The notes under the pieces: model-generated | What the model was told of the DNA's origin: nothing | Database searches by the model: none | The model's input: the letters and a program-made list of their open reading frames with translations, nothing else | In this document: positions 1 to 64,000 of the stretch, piece by piece | Position numbering within the stretch: position 1 is the first letter of the stretch | How the letters are laid out: every line of letters starts with the position of its first letter | Assembly (NCBI RefSeq): GCF_032444005.1 | Contig: NC_091282.1 | Location: forward strand, 447,640,001-447,704,000 | Length of the DNA stretch: 64,000 nucleotides | Reading direction: 5' to 3' | Source: Ranitomeya imitator | Taxonomy: Eukaryota | Program-made: the position numbers and the translations under genes

Positions 1-280
1 CGTGTATACTCGTTGCTTGGGTTTCCAGAGCATGCCTGGGTGGTCTCCGAGTATTTGTTAGTGCTCGTAAATTTAGTTTCTGTCTCCGTAGCTGCATGAT
101 GTACAGCTGCTAGACAGCCTGAACACATGTGGGGATTTCCTAACAACCAGGCAACCCCCACATGTAATCAGGCTGTCTAGTAGCAGTAAATCATGCAGCT
201 ACAGAGACAAAAACTAAATCTCCGAGCACTCACAAAAACTCGGAGACCACCCGAGCAACGAGTATACTCGCTCATCACTA
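1..280. mobile_element. Palindromic MITE, unclassified TIR family; left end outside the window
   Basis: gtatactcgttgct at 3-16 mirrors agcaacgagtatac near 253-266; whole segment is an imperfect hairpin ending ...gctcatcacta. Confidence 0.75.
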
Positions 281-345
281 CTATTAAGTCTTCTCTTGGC
301 CTTCTTTTTTGTAAGCTAAACATTCCCAGATCCTTTCAATCTTTA
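281..345 (-). mobile_element. Old CR1 LINE remnant (ORF2 C-terminus)
   Basis: Minus strand reads KDLGMFSLQKRRPREDLI, matching the LGLFSLEKRRLRGDLI motif of the CR1 copies elsewhere in the window. Confidence 0.65.
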
Positions 346-419
346 CCAATTTAATCAATGACAAGCGAGTAAATTCTCACTGCACATGTTTACACTGATT
401 GAGAATTTCTTGCCCTCGT

Positions 420-480
420 TTTATTGGTGGCCCTCAAGGCTCTGTCCTGGGACCCCTCGTCTCTTTCATCTACGCATTTG
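420..480 (+). mobile_element. L2/CR1-clade reverse transcriptase fragment
   Basis: GGPQGSVLGPLVSFIY resembles the non-LTR RT motif GVPQGSVLGPxLFxIY; boundaries approximate. Confidence 0.55.
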
Positions 481-566
481 ATCTGCGACAGCTCTGTACC
501 ACATTGGTGATGGTGACAAATTTAGCTCTCTTGCCCAGGATAGCTGACATGTATGTTTATAAGCAA

Positions 567-2700
567 CTAGCTGAAGAGCCCGGCGTTGCCTGGGCATAGT
601 AAATATCTGTGGTTAGTTATAGCACCTCACTTCTCTTATTTTCCCATCACGCCTCTCATTTTCCCAATCACATCTTTCATTTTCCCCCTCACATCTCTCA
701 TTTTCTCCCTCACTCCTCTCATTCCCCCCTAACACTTGTCATTTCGACCTCACATCTGTCATTTTCCGATCACTCCACTATTTTCCCTCACTCCTCTCAT
801 TTTGCACTCACACCTTTTCATTTTCACCTCACACCTCTCATTTTCACCTCAGTATATACATGTTTGTCATCTCCCTTATATATAGTATACACCTGTATGT
901 CATCTCCTGTATATAGTATATACCTGTATGTCATCTCCCCTGTATATAGTATATACCTGCTGTGTGTCATCTCCCCTGTATATAGTATATACCTGTATGT
1001 CATCTCCTCCTGTATATAGTATATACCTGTATGTCATCTCCTTCTATATATAGTATATACCTGTATGTCATCTCCTCCTGTATATACCGGTGTGTCTTCT
1101 CCCCTGTATATAGTATATATCTGTGTGTCATCTCCTCCTGTATATAGTATATACCTGTATGTCATCGCCTCCTCTATATAGTATATACCTGTGTGTCATC
1201 TCCCCTGTATATAGTATATACCTGTGTGTCATCTCCTCCTGTATTAGACCTCGTTCACACGTTGTTTACTCAGTATTTTTACCTCAGTATTTGTAAGCTA
1301 AATTGGCAGCCTGACAAATCCCCAGCCAACAGGAAGCCCTCCCCCTGGCAGTATATATTAGCTCACACATACACATAATAGACAGGTCATGTGACTGACA
1401 GCTGCCGTATTTCCTATATGGTACATTTGTTGCTCTTGTAGTTTGTCTGCTTATTAATCAGATTTTTATTTTTGAAGAATAATACCAGACTTGTGTGTGT
1501 TTTAGGGCGAGTTTCATTTGTCAAGTTGTGTGTGTTGAGTTGCGTGTGGCGACATGCATGTAGCGACTTTTGTGAGATGAGTTTTGTGTAGCAACTTTTT
1601 GTGTGTCGAGTTGCATGTGACAGGTTAGTGCAGCAAGTTGTGTGCAGCAAGTTTTGCGCATGGCGAGTTTTTGCGCGTGGCGAGTTTTATGTGTGGTGCC
1701 TTTTGAGTATGTGCAAGGTTTGTGTGAGGCAACTTTTGCATGTGTTGCAACTTTTGTGCATGTGGGAATTTTTGCGCGTGTGCAAGTTTTGCGTGTGGTG
1801 AGTTTTCCATGAGGTGAGTTTTGCACTTGTGGCGAGTTTTGCGTGAGTCTAGTGTTTGCATGTGGTGAGTTTTGCGCATGGCGAGTTTTGAGCGGCGACT
1901 TTTGTGTTTCGACTTTTATGTGGCGAGGTTGGTGTATGTGTGGTGAAATGTGTGCTGAGGGTAATATGTGTTCAAGCATGTGGTAGTGTGTGGCGCATTT
2001 TGTGTGTGTTCATATCCCCGTGTGTGGTGAGTATCCCATGTCGGGGCCCCACCTTAGCAACTGTCCGGTATATACTCTTTGGCGCCATCGCTCTCATTCT
2101 TTAAGTCCCCCTTGTTCACATCTGGCAGCTGTCAATTTGCCTCCAACACTTTTCCTTTCACTTTTCCCCATTATGTAGATAGGGGCAAAATTGGTGAATT
2201 GGAAAGCGCGGGGTTAAAATTTCACCTCACAACATAGCCTGTGACGCTCTCGGGGTCCAGTCGTGTGACTGTGCAAAATTTTGTGGCTGTAGCTGCAACC
2301 CCTCCAACACTTTTCCTTTCACTTTTTTCCCCATTATGTAGATAGGGCAAAATTGTTTGGTGAATTGGAAAGCGCGGGGTTAAAATTTCACCTCACAACA
2401 TAGCCTATGACACTCTCGGGGTCCAGACGTGTGACTGTGCAAAATTTTGTGGCTGTAGCTGCCACGCCTCCAACACTTTTCCTTTCAATTTTTTCCCCAT
2501 TATGTAGATAGGGGCAAAATTGTTTGGTGAATTGGAACGCGCGGGGTTAAAATTTCGCCTCACAACATAGCCTATGACGCTCTCGGGGTCCAGACGTGTG
2601 ACCGTGCAAAATTTTGTGGCTGTAGCTGCGACGGTGCAGATGCCAATCCCGGACATACATACACACACACACATACACACATTCAGCTTTATATATTAGA
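567..2700 (-). mobile_element. Non-autonomous Helitron, family A, copy 1
   Basis: Minus strand: A|TCTAATATATAAAGC...GCCCAGGCAACGCCGGGC hairpin...CTAG|T. This gives a 5' TC, 3' CTAG, subterminal hairpin, AT target and no TSD. Internal 31-34 bp and about 16 bp minisatellites. Confidence 0.9.
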
Positions 2701-3029
2701 TGAGATGGGTCAATATCTAGAGTCGTTTACTGGCCAGTTTAGACAGTTGGATAAATACTCTATGTGCAGAGCGATCATTGCTCTGATTGTTCTAGGGCCA
2801 TAGAATTTCACAATATTGACAGCAAGTCACATGTTTACAAGGGACAATGTGCCGTTGCTGATTTTTAAGCCAGCTTAAAATTCATTGTGCCCTACAAGCA
2901 TGCAATTTACTCATTTGTTAGGTGGTTGCTGGCCTGTTTAGACTGGACAATAGTTGGAAACAAGTATTATAAAGAAATGCTGATTCTAAATGGGTTATTG
3001 GTCTTGTAAGGAAGAAAACTGATTTTAGC

Positions 3030-3660
3030 ATCTTCCTTCGCCTCCCCCTTCCCAACTCGCATGTCTCTCAACACCACCCCCATCATCAAAACTATTAATT
3101 GGAGTTCTCAAGCTTTCCCTAGTCTCACAAGTCTGCTGATTGGTGATCACCTTTAATTCTGCCCCTGCTTTCAAACTGCCCATCTTGTCCTTTACCTTCT
3201 CCTGCAGCCTCCAGCATGGAAGTATTCGGGAAATTTCTCAAACCCGCCCTTTTTCTCAACCTTGAGTCAACAAATATGCTAGCATGTGCTCTCATCATCT
3301 CTTGCTTAGGTTACTTCAACAATCTTCTCTGTAGCCAACAATCCATCCTCGGCTCTGCTGCTCTTTTCACCTCTGCCAGCATCTGTACTGGCTACCTAAT
3401 TTCCAATATTAACAGTGATCTATAAGGCTATCAAACACACAACAGACACTCAAATCCCACACCTTTTCCTGGGACTTGGTAGCGGAACGAATCATTCCTG
3501 CTTCTCTTGTAGGTGCTAAGCCCTAGGAGGCAGGGCCTCTCAGCCTCTGTGCTTTGTCACTAATTTCCTTCATGTTTCCTGTGCTTTATTTTTGTCTAGA
3601 GTTATACACCTTGTCAGGTGTGCAGCACCATTGAATTATTGGTTCTTTAAAACAATAATA
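3030..3660 (+). mobile_element. Degraded L2 LINE 3' portion
   Basis: PALFLNLESTNMLACALIISCLGYFNNLL...QSILGSAA resembles the L2 ORF2 C-terminal RPFL...ALIISRLDYCNSLL...QSILNAAARL motif; boundaries approximate. Confidence 0.6.
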
Positions 3661-4387
3661 TTAGTCTTAAATGGGACTTCGAAGTCCACTTAGAAATGCA
3701 ATTATGTTAACAGTACGGTAGTTTATTGCAAAACGTAAAAAAGTAGAGTCAGGGGCCCAAAATAAAATCTGTTTACATTTTAGTGATGATGGTTTAAATG
3801 ATGTGCAACAATCCACATAACACCTAACACTGATGTCCTTATAGAAGATTCAGTTGTCTAATGGAGATAAACAGTTGTGTACGTTCTATTAGCAAAAAAA
3901 AATGCCAATCAGCCAGTAAGTATTGTTAGTTATTTAAAATATTAAAAAGAATCTGTCATCTGATTCATGCTGCCTGAACCATGCACAGCATGAATTGGAG
4001 TCAGGCTGCATTAATGCAGTTATGTATGTTTTGCTCTGAAACGCTGCAGCCAGTCAGGGAATATGTATCTTACCTGGGAAGTCCAAGACCGGTCCCCTGC
4101 GGCTTCTCCCAAACCCTGTTCCCTATGTGTGTGCATAGGGAGAGAACTATCAGTCAAAGGGATCAGGACAGGGAGAAGCCACCAGAGATAGGCCTTGAAC
4201 TTGTTAGTTGAGACTTTTCGTCCCCAGCTGACTTTTTAAATTACCGTATATTTTCACTGAAAATCTGCAATATTTTTGAGTAAAACTTACATGGCTGCAA
4301 CAACTGAGCCGGTGTCTAATTTTTGTGTTGGGCAGCATGAAATAATCACTGATATTTAATCAATAATGTTGACTGCAAATTAATTGA

Positions 4388-4654
<267 letters not shown>

Positions 4655-5059
4655 TGACGTTTTTCAGGCGGGAGAACGCGTGACGTTTTTCAAGAGGATG
4701 ACGATTAAGGAAACACCAGAGTGTTTTTTTCCCCCTTAAAGTATACCTATTAATATTTTTAGTCTCCTCCTGAGTGCTTATTTGGTTGTTGCCATTTTTT
4801 TCCCATTGTTTTGGAGGCTTCTTTTTTTTACTGGCATTTCTGGGCAGTTTTTTTAATTACCTTCAACAGTGAAGAAACCACTAGTGGTTTTTCTAGAAAA
4901 ACGCTGGCTGAACGCTCAGAAAGCCCAAGTGTTTTACAGGTGTCTTTTGACCCTCCCCATTGACTTGTAGTAGAAAGTGTAGAGTGTCGTCAGAGCAGAA
5001 AATTCCAGAAGAAGGGTCAGCTCACTTATTTTAACCTCTTGGCGTATGTGGAAGCCTAA

Positions 5060-5417
5060 GGCTGTGTGCACACGTTGCGTTTTTTTCGCGGTTTTTCCCT
5101 ATAAAAACGCTATAAAACCGCAAAAAAAACCCGCATACAATAAGCATCCCATCATTTAGATTGAATTCCGCATGTTTTGTGCACATGATGCGTTTTTTTC
5201 CGCGAAAAAAACGCATCGCGGTAAAAACTGCAGCATGTTCATTATTTTAGCGTTTTTTTTGCGAATTTCCCACTACAAAATGCATTGGGAAATGTCCGGA
5301 AAAAAACGCGGCAAAATCGCGACAAAAACGCATGCGGTTTTCTTGCGGATTTCTTGCAGAAAATGTCCGGTTTTTCTCAGGAATTTTCCACGAGATCCTA
5401 AACGTGCGCACATAGCC
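5060..5417. mobile_element. PIF/Harbinger-type MITE (GGCTRTGTGCACACG family)
   Basis: TIR ggctgtgtgcacacgtt / aacgtgcgcacatagcc; flanks TAA and TTA; related copies at 46596 and 53796. Confidence 0.85.
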
Positions 5418-5495
5418 TTAAGTGCTTAAAAGACATCCAAAAGACTGAACATATCAACAGCTAGTCATTCTTGCATAGAAATGTATGGTATATGT

Positions 5496-5498
<3 letters not shown>

Positions 5499-5565
<67 letters not shown>
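5499..5565. repeat. (AT)n microsatellite
   Basis: About 33 uninterrupted AT units. Confidence 0.95.
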
Positions 5566-5569
<4 letters not shown>

Positions 5570-6109
5570 CACTGTATTTTCTGGCATATAAGACTACTTT
5601 TTAACCCCTGAAAATCTTCTCAAAAGTCGGGTGTCGTCTTATACGCCGGGTGTCGTCTTATAGGGCAGATGTGGAGTAATCTGCGGTCGCCGCATATTGT
5701 GGGGGGAGCGGTCCCAATGACGAGGTGAGGGGGCGCCTCACCGAGAAGGTGTAAGTGAAGCAGAGGCAGAGAAGGAGATAATAGGATACAAGGGCGAGCC
5801 AGATGAGTGAAAGAGGAGTGTTTTTCTAGGCACAGCATCGCTCTCTCTCTTTTTTGAATACCCCTGGCATCCCAGACGCTGACAGTTTGCTTCACTTACA
5901 CTTTCCTGGTGAGGCGCTCCCTCAACTCGTCATCGGGACCACTCCCCCCCACTATATACGTCGACCGCAGATTGCTCCGCACCCACCCTATAAGACGACA
6001 CCCGGCATATAAGACAACTCCCGACTTTTGAGAAGATTTTATATTTTAACTGGAAAAGTTGGGGGTCGTATTATACGCCCAGTCGTCTTATACGCCGGAA
6101 AATACGGTG
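5570..6109. mobile_element. Tc1/mariner-superfamily MITE with Tc2 (MER104/Kanga)-like termini
   Basis: TA|CACTGTATTTTCTGGCATATAAGAC...GTCTTATACGCCGGAAAATACGGTG|TA; repeated TATAAGACG subterminal motifs. Family assignment is from recall of the terminal motif. Confidence 0.75.
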
Positions 6110-6125
6110 TATACATATATATATA

Positions 6126-7634
6126 CTATATGGTGGCCCGATTCTAACGCATCGGGTATTCTAGAATATGCATGGCCATGTAGTATATTGCCCAGCCATG
6201 TAGTATATTGCCCAGCCACGTAGTATATTGCCCAGCCACGTAGTATATTGCCCAGCCACTTAGTATATTGCCCAGTTACAAAGTATACAGCACAGAGCCA
6301 CGTAGTATATTGCCCAGTGACATAGTATATTGCTCAGTTACGTAGTATACAGCACAGAGCCACGTAGTATATTGCTCAGTGACATAGTATATTTCCCAGT
6401 TACGTAGTATATTGCACAGCGACATAGTATACAGCACAGAGCCACGTAGTATATTGCACAGCGACATAGTATACAGCACAGAGCCACGTAGTATATTGCC
6501 CAGTCACGTAGTATATTGCCCAGTCACGTAGTATATTGCCCAGTGACGTAGTATACATCACAGAGCCACGTAGTATATTGCCCAGCTACGTAGTATACAG
6601 CACAGAGCCACATAGTACATTGCCCAGTGACGTAGTATACAGCACAGAGCCACGTAGTATATTGCCCAGTGACGTAGTATATTGGCCAGCCACGTATGTC
6701 ACAGGTTAAAAAATAAACATACTCACCTAACGATCCGAGGGCCCCTTGTAGTTTAACATACTCACCATTCTGGTCGCTGCTCCTCAGCGTCCTGTCTCTC
6801 GGCCTCCTGGGATCCAACGGCGCTGTGTCGATGGGCGCGCGGCTGCCGCCATCTTCCGTTCCCAGGATGCTTTGCAAAGTTACCCAGATGACTTAGCAGT
6901 CTCGCGAGACCGCTAGGTCTTCTGGGTAATTTCGCAAAGCATCGCTGGGAAAGGAAGAAGGCAGCAGGCGCGAGCGCCTCAGTGGACAACGGAGGGTGAG
7001 CATAGCAGGTTTTTTGTTTTTTTAACATTACTTTTTTTACTATTGATGCTGCATGGGCAGCATCAATAGTAAAAGGTTGGGGACATACAGGGTTAATAGC
7101 GGCGGTAACGGAGTGTGTTACCCGCGGCATAACGCGGTCCGTTACCGCCGGCATTAACTCTTTGTTAGCGGTGACCGGAGGGGAGTATGGAGCGGGCGCC
7201 GGGGAGAATGACTGCGGGGAGTATGGAGCGGGCGCCGGGGACACTGCAGGGAGTATGGAGCGGGCACCGGGGACACTGCAGGGAGTGAGGAGTATGGAGC
7301 TGGCGCCGGGGACACTGCGGGGAGTATGGAGCGGGCGCCGGGGACACTGCGGGGAGTATGGAGCGGAGCGCCGGGGACACTGCGGGGAGCATGGAGCTGG
7401 CGCCAGGGACACTGTGGGGAGCGAGGAGTATGGAGCGGGCGCCGGCCACTGACTGCGGGGAGCAAGGAGCGGCCATTTTCTTCCGGACTGTGGCCGTCGC
7501 TGATTGCTCGTGGCTGTTTTGCGGCGACCAATCAGCGACTTGGATTTCCATGATAGACAGAGGCCACGACCAATGAATATCCGTGACAGACAGACAGAAG
7601 GACAGACGGAAGTACCCCTTAGACAATTATATAG
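6126..7634 (-). mobile_element. Non-autonomous Helitron, family B, copy 1
   Basis: Minus-strand 3' end CCCGAT-gcgttaga-ATCGGG hairpin then ccaccatATAG|T (CTAG in copy 2). The 5' end reads CTATATAATTGTCTAAGG then (GTCT)n next to a TA tract; the canonical 5' TC is not evident. Internal 20/24-bp and GC-rich about 30-bp arrays. Confidence 0.8.
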
Positions 7635-9146
7635 TGTATATATATATATATATATAATATTATATTATATGTTCATTCTTTGGATTCAGCCCATCTGAAA
7701 AAAGAATGTGCACATAAACTTAGAAGTGCATAGCTCCTATCTGAGGAGGACCTTGGGACCCGGATACCTCCAATCTGGCATAGAATTAAAGAGCTTGAAA
7801 CATATATAAAAAGTAACCATATTCCTTACTCTTTCTTAATCTTTCTTCTTCAATGGAGTGAAAATTTTTGAGGATATGTTGTTTTAGAGTACAAATAAAT
7901 TAGTCTGTAATACGTCTGTAACATAGGTACACTTCAATTGTGAAAGACAGAATCTTGAAGAAAAAAATCCAGAAAATCACATTGTATGATTTTTGCATAA
8001 TTATTTTGCCTGAAATAATTATATGATACAATAGAAAAAGAGAACTTAATATTTGGTACAGAAATCTTTGTATTCAATTAGAGGTCAGACGTTTCCTGTA
8101 GTTCTTGACCAAGTTTGCACACACTGCAGCAGGGATTTTGGCCCACTCCTCCATATACTGTAGATCTTCTCCAGATCTTTCAGGTTTCGGGACTGTCACT
8201 GGGCAATATTCAGTTTCAGCTCCCTCCAAAGATTTTCTATTGGGTTCAGTTCTGGAGACTGGCTAGGCCACTTCAGGACCTTAAAATGCTTCTTACAGAG
8301 ACACTCCTGAATTGCCCTGGCTGTGGGTTTTGGGTCATTGTCATGCTGTCGTTGTCATGCCATGACCCATCTTCAATGCTCTTACTGAGGGAAGAAAGTT
8401 GCCAAAATCTCACAATACATGACCCCATCAGCCCCCAAAGTATGATGTTTCCACACCATGCTTAACGGTTGGGACGGTGTTCTTGGGGTTGTACTTATCC
8501 TTCTTCCTCCAAACATGCGAGTGCAGTTAATGCCAAAAAGTTCTAATTTGGTCTCATTTGACCACATGAACCCCCATGCCTCCTCTGGATCATCCAGACG
8601 GTCATTCGTGAACCTCAAACGGGCCTAGACATGTGGTAGTGTGAGCAAGGGGTAATTTGGATCCATGATGGCGTAGTGTGTTACTAACGGTAATGTTTGA
8701 GACTGTGGTCCCAGCTCTCTTCAGGTCATTGACCAGGTCGTCCCATGTAGTTCTGGGCTGATTACTGACCTTTCTCAGAATCATCCTTACCCCACAAGGT
8801 GAAATCTTGCATGGAGCCCCAGAATTAGAAAGATTGACAGTCATCATGTGTTTTTTTCATTTTCTAATAGTTGTGCCAACAGTTGCATCCTCATCAAGCT
8901 GCTTGCCTATTGTCCTGTAACCCATCCCAGCCTTGTGCAGGTCTACAATTTTGTCCCTGGTGTCCTTAGACAGCTCTAGGTTTTGGCCATGGTGGAGAGG
9001 TTGAAGTGTGATTGACTGAGTGTATGGACACGTGTCTTTTATACAGGTAACGAGTTCAAAAAGCTGCAATTAAAGACCCGTAATGAATGCAGAGTAGGAG
9101 GGCTTCTTAAAGAAAAACTAACAGGTCTGTGAAAGCCAGAACTCTT

Positions 9147-9419
9147 AAATAATAATAAATAAATAATCTTTATTTTTATATAGCGCTAACATATTCCGCA
9201 GCGCTTTACAGTTTTGCACACATTATCATCACTGTCCCCAAATGGAGCTCACAATCTAAATTCCCTATCAGTATGTCTTTGGAATGTGGGAGGAAACCGG
9301 AGAACCTGGAGGAAACCCACGCAAACATGGAGAGAACATACAAACTCTTTGCAGATGTTGTCCTGGGTGGGATTAGAACCCAGGACCCCAGGGCTGCAAG
9401 GCTGCTGTTCTAACCACTG
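9147..9419 (-). mobile_element. tRNA-derived SINE with V-SINE-like core and L2-type tail
   Basis: Minus strand: A box (cagtggttag), B box (ggttctaatcc), core TGCGTGGGTTTCCTCCAGGTTCTCCGGTTTCCTCC, tail tgtaaagcgctgcggaatatgttagcgctatata followed by a (TAT)-rich end. Confidence 0.85.
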
Positions 9420-9540
9420 GTTGGTAGGTAAACAAATACTTTTCATGCAATAAAATGAAAATTAATTATTTAAAAATTATACAATGCATTCTCCTGGGTT
9501 TTAATTTTAGATTCCGTCTCTCATGGTTGAAGTGTACCAT

Positions 9541-9594
9541 GGCTGAACTGGATGGACAAATGTCTTTTTTCGGCCTTACTATGTTACTATGTTA
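9541..9594 (+). mobile_element. Extreme 5'-truncated CR1 (3' tail only)
   Basis: ggctgaactggatggacaaatgtctttttt cggccttactatgttactatgtt matches the 3' end of the CR1 at about 49774-49831, lacking only a 4-nt aact segment. Confidence 0.85.
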
Positions 9595-10021
9595 AGATAA
9601 AAATTACAGCCCTCTCCATTCTTTGTAGGTGTGAAAACTTGCAAAATCGGCAGTGTGTTAAATACTTATTTTCCCCACTGTATTTTTATATTCGGTATAT
9701 ATTGCATTTTTGCAATCATTTTGTTACTATATTCTGTATTTTTTTTGAATGACTACTGATTTGCATGCATTTATTTCAGGTTATAATGTTTTAGCATGCG
9801 GTAACACATTATCCTGTGTGGCACACTGACACAAGCTGCTGATAGGGCAAGTTCTAGTGTGAAATAACAGTAAGCTCATAGAGAGAGGTTGGGGGAGTAG
9901 GAACATTCCAGATCCCTATGCCAGACTGCCTACTTGTACCGAATCAAAGTTTGTATTATCGGGAATCCTAATTACCCAATCAAGGGGGAGTACCTTTTGA
10001 TCATGCCACGGTAAGGCCTAA

Positions 10022-10375
10022 GGCTAGGTTCATATTGCGTTAGTGCAACCCGTTTAGCGCTAGCGGGTTGCGCTAACGCAATGTTTTTAATGGGGCCGCG
10101 TCCCGGGGTCGCGGTAACGTCCCCGCTCTCGCAGATCCCCGATCTGCGAGAGCGGGGAACGGACCGCGGGCGCGCCTCAGACGCTGCAAGCAGCGTCCGC
10201 GGCGCGCCAGGAAACACCAGCGCGTCGCATAGCGCGTGCCGAACATGGCACGCGCTAGTGCTGCGCGTTCCCATTGCTGTGAATGGGCGCGCTAACGGAC
10301 GCGTTGCACGGCGTTAATTTCGCCGTGCAACACTGTCCGTTAGCGCTTTCCCATTAACGCAATGTGAACCCAGCC
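10022..10375. mobile_element. PIF/Harbinger-type MITE, GC-rich palindrome
   Basis: ggctaggttcatattgcgtt / aacgcaatgtgaacccagcc; flanks TAA and TTA. Confidence 0.8.
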
Positions 10376-10493
10376 TTACTGTGACGATTAAAAGATTGAT
10401 AGGATCTGCAGTTTCTCCCTGTTCAACAGTGTAGAAAACATGGCCCTGGAAATTAAACCAAGTCCTTTAATGGCTGCTGTAGAGGGCATCTTA

Positions 10494-10954
10494 GGCCCCT
10501 TTCACACATCAGGTTTTTGCCGTCAGGCACAATTCGGTGAATTTTGAAAAAAAAAAAAAAAGGAATCCGGCAAAAGTTGCCGCCGGATCTGTTTTTTTTT
10601 CTCATAGACTTGTATTTTCGCCAGATTGCGACGGATGGCCTCACGTTTCATCCGTTTTTTGCCGGATCCGTCGAAAATTAGTTTTCCGGCAACAGAGAAA
10701 ACGTACATAGGACTGTATTTTCTGTCCAGCGAAAAACGGTTGAACGCGAGGTGAAATTATGGAATCATGCATTTTCCATTCTGGTCTCTCCTCTTCTCCT
10801 CCAAGTCCAAACTCTATCCCCAGGTAAAAAAAAAAAATAAAAAATGGTCGGATCCGTCGCATCAGTTTTTCGCTATTTGCAACGGATCAGTTTTTTTTTC
10901 AAAATTCGCCAGATTGTGCCTGACAGCTAAAAAATCTGATGTGTGAAAGGGACC
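10494..10954. mobile_element. PIF/Harbinger-type MITE
   Basis: TTA|ggcccctttcacacatcag...ctgatgtgtgaaagggacc|TTA, 3-bp TSD. Confidence 0.85.
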
Positions 10955-11003
10955 TTAAGAGTCATTAAGATGTTAATATTTACAGGAACACAAAACACTG
11001 TAA

Positions 11004-11438
<435 letters not shown>

Positions 11439-11782
11439 TAAACTTAACATCTAACATTAGGCAGGCGTATTGGAACATAAGTCAAAGATAGATCAAATAG
11501 ATCACTGTTATTTTTGTAGGCTATAAATAGTTTTTTTTTTCAAGCACAAGGGGTCTGTATAGTTAATACAAGATAGTGAAAAATAGTGTTTTGTACTCAT
11601 AAGCCAATAATTCATTTAGTTTTTGACAATATTAATTAGTTTTGTTTCAAAGTTAAATACTGCAAATAAATAGAACGTTACATTCCTTAAGATATGGAAT
11701 GCAATAAAAGAATGTAATACTAAACATTCCACAAGGCTGCCATCAGTTACTAATGGTTTGGTTTCTGCAGTCTACAATATTA

Positions 11783-12298
11783 GGCTACTTTCACACATCA
11801 GGTTTTCAGTGTCAGGCTAAATCCGGCGAATGTTGGAAAAACTAGATCCGGAGCAGATTGTGAAAAACTGATGCGACGGATCTGTTTTTTTGACAGATCC
11901 AGCTAGCCTATCTAGATTATTGGCTAAAAAAAAAAATTGGAGCATGCTCAGTTTAAAAAAACGGATCAGGCCGCCGGATCCGCCTTTTTCCGGATTCAGC
12001 ACCTTCCGGCTCCCATAGGCTTCCATTCTAGAAACAGGCGGAAGCGCCGGCGCTTCAGGCTTTTTCGCCGGAGACAAAAAAACGTTGCAGTGGACGTTTT
12101 TTCAAGAAACCGGAAGCGGCAGAATTGCCGGATCCGGCGAAAACCGGACGAAACGCAATGTCATCCGGTGCAATCCGGCACTAATACAAGTCTGTGGGAA
12201 AAAAAACCTGATCCGGCAGCAACATTCGCCTGATCCGTTTTTTTTGAAAATTAGCCGGATTTAGCCTGACAGCGAACACTTGATGTGTGAAAGTAGCC
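11783..12298. mobile_element. PIF/Harbinger-type MITE
   Basis: TTA|ggctactttcacacatca...tgatgtgtgaaagtagcc|TTA, 3-bp TSD; internal ccggatccgg repeats. Confidence 0.88.
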
Positions 12299-12369
12299 TT
12301 AGGCTGAATTTTCAATTTGTAGAAAATGAGATTTTAAAACAACCTGCCTGGATACATCAATGCTTTTAA

Positions 12370-14015
12370 CCCCTTAGTGACAGAGCCAATTTGGTACTTA
12401 ATGATCAAGCCAATTTTTACAATTCTGGCCACTGTCACTTTATGAGGTTATAGCTCTGGAATGCTTCAACGGATCCCAGTGATTCTGAGACCGTTTTTTC
12501 TTGACATATTGTACTTCGCTAGGACTTGAGTTTATTTATGGAAAAAAATGGAAATTTGGCAAAAAAATTTAAAATGTTGCAATTTTCAAACTTTTAATCT
12601 TTGTACCCTTATATCAGAGTGGTGTCACACAAAATAGTTAATAAATAACATTTCCCACATGTCTACTTTACATCAGCACAATTTTGGAAACATAATTTTT
12701 TTTGTTAGGATGTTATAAGAGTGAAAATTTGACCAGCAATTTCTCATTTTTCCAACAAAATTTACAAAACCATTATTTTTAGGGACCACCTCATATTTGA
12801 AGTGAGTTTGGGGGGTCAATATAACAGAAAATACCCAAAAGTGACACCATTCTAAAAACTGCACCCTCAAGGTGCGTAAAACCACATTCAAGAAATGTAT
12901 TAACCCTTCAGGTGCTTCAAGAGAAAGAACTAAAGCAAAAAATTTACTTTGGAACCAATTTTTTTATTTTCACAAGGGTATCAGGAGAAAATGAACCACA
13001 AAATGTGTTGTGCAATTTCTCCTGAGTATGTGATACCTCGTATGTGGGGAAAAGACACTGTTCAGGTGCATGGCAGGTCTCAGAAGGGAAGGAGCACCGA
13101 TTGACCTTTTTTTTTTACCCAAAATTGGCTGGAATCACTGGGGGCGCCATGTCACGTTTGGAGACCCACTGATGTACTTAAACAGTGGAAACCCCCAATT
13201 CTAACTCCAACCCTAACCCCAACACACCCCTAACCCTAATCCCAACCCTAACCACAGCCCTAACACCAACACACCCCTAACCACAAACCTAACCCTAACA
13301 CACCCCCTAACCCTAATCCCTACCCTAACTTTAGCCCCCAACCCTGACTTTAGCCCCCAACCCTGACTTTAGCCCCCAACCCTGACTTTACCCCCAACCC
13401 TAACTTTAGCCCCAACCCTAGCCCAACCCCAACCCTAGCCTAACCCTAGCTCAACCGCAACCCTAACTCAACCCTAACCCCAGCTCTAGCCCAACCCTAA
13501 CTCTAACTTTAGCCCAACTCTAATCCTAATGGAAAAATAGAAATAAATATATATTTTTTATTTTATAATTTTTCCCTAACTAAGCGGTTGATAAAGGAGG
13601 GTTTTATTTACTATTTTTTTATTTTGATTACGGTTATAGGGTCTATCACAGTGATCAAAATGAACCAATAGGAAATATTTCCTACTGTTGCCGGGTGCCG
13701 TCCGGCAGAACTCGGCAGAGGCACTGAGCATGCGCCCGCCATTTTTTTCTGGTAAGAAGATGCCGGCTGCCAGGGGGACTTCACGGGGAGGGTTGCAGGA
13801 ACATCGGAGGTACCGGGGGAGGATCAGGGGACCCCATTTCTCCTCTTATGTGCGATTACATCAGGAGAAATTATATGGGAAATTGGACTTTTTTGTGGTC
13901 GCTGTTATTCCGTTAATCATGTTCTCTGGGGTCTCAGCTACCCCCGGGGAAATTACGTCTCGGGATGGGGGGGGCATAAGTACCCTTAAAAGGCGTATAG
14001 GTGATCGTTAAGGGT
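12370..14015 (-). mobile_element. Non-autonomous piggyBac-like element P1
   Basis: TTAA|ccccttag...taagggt|TTAA; reverse-complement homology to the terminal part of P2 and P3; no transposase. Confidence 0.8.
13201..13529. repeat. Degenerate telomere-like (CCCTAA)n array inside P1
   Basis: ccctaaccc / accctaac variants, with a 20-bp higher-order unit ccccaaccctgactttagcc repeated. Confidence 0.85.
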
Positions 14016-14329
14016 TTAAACTGCTTTGTGCGTTTCTACTGCCAAAATCGAAGGAGCTGGTGCGGGGAGTGTAGTGGGGATGTGATGCTACAGCTCATCT
14101 AATTCAAGTCCCTACACCAGAAATCTTACTTCAGTTCCCAAATGGACTAAGGTTTGTTGTGAGGCGCATGACACTTGTCAGATGTCCTTAACGAATCAGG
14201 AATGTCTCCAACATGCCCCCTCGCCAAGATCGGTATGACCACAGTGATACACACCATGTCACCAAACAGCACAGTGAGTATCTGTAGCCCTATACACAGG
14301 CCCACTCACTGATTCCAAGACTGTAGACA

Positions 14330-14601
14330 CCTGTGATGCTAGTTAGCGGACACACCTTGATGCAACGTCTGTTTTGTCACATTATTTTCAGGGGTACCAA
14401 CATTTCTGTCCCGGCCTATTTCATGAGTTTTATTTTTTTTTATTCTGTATAAGCATGGTTGAAAAGCAATATCTGACTTTCATTTGTTCATTTGCATAGA
14501 TCTTTTATTTATTATTACTTTTGTCAAATTCATGTTATTTCTGTGACATTGTGGGTTTTTCTGTCATTAAACAGGGGTACCAACAATTTTGACCACATGT
14601 G
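14330..14601. mobile_element. Tc1-like terminal fragment
   Basis: ggggtaccaaca motif repeated (IR/DR-like), ending ggtaccaacaattttgaccacatgtg|ta; start approximate. Confidence 0.5.
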
Positions 14602-14981
14602 TAATTTATTCATGGATGTACATCATTTGATGAATTCTCCACTCAGGGTTATTATAGTAATCTACATGTTCATACCTTTCCCTAATTATTTGTTGTATGT
14701 GGTGCAATACAGAAAAACTGTGAGACATCTACCGTAATTACACAGTTTCATATGTCCAGGCTGATTGAGGGTAACAAAATGTCTTGCTGTCCTTCCCAAA
14801 TCATAGCTAGACATAAAGGTATCCAGCTAAATATGGCAGGATATAAGATTCTGAAAGATCGTAATGAAATCTCAGCTTTACAGTGTTTCGATATGAAACG
14901 AAAAAGTTCCAGCAACAGACATCCAAAGTCAGGTTATTGAGTGGACGTTAAAAAACGTCATTTTACTAAAATAGTGAGTGA

Positions 14982-15018
14982 GGGATTACGCGTTTCGAAC
15001 GAAAGTGTTCTTAATCAT
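14982..15018 (-). ncRNA. Decayed minimal hammerhead ribozyme motif (Penelope-like relic)
   Basis: Minus strand AUGAUUA-A-GAAC(acuuuc)GUUC-GAAACGCGUA; core differs from CUGANGA at two positions. Confidence 0.5.
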
Positions 15019-15066
15019 TAGCATATCCTATGCTTTTGCACTGATCACAGATATGGTTATGATTAA

Positions 15067-15610
15067 AGGGAACCTGTCGTCCCGTTTTTTCAAGAAGAGC
15101 TAAAAATAGCGTTAAATAGGGGCAGAGCTGGGCTTTACATTAGTGTATTTTGGAGCCTTCATTCCCCACCTATGCTGCCGAAATACCTTTGTAAAGTCGC
15201 CGTTTTGGGCTGTCACTCACGCTGGTCAGGTCATATGGGCGTGGTGACAGCGCTGTTTCTCCCCCAGATCTCCGTTGGTGGCGTAGTGGTGTGCGCATGT
15301 CCAAGTGGCGAATCCACTGCGCAACTTCAAGGAAAATAGCGCGATCTGCGCTATTCAGCCGTTTATCGGTGGGCGCGGCCGTCTTTGTGAGGCCGCGCGT
15401 GCGCAGATGGTTCTTCTCGGCTTCCCGGGGCTTCAGGAAAATGGCCGCGGAATGCCGTGCGTGCGCAGATGGAGATCGCGGTGGCCATTTTCCTGCAGCC
15501 GAGATGCGAACTCGGCTTCAGGAAAATGGCCGTCGAGATCGCCATCTGCGCACGCGCGGCATCCCGCGGCCATTTTCTGGAAGCCGAGAAGAACCATCTG
15601 CGCACGCGCA
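15067..15610. mobile_element. Kolobok/T2-type MITE, left part only
   Basis: TTAA|agggaacctgtc terminus; internal palindrome with four AAAATGGCC(G) motifs; right terminus missing, fused to the telomere-like array of P2. Confidence 0.75.
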
Positions 15611-18600
15611 GGGCTAGGGTTAGGGCTAGGGTTAGGGTTGGGGCTAGGGTTAAGGCTACAGTTAGGGTTGGGGCTAAAGTTACGATTAGGGTTTAGATTA
15701 CATTTACAGTTGGGAATAGGGTTGGGATTAGGGTGAGGGGTGTGTTTGGATTAGGGTTTCAGTTATAATTGGGGGGTTTCCACTGTTTAGGCACATCAGG
15801 GGCTCTCCAAACGCGACATGGCGTCCGATCTCAATTCCAGCCAATTCTGCGTTGAAAAAGTAAAACAGTGCTTCTTCCCTTCCGAGCTCTCCCGTGTGCC
15901 CAAACAGGGGTTTACCCCAACATATGGGGTATCAGCGTACTCAGGACAAATAGGACAACAACTTTTGGTGTCCAATTTCTGCTGTTACCCTTGGGAAAAT
16001 ACAAAACTGGGGGCTAAAAAATAATTTTTGTGGGGAAAAAAAAGATTTTTTATTTTCACGGCTCTGCGTTACAAACTGTAGTGAAACATTTGGCGGTTCA
16101 AAGCTCTCACAACACATCTAGATGAGTTCCTTAGGGGGTCTAGTTTCCAAAATGGTGTCACTTGTGGGGGGTTTCTACTGTTTAGGTACATTAGGGGCTA
16201 TGCAAACGCAATGTGACACCTGCAGACCATTCCATCTAAGTCTGCATTCCAAGTGGAGCTCCTTCCCTTCCGAGCCCTCCCATGCTCCCAAACAGTGGTT
16301 CCCCCCCACATATGGGGTATCAGCGCACTCAGGACAAATTGGGCAACAAATTTTAGAGTCCAATTTCTCCTGTTACCCTCGGGAAAATATAAAACTAAGG
16401 GCTAAAAAAATAATTTTTGTGGGAAAAAATTTTTGTTTTATTTTTACGGCTCTGCATTATAAACTTCTGTGAAGCCCTTGGTGGGTCAAAGCGCTCAAAA
16501 CACATCTAGATAAGTTCCTTAGGGGGTCTACTTTCCAAAATGGTGTCACTTGTGGGGGGTTTCAATGTTTAGGCACATCAGTGGCTCTCCAAATGCAACA
16601 TGGCGTCTGTTGTGAATTCTGTTGTCAAGCTCCCTCCTGTGGTCGTGAATGGTACTTCGGCTGGTTCTGTCCATGGGCTTCCTCTGGTGGTTGTGAGTGG
16701 GGTTGCGGCTTCTGAGTTTCCTTCCACAGGTGACGAGGTTAATTCGTTAGCTGGCTGCTCTATTTAACTCCACCTAGATCATTGCTCCATGCCACCTGTC
16801 AATGTTCCAGTATTGGTCTTGTTCACTCCTGGATCGTTCTTGTGACATGTCTTCCCAGCAGAAGCTAAGTTCCTGCTTGTTTATCTCTGGTTTGTTGTTT
16901 TTCTGTCCAGCTTGCTATTTTGATTTTTGTCTTGCTTGCTGGAAGCCCTGGGACGCAGAGGGAGCGCCTCCGCACCGTGAGTCGGTGCGGAGGGTCTTTT
17001 TGCGCCCTCTGCGTGGTCTTTTTATAGTTTTTTTGTGCTGACCGCAAAGTTGCCTTTCCTATCCTCAGTCTGTTCAGTAAGTCGGGCCTCACTTTGCTAA
17101 ATCTATTTCATCTCTGTGTTTGTAATTTTCATCTTTACTCACAGTCATTATATGTGGGGGGCTGCCTTTTCCTTTGGGGAATTTCTCTGAGGCAAGGTAG
17201 GCTTTATTTTTCTATCTTCAGGGCTAGCTAGTTTCTTAGGCTGTGACGAGTTGCATAGGGAGCGTTAGGAGCAATCCACGGCTATTTCTAGTGTGTGTGA
17301 TAGGATTAGGGATTGCGGTCAGAAGAGTTCCCACGTCTCAGAGCTCGTCCTATATTATTAGTAACTATCAGGTCATTCCGTGTGCTCTTAACCACCAGGT
17401 CCATTATTGTCCTAACCACCAGGTCATAACAGGCGTCCCATCTCAATTCCTGTCAATTTTGCATTGAAAAGTCAAACGGCACTACTTCCCTTCCGAGCTC
17501 TCCCATGCGCTCAAACAGTGGTTTACCCCCACATATGGGGTATCAGCGTACTCAGGACAAATTGTACATAAACCTTTGGGGTCCAATTTCTTCTCTTACC
17601 CTTGGGAAAATAAAAAATTGGGGGTGAAAAGATAATTTTTGTGAAAAAATATGATTTTTATTTTTATGGTTCTGCATTATAAACTTCTGTGAAGCACACA
17701 CCACACCTCAAGATAAGTTCCTTAGGGGGTCTACTTTCCAAAATGGTGTCACTTGTGGGGGGTTTCAATGTTTAGGCACATCAGGGGCTCTCCAAACTCA
17801 ACATGGCGTCCCATCTCAATTCCTGTCAATTTTGCATTGAAAAGTCAAACGGCGCTCCTTCCCTTCCGAGCTCTCCCATGCGCCCAAACAGTGGTTTACC
17901 CCCACATATGGGGTATCGGTGTACTCAGGACAAATTATACAACAACTTTTGGGGTCCATTTTCTCCTGTTACCCTTGGTAAAATAAAACAAATTGGAGCT
18001 GAAGTAAATTTTTTGTGAAAAAAAGTTAAATGTTCATTTTTATTTAAACATTCCAAAAATTCCTGTGAAGCACCAGAAGGGTTAATAAACTTCTTGAATA
18101 TGGTTTTGAGCACCTTGAGGGGTGCAGTTTTTAGATTGGTGTCACACTTGGGTATTTTCTATCATATAGACCCCTCAAAATGACTTCAAATGAGATGTGG
18201 TCCCTAAAAAAAAATGGTGTTGTAAAAATGAGAAATTGCTGGTCAACTTTTAACCCTTATAACTCCCTAACAAAAAAAAATTTTGGTTCCAAAATTGTGC
18301 TGATGTAAAGTAGACATGTGGGAAATGTTACTTAAGTATTTTGTGTGACATATCTCTGTGATTTAATTGCATAAAAATTCAAAGTTGGAAAATTGCGAAA
18401 TTTTCATAATTTTCGCCAAATTTCCGTTTTTTTTCACAAATAAACGCAGGTACTAGCAAAGAATTTTTACCACTGTCATGAAGTACAATATGTCACGATA
18501 AAACAGTGTCAGAATCACTGGGATCCGTTGAAGCGTTCCAGAGTTATAACCTCATAAAGGGACAGTGGTCAGAATTGGAAAAATTGGCCCGGTCATTAAC

Positions 18601-18628
18601 ATGCAAACCACTCTTGGGGGTAAAGGGG
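15611..18628 (+). mobile_element. Non-autonomous piggyBac-like element P2 (left end lost)
   Basis: Starts in a TTAGGG-like array (15611-15757), has four about 390-bp internal units and ends gggggtaaagggg|TTAA like P3. Confidence 0.85.
16608..17431. mobile_element. Solo LTR nested in P2
   Basis: TGTTGTGA...TCATAACA termini with a 6-bp TSD ggcgtc (16602-16607, 17432-17437); the empty site catggcgtcccatctc is seen in neighbouring units; CAGGTG...TATTTAA promoter-like motifs. Confidence 0.85.
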
Positions 18629-18719
18629 TTAAGGTAATGCAATGTTGCAGCAACCAAAAAAAAACATAATTCTGTCTTTTTGACTTTTTTCTCGCTACGG
18701 CATTTAGCAATCCGGTTAA

Positions 18720-19345
18720 TCCTTTTTTTTTTTTTTTTTTATAGATCGGGCAATTTTGAACGCAGCTATACTAAATATGTGTTTGTTTGATTTTTCTTTT
18801 TTAGTATTTTATTTTGAATGAGGCAAAAGGGGGGTGATTTGAACTTTTATATTTTTATTTATTTATTTTTTTAAATATTTGGCATGCTTCAATAGTCTCC
18901 ATTGGTGACTAGAAGCTGCCATAACCCAATTGGCTCTGCTACATGCAGGGATAATCAGATCGTCTGCTTGTAGCAGAATACCTCACTTACTATGAGTGCC
19001 GACAACCGGGTGGCGCTCATAGCAATCTGGCAGTGACAACCATAGAGGTCTCCAGGAGACCTCTGGTTGTCATGCCAATCCATCGGTGACTTGCGATCAC
19101 GTGATGGGAGTCACCGATGGGTGAATTTCCGGCACGATTCCCAGAAATGCTGCAGTCTGTGTTTGACAGTGGCATTTAACGGGTGAACAGCCACGGGAGG
19201 TTAGCGATTCCTCCCACGGCTGTTAGCAGCACTTCAGCTGTTCAAAACAGCTGATGTACTGGAAAAGTAGCGGGCTCACTGACGGAGCCCGCACCAAACA
19301 GTGGGAGGCGTCCAATGACAGTATTGGTCGGTAAGGAGATAAACC
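18720..19345. mobile_element. Terminal fragment of another TTAA-type non-autonomous DNA element
   Basis: GC-rich palindromic segments and a degenerate terminus gtattggtcggtaaggagataa resembling ...aaggggttaa; boundaries approximate. Confidence 0.4.
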
Positions 19346-20579
19346 GTTTATGGCATGTAACACAACCAAGCAATGAAAAAATAGGAACCTCCTCACCAAA
19401 TTGATGTTCATTCACGTAGGGGGAAACTATGTCCATCCAGGTGAGAATCAATCCAAGAGATACGGGATATAGTATGGCCATATATATCCCTATAGGGACT
19501 GCAAAAGCTACCACCCTGACATCGGCAGTCCACAGCTAGTCCTACCTAATAAGGAGGCCCTGCACTCTCCCTCTGCATCTCGACGCATTCCTTCCCTCGA
19601 TTAAGTCTTCAGGGAACCTGTAGCACAAGTAGGGTCTCTATGGTAGTTAGTGCAGAGTAAAATGGGTCTCTCCTGACTGTCTAATCCTGGAGGATTCTGG
19701 GCCTCCAACTTATGCCAAAGGTCATATACCATAGTTGGAGCTCCTTTTCCCTTTTTTAAGCAGCACTTCTTTTTCATGTTAGTGATCTAGTTAAGGTTAC
19801 ATTTTAATATAAACTCTAACATTTTGCTGTATTGTACTTGACATTGTAACATCCTATGGATTTTGAGGTGGGCATTTATTCCCACTTCTTCAACATTGTA
19901 TAAGGTGCCATCCACTGAATAAATATATGCAATATTTATATTTTAATTTTTACATTTGTTATACTCTGTCTACTGTTTACCTCCAAAATAAAGCAGACAC
20001 CCACCAAAAGAATTGCACTTACCAAACCCTAAACAAAAGCGTTGGCAAGTGAATGGGATCTCGGGCATAAATCTGCATCGCTTCATTCCACAGCGGTTGG
20101 CTCCCCCTGCTGGCTGGAAGCAGTATCACTCGAGTGGAGTTGGTGAGAGCTGAGTGATACCGAAGTAGATCTTATATTTCAAGCCTTCTCCAAAAAGGCT
20201 GAAAATTCCTGCTAGCACTAGGAAGACCTGACCGTTTGGCTTTAATACTGCAAATAGATTCATTATGTGAAAAATATTGGTTGATCAGTACGACCATAAT
20301 CACAAGAACAGGTACTCAGGCATGCTCATTGATGATGAGTATTGTGTTTTAAACTTTAAAAGATGGCCGTGTTCTCTATCATTCAGTATCACAGACAATG
20401 AATGGCGCGGCATTCAAATAGGGGACACTGAGCACTTGTTCTCATGAGCACTGACCTCCGCAATCAGATGCCGTATTGCAGATATGCAGTAGAGTTGTCA
20501 CATAAACACGACTTCTTTAAGAAAATGAATATATAGGTTTTTTATATGTATTTTAGTACAACATATTTACCTTGTATAA

Positions 20580-20777
<198 letters not shown>

Positions 20778-22186
20778 TAAATGCATTTATTTAAATACGA
20801 CTTAGTGGTATTCCCATCTCTAAGATCGTATCCTACTCTGTAGTAACTGATAATATTAGCAAATACCTCCAATTAGAAATGTAGTATAGTTCTTCTGATT
20901 TGCTGTGTTGCTGACCAAGTGCAGTGCTTTGCAGTAGCTTAGATATCCATGGTTACAATCATTGACATAGTAACAGTTGTTTAGTTGTTAGATAACTACT
21001 TAGATAGCTACTGCAATGCCCTGCACATGGGGTAAGCGACGTAGTGAATCATAAGAACTGTACTACATTTGTAATTAGAGATATTTGCTAATATTATTAT
21101 TACACCTACTACATATTGGGATAGGCTATTAGAGATATGAATACCACTACTAAAGGCGTTTCTTCTAAAAACAGCAAAACGCTTGTCCACGGTTTGTGTT
21201 ACTGAAACTCAGCCCCATTTAGCTTAGTAGAGCTGAGCTGCAGTACCGCATGTCATACATATCAAGAAAGCTGCCTTGTTTTGTATTTGTGTTTCTTCCC
21301 TAAATGACATTTTATTTGGTTACCTTCAGTCTTTGTCATCCTATGACTATATTGGAAAAGCAAGGATGATTGAGGGGGCCATGTGCCATCCACAAGGATG
21401 GGGGTTATATAGATACCAGGATGAAGGACATACATATGATTTGTAAGACAGGCACTGGCATTATAAGACAGACCCCCATTTAACATAAAAAATAGTAAAT
21501 GAAAGAATATACACTGGCGCTATAACTGTAGATGTGAGCTACACAAGTGCCGCTGGTACTCCTGTCAGATGATGTGCCCAATCCGACAAACAAGAATAAA
21601 AGACCAGTATAAACGAATAAAGAGTACCGCGCTACAAGTGACTAGGGCTAAGTGCCGTCCGTGATCCCAGCGTAACGACTCAAAAACTCCCTATGGTCGC
21701 AGATGGCAACTAATACTAACTGACCAATTTGCCAATTTGCATATACTTAGAAGAGGAGAGGTGTATTGACCTTCTGTGTGCGTAGTGCAACTAGTTGTGG
21801 CTCTCCTGCTGAGCTTGTAATATTATACTGGTACACCGTATTAGTAGATGGTAACTAGTAATATTCCGTTACCTACTGCGTGCCGCCGTATGGGGATCCC
21901 GGAGCTGCTGGGCTACTTGCGTCGGATTCAGCTGGCTGGTCAGTACATCTAGAGGTCCGCTCTGTTGGAAGGCTGATTCCGTCTGCTTGGAAGGTAAGTA
22001 TGCGGGTGCTAGCCGCGGTCGATATCGGCGGCTTTGGGTACTGCAGGTGAGGACTGTGGTAGCTACGTGTAGCGCCAGAGACGTTCCGGCCGGAGGCGTC
22101 CCTGGATACACGTGAGAAAATGGCCGACACTGCGAAGCAGTGAGTGACGTCACTGGCCTATGGTGCCTCAATGGGGTCAAATCTAA

Positions 22187-22224
22187 CCTACGCGTTTCAA
22201 AGTGACACGCACTCCTTTATCAGG
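22187..22224 (-). ncRNA. Mirror hammerhead copy with G8>A core mutation
   Basis: Minus strand reads C-CUGAUAA-AGGAGUGCGUGUCACUUU-GAAACGCGUAGG; variant base at 22218. Confidence 0.6.
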
Positions 22225-22236
22225 ATCCCTTCAACT

Positions 22237-22275
22237 CCCTGATGAAGGAGTGCGTGTCACTTTGAAACGCGTAGG
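22237..22275 (+). ncRNA. Minimal type I hammerhead ribozyme motif
   Basis: CC-CUGAUGA(22239-45)-stem II AGGAGUG/CACUUU-GAAAC GC GUA-GG; palindromic ACGCGU stem III typical of dimer-dependent Penelope hammerheads; predicted cut after A22273; stem I is very short. Confidence 0.7.
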
Positions 22276-22869
22276 TTATATTTGACCCCATTGAGGCTCC
22301 ATAGGCCAGTGACGTCACTCACTGCTTCGCAGTGTCGGCCATTTTCTCACGTGTATCCAGGGACGCCTCCGGCCGGGACTTCTCTGGCGCTACACGTAGC
22401 TACCACAGTCCTCACCTGCAGTACCCAAAGCCGCCGATATCGACCGCGGCTAGCACCCGCATACTTACCTTCCAAGCAGACGGAATCAGCCTTCCAACAG
22501 TGCGGACCTCTAGATGTACTGACCAGCCAGCTGAATCCGACGCAAGTAGCCCAGCAGCTCCGGGATCCCCATACGGCGGCACGCAGTAGGTAACGGAATA
22601 TTACTAGTTACCATCTACTAATGCGGTGTACCAGTATAATATTACAAGCTCAGCAGGAGAGCCACAACTAGTTGCACTACGCACACAGAAGGTCAATACA
22701 CCTCTCCTCTTCTAAGTATATGCAAATTGGCAAATTGGTCAGTTAGTATTAGTTGCCATCTGCGACCATAGGGAGTTTTTGAGTCGTTACGCTGGGATCA
22801 CGGACGGCACTTAGCCCTAGTCACTTGTAGCGCAGTACTCTTTATTCGTTTATACTAACATAAAAAATA

Positions 22870-22956
22870 ATTTAATTTAATTTTTTTCTCTTTTTCTTCA
22901 CCAAATTTGGGGGTGGGTCTTATAATCAGGTGCGTCTTATAAAGCGAAAAATACGG
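22870..22956. mobile_element. Tc2-like MITE right end; left end probably at about 21430-21494, split by the foldback insertion
   Basis: gtcttataaagcgaaaaatacgg|ta terminus; degenerate tataagac motifs left of the TSD. Confidence 0.45.
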
Positions 22957-23033
22957 TAGAAGGAAATACTTGTATAGTCCTCTAGAGTACTCTATTTGGG
23001 TATGCCCATCTGATATACCTGTAGCATATCTGC

Positions 23034-23187
23034 NNNNNNNNNNNNNNNNNNNNNNNNNNNNNNNNNNNNNNNNNNNNNNNNNNNNNNNNNNNNNNNNNNN
23101 NNNNNNNNNNNNNNNNNNNNNNNNNNNNNNNNNNNNNNNNNNNNNNNNNNNNNNNNNNNNNNNNNNNNNNNNNNNNNNNNNNNNNNN
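23034..23187. other. Assembly gap (154 N)
   Basis: Run of N. Confidence 0.99.
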
Positions 23188-23394
23188 CTCTAAAATGTGT
23201 CTCTGATGCCCGCTGCTGTCAGTGTGGAGGTCTTCGGAATTCCTGTTAATTTGTATGGGAATTCTAATTACTTCTCCACTGATAGATCCCATTCTTGAAA
23301 TAATCAGAATTTTATTACGACCCACATCTACTATACATTTATGTATACGTTTATGTATAGGTCATAAATGTACAAAAAGAGTAAACCTTTTTAA

Positions 23395-23955
23395 AGGAGA
23401 TTTCCCAATAAGAAACTTAATTTTTAAATTGATTTTAAGCAATACATATTTGAATAATAATAATTTACACAATTGGATGTGTTTAAAAAAATGTTCCAGT
23501 GCTGAGATAATCTTATAATGTGCCCCTGCTGTGTGCTGTGTAATGGCCGTGTCTGACTGTGCAGAAATGTGGTCTGATCATACGTACAACATATCCTGGG
23601 CAGGGGGAGAGCAAAAGAGAGGATACAGATAGGACAGCAGGGGATCGCAGCTGATACTCTTTGTGAGATAAAGCATTTCTCTGCCTGCTTTAAAAAAGTT
23701 TTATGGCAAAGAATTATATGCAATCCTGTGCTGTTCTGTCTGTTTACTCTTTTGCATCCTCCCCTGCCCAGTAGATGTGGTGTGATCATACCATGTCCCT
23801 GTACGGTCAGACACGGCCATTACACAATACATAACAGGGGCACATTTAGAAGATTATCTCCGCACAGGAACATTTTTTTTAAGCGCATCCAGTTGTGGAA
23901 CTTATTATTCCATGATCTAGAGATTAAAATTAACTTTGTTCGTGGGACAACCCCT
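23395..23955. mobile_element. Kolobok/T2-type MITE
   Basis: TTAA|aggagatttccca...tgggacaacccct|TTAA with long internal inverted arms. Confidence 0.7.
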
Positions 23956-24116
23956 TTAAGTCTATGGGTAGCTTTAGGAGTTGCATGTTAGCACAAATCA
24001 CAAATTTGGAGATGTTGTGTTAGTTTATAGATAATAGTGCCCAGTAGGGTTGAGAAATTGATTTTGACATTTTTGTAGGCATTTCAACATTTACATTTAC
24101 ATTTTCCCCATTATAG

Positions 24117-25678
<1,562 letters not shown>

Positions 25679-26042
25679 TACATTAAATTGTATATTTTCA
25701 GTACTTCTTCTTGTGATGTATTAAGTCATGCTTTATGGAATCACCTGAAGGATATTCCCTCTCATCTGTTTAACCTTCCTATTCTAATAGGGTAAACGCA
25801 ACTTCAGATAAACACGTGATAAATTACTCCGTGTTATTAGTTGACAAAAACTAGATCAAAATGTAGGAACAGTGTGTAAGAAAAAAACAAACAAAAAAAA
25901 CAAACCCTTAAATGGAATGTCACCTACTTTTTCGTATATAAGCTTCGGCCACTGCCATCAGGGGCTTATCTACAGCATTCTGTAATTCTGTAGATAAACC
26001 CCCGATGTAACCTGATGGATAAGAAAAACAAGTTAGATTATA

Positions 26043-27679
<1,637 letters not shown>

Positions 27680-28080
27680 TACTCACCTGGGGAGCGGTCT
27701 GATGTGGCCTGGTCCAATGGGCGTTGCGGTCCGGGTCTGGCGCCTCCCATCTTCACGCGATGATGTCCTCTTCCTTGCATCCTGTTGCAGCTCCAGTGCA
27801 GGCTTACTTTATCTGCCCTGTTGAGGGCAGCGCAAAATACTGCAGTTCGCAGGTGCTGTGCTTCTTGGACCTTTCCCGGCCTCCTACGCACTTCACTTCA
27901 GTACTTTGCGCTTGTGACCACTCCTCCACCTGGGACGAAGCCCTCCCCCATCCCCCCTTCCCCCAGTAAGCAGAATTTCGGACTGTAAGAACCCCATTTG
28001 ACACTTTTTTTTTCCCCGTATTTTTCTTCTGAAAATTTGGGGTGCGTCTTATGGTCCGAAAAATACGGTATATAAAAACA

Positions 28081-28114
28081 CAACGCGTTTCTGCTCTGAA
28101 AGAGCCTTCTTTCT
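28081..28114 (-). ncRNA. Decayed minimal hammerhead motif
   Basis: Minus strand ...AGAAG-GCUCU(uuc)AGAGC-A-GAAACGCGUUG; the CUGA part of the core is lost. Confidence 0.4.
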
Positions 28115-28399
28115 TTAAAGACACACTGTTTCATAAGTATTAAGAGGGAAAGTTGTAGCCAGGTGCTTCTAATCAAATGTCCCTGACTAATTGTTTATTA
28201 AGGATTATGGCCACATCTATTAAAAGCAGAATTTTTTTTCTTTTTGTTGGTTTGGAGCATTCGGACGTGTGTTAACACAATGCCAAGGGGAAAGACATTG
28301 TGAAAGTCTCTCGCTCTCACCCCCTCTCTCTCTCATCCTCTTTCTCTCTCTCATCCTCTTTCTCTCTCTCATCCTCTCTATCGCTTACCCTCTCTGGAC

Positions 28400-28860
28400 A
28401 CAAGCTGTTCGGTATAAACCCTGGACGTTAAAGTTCGGGGTTCGCTCATCTCTAGTTATAAGGCAATTTCCAAACAATCTGAAGTTCATCATTCTAGAGT
28501 GTGAGAGATTACTCAAAGTGGAAAACATTCAAGAACGTGGAAAGTCATCCCAGCAAAATGCCCAAGACATACAGCTCAGACTATAAAGGGCTCAATTTAA
28601 ATGTAAATGATAGTACACTTAGAAGACTGAAGAAGTATGGCTTCTTTGGAAGGGACATGATATCATGACTTAAGTTTGAAAAGTTGCATCTGAACTAACC
28701 ACAAGGCTTCAAGTCATTGAATCTACAAGCTATTGATTCAAAGGGTGTAATTAATGATTCACTCATTGCTTCTATATTTTGGCCTAGTTTGGGGTAAATA
28801 AATAACACTGCAATTTATTTTGTGGTGTTTTTTATCTGAGGTTGTAGAATTCATACAGGT
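28400..28860 (+). mobile_element. Heavily deleted Tc1 remnant
   Basis: aaggcaatttccaaacaatctgaagttcatcattct (KAISKQxEVHHS) and agactgaagaagtatggcttctttggaagg (RLxKYGFFGR); boundaries approximate. Confidence 0.6.
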
Positions 28861-28924
28861 TTAACATTTGATTTTCTCATGACTAAATAATGATGAAATG
28901 GAATTCATTGATTTTAATACTTAG

Positions 28925-29104
<180 letters not shown>

Positions 29105-30866
29105 TAGAATGTTTATTGGCTCGGCTGTCCTAGCACAGGTACCAATATGGCTACATGTGTGCACTACGACACGAAGTAGCAGCATAGAAGCAAGAACATT
29201 CCAATAATGTGGTTTTTGACATGTGACACAAACTGCTGTTAAAATGATTGTTTTTATTGGCACCTCCCTATATTGTCAGAAAGGGACAATGCCATTGAAT
29301 GTATTGGATTATGGCTATTCATGCATTTCTCTAATATGTGGAGCTGTACGGTAGTTTTCAAATATCTGGCATAGATAGCATATGAATATATCCTTTAACC
29401 TGTCAATCTAAGTAAGTGGGGCAGGGAGAAGCCGGCAGGAACGTACCGCTGAGACTAGCTGCCAATTTCAGCTGTTTCAGAGCAAAATCTGCTTGTTTGT
29501 AATGAAGGAGCTGGTCTCTTAATCATTCTGCCTGTGGTTTAGGCAGCATGAATCATGATTGGTTCCCTTTAATCCACATGTCCTGTATATGATATTTCCC
29601 AGATTACATGGATTCAGGATATCCATAACATGAAGTTTATTCCTTCAAGCTATGACAAAGAAACATTAATTTTCATTGATGACGGCACTTACTATAAGGC
29701 TCTGTTCACACTTCCTTATTATAGTCACATCTGTAATGGCTTCGTTTTCAAAAAGATTTGGGTAAATCCTTGGGGAGTTATTTTGGAAGATGAAGATAAC
29801 ACTACAGACTGCATTTTACTTGTGATCAAAAATTGCAGGAGGCCGGACCCCTGAAAACAATTATGAACACGGCTAAAGTTACACTTATCAGCTGCAGTTG
29901 ACCACACAGATTGCTACTATGATTTGCCATTTTGGATATTCCATGCTACATTTCCCTGGGAAATGTGCTTGTATGTTCCGATACTTAGCTCTGGTATCTA
30001 AAAGTAGTGATTTTCCGCTTTTACCTATGTTTGACCCATTTAACAAAAACAGCTAAACATGCGCTAAAAAGTGCTTTTATTTTGTCAATTTAGTAAAATC
30101 ACAAAGACATGATGATTAAAAAAAAAACAGACTAAAACTCCATATGAGCTCATGTATAAATAGCCAAAACAGTGGTCCTCCCTAAAATATAGATCACAAA
30201 CCATATAAAGATACAAATGATACTAAATAGAGCAGAAAATAAAGACAATTTAGTATGTTTAAATATGAACATTCTAAAAGAAATAGTGGTACATGAGTAA
30301 CACATAAGCAAAACATAAAGTGCCCATAGTGTGCCAGTGTATTACAAGTGAACAGCGGGCTCACTTCCTACAGATGGCGATCTACTGGGGCGCTGAGCCG
30401 CTATATCTCCATCTACTGCTCACTGTACCCTGTATGCACGTTATGCCTGTGTGTTACTTATTTGGTGCTTCTGTACCAACATTCCCAATAGGGTTTTCAT
30501 GTTGAAATGTAATAGAGCGGAAGGTAAGGAGAATTTAGTGTCATTGTATTTTTATATGGCTCGTGTAGATATATTTTAGGGAGGCATTTTATTTTATTTT
30601 TGTGCACTGGCTTTGATTTTGATGGGTTTGGTTATGTTAAATTTGTGTATAGTTTTTTTGATTGGAACAAATGAAAAACCCTTTTAGAGTATTATCCACC
30701 CCATTTTTTTTTGTTCACAGGTTTATATATTTCATGTAGAAGTGCCCTCTTTGTTGTTTAAATGGTTGTTGCTGGACAATTATTGGCATAATTAATTCTA
30801 TAAATGACCACCTACTCTAGTATTTGTACTTTAAGATTGGGCACTGTATTTTGAGGTTGAAGTTAG

Positions 30867-31199
<333 letters not shown>

Positions 31200-33661
31200 T
31201 GAACCATATTTTTTTATATTTCTTTCAAATAAACTTTGTACATAACTTCTTCGTCAAGGAAACCATGCCGTACTTCTAGAGGACTTTGAACCTGACACCA
31301 TTAACCTTTTTCCAGGTTGTACATTTAGGTGCACAGGATAAATTAATACATTTTAACTACTAAGTATTGAAATGAAATCCCCTTTTGGCTGACACAGTCA
31401 CACTTTTAGTGCCTACTATACGAAGCGTTCAGGTTTGTCACAAAATGGCAGATCTGTAAAATGAGAAATTCCTGTTTTAACTAGTGTATAGCTCCTCCCT
31501 CCTCACAATTTTCCTATTTGATTTCACATTTTTCAGGAGATTTACTTGGGTTTGCTTGGAATGTATCAAGTGTGGTGTTTTATACATCAGTCTTATGCCA
31601 AATACCCACTGAGGTATTGTGTACCAAATTTATTAAGATGCACACCTGTTAATGAATTTGGCACATCTCTTGGCCATCCACGCGTGTAGATTTATGATAT
31701 AATTTACTTTTATACTTTGCCTTACTAAGCCTGCCCACTTTTTTTTTTTTAAAGAAAATTAAGGTCAACACCAAAGAGCAAAAAGCTTTGTGCTGCCAGG
31801 AAACTAGTACAGAGGGAATGAAAACTTACCCTCATGGTCTCTGAAAACATAGTAACACAATAACTCATAGGCCTTGATTCAGTAACTGGGGTGTCATATA
31901 CCAGTTTTAATGAGGACCTTGCATGACTAATATGCTTCACATTTATTAAATGGGTTGCCCACTCCTAGGACAACCCCTTCTTAATCTAAATGTCTGGCCC
32001 CGGTAAAATAATAAAGCCTATACTATCCATTGGTCCAGGGGCTGTGATGCGGTGGAATGACCCGTGATGCCTGACGCCCATTCAGCGCCGGTGTCACTGT
32101 CACCGCCTTGAAAAAACTGAACATGAAGAGGAAACCAGGGTTCAGCTATAGCTCTGGCTTCCTCTTTATGTTCAGTTCATACGAAGGCAGAGACAGTGAC
32201 GCCAGTGCTGATTGGGCACTGGGCATCACGTGTCACAACAATGAAGTCAGCACATTTTATTAGTGGCGTGCTCCTCAACGGAAATGTTACTGGTAAAAAA
32301 AAAAAGCCAGAACGTTTAATAAATGTTGTGGGCAAGTAATGCCCGATCCCAGTTCCACCCATTTTGCTGGAGCTGCTTGAAACTGTGTGAAGATGCCAAA
32401 AGTTGCAAAATTCTGAAAGAGTGTAGTTTTCAAAGAGTAATCTAATAAAAATATGTACCTAAGTACATGTAGGTACGCGCTGGATATTACTTAGGTACAT
32501 GTTTTTATTAGATTACACATTTTTCACCAACTTGGTGTGGAAGTTGGTTTGGTACCGCAGCAAGGATTAACAGCTTTTTAACACTTTCGCGCCACCATCA
32601 ATATACATTTTAGAGTTTTTAAAGAGTGTTTTACGCCAGTTCATGGCAAAAAAGCTTCGATGAATAGCTCCATAGTGCAGCATCTGGACCCATGTAACTT
32701 TTTATGGTGGAAATGCTGATAAAGAGTATATGTGAGAGAAACTGGTCACTTTGCTGCCCAGTGCAACTTTCACTTTATATATTGGTTAAATAAGTATTTG
32801 GTAGAACTTCAAAAAACAAAATCTGCATGTTTACTTACATTTCGGAAGAGGCCGGCGCTTCACTTGTTTTATCAGTAAGTGAGCAGATGTTTTCAAACAC
32901 CAGACTAAAAATGCCTATCAAGGGTTCGTTTATTGACTGAAAACCCTTCCCTGCTTATGTGGTTTTATTGGTGTCCAGGTTTGGTGCCCTTACTTGACCT
33001 GGCGTGTCCTCACATAACGTCACGATCTTTTCCCAGAATATAAAGGTTACTCATTTCTTAGAAACTCCAAGTCTAGTGTAATTTTTCGCAATTCATTTTT
33101 TTTCATTTGAAAGACTTGTACTTTTGAGTGCATCTGAAGGCAGATTTGAGAAAGAAGTGCTTTATATACTATGGACTGTCAGATCTGTACTTTCTGAGGT
33201 CACTGACATGTCACCGTTTATGAAATTGCTGTCACACAGCTTCTGGTGTAACAGTTTGTCCATTGGACTCTAATAGTGTTTTATAAGATCGAGACACAAT
33301 TGTACTGTTATAGGATAAAATAGACAATTTTGCAAATTCACCTACTTGTTGATATACAATGTTTCATGAACAAACCATTACATTTAACCGTAAGGACACA
33401 GTTGTTTTCTATCTTTTCATCTTTTCATTTGGCAATTATGATTGGTTGGATGTCCGCTAGACAGCTAATAATGCTTTCACAATTATATAATGGAATAATG
33501 TTTTTATGATCTCATTTCTGATTTAATTTATGTGCATTGTATAAACATTTTGGTGCTGGTAGTTAACTAACAAAAAGTTATTTTACAAGTTCTTGCTCTC
33601 ATTAATCTCATTTATTATTTTGGATCCACTGTGACCCTTTTTCACATTTTTCATATTTTAG

Positions 33662-33859
<198 letters not shown>

Positions 33860-33901
33860 TAGTTCTCAGCAAAGATATGGCATTTACTAAATTTGTTTTA
33901 A

Positions 33902-34265
33902 AGGGGTTGTCCTGTCCAAATCAATAAGTCTGCAGTCACTCTGTGTGAATGCAGAGTTATGAACCCCCATTGCACGCACTATGTGCTGCAGGCATACGCC
34001 GATTTCTGACCATGGACTGGAAGATATGTATGAGTTATACATACTCCTGGCCAGTGTCGTCTAGTAGTGTGGTCGACTAGAGGATGTGGCCTCGCTCTAT
34101 AAAGTTGTAAGTTGTGAGGCCACGCTCACTAGATGGGCCCTGGCCGGGAGTATGTAGAAGTCATACATACAGCGGTGCCAGATCACAAACTGGCAGCACA
34201 CAGTTCGTGCACTGGGGGGATTCATAAGTCACTGCAGACTTATTGATTTGGACCGGACAACCCCA
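33902..34265. mobile_element. Kolobok/T2-type MITE
   Basis: TTAA|aggggttgtcc...ggacaacccca|TTAA; palindromic throughout. Confidence 0.85.
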
Positions 34266-34977
34266 TTAAGGTCAGACCAGTAAAAGAGCAGGGCCTTCTC
34301 AATTAATTTCACATTGACCTGTCATAATAGTTTTTAATTGGGACCATAATGCTTGTCGAATACTAAAAGGGGTTGTCTCATGCTATGTCTTCATGAGCAC
34401 ACTGCTCCCCTGACTCCCAATTTCCTGCTTACTGAGTGGCGAGACTCAAGCTTGAGTGACCATTCAGGCCAGGAGCTTTGTTGTGCTGCTGGCCTGAATG
34501 GTCCTCTCTCCAGTGTTGCTATATGAAAGTGCGTTGCCTCTGTAGCATTGGCGGAGCACAGTGACACTGAAACTGTCCAGATCGGGAGTAAACTGTGTTC
34601 TCCAGCCATCCTAGCCAGGTTCAGAGCAGTATCCTAGACACAAGCAGCAAACTAGATAATAGAAGATCAGAGATGGGAAGCGAATGGCGGCAGATAGAAA
34701 AGGTAAGCTTGCACTGTCTATCATTCTTTTTTTCATTACATTTAGTATATGCTGGAAAAGCTACTGGTGAACATACCAAATATATACATAGGACCCAATG
34801 TACCCAGCATATGTGAAAAGGTTGTAATTTTGGATTTTCTTTTCTTTCTTATGTAGAGTAAAAAACAGTATTCCATATGGTATAGGTTTTTTTTTCCCTA
34901 TAAGGAGTCATTAGCCTTTGCCACTATGCCATTGAATGTTTCAACAGTGGTTTACTCCCAAAATATGTCTCTTAGAG

Positions 34978-35161
34978 CAGGGGTGTCAAACTGCATTCCT
35001 CGAGGGCCTCAAACCACGCGTGTTTTCAAGATTTCCTTAGCATTGCACAAGGTGCTGGAATCATTCTCTGCAGGTGATTAAATTATCACCTGTGCAATGC
35101 AAGGAAATCCTGAAAACATGACCTGTTTGCAGCCCTCGAGGAATGCAGTTTGACACCCCTG
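34978..35161. mobile_element. hAT-type MITE (184 bp)
   Basis: TIR caggggtgtcaaactgcattcctcgagg, and 8-bp TSD tcttagag on both sides. Confidence 0.92.
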
Positions 35162-35413
35162 TCTTAGAGAATGCAAAAAAAATATGAACTTACTATAGAA
35201 GTAAATGATATAAAATATTTAAAGATTTATTAAAGGTGATTACAGGCAGATGTTTTTATATGGTCTGGTGTGTTTATCTAGTGCATACTCTCGGCCTTAC
35301 ATTTGCACCCTTTATCTTGTAAAAAGATGTTTACTTGTAATATTCACAATTTGTTACTTTTCCATTGGGGAGTCTGTTTTCACTCGGTGCTGTATCCAGA
35401 GATTGTCATGTAA

Positions 35414-35704
<291 letters not shown>

Positions 35705-37199
35705 TGACATCATCTGGTGTAGATTCAGACCCCATTGAGGCACTTTCCTGTATCTATAAATGAAAAAATGTATTTTTATATGTAAACGTGATTTTATAGC
35801 CATGATATATATTTTTCTAATATACTTGGTGTGAATTCCCTTCTGGCCTTGAAGAACTCTGCTTGTAGTCATCAAATGGTAACCTTCATTGTTGACTTCT
35901 TATGGCTACAAATCTTTCCTGCTCATGTGATGGATACAAAGCTGCATAGCTCTGTGTTTGTCTTTTAACAAGCTGAATACGTTTCTGCTCTGCCCTGAAG
36001 TCACAGATTGGCTGCAGTGGTCACATGTGGTACACAGCACGTTATCACTGCAAACAAGTAAACATGGACCAGTGGGGAGGACCACCGCTACAGAGCTGGC
36101 ACAGCAGTGAGAGTACACATTCTTTTAATGTACAAAAAAAAAAAGAGAAAAAAGTCACTAATCATTCACACAACTTGAAAGGATAGCGGCACACGTCTCA
36201 CAATTACTCGGGAACTCTGAGTGCTTCACCAAATGCAAGATTTTTATGAAACTTCAAAGAGTTCCACTAAAAACTGCTTTTATTGCAGAATCATTACAAA
36301 ATGAATGCAGGTGCAAGAAACAGACAAAATACATTGTTTTATTTTATCACATTTCACCCATTGGGAAAAATTTGTCAAGAGCTCAGAAATCCCCTTTTAA
36401 TTTTTCATTATACAATTTATAATCTGTATTTTCTACATCCAGAAAAAAAATAGTAATATGTGTGGCAATAGAAAAAAAAAATATTATTTTATGTTACAAA
36501 GCTTTCTAACATCAGTTGTAAAATCCACCAAGAATATCTGGGTGACTTGTAGATATATACTGCAGCAACATGCTCCTTACATAATATTCCATCAGACTCC
36601 AGTTGGCAGAGCAGCGATAGCAGATAAAGTTCAGCAGTCGGTATGGTAAAGGTTGCCTAACTGCTCAGAGCACTAATATTGCTAGGCTATGTAAGGTCCG
36701 CCATCATTCAGTCCCCGCTATGGTATTGTAAGGTAAAATGTCAGCTTCTTGGGGTCTGTAGTTTCTGTTTACCTTTCAATAAATTAGTCAAGTTTTCAGA
36801 ATCACCCGTTCCCCAGGTTGGTTGGTTTTTATTTTTTTTATTTTTATTTTTTTTAATTCTTTATTAACCCATTTCAAGTCCATCGCTACATGTCAGTCGC
36901 TGCTCTCAGCCTGTTATTGTGTGCAGTGCTGATGTCACGTTGACAGCACTGCAGCTAATCGGTAAGCTCAGCAGCTCCGTGCTTCACGTTTGGCACTATT
37001 GCTGAGCTCAGTCATTGGTTGCAGTGCTATCGTCATGACGTCAGCGCTGCAGACAATAACAAACGCCAGGAGCAATGGTGGAGACATGCTGCTGGACCTG
37101 GGAAGGGTGAGTAAGGCTCTTAGGTTTTTTTTAGTTTTGTTTTTTAAATAAACTGCTGCTGGGAGGCAGGGGTTTTCAGAAACTGGAAAACCCTTTTAA

Positions 37200-37730
37200 A
37201 GGGAACCTGTCACCCCTAAAATCGAAGGTGAGCTAAGCCCACCGGCATCAGGGGCTTATCTACAAAATTCTGTAATGCTGTAGATAAGCCCCCGATGTAT
37301 CCTGAAAGATGAGAAAGAGAGGTTAGTTTATACTCACCTGGGCGGGCGGTCCGATCCGATGGGCGTTGCGGTCCGGGGCAGCCCATCTTCATAGGATGAC
37401 GTCCTCTTCTTGACTTCATGCTCCGGCGCAGGTGTAGTTTGTCTGGCAGAGCAAAGTACTGCAGTGCGCAGGCGCCGGGCCTCTCTGACCTTTCAGCCTG
37501 TGCACTTCAGTACTTTGCTCTGCCCTCAACAGGACAAAGTACGCCTGCACCGGAGCCGCAGCATGAAGACAAGAAGAGAACATCATCGTAAGAAGATGGG
37601 AGGCCCCGGACCGCAGCGGGACCGCCCCTGGATGAGTATAATCTAACCTCTTTTTCTCATCTTTCAGGATACATCGGGGGCTTATCTACATCATTAGCCC
37701 ACCAGCTATTTTGGGGGTGACAGGTTCCCT
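37200..37730. mobile_element. Kolobok/T2 MITE (agggaacctgtca family)
   Basis: TTAA|agggaacctgtcacccc...ggggtgacaggttccct|TTAA; same family as 56389-57024, with a deletion in the right arm. Confidence 0.9.
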
Positions 37731-37783
37731 TTAAGAATTTCAGAATTAATTTCAGGATTATATGTATTTTACCTGTCGTCTAG

Positions 37784-37960
<177 letters not shown>

Positions 37961-38009
37961 TAAAGTACATTCTCAGTCTTTTCAATTTGACAGTTTCCAT
38001 TCCTGTTAG

Positions 38010-38367
<358 letters not shown>

Positions 38368-38409
38368 AAACATAATTACCTTGGTACATATGGTATATTT
38401 TGGGCATCT

Positions 38410-39414
38410 ACAACAACCATAATCCTCTAAGGGGTATACCGAGCAGAGGATAAGAAGTGAAATGAACAAAAGTAAACGTTAAAATAACTATTTATTAATA
38501 CATAAATTAAAAAACAATGGGGACACAAAAATGTATAACACAATAAAGACACAAAATGGGACCTCCAAGTGATAAAGGGAGAGAAGAGCCAACAAAATAA
38601 ATAAATAAAGGATGTTACAGAATGGTATATATGCCGCATGGAATAGATCCCCCTCCGAAGCAGGGTATTAATATTCAATGGAATACAAGTGTGGCTACAA
38701 AAATATGGCTAGCTGAACTAACAGGTAACAGATATTATTACCTGTCGGGCGTCGGGAGAGCGCAGCCACTCACCGCTATATGCCTGCTTGATCCCAGGGC
38801 ACTGGCCCCTATCTCCTCCGCGGCTCTGCACAGGTAATAATATCCACTCTATAAAACGCCATCTACCTCTTCCAACCACTGATGCTGTGATTATATAGGG
38901 ATTCCAGTATTAGCCTCTTGAGTAGCTTTTTAAGCACCAGTGGTTCTCTGTACTTTGGAAATACCCCTTACCACCGCCCAGCTTTTTGGTTTCGTTATTA
39001 TATACACTATGTATGTGATGGCTCTGTAAGGTGGTTTAATTTACCTGTTAGTTCAGCTAGCCATATTTTTGTAGCCACACTTGTATTCCATTGAAAATTA
39101 ATACCCTGCTTTGGAGGGGGATCTATTCCATGCGGCATATATACCATTCTGTAACATCCTTTATTTATTTATTTTGTTGGCTCTTCTCTCCCTTTATCAC
39201 TTGGAGGTCCCATTTTGTGTCTTTTTTGTGTTATACATTTTTGTGTCCCCCTTGTTTTTTAATTTATGTATTAATAAATAGTTATTTTAACGTTTACTTT
39301 TGTTCATTTCACTTCTTATCCTCTGCTCGGTATACCCCTTAGAGGATTATGGTTGTTGTATATCCTTTGGAGTGACTTTTGAGCCACAAATACAAATTAG
39401 GACTATGATAATGG
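38410..39414. mobile_element. Second TSD-bounded foldback insertion (Penelope-like architecture)
   Basis: 15-bp TSD atattttgggcatct (38395-38409, 39415-39429); 320-bp inverted arms 38409-38728 and 39041-39360; 312-bp spacer; 54-bp unique extension. Confidence 0.72.
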
Positions 39415-39759
39415 ATATTTTGGGCATCTGTAAACAGTCAGGTTTGTCAAAGAAAATCTGTCTGCTCATTCCTCCCCCCAAACCAATTATTTGTGTGCGG
39501 GGTTATAAGAGCACAAGTGAATCAATACCTTTTATAAAACAAAAATGTTGCTTTATTGCATGGAGGTACACTTTAGAGGTGATATACAAATGAGGCTGGA
39601 AGTGCTTTGGGTGGGATGAAGCACTTCTACTGCCTCATCTCCCAGCTTTAGTCTCAGCCTAACTCCACTCCCAAATAGGCAACTGATATGCCAAAGCTTT
39701 GCTTTCAAGTGGAGTTAGATTGAGAATGGAATGCCAGTCTTGATAGAAATATGTCAGAA

Positions 39760-40130
39760 CACCCAGTACACACAACTGGCTGCGTATGTGCTGCATAACC
39801 ACAAAGTGGTCAGAGTGCCTTTGATACTTTGTGCAAAGTTCTGCTGGGTAATATAGAATCCTGGTTTACTTATTGATGCTATACTGGCACATACCAGTTA
39901 CCTAAACACTCACTTTGCCTCCAAATTACAAAGATCTCAATCTCTTCGATGTGCTTGAAACACAAGTCCAATCCATGGGTGCCCCAATTCACAAATTACC
40001 TGACTTAACTGCTCTGCTGCTAAGGTCTTGGTGCCAGACACTACAGAACACAATCTGAGGTCTTGTGGTGTACATGCCTTGACGGGTCAGAACTGTATTC
40101 TAGCCATAAGAAGAAATGGCCTGTCCACAG
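39760..40130 (+). mobile_element. Degraded Tc1 remnant
   Basis: ctcttcgatgtgcttgaaacacaagtccaatccatg (xDVLExQVxSM) and later SWCQxxQ / MPxRVRxV-like C-terminal motifs; boundaries approximate. Confidence 0.5.
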
Positions 40131-40518
40131 GTTCGGTGATCTCGTCTACCTTGGTGGGATGTGGACTGCTAAGACCCACACTAGTGGCTAGTATTTGGAC
40201 CCGTTTGTCTCTTGTCTGTAAGAACCAGCAGAACATGTGTTTGACTGGATCTGCTGTAAAAAAGATGAATGCTGTTTTCTGCTATCTTAGTCAGTCCCAT
40301 AGGGAAAGAAAGAACGGTACCCTGTTCTGGTGATCGGTGGAGTTCTCAGATGTCGAGCCTCCACCAATCTCAAAATGATACATTCTAGATCGTGGTGGTC
40401 CAACTTTTGAGAGCCCTGCCAATTGTTACCCAGATATACCTATAAAGTTATGGTTCATCCTTTTATATTGTTTAGTGATTTAAGTTAAGTTATTGTAGCT
40501 AGTTAATGGATAGTTTTA

Positions 40519-42538
40519 TCTAATATATAAAGCTGAATGTGTGTGTGTGTATGTCTGGGATTGGCATCTACACCTTTACAGCCACAAAATTTTTTACAGT
40601 CACACGTCTGGACCCCGAGAGCGTCATAGGCTATGTTGTGAGGCGAAATTTTAAACCCGCGCGTTCCAATTCACCAAACAATTTTGCCCCTATCTACATA
40701 ATGGTGAAAAAGTGAAAGGAAAAGTGTTGGAGGCAAATTGACAGCTGCCAGATGTGAACAAGGGGGACTTAGAGTGAGAGCGATGGCGCCAAAGAGTATA
40801 TACCGTACAGTTGCTAAGGTGTGGCCCCGACATGGGATACTCACCACACATGGGAATATGAACACACACACAAAATGCGCCACACACTACAACGTGCTTG
40901 AACACATATACCACCCTCAGCACACATTTCACCACACATACATCCACCTTGCCACATAAAAGTCGAAACACAAAAGTCGCCGCTCAAAACTCGCCACGCG
41001 CAAAACTCGCTACATGCAAAACTAGGCTCACGCAAAACTCGCCACACGTGTAAAACTCACCTCATGGAAAACTCGCCACATGCAAAACTTGCACACGTGG
41101 AAAAATTGCCACATGCACAAAAGTTGCAACACATGCAAAAGTTGCCTCACACAAAACTTGCACATCCTCAAAACGCACCACACATAAAACTCGCCATGCG
41201 CAAAACTTGCTGCACACAACTTGCTACACTAACCTGTCACATGCAACTCGACACACAAAAAGTTGCTACACGCATGTCGCCACACAAAACTCATCTCACA
41301 AAAGTCGCTACATGCATGTCGCCACACGCAACTCAACACACACAACTTGACAAATGAAACTCGCCCTAAAACACACACAAGTCTGGTATTATCCTTCAAA
41401 AATTAAAATCTGATTAATAAGCAGACAAACTACAAGAGCAACAAATGTACCATATAGGAAATACGGCAGCTGTCAGTCACATGACCTGTCTATTATGAGT
41501 ATGTGTGAGCTAATGTATACTGCCAGGGGGGAGGGCTTCCTGTTGGCTGGGGATTTATCAGGCTGCCAATTTAGCTTACAAATACTGAGGTAAAAATACT
41601 GACCAAATAACGTGTGAAAGCGGTCTAATACAGGAGGAGATGATATACAGATATATACAGGGGAGATGACACACAGGTATATACTATATACAGGAGAGAT
41701 GACACACAGGTATATACTATATACAGCAGGAGATGACACACAGGTATATACTATATACAGGAGGAGATGACACACATATATATATATACTATATACATGG
41801 GAGATGACACACAGGTATATACTATATACAGGAGGAGATGACATACAGGTATATACTATATACAGGAGGACATGACACACTATATACTAGATGACATACA
41901 GGTATATACTATATAAAAAAGGAGATGACACATAGGTATATAGAGGAGAAGATGACATACAGCAGGTATATACTATATACAGGGGAGATGACATACAGGT
42001 ATATACTATATACAGGATATGACATACAGGTATATAGTATATACAGAAGAGATGACATACAGGTATATACTATATACAGGAGGAAATGACACAGGTATAT
42101 ACAGGAGGAGATAACCTACAGCAGGTATATACTATTTACAGGGGAGATGACATACAGGTATATACTATATACAGGAGATGACATACAGGTGTATACTATA
42201 TATAAGGGAGATGACAAACATGTATATACTGAGGGGAAAATGAGAGGTGTGAGGTGAAAATGAGGGGTGTGAGGTGAAAATGAAAAGGTGTGAGTGCAAA
42301 ATGAGAGGAGTGAGGGAAAATAGTGGAGTGATCGGAAAATAACAGATGTGAGGTCGAAATGACAAGTGTTAGGGGGGGGAAAATAAGAGGAGTGAGGGGG
42401 AAAATGAGAGGTGTAAAGGAGAAAATGAGAGATGTGAGGGGGAAAATGAGAGGGGTGATGGGAAAATAAGAGAAGTGAGGTGCTATAACTAACCATAGAT
42501 ATTTACTATGCCCAGGCAACGCCGGGCTCTTCAGCTAG
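40519..42538 (+). mobile_element. Non-autonomous Helitron, family A, copy 2
   Basis: A|TCTAATATATAAAGCTGAATG...gcccaggcaacgccgggc tcttcag CTAG|T; reverse complement of 567-2700. Confidence 0.92.
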
Positions 42539-42560
42539 TGTATATAGATAGATAGATATA

Positions 42561-44133
42561 CTAGATGGTGGCCCGATTCTAACGCATCGGGTATTCTAGA
42601 ATATGTATGTCCACGTAGTATATTGCCCAGCCACGTAGTATATTGCCCAGCCACATAGTATATTACCCAGCCACATAGTATATTGCCCAGTGACGTAGTA
42701 TATTGCCCAGCCACGTAGTATATTGCCCAGCCACGTGGTATATTGCCCAGTCACGTAGTATATTGCCCAGTCACGTAGTATATTGCCCAGTCACGTAGTA
42801 TATTGCCCAGCGACGTAGTATATTGCCCAGTCACATAGTATATTGCACAGCGACGTAGTATATTGCCCAGTCACGTAGTATATTGCCCAGTTTTGTAGTA
42901 TGTTGCCCAGTTTTGTAGTATATTGCCCAGTCACGTAGTATATTGCCCAGTCCCGTAGTATGTTGCTCAGCGACGTAGTATACAGCACAGAGCCACGTAG
43001 TATATTGCCCAGTGACGTAGTATACAGCACGGAGCCAAGTAGTATATTGCCCAGCGACGTAGTATATTGCCCAGTCACGTAGTATATTGCCCAGTCACGT
43101 AGTATATTGCACAGCGACGTAGTATACAGCACAGAGCCACGTAGTATATTGCCCAGTCACGAAGTATATTGCGCAGCCACGTAGTATATTGCCCAGTGAC
43201 GTAGTATACAGCACGGAGCCACGTAGTATATTGCCCAGTGACGTAGTATACAGCCAGTGACATAGTATACAGCACAGAGCCACGTAGTATATTGCACAGC
43301 GACGTAGTATATTGCTCAGTCACGTATGTCACAGGTTAAAAAATAAACATACTCACCTAACGATGCGAGGGCCCCTTGTAGTTCTAACATACCATTCTGA
43401 TCGCTGCTCCTCAGGGTCTCGTCTCTCCGCCTCCTGGGATCCAACGGCGCTGTGCCAATGGGCGCGCGGCTGGCGCCATCTTCCGTTCCCAGGATGCTTT
43501 GCGAAATTACCCTGATGACTTAGCGGTCTCGCGAGACCGCTAGGTCTTCTGGGTGATTTTGCAAAGCATCGCTGGGAAAGGAAGATGGCGGTAGGTGCGA
43601 GCGGACAACGGAGGGTGAGTATAGCAGGTTTTTTTTTTTTTTTTTTTAACTATTTTTAACATTACTTTTTTTTACTATTGATGCCGCATAGGCAGCATCA
43701 ATAGTAAAAGGTTGGGGATATACAGGGTGAATAGCGGCGGTAACAGAGTGCGTTACCCGCGGCATAACGCAGTCCGTTACCGCTGGCATTAACCCTGTGT
43801 TAGCGGTGACCGGAGGGGGCACCGGGGACAGTGACTGCGGGGAGCATGGAGCGAGCGCCGGGGACAGTGACTGCGGGGACCATGGAGCGGGCGCCGGGGA
43901 CACTGCGGGGAGTATGGAGTGGAGCGCCGGGGACACTGACTGCGGGGAGTAGAGATAATGGAGCGGATCGCCGGGGGCACCACGGGGAGTAAGGAGCGGC
44001 CATTTTCTTCCGGACTGTGCCCGTCGCTGATTGGTCGCGGCAGCCATGACAGGCAGCTGCCGAGACCAATCAGCGAATGAATAACCGTGACAGAAGGACA
44101 GACAGACGGAAGTGACCCTTAGACAATTATATA

Positions 44134-44134
<1 letters not shown>
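42561..44134 (-). mobile_element. Non-autonomous Helitron, family B, copy 2
   Basis: Minus-strand 3' hairpin CCCGAT/ATCGGG then ccaccat CTAG|T; same internal arrays as 6126-7634; 5' end abuts (TA)n. Confidence 0.85.
43455..43620 (+). promoter_or_regulatory. Promoter/first-exon-like cassette in Helitron B (CCAAT, TCTCGCGAGA, YY1-like AAGATGGCGG, 5' splice donor)
   Basis: CCAAT 43455-59; TCTCGCGAGA 43527-36 at the apex of an about 120-bp hairpin; AAGATGGCGG 43582-91; AGG|GTGAGT 43615-20. Function untested. Confidence 0.45.

Positions 44135-44199
<65 letters not shown>
44135..44199. repeat. (TA)n microsatellite with a short TG interruption
   Basis: Directly visible. Confidence 0.95.
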
Positions 44200-44203
<4 letters not shown>

Positions 44204-44211
44204 TTATTTAA

Positions 44212-44936
<725 letters not shown>

Positions 44937-45449
44937 TAACAATTCTCTGAATTTGTTTGCACAGCTTCAAAAGCAAAGCTCATACTTGGATAAAATTGGA
45001 CATTCATTGGTCATATTTCAAAATAATACCACAGTATCTTTCTTTACAATTCAATGGTTGCTTAAAAAGTTTTAGAACAAGATTATCTCTGAAGAACTCT
45101 TAGGGGCAATAAAGCATTTGTTCTTAAATTAAAATTTGATGATGACCTAAGCCCACATGCATACAGAAGAGTAGCACGCATGGGCCTTTACTAGCATACC
45201 TTCATGAGACCTTGTATGGCAGCTCAGAGACACCATATGGTTCCGTATTATAGAGTCATAGCCACTTTGTGTGTCAATATATGGTACTTCTAAAGTAAAA
45301 TAGCCTTCAAATACGGTGTATGATAGTAGAAGTAGAGCATACTCATCATACGTAGCAGGTCATGACAGAGCCACAATAATTTTTTTTCTACTGAAAAAGT
45401 AACTTGTTTGATCTTGCATATCAGTTTTTTTAATTCACAATATTTTTAA

Positions 45450-45596
<147 letters not shown>

Positions 45597-46595
45597 TGAA
45601 TACAGATAAAGTCTGCCTGATCCCTGTCCTCAGCAGATAGGGATTGGGAAACCTGAGTGCGAGGTTATATCACAAAATAATAACAAAAAATATAAGACAC
45701 TTCACTGCACTACATTGATACATGAAACTTTAGTGAGGCTTCCCTGTATAATGTGGATTTTTATTTCCTTCAACTGGAAAAAAATTCTTCTAGAATAGAC
45801 CTGTGCAAACGATGGACAGTAGGCCACATCTGGCCCTTCGGTTGTTCTTGTTTGGTTGCGGACTGAAACAGCCAAAGTGTTGGAAATCAAAGGCAACACG
45901 TCAGTGACATGCCAACAGCATTGCAGTGCGCACCTGACTATGTAGACATCACCCTTAGATGCGGGTCAGGTGCACACATGACATTTGAGAACCAATGGAA
46001 AAACAGGAGTGTGAGCGACAGAAGAGAGCGAGTACAGGAACAAGACAAAGAGTGGTAAAAGCAGGAAGCGAGTGTGAGATTATGATAAAAACAAAGGTAC
46101 AGACCAGGACAAGGATAAGAGACCATGGGGGACAGATCATAGCATGGATTGTTACTGGTCAAGGAACATCTGTTGTTATTATATATACTTGGAGGACCTG
46201 TCATGTGCTCAGAAAAATTCAATTAAATAATTTATAGCGTATTATGTGAAATCTCTGTTTGCAGTCCAACTGGGCGTTTCTTTGGAGTCTTCTCTGGAGC
46301 CATAATCTTTCACCTCTTCCTCCCAGTTGTTGCGGTATTTAGCAGCATCTGGAAGAGAGGGGTGAAAGTGCACGACTCCGGATAAAACTGAAGAAGCACC
46401 CTGTTGAATTGCAAAACAAAGATTTTGCATACTGGGCTCCAAAAGTAACAAATTTGAATATCTCTGCAATGAAGTGACACGGCCCAAAACAAAAAAGAGT
46501 GACAGAATCGGTGAAGCTCAGGTATTTTACCTGGCATTTAACTACATTTTTTGAGTAAGTGACAAATTCGCTTTAAGGCTGAATAATAAGTGTTA

Positions 46596-46975
46596 GGCTA
46601 TGTGCACACGTTGCAGATTATTTGCGTTTTTTTAGCGTTTTTGTGCTAAAAAACGCTATAAAGCCGCAAATAATCTGCATACATTAAGCATCCTATCATT
46701 TTTAATGAAATCCGCAACTTCTGTGCACATGATGTGCGTTTTTCCTCATGAAAAACGCATTGCGGAAAAATAATGAACCTGCTCACTAATTTTGCGTTTT
46801 TTTCAGGGTTTTCCCACTGTCTAATGCATTTGGAAATGTCCGGAAAAAAATGCGCAAAAAACGCGTAAAAAACGCGCAAAAAAACTGCATGCGGATTTCA
46901 TGCGGAAATCTGGCAGAAATGTCCGGATTTTCACAGGAATTTTCTGCATGAATTCCTGAACGTGTGCACATAGCC
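46596..46975. mobile_element. PIF/Harbinger-type MITE
   Basis: TTA|ggctatgtgcacacgtt...aacgtgtgcacatagcc|TTA. Confidence 0.9.
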
Positions 46976-47589
46976 TTATACGGTAATATACAGGTTTTTA
47001 TAAAGTTTGTAAAATGCAGTAAATTATTTGGTTTTGATTACCCCCTACTGGTAAGAAATGTTACAATAAAACTCTATTATAACATGTATTATTAGTATCT
47101 TACAGTAAAGCTCTATTATAACATGTATTATCAGTATCAGTGAGTCAAATACAGTTTGGCAGAGTCTGAGCTGTGATTTGCAACAACTGGGAGGAAGAGG
47201 TGAAAGATTCTACTCAATATTGGACTATAAAATTAATATTACTATTATTAGGTCAATATTAAATGTGTTATTACTGTTAGTAGAAGTAGTAGTACGCAAA
47301 ATTAAGTTCAGCATATTGGTCTGGCCCTCCACGATATGTGGCCCATTGAGAAAATTAATTGCTCATCTTTTATAGACTATTCTTGGACAATTTTGCGGTC
47401 TTTTGTCTTCCTTTAGCTACAAGCACTTGTGCAATTGAATCCACTTGTGCAAACCTTAGTTATTCTAAATCTAAGAGAGAAAGTGGTACCTAGTGTGAAA
47501 CTATTTCATATCCTAATTCCACCAAGGTTTATTCAGTATACTCACAAAGCTGAAATCCAAATACAGCATAAAACCTTAAAAATAATGGC

Positions 47590-49831
47590 TCACCTGTCTT
47601 TCACTAGGGGGACTTGTCAGGGAGTCACAAAAACACTGAACTTTAGGAAGGCAAAGTTTGACCAGCTTAGAGATGCCCTTAATCTGGTAGACTGGGACAA
47701 TATCCTCAGAAATAAGAATACAGATATTAAATGGAAAATGTTTAAGAACATCCTAAATAGGCACTGTAAGCGGTTTATACCTTGTGGGAATAAAAGGACT
47801 AGAAATAGGAAAAACCCAATGTGGCTAAACAAAGAAGTAAGACAGGCAATTAACAGTAAAAAGAAAGCATTTGCACTACTAAAGCAGGATGGCACCATTG
47901 AAGCTCTAAAAAACTATAGGGAGAAAAATACTTTATCTAAAAAACTAATTAAAGCTGCCAAAAAGGAAACAGAGAAGCACATTGCTAAGGAGAGTAAAAC
48001 TAATCCCAAACTGTTCTTCAACTATATCAATAGTAAAAGAATAAAAACTGAAAATGTAGGCCCCTTAAAAAATTGTGAGGAAAGAATGGTTGTAGATGAC
48101 GAGGAAAAAGCTAACATATTAAACACCTTCTTCTCCACGGTATTCACGGTGGAAAATGAAATGCTAGGTGAAATCCCAAGAAACAATGAAAACCCTATAT
48201 TAAGGGTCACCAATCTAACCCAAGAAGAGGTGCGAAACCGGCTAAATAAGATCAAAATAGATAAATCTCCCGGTCCGGATGGCATACACCCACAAGTACT
48301 AAGAGAACTAAGTAATGTAATAGATAAACCATTATTTCTTATTTTTAGGGACTCTATAGCGACGGGGTCTGTTCCACAGGACTGGCGCATAGCAAATGTG
48401 GTGCCAATATTCAAAAAATGCTCTAAAAGTGAACCTGGAAATTATAGGCCAGTAAGTCTAACCTCTATTGTTGGTAAAATATTTGAAGGGTTTCTGAGGG
48501 ATGTTATTCTGGATTATCTCAATGAGAATAACTGTTTCAGCATGGGTTTATGAGAAATCGCTCCTGTCAAACCAATCTAATTAGTTTTTATGAAGAGGTA
48601 AGCTATAGGCTGGACAACGGTGAGTCATTGGACGTGGAATATCTCGATTTTTCCAAAGCGTTTGATACCGTGCCGCACAAGAGGTTGGTACACAAAACTA
48701 GAATGCTTGGTCTGGGGGAAAATGTGTGTAAATGGGTTAGTAACTGGCTTAGTGATAGAAAGCAGAGGGTGGTTATAAATGGTATAGTCTCTAACTGGGT
48801 TGCTGTGACCAGTGGGGTACCGCAGGGGTCGGTATTGGGACCTATTCTCTTCAACATATTCATTAATGATCTGGTAGAAGGTTTACACAGTAAAATATCG
48901 ATATTTGCAGATGATACAAAACTATGTAAAGCAGTTAATACAAGAGAAGATAGTATTCTGCTACAGATGGATCTGGATAGGTTGGAAACTTGGGCTGAAA
49001 GGTGGCAGATGAGGTTTAACAATGATAAATGTAAGGCTATACACATGGGAAGAAGGAATCAATATCACCATTACACACTGAACGGGAAACCACTGGGTAA
49101 ATCTGACAGGGAGAAGGACTTGGGGATCCTAGTTAATGATAAACTTACCTGGAGCAGCCAGTGCCAGGCAGCAGCTGCCAAGGCAAACAGGATCATGGGG
49201 TGCATTAAAAGAGGTCTGGATACACATGATGAGAGCATTATACTGCCTCTGTACAAATCCCTAGTTAGACCGCACATGGAGTACTGTGTCCAGTTTTGGG
49301 CACCGATGCTCAGGAAGGATATAATGGAACTAGAGAGAGTACAAAGGAGGGCAACAAAATTAATAAAGGGGATGGGAGAACTACAATACCTAGATAGATT
49401 AGCGAAATTAGGATTATTTAGTCTAGAAAAAAGACGACTGAGGGGCGATCTAATAACCATGTATAAGTATATAAGGGGACAATACAAATATCTCGCTGAG
49501 GATTTGTTTATACCAAGGAAGGTGACGGGCACAAAGGGGCATTCTTTGCGTCTGGAGGAGAGAAGGTTTTTCCACCAACATAGAAGAGGATTCTTTACTG
49601 TTAGGGCAGTGAGAATCTGGAATTGCTTGCCTGAGGAGGTGGTGATGGCGAACTCAGTCGAGGGGTTCAAGAGAGGCCTGGATGTCTTCCTGGAGCAGAA
49701 TAATATTGTATCATACAATTATTAGGTTCTGTAAAAAGACGTAAATCTGGGGATTTATTATGATGGAATATAGGCTGAACTGGATGGACAAATGTCTTTT
49801 TTCGGCCTTACTAACTATGTTACTATGTTAC
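47590..49831 (+). mobile_element. 5'-truncated CR1 LINE (copy A), RT domain
   Basis: SPGPDGIHP, YRPVSL, GVPQGSVLGP, FADD motifs; a 10-bp deletion near 48537 shifts the frame; stop at 49725; (CTATGTTA)n tail. Confidence 0.95.
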
Positions 49832-50845
49832 CTTGCACAAACCTAACCCTGGGATTCGCATTCACAGCTTCTTCTTGAGTATAAGATGCCTGACCTTATT
49901 TACGTTAACATAAACTACTAGCAGATAGGTGCAACTGGCCCAGATGGCTACCAAAACTTTTGGAGGTAGTCATTGTTTCCAAAGGTTGTGCAGCCAAGTA
50001 TTCAAGGGTGGTTTTAACGTGTCTGTGTTATGTAATATGATTATTTTTTCATCTCTTTAAAAAAATAAATAAATAAATGTGACTGAATGTATGATGAGAG
50101 GTCAACTTATAGATGAATGTATTTGGGCTATTAAATAAATGTATGGGCTATTCAATGCTATTAAAACGGTGCCACAACTGGATTTCCATAGTTATAGATG
50201 ATGCAAAGAAGATAATTGATACATGAAAGTGGTATAATATAGATAGAGGAGTTTGGACAAGATATGGTGGCAAATTGATTGGTATGTGGATAAACTAGAA
50301 TGTGCATCACCGTTGCATATTATGTGGTAAATGAATTTACTAAATCGGCATAGTTCCAATCTTTTGCAAGCCAATAAACACTGATAGGGTAAACTTAAAA
50401 AATGTAAATTGCCTGTATTGATACTTTCCACAAATATGCTCAAAATATACACAATGGAAGCCCGTTGATGTACTCTCATTCATATGGAAGGACTTGGCCC
50501 CTGTAAAATCAAAATCATACTTGTAGTGTAGATTTTAGTAACTTATTTTTATATAGAAACAATTTTATTATACTTTTTCAAGGCACTGTATCTGATAAAA
50601 AATATATGCACTCTACTTTTCCACAATGCACTCACAAACTAACAAATGTTTTTATTAGTATTTTATGTGATATATCAACACAAGCAGTAGCAAGTATTTG
50701 TGAAGTGTAAAGGAAATTATACATGGCTTATTAAATATTTAAAAAATATAAATCTGAAAATTGTGGTGTGCATTTGTATTAAGTCCCCGTGAGTCCTTAC
50801 TTTGTAGGACCACCTTCACTTCAATTACTGCGCAAGGCTTTTGAG

Positions 50846-51439
50846 TAGAGATGGGCAAACCCGAACAGTAAAGTTAGGTGTCCGAACCGAACACCTACTG
50901 CTCGGGCACGGATGTCGAACATGGACTTCGCCAGGCAGTCCCTGTTACTGTTTGGGTTCAGCCTCCCGAACACCGGGTGCTTGTCACGCAGTCATGTGCA
51001 TGACAGCGTGGCAAACATCGCTTAGGATTGGCGCTAAAATCATCATCACCGGTCAGACAGCCACTGTTCCCACCCTGTCAAATGACGGAATGAGCCCACA
51101 GCTATGATCGGAGGTATAAAGTTTACAGTGTGAGCAGGCGGCAGCTGATGGGAGTATGAATATGCGCTCCACGCCTATGGGAGTGGAGTCGCGTCCATAT
51201 TTATTACTTTAATGAGCGGTACCACGTGACCGCTGAACACAGAGCTACCGGCGCCGAGACCATCTAAGAAGCAGGGACGTGCAGAGACCACGCCGGAAGG
51301 GTGAGTGTTGTGTGACAGCCACCACTCCTGTTGCTCCCCTGCTGACCCCCTGGGACAATGACTCCAGTATAAGCCGAGAGGGACACTTTCAGCCTAAAAA
51401 ATGGGCTGAAAATCTCGGCTTATACTCGCGTATATACGG
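50846..51439. mobile_element. Adjacent MITE fragments (tagagatgg-type left end; Tc2-like right end)
   Basis: tagagatgggcaaacccgaac at 50846; ...cggcttatactcgcgtatatacgg|ta at 51439. Confidence 0.55.
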
Positions 51440-52896
51440 TAATTTAACCCCTTACTGCCATTGGACGTACTATTCCGTCCATGTGGGGTGGGCCTTACTT
51501 CCCAAGGACGGAATAGTACGTCCAGAGCGATCAGCCGCGCTCACGGGGGGGAAGGGCGGCCGATCGTGGCTGGGTGTCAGCTGACTATCGCAGCTGACAT
51601 CTGGCACTATGTGCCAGGAACGGTCACGGACCGCCCCCGGCACATTAACCCCGGCACACTGCGATCAAACATGATCGCAGTGTTCCGGCGGTATAGGGAA
51701 GCATCGCGCAGGGAGGGGGCTCCCTGCATGCTTCCCTGAGACCCTCGGAGCAACACGATGTGATCGCGTTGCTGCGAGGGTTTCTTACCTCCTCCTCCCT
51801 GCACGCCCGGATCCAAAATGGACGCGGGGCTGCATCCGGGTCCTGCAGGGAGGTGGCTTACCAGCGCCTGCTCAGAGCAAACGCTGGTAAGCGTCCCTGC
51901 TGTGCCTGTGTGATCGCTGATCTGACACCGTGCACAGCAAAGGGTCAGATCAGTGATCTGTCAATAAAATGTGATGCCCCTCCCCCAGGGCAAAGTAAAA
52001 AAGTAAAAAAAAAAAAAATGTTTACATGTGTGAAAAAAATAATAATTCCTAAATAAATACGGTAATTCAAAATATATATATATTGTTCCAATAAATATAT
52101 TCCTTTATCTGAATAAAAAAACAATAAAAGTACACATATTTAGTATCGCCGCGTCTGTAACGACCCGACCTATAAAACTGTTCCACTAGTTAAACCCTTC
52201 AGTGAACACCGTAAAAAAAAAGGCAAAAAACAACGCTTTATTATCATACCGCCGAACAAGAAGTGGAATAACAAGCGATCACAAAGACGGATATAAATAA
52301 ACATGGTACCGCTGAAAACGTCATCTTGTCCCGCAATAAACGAGCTGCCATACAGCATCATCAGCGAAACAATAAAAAAGTTATAGTCCTCAGAATAAAG
52401 TGATGCCAAAATAATTATTTTTCTATAAAATAGTTTTTATCGTATAAAAGTGCCAAAACATAAAAATAATATAAATGAGGTATCACTGTAATCGTACTGA
52501 CCCGAAGAATAAAACTGCTTTATCCGTTCTACAAAACGCAGAACGGTATAAATTCATGAATGGCTGTTTTTTGGTCATTCTGCTTCACAAAAATCGGAAT
52601 ACAAGGCGATCAAAAAATGTCACGTGCCCGAAAATGTTACCAATAAAAACGTCAACTCGTCCCGAAAAAACAAGACTTCACATGACTCTGTGGACCAAAA
52701 TATGGAAAGATTATAGCTCTCAAAATGTGGTAACGCAAAAAATATTTTTTTAAATAAAAAGCGTCTTTTAGTGTGTGACGGCTGCCAGTCATAAAAATCC
52801 GATAAAAAACCTGCTATAAATAATAAATCAAACCCCACTTCATCACCCCTTTAGTTTGGGGAAAATTAAAAAAATGTATTTATTTCCATTTTAATG

Positions 52897-53062
52897 TTAG
52901 GGTTAGGGTTTGGGCTACAGTTAGTGTTGGGGCTAAAGTTAGGGTTTGGATTACATTTACGGTTGGGAATAGGGTTGGGATTAGGGTTAGGGGTGTGTCA
53001 GGGTTAGGGGTGTGGTTAGGGTTACCGTTGAGATTAAGGTTAGGGGTGTGTTTGGATTAGGG
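52897..53062. repeat. Degenerate (TTAGGG)n array inside P3
   Basis: ttagggttagggtttggg...gggattagggttaggggtgtg. Confidence 0.88.
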
Positions 53063-53795
53063 TTTCAGTTATAATTCGGGGGTTTCCACTGTTTAGGCAC
53101 ATCAGGGGCTCTCCAAACGCGACATGGCGTCCGATCTCAATTTCAGCCAATTCTGCGTTGAAAAAGTAAAACAGTGCTCCTTCCCTTCCGAGCTCTCCCG
53201 TGCGCCCAAACAGGGGTTTACCCCAACATATGGGGTATCCGCATACTCAGGACACATTGGACAACAATTTTTGGGGTCAAATTTCTCCTGTTACTCTCGG
53301 GAAAATACCAAACTGGGGGCTAAAAAATAATTTTTGTGGAAAAAAAAAGATTTTTTATTTTCACGGCTCTGCGTTATAAACTGTAGTGAAACACTTGGGG
53401 GTTCAAAGTTCTCACAACACATCTAGAAAAGTTCCTTGGGGGGGTCTAGTTTCCAATATGGGGTCACTTGTGGGGGGTTTCTTCTGTTTAGGTACATGAG
53501 GGGCTCTGCAAATGCAACGTGACGCCTGCAGACCAATCCATCTATCTATGTCTGCATTCTAAATAGCGCTCCTTCCCTTCCGAGCTCTGCCATGCACCCA
53601 AACGGTGGTTCCCCCCCACATACTGGGTATCAGCGTACTCAGGAGAAATTGGACAACTTTTGGCGTTCAATTTCAACTGTTACCCTTGAAAAATACAAAA
53701 CTGGGGGCAAAAATATAATTTTTGTGGAAAAAAAAAAGGATTTTTTATTTTCACGGCTCTGCGTTATAAACTGTAGTGAAACACTTGGGGGTTCA

Positions 53796-54152
53796 GTGTA
53801 TGTGCACATGTTCAGGTTTTTTCGCGTTGTTTTTGCGTTTTTTCGTGATAAAAACGCTATAAAAACTCATTAAAAACGCATGAATTATGCATCCTATCAT
53901 TTAGAATGCATTCTGCAATTTTTGTGCACATGATGCGTTTTTTTCCGCGGAAAAAACGCATCGCGGTAAAAAAAAGCAGCATGTTTATTAATTTTGTGTT
54001 TTTTTCGCGTTTTTCCCTCTATTATGTGCATTTGGAAAAAACGCACAAAAAATGCATCAAAAACGCAAAAAAAAGCATGCGGATTTCTGGCAGAAATGTC
54101 CAGTTTTTGTCAGGAAAATTTCTGCCAGAAATCCTGACATGTGCATATAGCC
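53796..54152. mobile_element. Harbinger-type MITE nested in P3
   Basis: TCA TSD on both sides; same family as 5060 and 46596; the host unit resumes tcaaagttctcac. Confidence 0.85.
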
Positions 54153-55865
54153 TCAAAGTTCTCACAACACATCTAGATAAGTTCCTTGGGGGGTCTAGTT
54201 TCGAATATGGGGTTTCTACTATTTGGGTACATCAGGGGCTCTGCAAATGCAACGTGATGCCTGCAGGCCAATCCATCTAAGTCTGCATTCCAAATGGCGC
54301 TCCCTCCCTTCTGAGCTCTGCCATGCGCCCAAACGGTGGTCCCCCTCCCCCCCACATATTGGGTATCAGCGTACTCAGGACAAATTGGACAACAACTTTT
54401 GGGGTCCAATTTCTCCTGTTACCCTTGGGAAAATACAAAACTGGGGGCTAAAAAATAATTTTTGTGGGAAAAAAATTTTTTTTTATTTTCACGGCTCTGC
54501 GTTATATACTGTAGTGAAACACTTGGGGGCTCAAAGCTCTCACAACACATATGAGTTCCTTAGGGGGTCTACTTTCCAAAATGGTGTCACTTGTGGGGTG
54601 TTTCAATGTTTAGGCACATCAGTGGCTCTCCAAACGCAACATGGCGTCCCATCTCAATTCCAGTTAATTTTGCATTGAAAAGTCAAATGGCGCTCCTTCC
54701 CTTCCGAGCTCTGCCATGTGCCCAAACAGTGGTTTACCCCCACATATGGGGTATCAGCATACTCAGGACAAATTGTACAACAACTTTTGGGGTCCAATTT
54801 CTTCTCTTACCCTTGGGAAAATAAAAAATTGGGGGCAAAAAGATCATTTTTGTGAAAAAATATGATTCTTTATTTTTACAGCTCTGCATTATAAACTTCT
54901 GTGAATCACTTAATGGGTCAAAGTGCTCACCACACATCTAGATAAGTTGCTTAGGGGGTCTACTTTCCAAAATGGTGTCACTTGTGGGGGGTTTCAATGT
55001 TTAGGCAGATCAGTGGCTCTCCAAATGCAACATGGTGTTCCATCTCAATTCTTGTAAATTTTGCATTGAAAAGTCAAACGGCACTCCTTCCCTTCCGAGC
55101 TCTCCCTTGCGCCCAAACAGTGGTTTACCCCCACATATGGGGTATCAGCGTACTCAGGACAAATTGTACAACAACTTTTGGGGTCCATTTTCTCCTTTTA
55201 CCCTTGGTAAAATAAAACAAATTGGAGCTGAAGTAAATTTTTTGTGAAAAAGAAGTTAAATGTTCATTTTTATTTAAACATTCCAAAATTCCTGTGAAAC
55301 ACCTGAAGGGTTAATAAACTTTTTGAATGTGGTTTTGAGCACCTTGAGGGGTGCAGTTTTTAGAATGGTGTCACACTTGGTTATTTTCTATTATATAGAC
55401 CACTAAAAATTACTTCAAATGAGATGTGGTCCCTAAAAAAAAATGGTTTTGTAAAAATGAGAAAATGCTGGTCAACTTTTAACCCTTATAACTCCCTAAC
55501 AAAAAAAAAATTGGTTCCAAAATTTTACTGATGTAAAGTAGACATGTGGGAAATGTTACTTATTAAGTATTTTGTGTGACATATCTCTGTGATTTAATTG
55601 CATAAAAATTCAAAGTTGGAAAATTGCTAAATTTTCAAAATGTTTGCCAAATTTCCATTTTTTTTCACAAATAAACGCAGGTAATATCAAAGAAATCTTA
55701 CCACTATCATGAAGTACAATATGTCACGAGAAAACAGTGTCAGAATCACTGGGATCCGTTGCAGCGTTCCAGAGTTATAACCTCATAAAGGGACCGTGGT
55801 CAGAATTGTAAAAATTGGCCCGGTCATTAGCGTGCAAACCACCCTTTGGGGGTAAAGGGGTTAAA

Positions 55866-58125
55866 AAAGACGGCATGAGTTCCCATGTATTTTTATAACC
55901 AGCAAGACAAAACTGACAGTTGGGGGCTGCAACCCTCAGCTGTCAGCTTCAGCAATGCTGGTTATCAAGAATAGAGGTGTCCCCACGCTGTATTTTTTTA
56001 AATTATTTAAATAATTTACAAAAAGGTTGGGGTTCCCCCCTATTTTTGACAACCAGCAAAGCTAAAGCAGACATCTGGGGGCTGCTATTCTCATTCTGAT
56101 AAGGGGCCATGGATATCCGGCCCCTAGCCTAAAAATTGCAGCCCGCAGGCACCCATAAAAGTTACGTCTATTAGTTGCACCAATTCTGGGGCTTTGCCCA
56201 GCTATTCCCACTTGCCCTGTAACAGTGGCAAGTGGGGTCATATTTGTGGGGTTAAGATCGCTTTTGTGTTGTCGGATGACATAAAGCCTACGGATTAGTA
56301 ATGGAAAAGAGTCTATAAGACACGTGTATCCATTACTAATCCTATAGTTATATTGTAAATAAACACACAGCCGGAAAAAGTTTTTTAAAGGGAACCTGTC
56401 ACCCCCAATATCGAAGGTGAGCTAAGCTCACCAGCATCAGGGGCTTATCTACAGCATTCTGTAATGCTGTAGATAAGCCCCCAATGTAACCTGAAAGAGG
56501 AGAAAAAGACGTTATATTATACTCACCCAGGGGCGGTCCCGCTGCTGGTCAGGTCGGATGGGCGTCTCCGGTCCGCTGCGGCACCTCCCATCTTCATTAC
56601 AAGACGTCCTCTTCTGATCTTCAGCCACGGCTTCGGCGCAGGCGTACTTTGCTCTGCCCTGTTGAGGGCAGAGGATAGTACTGCAGTGCGCAGGCGCCGG
56701 AAAGGTCAGAGGCCCGGCGCCTGCGCACTGCAGTACTTTGTCTGCCCTCAGCAGGGCAGAGCAAAGTACGCCTGCGCCGGAGCCGTGGCTGAAGATCAGA
56801 AGAGGACGTCATGTAATGAAGATGGGAGGCGCCGCAGCGGACCAGAGACGCCCATCCGACCTGACCAGCAGCGGGACCGCCCCTGGGTGAGTATAATATA
56901 ACGTCTTTTTCTCCTATTTCAGGTTACATCGGGGGCTTATCTACAGCATTACAGAATGCTGCAGATAAGCCCCTGATGCCGGTGGGCTTACCTCACCCGC
57001 GATTTTCGGGGTGACAGGTTCCCTTTAATTGAAAGAATGACACAGACTCCTTTAATGATTCTAAATTAAACCATACTTATGTCAACACCCATTCCATTGA
57101 ATGCCTCTTCTCCTGTAATAAAACAAAAATATAAAACAACCATATCCCTCACTTGTCCTTCTTGCTGTCCCATGCCGTAATCAAAGTCTGAGGGATAAAC
57201 AGTTTTCAACTTGGACGGAGCCAAGATGCAAGGGTCCAGGCTGAGAACCACTGATGGATGAGCTGTTGCGAGTGGGAGAATTTCAATGCTGTCAACTCGC
57301 CTCTGCACCATGAGACTTTCTCACAGTGCTAGCAGGGACCTCACAGAGGTCACCGCAGTTCAGCTCGACTGGGAACGCCGCATCAGTGACCAGCAGTAAC
57401 CTTGATGACGTCACTGATGCTGCGCTCTCAGCAGGTCATTCACCAGTGTTTCTCAGCTTGGATGGTTGCATCTTGGCACTGTCTAGGTTGAAAACTGATT
57501 ATCCCCCCAGATATGGATTATGGAGTGAGACAGATCAACGGGCAGTTGAGGGATATTGTTGTTTTTTTATTTTTGTTTTATTACAGGAGACCAGGGATTC
57601 ATGAAATAGGCATTATGTGAGTATAACTGTGTTTTATTTTTAAATAAAAATGGAAAAGTGTGTTTTGTTTATTTCGAATAAACAACTTTATTCTGGCTGT
57701 GTCTTTATTTACCATGCAACTATAGGATTAGTAATGGATAGGTGTCTTATAGCTGCCTCTCCATTACTAACTGTGGGCTTCATGTCACAATACAAAGGTG
57801 ACATCAATCTCAAAAATATGAACCCCTCTTGCCAACGCTACAGAGCAAGTGCGAAGAGCCGGGCAAAGTGTCAGATTTTCTGGGCAGCTGCAGGCTGATA
57901 TTTTTAAGCTGGGGGTCCAATATACATGGTCCCTTACCAGCCTAAGAATACCATCCACAGCGGTCTGGTTTAGCTTGGCTGGTTGTCAAGAATAGGGGGA
58001 CCCCACACTGTTTTTTTTTATTTATTTAAATAATTTAAAAAAACGGCGTGGGGTCCCCCTATTCTTGATAACCAGCATTGCTGAAGATGACTGCTGAGGG
58101 TTGCAGCCCCCAGCTGTGAGTTGAC
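55866..58125. mobile_element. Long degenerate palindromic non-autonomous element hosting a T2 MITE
   Basis: Left arm motifs (ggattagtaatgga, gtaaataaacacacagcc, ttttcaacttggacggagccaagatgc) are mirrored on the right (ggctgtgtctttatttac, gcatcttggcactgtctaggttgaaaa); ends approximate. Confidence 0.6.
56389..57024. mobile_element. Kolobok/T2 MITE, near-perfect 636-bp palindrome
   Basis: TTAA|agggaacctgtcacc...ggtgacaggttccct|TTAA; hairpin apex near 56700-56713. Confidence 0.92.
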
Positions 58126-58129
58126 CAGA

Positions 58130-58445
58130 GCACTTCCACATGTTTGCTGTGTCCCTTTTTCATGGCTTTTTGCAAACTGCAAACAGATTTCTTATGGCTT
58201 GCTTTGAAAATTGGCTTTCTTCTTGCCACTTTGACATAAAGGACAGATTTGTGGAGTATACGACTAATAGTTGTCCCGTGCACAGATTTTCCCATCTGAA
58301 CTCTGGATCTCTTCAGCTCCTCCATGGGCCTCTTGGCTGCTTTTTCTGATTAGTGATCGTCTTGATTGGTATGTCAGTTTAGGTGGAAGGCCATGTCCGG
58401 GTAAGTTTGCAGTCGTGCCATACTCTTTCCATTTTTGGATGATGG
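58130..58445 (-). mobile_element. Tc1 transposase fragment
   Basis: VHGTTISRILHKSVLYVKVARRKP resembles Tc1 VHxSTIxRxLHxxGLYGRVARRKP; boundaries approximate. Confidence 0.7.
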
Positions 58446-58479
58446 ATGGAGAGGTGCCCCGTGAGATGGTACATGAGTG

Positions 58480-59202
58480 GGGAGAACTGGAACATCATAT
58501 ATGGGCCCAATTATACACTGGAACATCATATATGAGCCCATTATATTTGGAGCATTATATGAGCCTCATCGTGGAGCATCACGTGGAGCTCATTATATAT
58601 GGGGACCATTATATATGGAACATTATATGGGGCTCATTATATATGGAGCAATATATGGGGCCCATTAAATGCAGGAGCATTATATGGAGCTCATCATATA
58701 CTGCATGTAACATTATATGGGACCCATTATGTATGGAGCGATATATGAGGCTCATTATTTTTTTTGGATCATTATTTGGGACCCTTTATACAGTATGGAG
58801 CAATATATTGGGTCCATTATTCTGTATGGAGCCATAGATGGTGCCAATAATACTATATGCAGCAATATGTGGCTCATTGTACTGTATAGAGCATTATATG
58901 GGCTCATTATACAGTAATTGAGCATTATATTTGGCTCATTATACTGTTTGAAGCATTATATGAGGCTCATTATTCTATATTGAGCAATATATGATGCCCA
59001 TAATGCTGTATGGAGCGAAATATGTAGCTCATTATACTGTATGGAACATTATATGGGCTAATTATACTATATGGTGCATTATATGTGGCTCATTGTACTG
59101 TATGGAACATTATATGGAGCTCATACTATATGGAGCATTATATGTAGCTCAATATACTGTATGGAGCATTATATGGGCTCATTATTCTGTATGGAGCACT
59201 AT
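58480..59202. repeat. Degenerate about 30-bp minisatellite, continuing at about 62195-62280 after the CR1; possibly inside a hAT-like element ending at 62452
   Basis: Repeats of ggagcattatatgggctcattatactgtat; terminal cctggagtcgaccctg at about 62437-62452 resembles a CAGGG-type hAT TIR. Confidence 0.75.
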
Positions 59203-62190
59203 GTAACATAGTTAGTAAGTAACATAGTAACATAGTTAGTAAGGCCGAAAAAAGACATTTGTCCATCCAGTTCAGCCTATATTCCATCATAATAAATCCC
59301 CAGATCTACGTCCTTCTATAGAACCTAATAATTGTATGATACAATATTGTTCTGCTCCAGGAAGACATCCAGACCTCTCTTGAACCCCTCGACTGAGTTC
59401 GCCATCACCACCTCCTCAGGCAAGCAATTCCAGATTCTCACTGCTCTAACAGTAAAGAATCCTCTTCTATGTTGGTGGAAAAACCTTCTCTCCTCCAGAC
59501 GCAAAGAATGCCCCCTTGTGCCCGTCACCTTCCTTGGTATAAACAGATCCTCAGCGAGATATTTGTATTGTCCCCTTATATACTTATACATGGTTATTAG
59601 ATCGCCCCTCAGTCGTCTTTTTTCTAGACTAAATAATCCTAATTTCGCTAATCTATCTGGGTATTGTAGATCTCCCATCCCCTTTATTAATTTTGTTGCC
59701 CTCCTTTGTACTCTCTAGTTCCATTATATCCTTCCTGAGCATCGGTGCCCAAAACTGGACACAGTACTCCATGTGCGGTCTAACTAGGGATTTGTACAGA
59801 GGCAGTATAATGCTCTCATCATGTGTATCCAGACCTCTTTTAATGCACCCCATGATCCTGTTTGCCTTGGCAGCTGCTGCCTGGCACTGGCTGCTCCAGG
59901 TAAGTTTATCATTAACTAGGATCCCCAAGTCCTTCTCCCTGTCAGATTTACCCAGTGGTTTCCCGTTCAGTGTGTAATGGTGATATTGATTCCTTCTTCC
60001 CATGTGTATAGCCTTGCATTTATCATTGTTAAACCTCATCTGCCATCTTTCAGCCCAAGTTTCCAACTTATCCAGATCCATCTGTAGCAGAATACTATCT
60101 TCTCTTGTATTAATTGCTTTACATAGTTTTTTATCATCTGCAAATATCGATATTTTACTGTGTAAACCTTCTACCAAATCATTAATGAATATGTTGAAGA
60201 GAATAGGTCCCAATACCGACCCCTGCGGTACCCCACTGGTCACAGCGACCCAGTTAGAGACTATACCATTTATAACCACCCTCTGCTTTCTATCACTGAG
60301 CCAGTTACTAACCCATTTACACACATTTTCCCCCAGACCAAGCATTCTCATTTTGTGTACCAACCTTTTGTGTGGCACGGTATCAAATGCTTTGGAAAAA
60401 TCGAGATATACCACGTCCAATGACTCACCGTGGTCCAGCCTATAGCTTACCTCTTCATAAAAACTGATTAGATTGGTTTGACAGGAGCGATTTCTCATAA
60501 ACCCATGCTGATATGGAGTTAAACAGTTATTCTCATTGAGATAATCCAGAATAACATCCCTCAGAAACCCTTCAAATATTTTACCAACAATAGAGGTTAG
60601 ACTTACTGGCCTATAATTTCCAGGTTCACTTTTAGAGCCCTTTTTGAATATTGGCACCACATTTGCTATGTGCCAGTCCTGCGGAACAGACCCCGTCGCT
60701 ATAGAGTCCCTAAAAATAAGAAATAATGGTTTATCTATTACATTACTTAGTTCTCTTAGTACTCGTGGGTGTATGCCATCCGGACCCGGAGATTTATCTA
60801 TTTTAATCTTATTTAGCCGGTTTCGCACCTCTTCTTGGGTTAGATTGGTGACCCTTAATATAGGGTTTTCATTGTTTCTTGGGATTTCACCTAGCATTTC
60901 ATTTTCCACCGTGAATACCGTGGAGAAGAAGGTGTTTAATATGTTAGCTTTTTCTTCATCTACAACCATTCTTTCCTCACAATTTTTTAAGGGGCCTACA
61001 TTTTCAGTTTTTATTCTTTTACTATTGATATAGTTGAAGAACAGTTTGGGATTAGTTTTACTCTCCTTAGCAATGTGCTTCTCTGTTTCCTTTTTGGCAG
61101 CTTTAATTAGTTTTTTAGATAAAGTATTTTTCTCCCTATAGTTTTTTAGAGCTTCAATGGTGCCATCCTGCTTTAGTAGTGCAAATGCTTTCTTTTTACT
61201 GTTAATTGCGTGTCTTACTTCTTTTTTTAGCCACATTGGGTTTTTCCTATTTCTAGTCCTTTTATTCCCACAAGGTATAAACCGCTTACAGTGCCTATTT
61301 AGGATGTTCTTAAACATTTTCCATTTATTATCTGTATTCTTATTTCTGAGGTTATTGTCCCAGTCTACCAGATTAAGGGCATCTCTAAGCTGGTCAAACT
61401 TTGCCTTCCTAAAGTTCAGTGTTTTTGTGACTCCCTGACAAGTCCCCCTAGTGAAAGACAGGTGAAACTGTACAATATTGTGGTCGCTATTTCCTAGATG
61501 CCCGACCACCTGCAGATTTGTTAGTGTCAGGTCTATTAGATAGTATTAGGTCAAAAAGTGCTGCTCCTCTGGTTGGATTCTGCACCAATTGTGAAAGATA
61601 ATTTTTCTTGGTTATTAGCAGAAACCTGTTGCCTTTATGGGTTTCACAGGTTTCTGTTTCCCAGTTAATATCCGGGTAGTTAAAGTCCCCCATAACCAGG
61701 ACCTCATTATGGGTTGCAGCTTCATCTATCTGCTTTAGAAGTAGACTTTCCATGATTTCTGTTATATTTGGGGGTTTGTAACAGACCCCAATGAGAATTT
61801 TGTTACCATTTTTCCCTCCATGAATTTCGACCCATATGGACTCGACATCCTCATTCCCTTCGCTAATATCCTCCCTTAAAGTGGACTTTAAACAAGACTT
61901 TACATAGAGACAAACCCCTCCTCCTCTCCGATTTTTACGATCCTTTCTAAACAGACTGTAACCCTGTAAGTTAACTGCCCAGTCATAGCTTTCATCTAAC
62001 CATGTCTCGGTTATTCCCACTATGTCAAAGTTACCTTTAGATATTTCTGCTTCTAGTTCTTCCATCTTGTTTCTCAGGTTTCTGGCGTTTGCGAGCATGC
62101 AGTTTAGAGGATTTTGTTTTGTTCCAATCTCCTCGCTGTGGATTGTTTTAGAAATGTTCTTACCTCCCTTCTGAGTATGTTTTCCTGGGT
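59203..62190 (-). mobile_element. CR1 LINE (copy B) with nearly complete ORF2 (APE endonuclease + RT), two frameshifts
   Basis: NARNL, GITETW, GGGVCLYV, GDFNYP, GNSDHN endonuclease motifs plus RT motifs; frameshifts near 61520 and 59712 (AG loss in a GAGAGA run); (CTATGTTA)n tail partly duplicated. Confidence 0.95.
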
Positions 62191-62556
62191 GTTGCCCATA
62201 ATACTGTATGGAGCAATATATGGGGCTCATTCTGTATGAAGCACTATGTGGTCCCCATAATACTGTATGGAGGACTATACCGACCTATTGTAGCATTTAC
62301 AATAGATATCACTCATGTAATGTAAAAAGTGAAATCGTTGGCATTGTACGATACCTATATTTCTCTGCCGTATCATGAATTTTAGATATGTTTTAAAGGG
62401 GTCCACTGAGACTCCTTCGCCCGGGGCCCACAAAAACCTGGAGTCGACCCTGGCGCTAAGCACCTTATAAGAATGTCTAAATAGTCCAATTTTACTTTTG
62501 CTGCTCACAGACTCCTTTTTTTTTTAAAATGTTAATGCAAAACATGTTTTGCTTAA

Positions 62557-62757
<201 letters not shown>

Positions 62758-62942
62758 TAGGTTGAATGAAAGACCATGTTTTTTGCAACTCATAATTATG
62801 GCCACAACATCAGGATACTGTATGGGTATCCCCAAAAAGTGTAAGTCTCATATTCAGTGACATAAGTGAGCCCTTGCTGTATTTGAAATCAAAAAGTTAT
62901 TTATATATTCTAGCTTTTTTCTTGGACTAATAATTGTATATA

Positions 62943-64000
62943 CCGTATTTTATGGACAATAATATACACTTTTTTCCTTCAAAAATCCAGAGAAAAATGG
63001 GGGTTGTCTTATAGTCCGACTGTACTTGCTGAGGCTGTGAATGGGGAGGTGGGTGAGCAGCAGCGGGTCACAGGAGGCAGGAGGCAGGAGCCAGCTGCTG
63101 TGGCTAACCCCTGTGGCCACTACTAAAGATAAATGAATATTCACTACTTTCTGTGCCCATAGTCCTTCCCAACTCTATACATTGAAGCCAGCGATGAGAG
63201 GTGGGAGGGACTAAGGGCGTGGAGAGCAGTGAATAGTCATTTCTCTTTAGTAGTGGGCACACTCTTAGTCACAGCCGCCAGCTTCCTGCAGCAACTTGGG
63301 TGATCACGTGTGCCCAATACTAAAGAGAATTAATATTTACTGCTCTCCATTCTCATGGGTGTGTGGAGCGTGAATATTCATCTTTAATAGGCACAGTGTC
63401 AGCCGCATCTGCCGGCTTCCTGCAGCGGCTGGGCGTTCACGTGTACCCTCTACTAAAGAGAATGAATAATCACTGTTCCCCACACCCATGGGAGTGGAGA
63501 GCAGTGAATATTCATTCTGTTTAGTAGCGGGAAGATGAATATTCACTGCTTCACATGCCCATAGTACTAGGTGTTGGGAGCAGATAGTATTCCGACAGCT
63601 GTCCTTGGCTTGTAAGCAGTGCATGATGTCACTGACAATTTCTGTTTACAAGCTTAAATCAGCTGCTGACATCGGAACAGGATGCTGCGACAGAACGCAG
63701 GGAAGGTAAGTAAAATGTTTTTATGATGGGGCCATGCATACCAAGATAGGGATGAGGGGGCCATGCATACCAGGATAAGGATGAGGGGGCCATGCATACC
63801 AGGATAGGGATAAGGGGGCCATGCATACCAGGATAGGGATGAGGAGGCCATGCATACCAGGGGAAGGATGAGGGGGCCATGCATACCAGGATAGGGATTA
63901 TGGGGGCCATGCATACCAGGATAGGGATGAGGGGTCCACGCATACCAGGATAGGGATGATGGGGGCCATGCATACCAGGATAGGGATGATGGGGGTCATG
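62943..64000. mobile_element. Tc2-like non-autonomous element running off the window
   Basis: TA|ccgtattttatggacaataa terminus; internal repeats of gtgaatattcat / tactaaagag. Confidence 0.6.
63725..64000. repeat. 29-bp minisatellite, at least 9 copies
   Basis: Unit gggggccatgcataccaggatagggatga. Confidence 0.92.

What the first reader, a model, noticed from the sequence alone, without database searches (positions are those of the whole stretch)
21481..22869. 1.25-kb near-perfect palindrome with a hammerhead ribozyme at its apex, inside JAK2 intron 12
Seen: 619-bp inverted arms (about 8 mismatches counted by eye), a 13-nt loop, a one-sided 111-bp extension and an exact 14-bp TSD. The arm tips carry CUGAUGA...GAAACGCGUA. 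Established: Penelope-like elements often form inverted pseudo-LTR structures, and their pLTRs carry minimal hammerheads with a palindromic stem III that work as dimers. Inference: this is a young non-coding Penelope-type insertion in which the inversion point falls at the ribozyme, so the JAK2 pre-mRNA would contain a very long dsRNA stem capped by a ribozyme.
Basis: partly seen in the sequence, partly recalled or inferred. Interest (0 to 1): 0.8.

Follow-up and report, generated by a model that had tools for sequence, protein, structure and literature searches.

The report
Head-to-head Penelope-type insertion in JAK2 intron
A young, protein-free mobile element of the frog hammerhead-ribozyme (Penelope/retrozyme) kind inserted into JAK2 intron 12 as two head-to-head copies; this gives a real 1.25-kb palindrome, but both ribozyme copies at its centre are broken, so it is an ordinary example of a known kind.

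Summary
Two 619-nt inverted arms differ at 8 positions. They have a 13-nt spacer, a one-sided 111-nt extension and an exact 14-bp duplication of the target site. The element lies between the JAK2 exons that match human exons 12 and 13.

Contigs from public runs show that the arms belong to a repeated family, which also occurs in a second species. They also show uninterrupted copies of the host repeat, which serve as paralogous empty sites.

Other family copies continue upstream of CUGAUGA with ...GGGCGGUAA-CC. That sequence pairs with GGUUAU just after the GUA cleavage site. The family therefore carries a complete amphibian/Penelope-type hammerhead: a 6-bp helix II with an unpaired A, and a 1-bp helix III with the palindromic CGCG loop.

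In this copy both arms stop 1-2 nt upstream of the core, so the helix I 5' strand is missing. The antisense copy also reads CUGAUAA (G8 to A). Rfam gives no hammerhead hit. In the JAK2 transcript the motif would be paired inside the 619-bp stem, not capping it.

Head-to-head copies, a one-sided tail, an AT-rich target and proposed self-priming are all published Penelope hallmarks. The scan has already noted dozens of such hammerhead palindromes elsewhere in this genome (unchecked notes). Verdict: a new member of a known kind, of low to moderate interest.

The parts
21481..21494 (.). Target-site duplication, left copy (TAACATAAAAAATA; 13 of 14 letters are A/T)
   Evidence: Exact 14-nt direct repeat. 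In other copies of the host repeat this sequence runs straight on into the right-flank sequence (loose ends 'behind 21490-21493' in X1, X2, X4 and X10).
21495..21605 (-). One-sided 111-nt extension: the 3' terminal part (tail) of the left copy, missing from the right copy
   Evidence: Family contigs cover 21509-21655 without a break, so this stretch is family sequence and not flank (table 8). Other copies diverge before 21509 into an A-rich tail variant (table 7).
21606..22224 (-). Left arm: family copy with its sense on the - strand (antisense to JAK2)
   Evidence: 550 contigs of run X1 were laid on the 1,031-nt stretch examined, most of which is this arm and its tail, at 80-100% identity.
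22175..22224 (-). Hammerhead-like motif of the left copy, read on the - strand. The core reads CUGAUAA (G8 to A) and the helix I 5' strand is replaced by the spacer.
   Evidence: Mismatch 22218/22244. The spacer's reverse complement can pair with the 3' strand at -11.1 kcal/mol, but the core is mutated.
22225..22237 (.). 13-nt spacer (ATCCCTTCAACTC). It is not family sequence, except perhaps the last C.
   Evidence: Other family copies read ...GGGCGGTAA before 22237 (table 7).
22237..22289 (+). 5'-truncated hammerhead motif of the right copy, in the JAK2 sense. It comprises CC; CUGAUGA 22239-22245; unpaired A 22246; helix II 22247-22263; GAAA 22264-22267; CGCG loop 22268-22271; U-A 22272-22273, with the predicted cut after 22273; and the helix I 3' strand 22274-22289.
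   Evidence: Sequence, pattern search, helix II fold and helix I duplex tests. No Rfam hit.
22238..22855 (+). Right arm: family copy with its sense on the + strand. It lacks the last 111 nt of the 3' end.
22856..22869 (.). Target-site duplication, right copy
21370..21480 (.). Left half of the high-copy host repeat into which the element inserted
   Evidence: Summed contig depth rises from about 15 (single copy, 21300-21369) to 4,000-22,000 (table 2).
22870..22975 (.). Right half of the host repeat. It contains GGGTCTTATAA, which pairs with the left half.
   Evidence: Inverted repeats I10 and I13. Loose-end consensus ...CTTTTTTCTTCACCAAATTTG from uninterrupted copies.
20616..20722 (+). JAK2 exon matching human exon 12 (...[13 protein letters not shown]), followed by a GTATGT donor
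   Evidence: The human numbering comes from established knowledge that K539 lies in exon 12.
24117..24251 (+). JAK2 exon matching human exon 13 (start of the pseudokinase domain)
   Evidence: PDB JAK2 JH2 chains, E 9e-20.

Best explanation
Positions 21495-22855 are one retrotransposition event of a repeated, non-coding, hammerhead-bearing family. The family is of the amphibian 'non-LTR retrozyme' / Penelope pLTR-only kind, presumably mobilised in trans by a Penelope-like RT with a GIY-YIG endonuclease. The element inserted into an A/T-rich site of a high-copy host repeat in JAK2 intron 12 and made a 14-bp target-site duplication.

The likeliest sequence of events is as follows. First-strand cDNA was primed at the left nick and copied the RNA from its 3' tail (21495) to a point 1-2 nt upstream of the hammerhead core. 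The polymerase then turned back onto the new cDNA (self-priming or template switch), leaving a 13-nt spacer, and copied 619 nt back. That strand was joined to the other target end 111 nt short of the start. On this model the arms were identical at birth, and the 8 differences (1.3%) accumulated afterwards.

Because the turn-back lies inside the ribozyme, both copies lack the helix I 5' strand, and the antisense copy also has G8 changed to A. Neither copy is expected to self-cleave. In the JAK2 pre-mRNA the element should fold into a 619-bp duplex with the dead ribozyme letters inside the stem.

Shown here: the anatomy, the family membership, the insertion boundaries, the complete hammerhead in other copies and the truncation in this one. 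Inferred: the helper enzyme, the self-priming step and the behaviour of the RNA.
For: Anatomy: arms, spacer, extension and TSD.

Repeated family: 550 and 506 contigs in two DNA runs at 80-100% identity. Summed depth on the arm is 240-1,400 against about 15 on the single-copy flank. The family is also present in a second species (X4) and in a run guessed to be RNA (X10).

Paralogous empty sites: uninterrupted host-repeat copies run from ...AAAAATA straight into the right-flank sequence (table 7).

Complete hammerhead in the family: contigs in X1, X2 and X4 continue upstream as ...GGGCGGTAA|CC-CTGATGA. That strand pairs with the 3' strand GGUUAUAUUUGACCCC at -13.8 kcal/mol, which only 4 in 1,000 shuffles reach. 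This copy's own + strand upstream gives only -2.7.

Motif architecture matches published descriptions. Helix II has 6 bp with an unpaired nucleotide at its 5' base, and helix III is palindromic (PMC4209133). Amphibian type I hammerheads have a single-base-pair helix III capped by a palindromic tetraloop (PMC7229834).

Published Penelope hallmarks include head-to-head inverted 5'-truncated copies, a tail at one end only, AT-rich targets, pLTRs sufficient in trans and a self-priming model (PMC8557442; PMC3846280). Retrozymes have been shown to derive from Penelope pLTRs in frogs (bioRxiv 10.64898/2026.07.22.740005).

The element has no coding capacity: the longest ORFs are 103 aa with non-ATG starts. 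It is young: 1.3% arm divergence and CpG o/e 0.88 against 0.57 in the flanks.

One species-B contig skips 21596-22065 (table 5). This points to a shorter variant of about 270 nt made of the tail plus the hammerhead module, which is the size of typical amphibian retrozymes.
Against: No RT/GIY-YIG parent sharing this sequence was found or could be searched. The only RT genes in the window are LINEs of CR1/L2 and APE type.

Rfam hammerhead models do not match this copy, so the ribozyme identity rests on hand analysis plus 30-nt loose-end consensuses with only 0.7-0.9 agreement.

The 111-nt extension is longer than the published 30-40-bp tail.

The spacer shows no microhomology that would explain self-priming. 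The even split of transitions and transversions (4:4) does not exclude two different RNA templates.

No listed contig was shown to bridge the spacer at this locus, and all runs are k-mer contigs, which cannot separate the two arms.
Confidence: 0.8

Rival explanations
1. One reading: an active (dimeric) hammerhead sits at the apex, so the JAK2 pre-mRNA carries a long dsRNA stem capped by a working ribozyme that could cut the intron.
For: The + strand copy keeps every conserved core letter (CUGAUGA, GAAA, U-A), a 6-bp helix II and the palindromic ACGCGU that could form a dimeric helix III. A Penelope hammerhead with only a 2-bp helix I has been described in D. virilis (PMC4209133).
Against: The helix I 5' strand is gone: 2 of about 7 nt are left, and the duplex is -2.7 kcal/mol against -13.8 for the family strand. 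No Rfam hammerhead hit appears at E<=10 on 86 nt. The partner copy on the other strand is CUGAUAA. In the MFE fold of the transcript, all motif letters pair with the other arm. Even intact Penelope mini-hammerheads cleave poorly in vitro.
Confidence: 0.05
2. The same Penelope-type insertion, but made by two separate target-primed reverse transcriptions, one from each nick (twin priming on two RNA molecules). On this model the arms were never identical.
For: There is no microhomology at the spacer for a snap-back. The transition:transversion ratio is 4:4. At 22164 the left-arm letter is shared by some other family contigs: 128 of 1,041 depth units (table 3). One X2 contig shows another inverted junction in which the sense copy starts at 22239, which hints at a preferred 5' end near the core (tables 5 and 5c).
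Against: Two independent 5' truncations would have to stop within 13 nt of each other on a template of at least 760 nt; my rough estimate of the chance is about 2-4%. At 21839 and 22085 the left-arm letters are private or nearly so against the family, as expected for change after insertion (table 3).
Confidence: 0.25
3. Assembly fold-back artefact: only one arm exists in the animal.
For: A 154-N gap starts only 165 bp after the right TSD copy. Penelope inverted structures are known to trouble assemblies (PMC8557442). No listed contig bridges the spacer.
Against: A fold-back would mirror the flank as well. Instead the right arm stops 111 nt short and is followed by a direct copy of the TSD, then by the genuine continuation of the host repeat, as seen in uninterrupted paralogues. 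The arms differ at 8 sites.
Confidence: 0.03
4. A fold-back or long-TIR DNA transposon, or a later inverted duplication of a single insertion.
For: The long, nearly perfect inverted repeat flanked by a direct repeat.
Against: The two termini differ (GTAAATGAAAG... against ...CGTTTATAC) because of the 111-nt one-sided extension. As far as I know, no DNA transposon superfamily makes 14-bp TSDs. The family carries a hammerhead and has a 3'-to-5' abundance pattern with variable 5' ends. A later duplication would not leave the TSD flanking the whole structure.
Confidence: 0.03

Closest known systems
Penelope-like element insertions with inverted pLTRs (Arkhipova et al. 2013, PMC3846280; Craig et al. 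2021, PMC8557442)
   Same: Head-to-head inverted 5'-truncated copies. An extra 'tail' at the 3' end of only one of the inverted copies. A TSD around the whole unit. An AT-rich target. No poly(A). A hammerhead in the repeat. pLTR sequence alone is enough for mobilisation in trans.
   Different: There is no ORF and no direct pLTR pair here, only the two inverted copies. The tail is 111 nt rather than 30-40. The TSD is 14 bp rather than the 8-10 bp reported in rotifers. Linkage to an RT/GIY-YIG parent was not tested.
Amphibian non-LTR retrozymes / newt satellite-2-type hammerhead repeats (Cervera & de la Pena 2020, PMC7229834; Li, Clavereau & Pollet 2026, bioRxiv 10.64898/2026.07.22.740005)
   Same: A non-coding repeat with a type I hammerhead whose helix III is one base pair capped by a palindromic tetraloop. 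Dispersed monomer copies are common in frog introns. These repeats are related to Penelope pLTRs.
   Different: Retrozymes are defined by tandem units and circular RNAs. This locus has no direct tandem, its unit (at least 743 nt) is longer than the amphibian average (316 nt), and no circular RNA evidence was available.
Penelope minimal hammerheads (Cervera & de la Pena 2014, PMC4209133)
   Same: A 6-bp helix II with an unpaired nucleotide at its 5' base. A palindromic helix III that implies dimeric action. Pairs of motifs on opposite strands, 100-700 bp apart, have been reported.
   Different: Here the two opposed motifs are only 13 nt apart and both are cut off before helix I. One has a G8A core change.

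Membership tests
Hammerhead ribozyme, type I (amphibian/Penelope class) | Conserved core C3-U4-G5-A6-N7-G8-A9, G12-A13-A14, A15.1-U16.1, H17 | tested here: met
   The + strand copy has CUGAUGA at 22239-22245 and GAAA-CGCG-U-A at 22264-22273. The - strand copy fails this feature: it reads CUGAUAA, G8 to A.
Hammerhead ribozyme, type I (amphibian/Penelope class) | Helix II hairpin between the two core boxes | tested here: met
   RNAfold gives a 6-bp stem GGAGUG/CACUUU with 2 G-U pairs, at -3.0 kcal/mol, with an unpaired A at its 5' base. This matches the description of Penelope mini-hammerheads.
Hammerhead ribozyme, type I (amphibian/Penelope class) | Short helix III with a palindromic loop, allowing a dimeric helix III | tested here: met
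   A15.1-U16.1 closes the CGCG loop, and ACGCGU is self-complementary. This matches the description of HHR_Amex1.
Hammerhead ribozyme, type I (amphibian/Penelope class) | Helix I of about 4-6 bp formed by the strand just upstream of CUGAUGA and the strand after the cleavage site | tested here: not met
   This locus keeps only CC of the 5' strand, and the duplex is -2.7 kcal/mol. Other family copies have GGUAACC pairing with GGUUAU plus GGGG/CCCC, at -13.8 kcal/mol, which 0.4% of shuffles reach. The - strand spacer gives -11.1, but there the core is mutated.
Hammerhead ribozyme, type I (amphibian/Penelope class) | Score against the Rfam hammerhead covariance models | tested here: not met
   No hammerhead family is listed at gathering score on the whole window, nor at E<=10 on 1.7 kb or on 86 nt.
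Hammerhead ribozyme, type I (amphibian/Penelope class) | Self-cleavage after H17 | not testable with these tools
   This needs in vitro transcription or RNA-end mapping. Only k-mer contigs were available, not raw RNA reads.
Penelope-type (PLE-mobilised) insertion | Head-to-head inverted 5'-truncated copy with the 3' ends outward | tested here: met
   Both arms start at the hammerhead (the 5' side in ribozyme sense) at the centre and run outward. The pattern is described.
Penelope-type (PLE-mobilised) insertion | Tail extension at one end only | tested here: met
   A 111-nt extension is present on the left copy only. It is family sequence and longer than the published 30-40 bp.
Penelope-type (PLE-mobilised) insertion | TSD around the whole unit, AT-rich target, no poly(A) | tested here: met
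   Exact 14-bp TSD with 13 of 14 letters A/T. Paralogous empty sites are seen. The 3' end is ...UUCAUUUAC, without an A run.
Penelope-type (PLE-mobilised) insertion | Sequence shared with the pLTR of an element that encodes RT plus a GIY-YIG endonuclease | not testable with these tools
   No eukaryotic genome or repeat library could be searched. There is no PLE in the window: the RTs at 47429-49725 and 59653-62230 are LINEs.
Non-LTR retrozyme | Tandem units bounded by hammerheads, giving circular RNA monomers | tested here: not met
   This locus has no direct tandem. The arrangement elsewhere in the family, and any circular RNA, could not be tested.
TIR / fold-back DNA transposon | Matching inverted termini at both ends and a superfamily-typical TSD | tested here: not met
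   The termini differ because of the one-sided extension. The TSD is 14 bp.

The most novel reading that the evidence does not exclude
The turn-back is not at a random truncation point. In this frog, Penelope-type reverse transcription may preferentially fold back or end at the 5' edge of the hammerhead core. Possible reasons are that the template RNA ends there, or that the cDNA of the ribozyme, with its palindromic ACGCGT and helix II hairpin, promotes self-priming. The ribozyme module would then double as the structural signal that creates the family's palindromic insertions. Hints: both arms stop 1-2 nt before CUGAUGA. One other contig shows an inverted junction with the sense copy starting at 22239. 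The scan holds 49 unchecked notes of 'palindrome + hammerhead' insertions in this genome.
Probability: 0.12. Interest if true: 0.6.

Novelty: new member of a known kind. Interest (0 to 1): 0.25.

Why it matters
As a single locus it matters little. It is a clean, datable example of the head-to-head products of Penelope-type retrotransposition, and its complete anatomy (TSD, one-sided tail, spacer) is compatible with the self-priming model proposed for these elements but does not decide between it and twin priming.

It places about 1.2 kb of near-perfect inverted repeat in an intron of an essential kinase gene. The JAK2 pre-mRNA should therefore carry a long nuclear dsRNA, a likely ADAR/Dicer substrate, and the DNA carries a long palindrome with a short spacer, a structure generally regarded as fragile. 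The locus could be used to test how frogs tolerate such structures.

The wider question is whether fold-backs cluster at the hammerhead across the genome. That can be answered from the assembly and would bear on the still unsolved Penelope replication cycle.

Tried and rejected
Rfam was run three ways. It returned only hairpin-type microRNA look-alikes caused by the palindrome, such as mir-9223 at 45 bits, below its gathering score. I rejected these as artefacts of the inverted repeat.

blastn of the long arm against the window found no second copy. There is only a 24-nt match at 35720-35743 (E 0.011), which I did not pursue.

blastn of the flanks against the window found no uninterrupted host-repeat copy in the window. 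The empty-site evidence therefore comes only from the contig loose ends.

A search for a Penelope helper in the window failed. The RT at 47429-49725 is a CR1/L2-like LINE, and 59653-62230 is an APE-type LINE.

The exon-12 peptide gave no PDB hit, so that exon's identity rests on the motif match and on its position before the confirmed exon 13.

The search of earlier findings by sequence was blank.

RNA evidence is weak. No run is on record as RNA, and X10 (a guessed RNA run) holds diverged family contigs only, so nothing can be said about expression, editing or small RNAs from this locus.

Helix I was tested as two separate strands only.

Full report
**Observation.** The stretch is as described. 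The repeat finder reports arms 21606-22224 and 22238-22856, each 619 nt and 99% complementary, with 13 nt between them. It also reports an exact 14-nt direct repeat TAACATAAAAAATA at 21481-21494 and 22856-22869. A script counts 8 mismatches between the arms, 4 transitions and 4 transversions. It confirms the spacer ATCCCTTCAACTC and the 111-nt extension (21495-21605) that only the left side has. The element is 51% G+C with CpG o/e 0.88, against 43% and 0.57 in the flanks, which fits a young insert. It has no coding capacity: the longest ORFs are 103 aa with non-ATG starts.

**Gene context.** On the + strand, an exon encoding ...[13 protein letters not shown] ends near 20722. The next exon (24117-24251) matches the human JAK2 pseudokinase domain at E 9e-20. 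The exon with YGVCVCGDE, which holds the V617 equivalent, lies near 29.0 kb. From established knowledge, K539 is in human exon 12 and V617 in exon 14. The element is therefore in intron 12.

**It is a true insertion of a repeated family.** I laid the contigs of two DNA runs from one sample (X1, X2), one run from another species (X4) and one run guessed to be RNA (X10) on 21300-22330.
- The left flank 21300-21369 has a depth of about 15, which is single copy.
- Positions 21370-21509 belong to a repeat with a summed depth of 4,000-22,000.
- The arm has a summed depth of 240-1,400, from hundreds of contigs at 80-100% identity. The tail (21510-21579) and the hammerhead-side module (22035-22209, peaking above 10,000 at 22070-22104) are more abundant than the middle.
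- Contigs from uninterrupted copies of the host repeat leave the stretch at 21490-21493 and continue as ...TTTTTTCTTCACCAAATTTG. That is the sequence found after the right TSD copy in the window.

These contigs are paralogous empty sites, and they fix the insertion boundaries. A contig from the other species skips 21596-22065. This suggests a shorter relative of about 270 nt made of the tail plus the hammerhead module, the size of ordinary amphibian retrozymes.

**The hammerhead.** On the + strand the right arm reads C-CUGAUGA-A-GGAGUG-CGUGU-CACUUU-GAAA-CGCG-U-A, followed by GGUUAUAUUUGACCCC. The pattern occurs once in the window, against 0.14 expected by chance.
- Helix II folds as 6 bp with an unpaired A at its 5' base.
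- Helix III is one A-U pair closing the palindromic tetraloop CGCG.
- This is the architecture published for Penelope mini-hammerheads, with a long helix II, an unpaired base at its 5' end and a palindromic helix III that acts in dimers (PMC4209133). It also matches amphibian type I hammerheads (PMC7229834).

No Rfam hammerhead model matches this copy, at gathering score or at E<=10, on 1.7 kb or on 86 nt. The contigs explain why. In X1, X2 and X4, other family copies continue upstream of 22237 as ...GGGCGGTAA, which gives GGUAACC directly before CUGAUGA. That strand pairs with GGUUAU, and GGGG pairs with CCCC further out, at -13.8 kcal/mol; 4 of 1,000 shuffles reach that value. This locus's own upstream letters give only -2.7.

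The family therefore has a complete type I hammerhead, and here both copies are cut off 1-2 nt before the core. The - strand copy can pair its spacer-derived upstream letters with the 3' strand (-11.1 kcal/mol), but its core is CUGAUAA. From established ribozyme knowledge, G8 is a catalytic residue and A8 is tolerated only together with U3. Neither copy is expected to cleave. In the predicted fold of the + strand RNA (-1327.5 kcal/mol), every motif letter is paired with the other arm, and the loop is the 13-nt non-family spacer. The picture of a dsRNA stem capped by a ribozyme therefore does not hold. A 619-bp intronic duplex does.

**Mechanism.** In ribozyme sense, both arms begin at the centre and run outward, so the 3' ends face the flanks and the 5' ends meet. 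This is the most common Penelope arrangement. The published features are:
- an inverted 5'-truncated copy abutting the element;
- a tail present at the 3' end of only one of the inverted copies;
- a TSD around the whole unit;
- AT-rich targets;
- pLTRs that suffice in trans.

The authors propose self-priming to explain the palindromic junctions (PMC3846280; PMC8557442). I favour one template and a turn-back (about 0.55 of the total) over two independent primings (about 0.25). Two independent 5' truncations ending within 13 nt of each other on a template of at least 760 nt would be a coincidence of a few percent. In addition, at 21839 and 22085 the left-arm letters are private or nearly so against the family (table 3).

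Some points count against self-priming. The spacer shows no microhomology. At 22164 the left-arm letter is shared with other copies. One X2 contig shows another inverted junction whose sense copy starts at 22239, which hints at a preferred end near the core.

If the arms were identical at birth, 1.3% divergence implies a few million years at commonly assumed vertebrate rates. This is an inference, and the rate was not measured here.

**Rivals.** An assembly fold-back is very unlikely. The right arm stops 111 nt short and is followed by a direct TSD copy and the genuine continuation of the host repeat, not by a mirror of the left flank. The arms also differ at 8 sites. The nearby 154-N run (23034-23187) and the lack of a listed contig bridging the spacer are the only points in its favour. 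A TIR DNA transposon is excluded by the unequal termini and the 14-bp TSD. A later inverted duplication would not leave the TSD around the whole structure.

**Comparison and novelty.** Every feature has been published for Penelope-like elements and their non-autonomous, hammerhead-bearing derivatives. A 2026 preprint shows that frog retrozymes derive from Penelope pLTRs and that about 43% of copies lie in introns. The scan's own notes, which are AI-written and which I did not check, list 116 'Penelope hammerhead' and 49 'palindrome hammerhead' findings in this same genome, which earlier notes name as a poison frog. Several are palindromes that fold back at a hammerhead and have 14-18-bp TSDs. 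The scan has therefore found this class before, on other DNA. Membership in the Penelope-mobilised class is supported by structure, but the RT/GIY-YIG link could not be tested. Membership as a working hammerhead fails on helix I and on the Rfam score.

I rate this a new member of a known kind, with interest 0.25. The one open and testable point is whether fold-backs cluster at the ribozyme's 5' edge across the genome.

Noticed in passing
window 21370-21494 and 22856-22975: The element sits inside a very high-copy repeat: summed contig depth is up to about 22,000 against about 15 for single-copy sequence. The repeat's two halves are themselves inverted (TTATAAGACAGACCCCCA / TGGGGGTGGGTCTTATAA), so it looks like a MITE.
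   Followed up: partly
window 22070-22104: A 35-nt piece of the arm (AGCGCCAGAGACGTTCCGGCCGGAGGCGTCCCTGG) is about 10-40 times more abundant in the contigs than the rest of the arm. Other repeats join the family only from 22066 onward, so this is a module shared with more numerous hammerhead families.
   Followed up: no
window 21990-22052, + strand: In the JAK2 sense, the left arm carries two consensus splice donors (AAG|GTAAGT near 21995 and CAG|GTGAGG near 22047). The arms also hold a CRE palindrome (TGACGTCA), GCCATTTT and an E-box (CACGTG), which looks promoter-like. Cryptic exon use was not examined.
   Followed up: no
window 35720-35743: A 24-nt match (92%) to the arm segment just after the hammerhead (TAGATT.AGACCCCATTGAGGCAC) lies about 80 nt downstream of the JAK2 exon at 35485-35637. 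It may be a tiny family remnant or chance (E 0.011).
   Followed up: no
window 47429-49725 (+) and 59653-62230 (-): Two LINE reverse-transcriptase genes. The first is CR1/L2-like, in two abutting frames. The second has an APE endonuclease plus RT. Neither is Penelope-like.
   Followed up: partly
window 26669-27343 (-): A Tc1/mariner (Sleeping Beauty-like) transposase DNA-binding domain fragment in a JAK2 intron.
   Followed up: no
window 23034-23187: A run of 154 N lies 165 bp downstream of the insertion.
   Followed up: no
window 20803-21149 and 23426-23936: Two further nested inverted-repeat structures in the same intron (arms of 35-67 nt, 74-89% complementary). They are probably older MITE-type inserts.
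   Followed up: no
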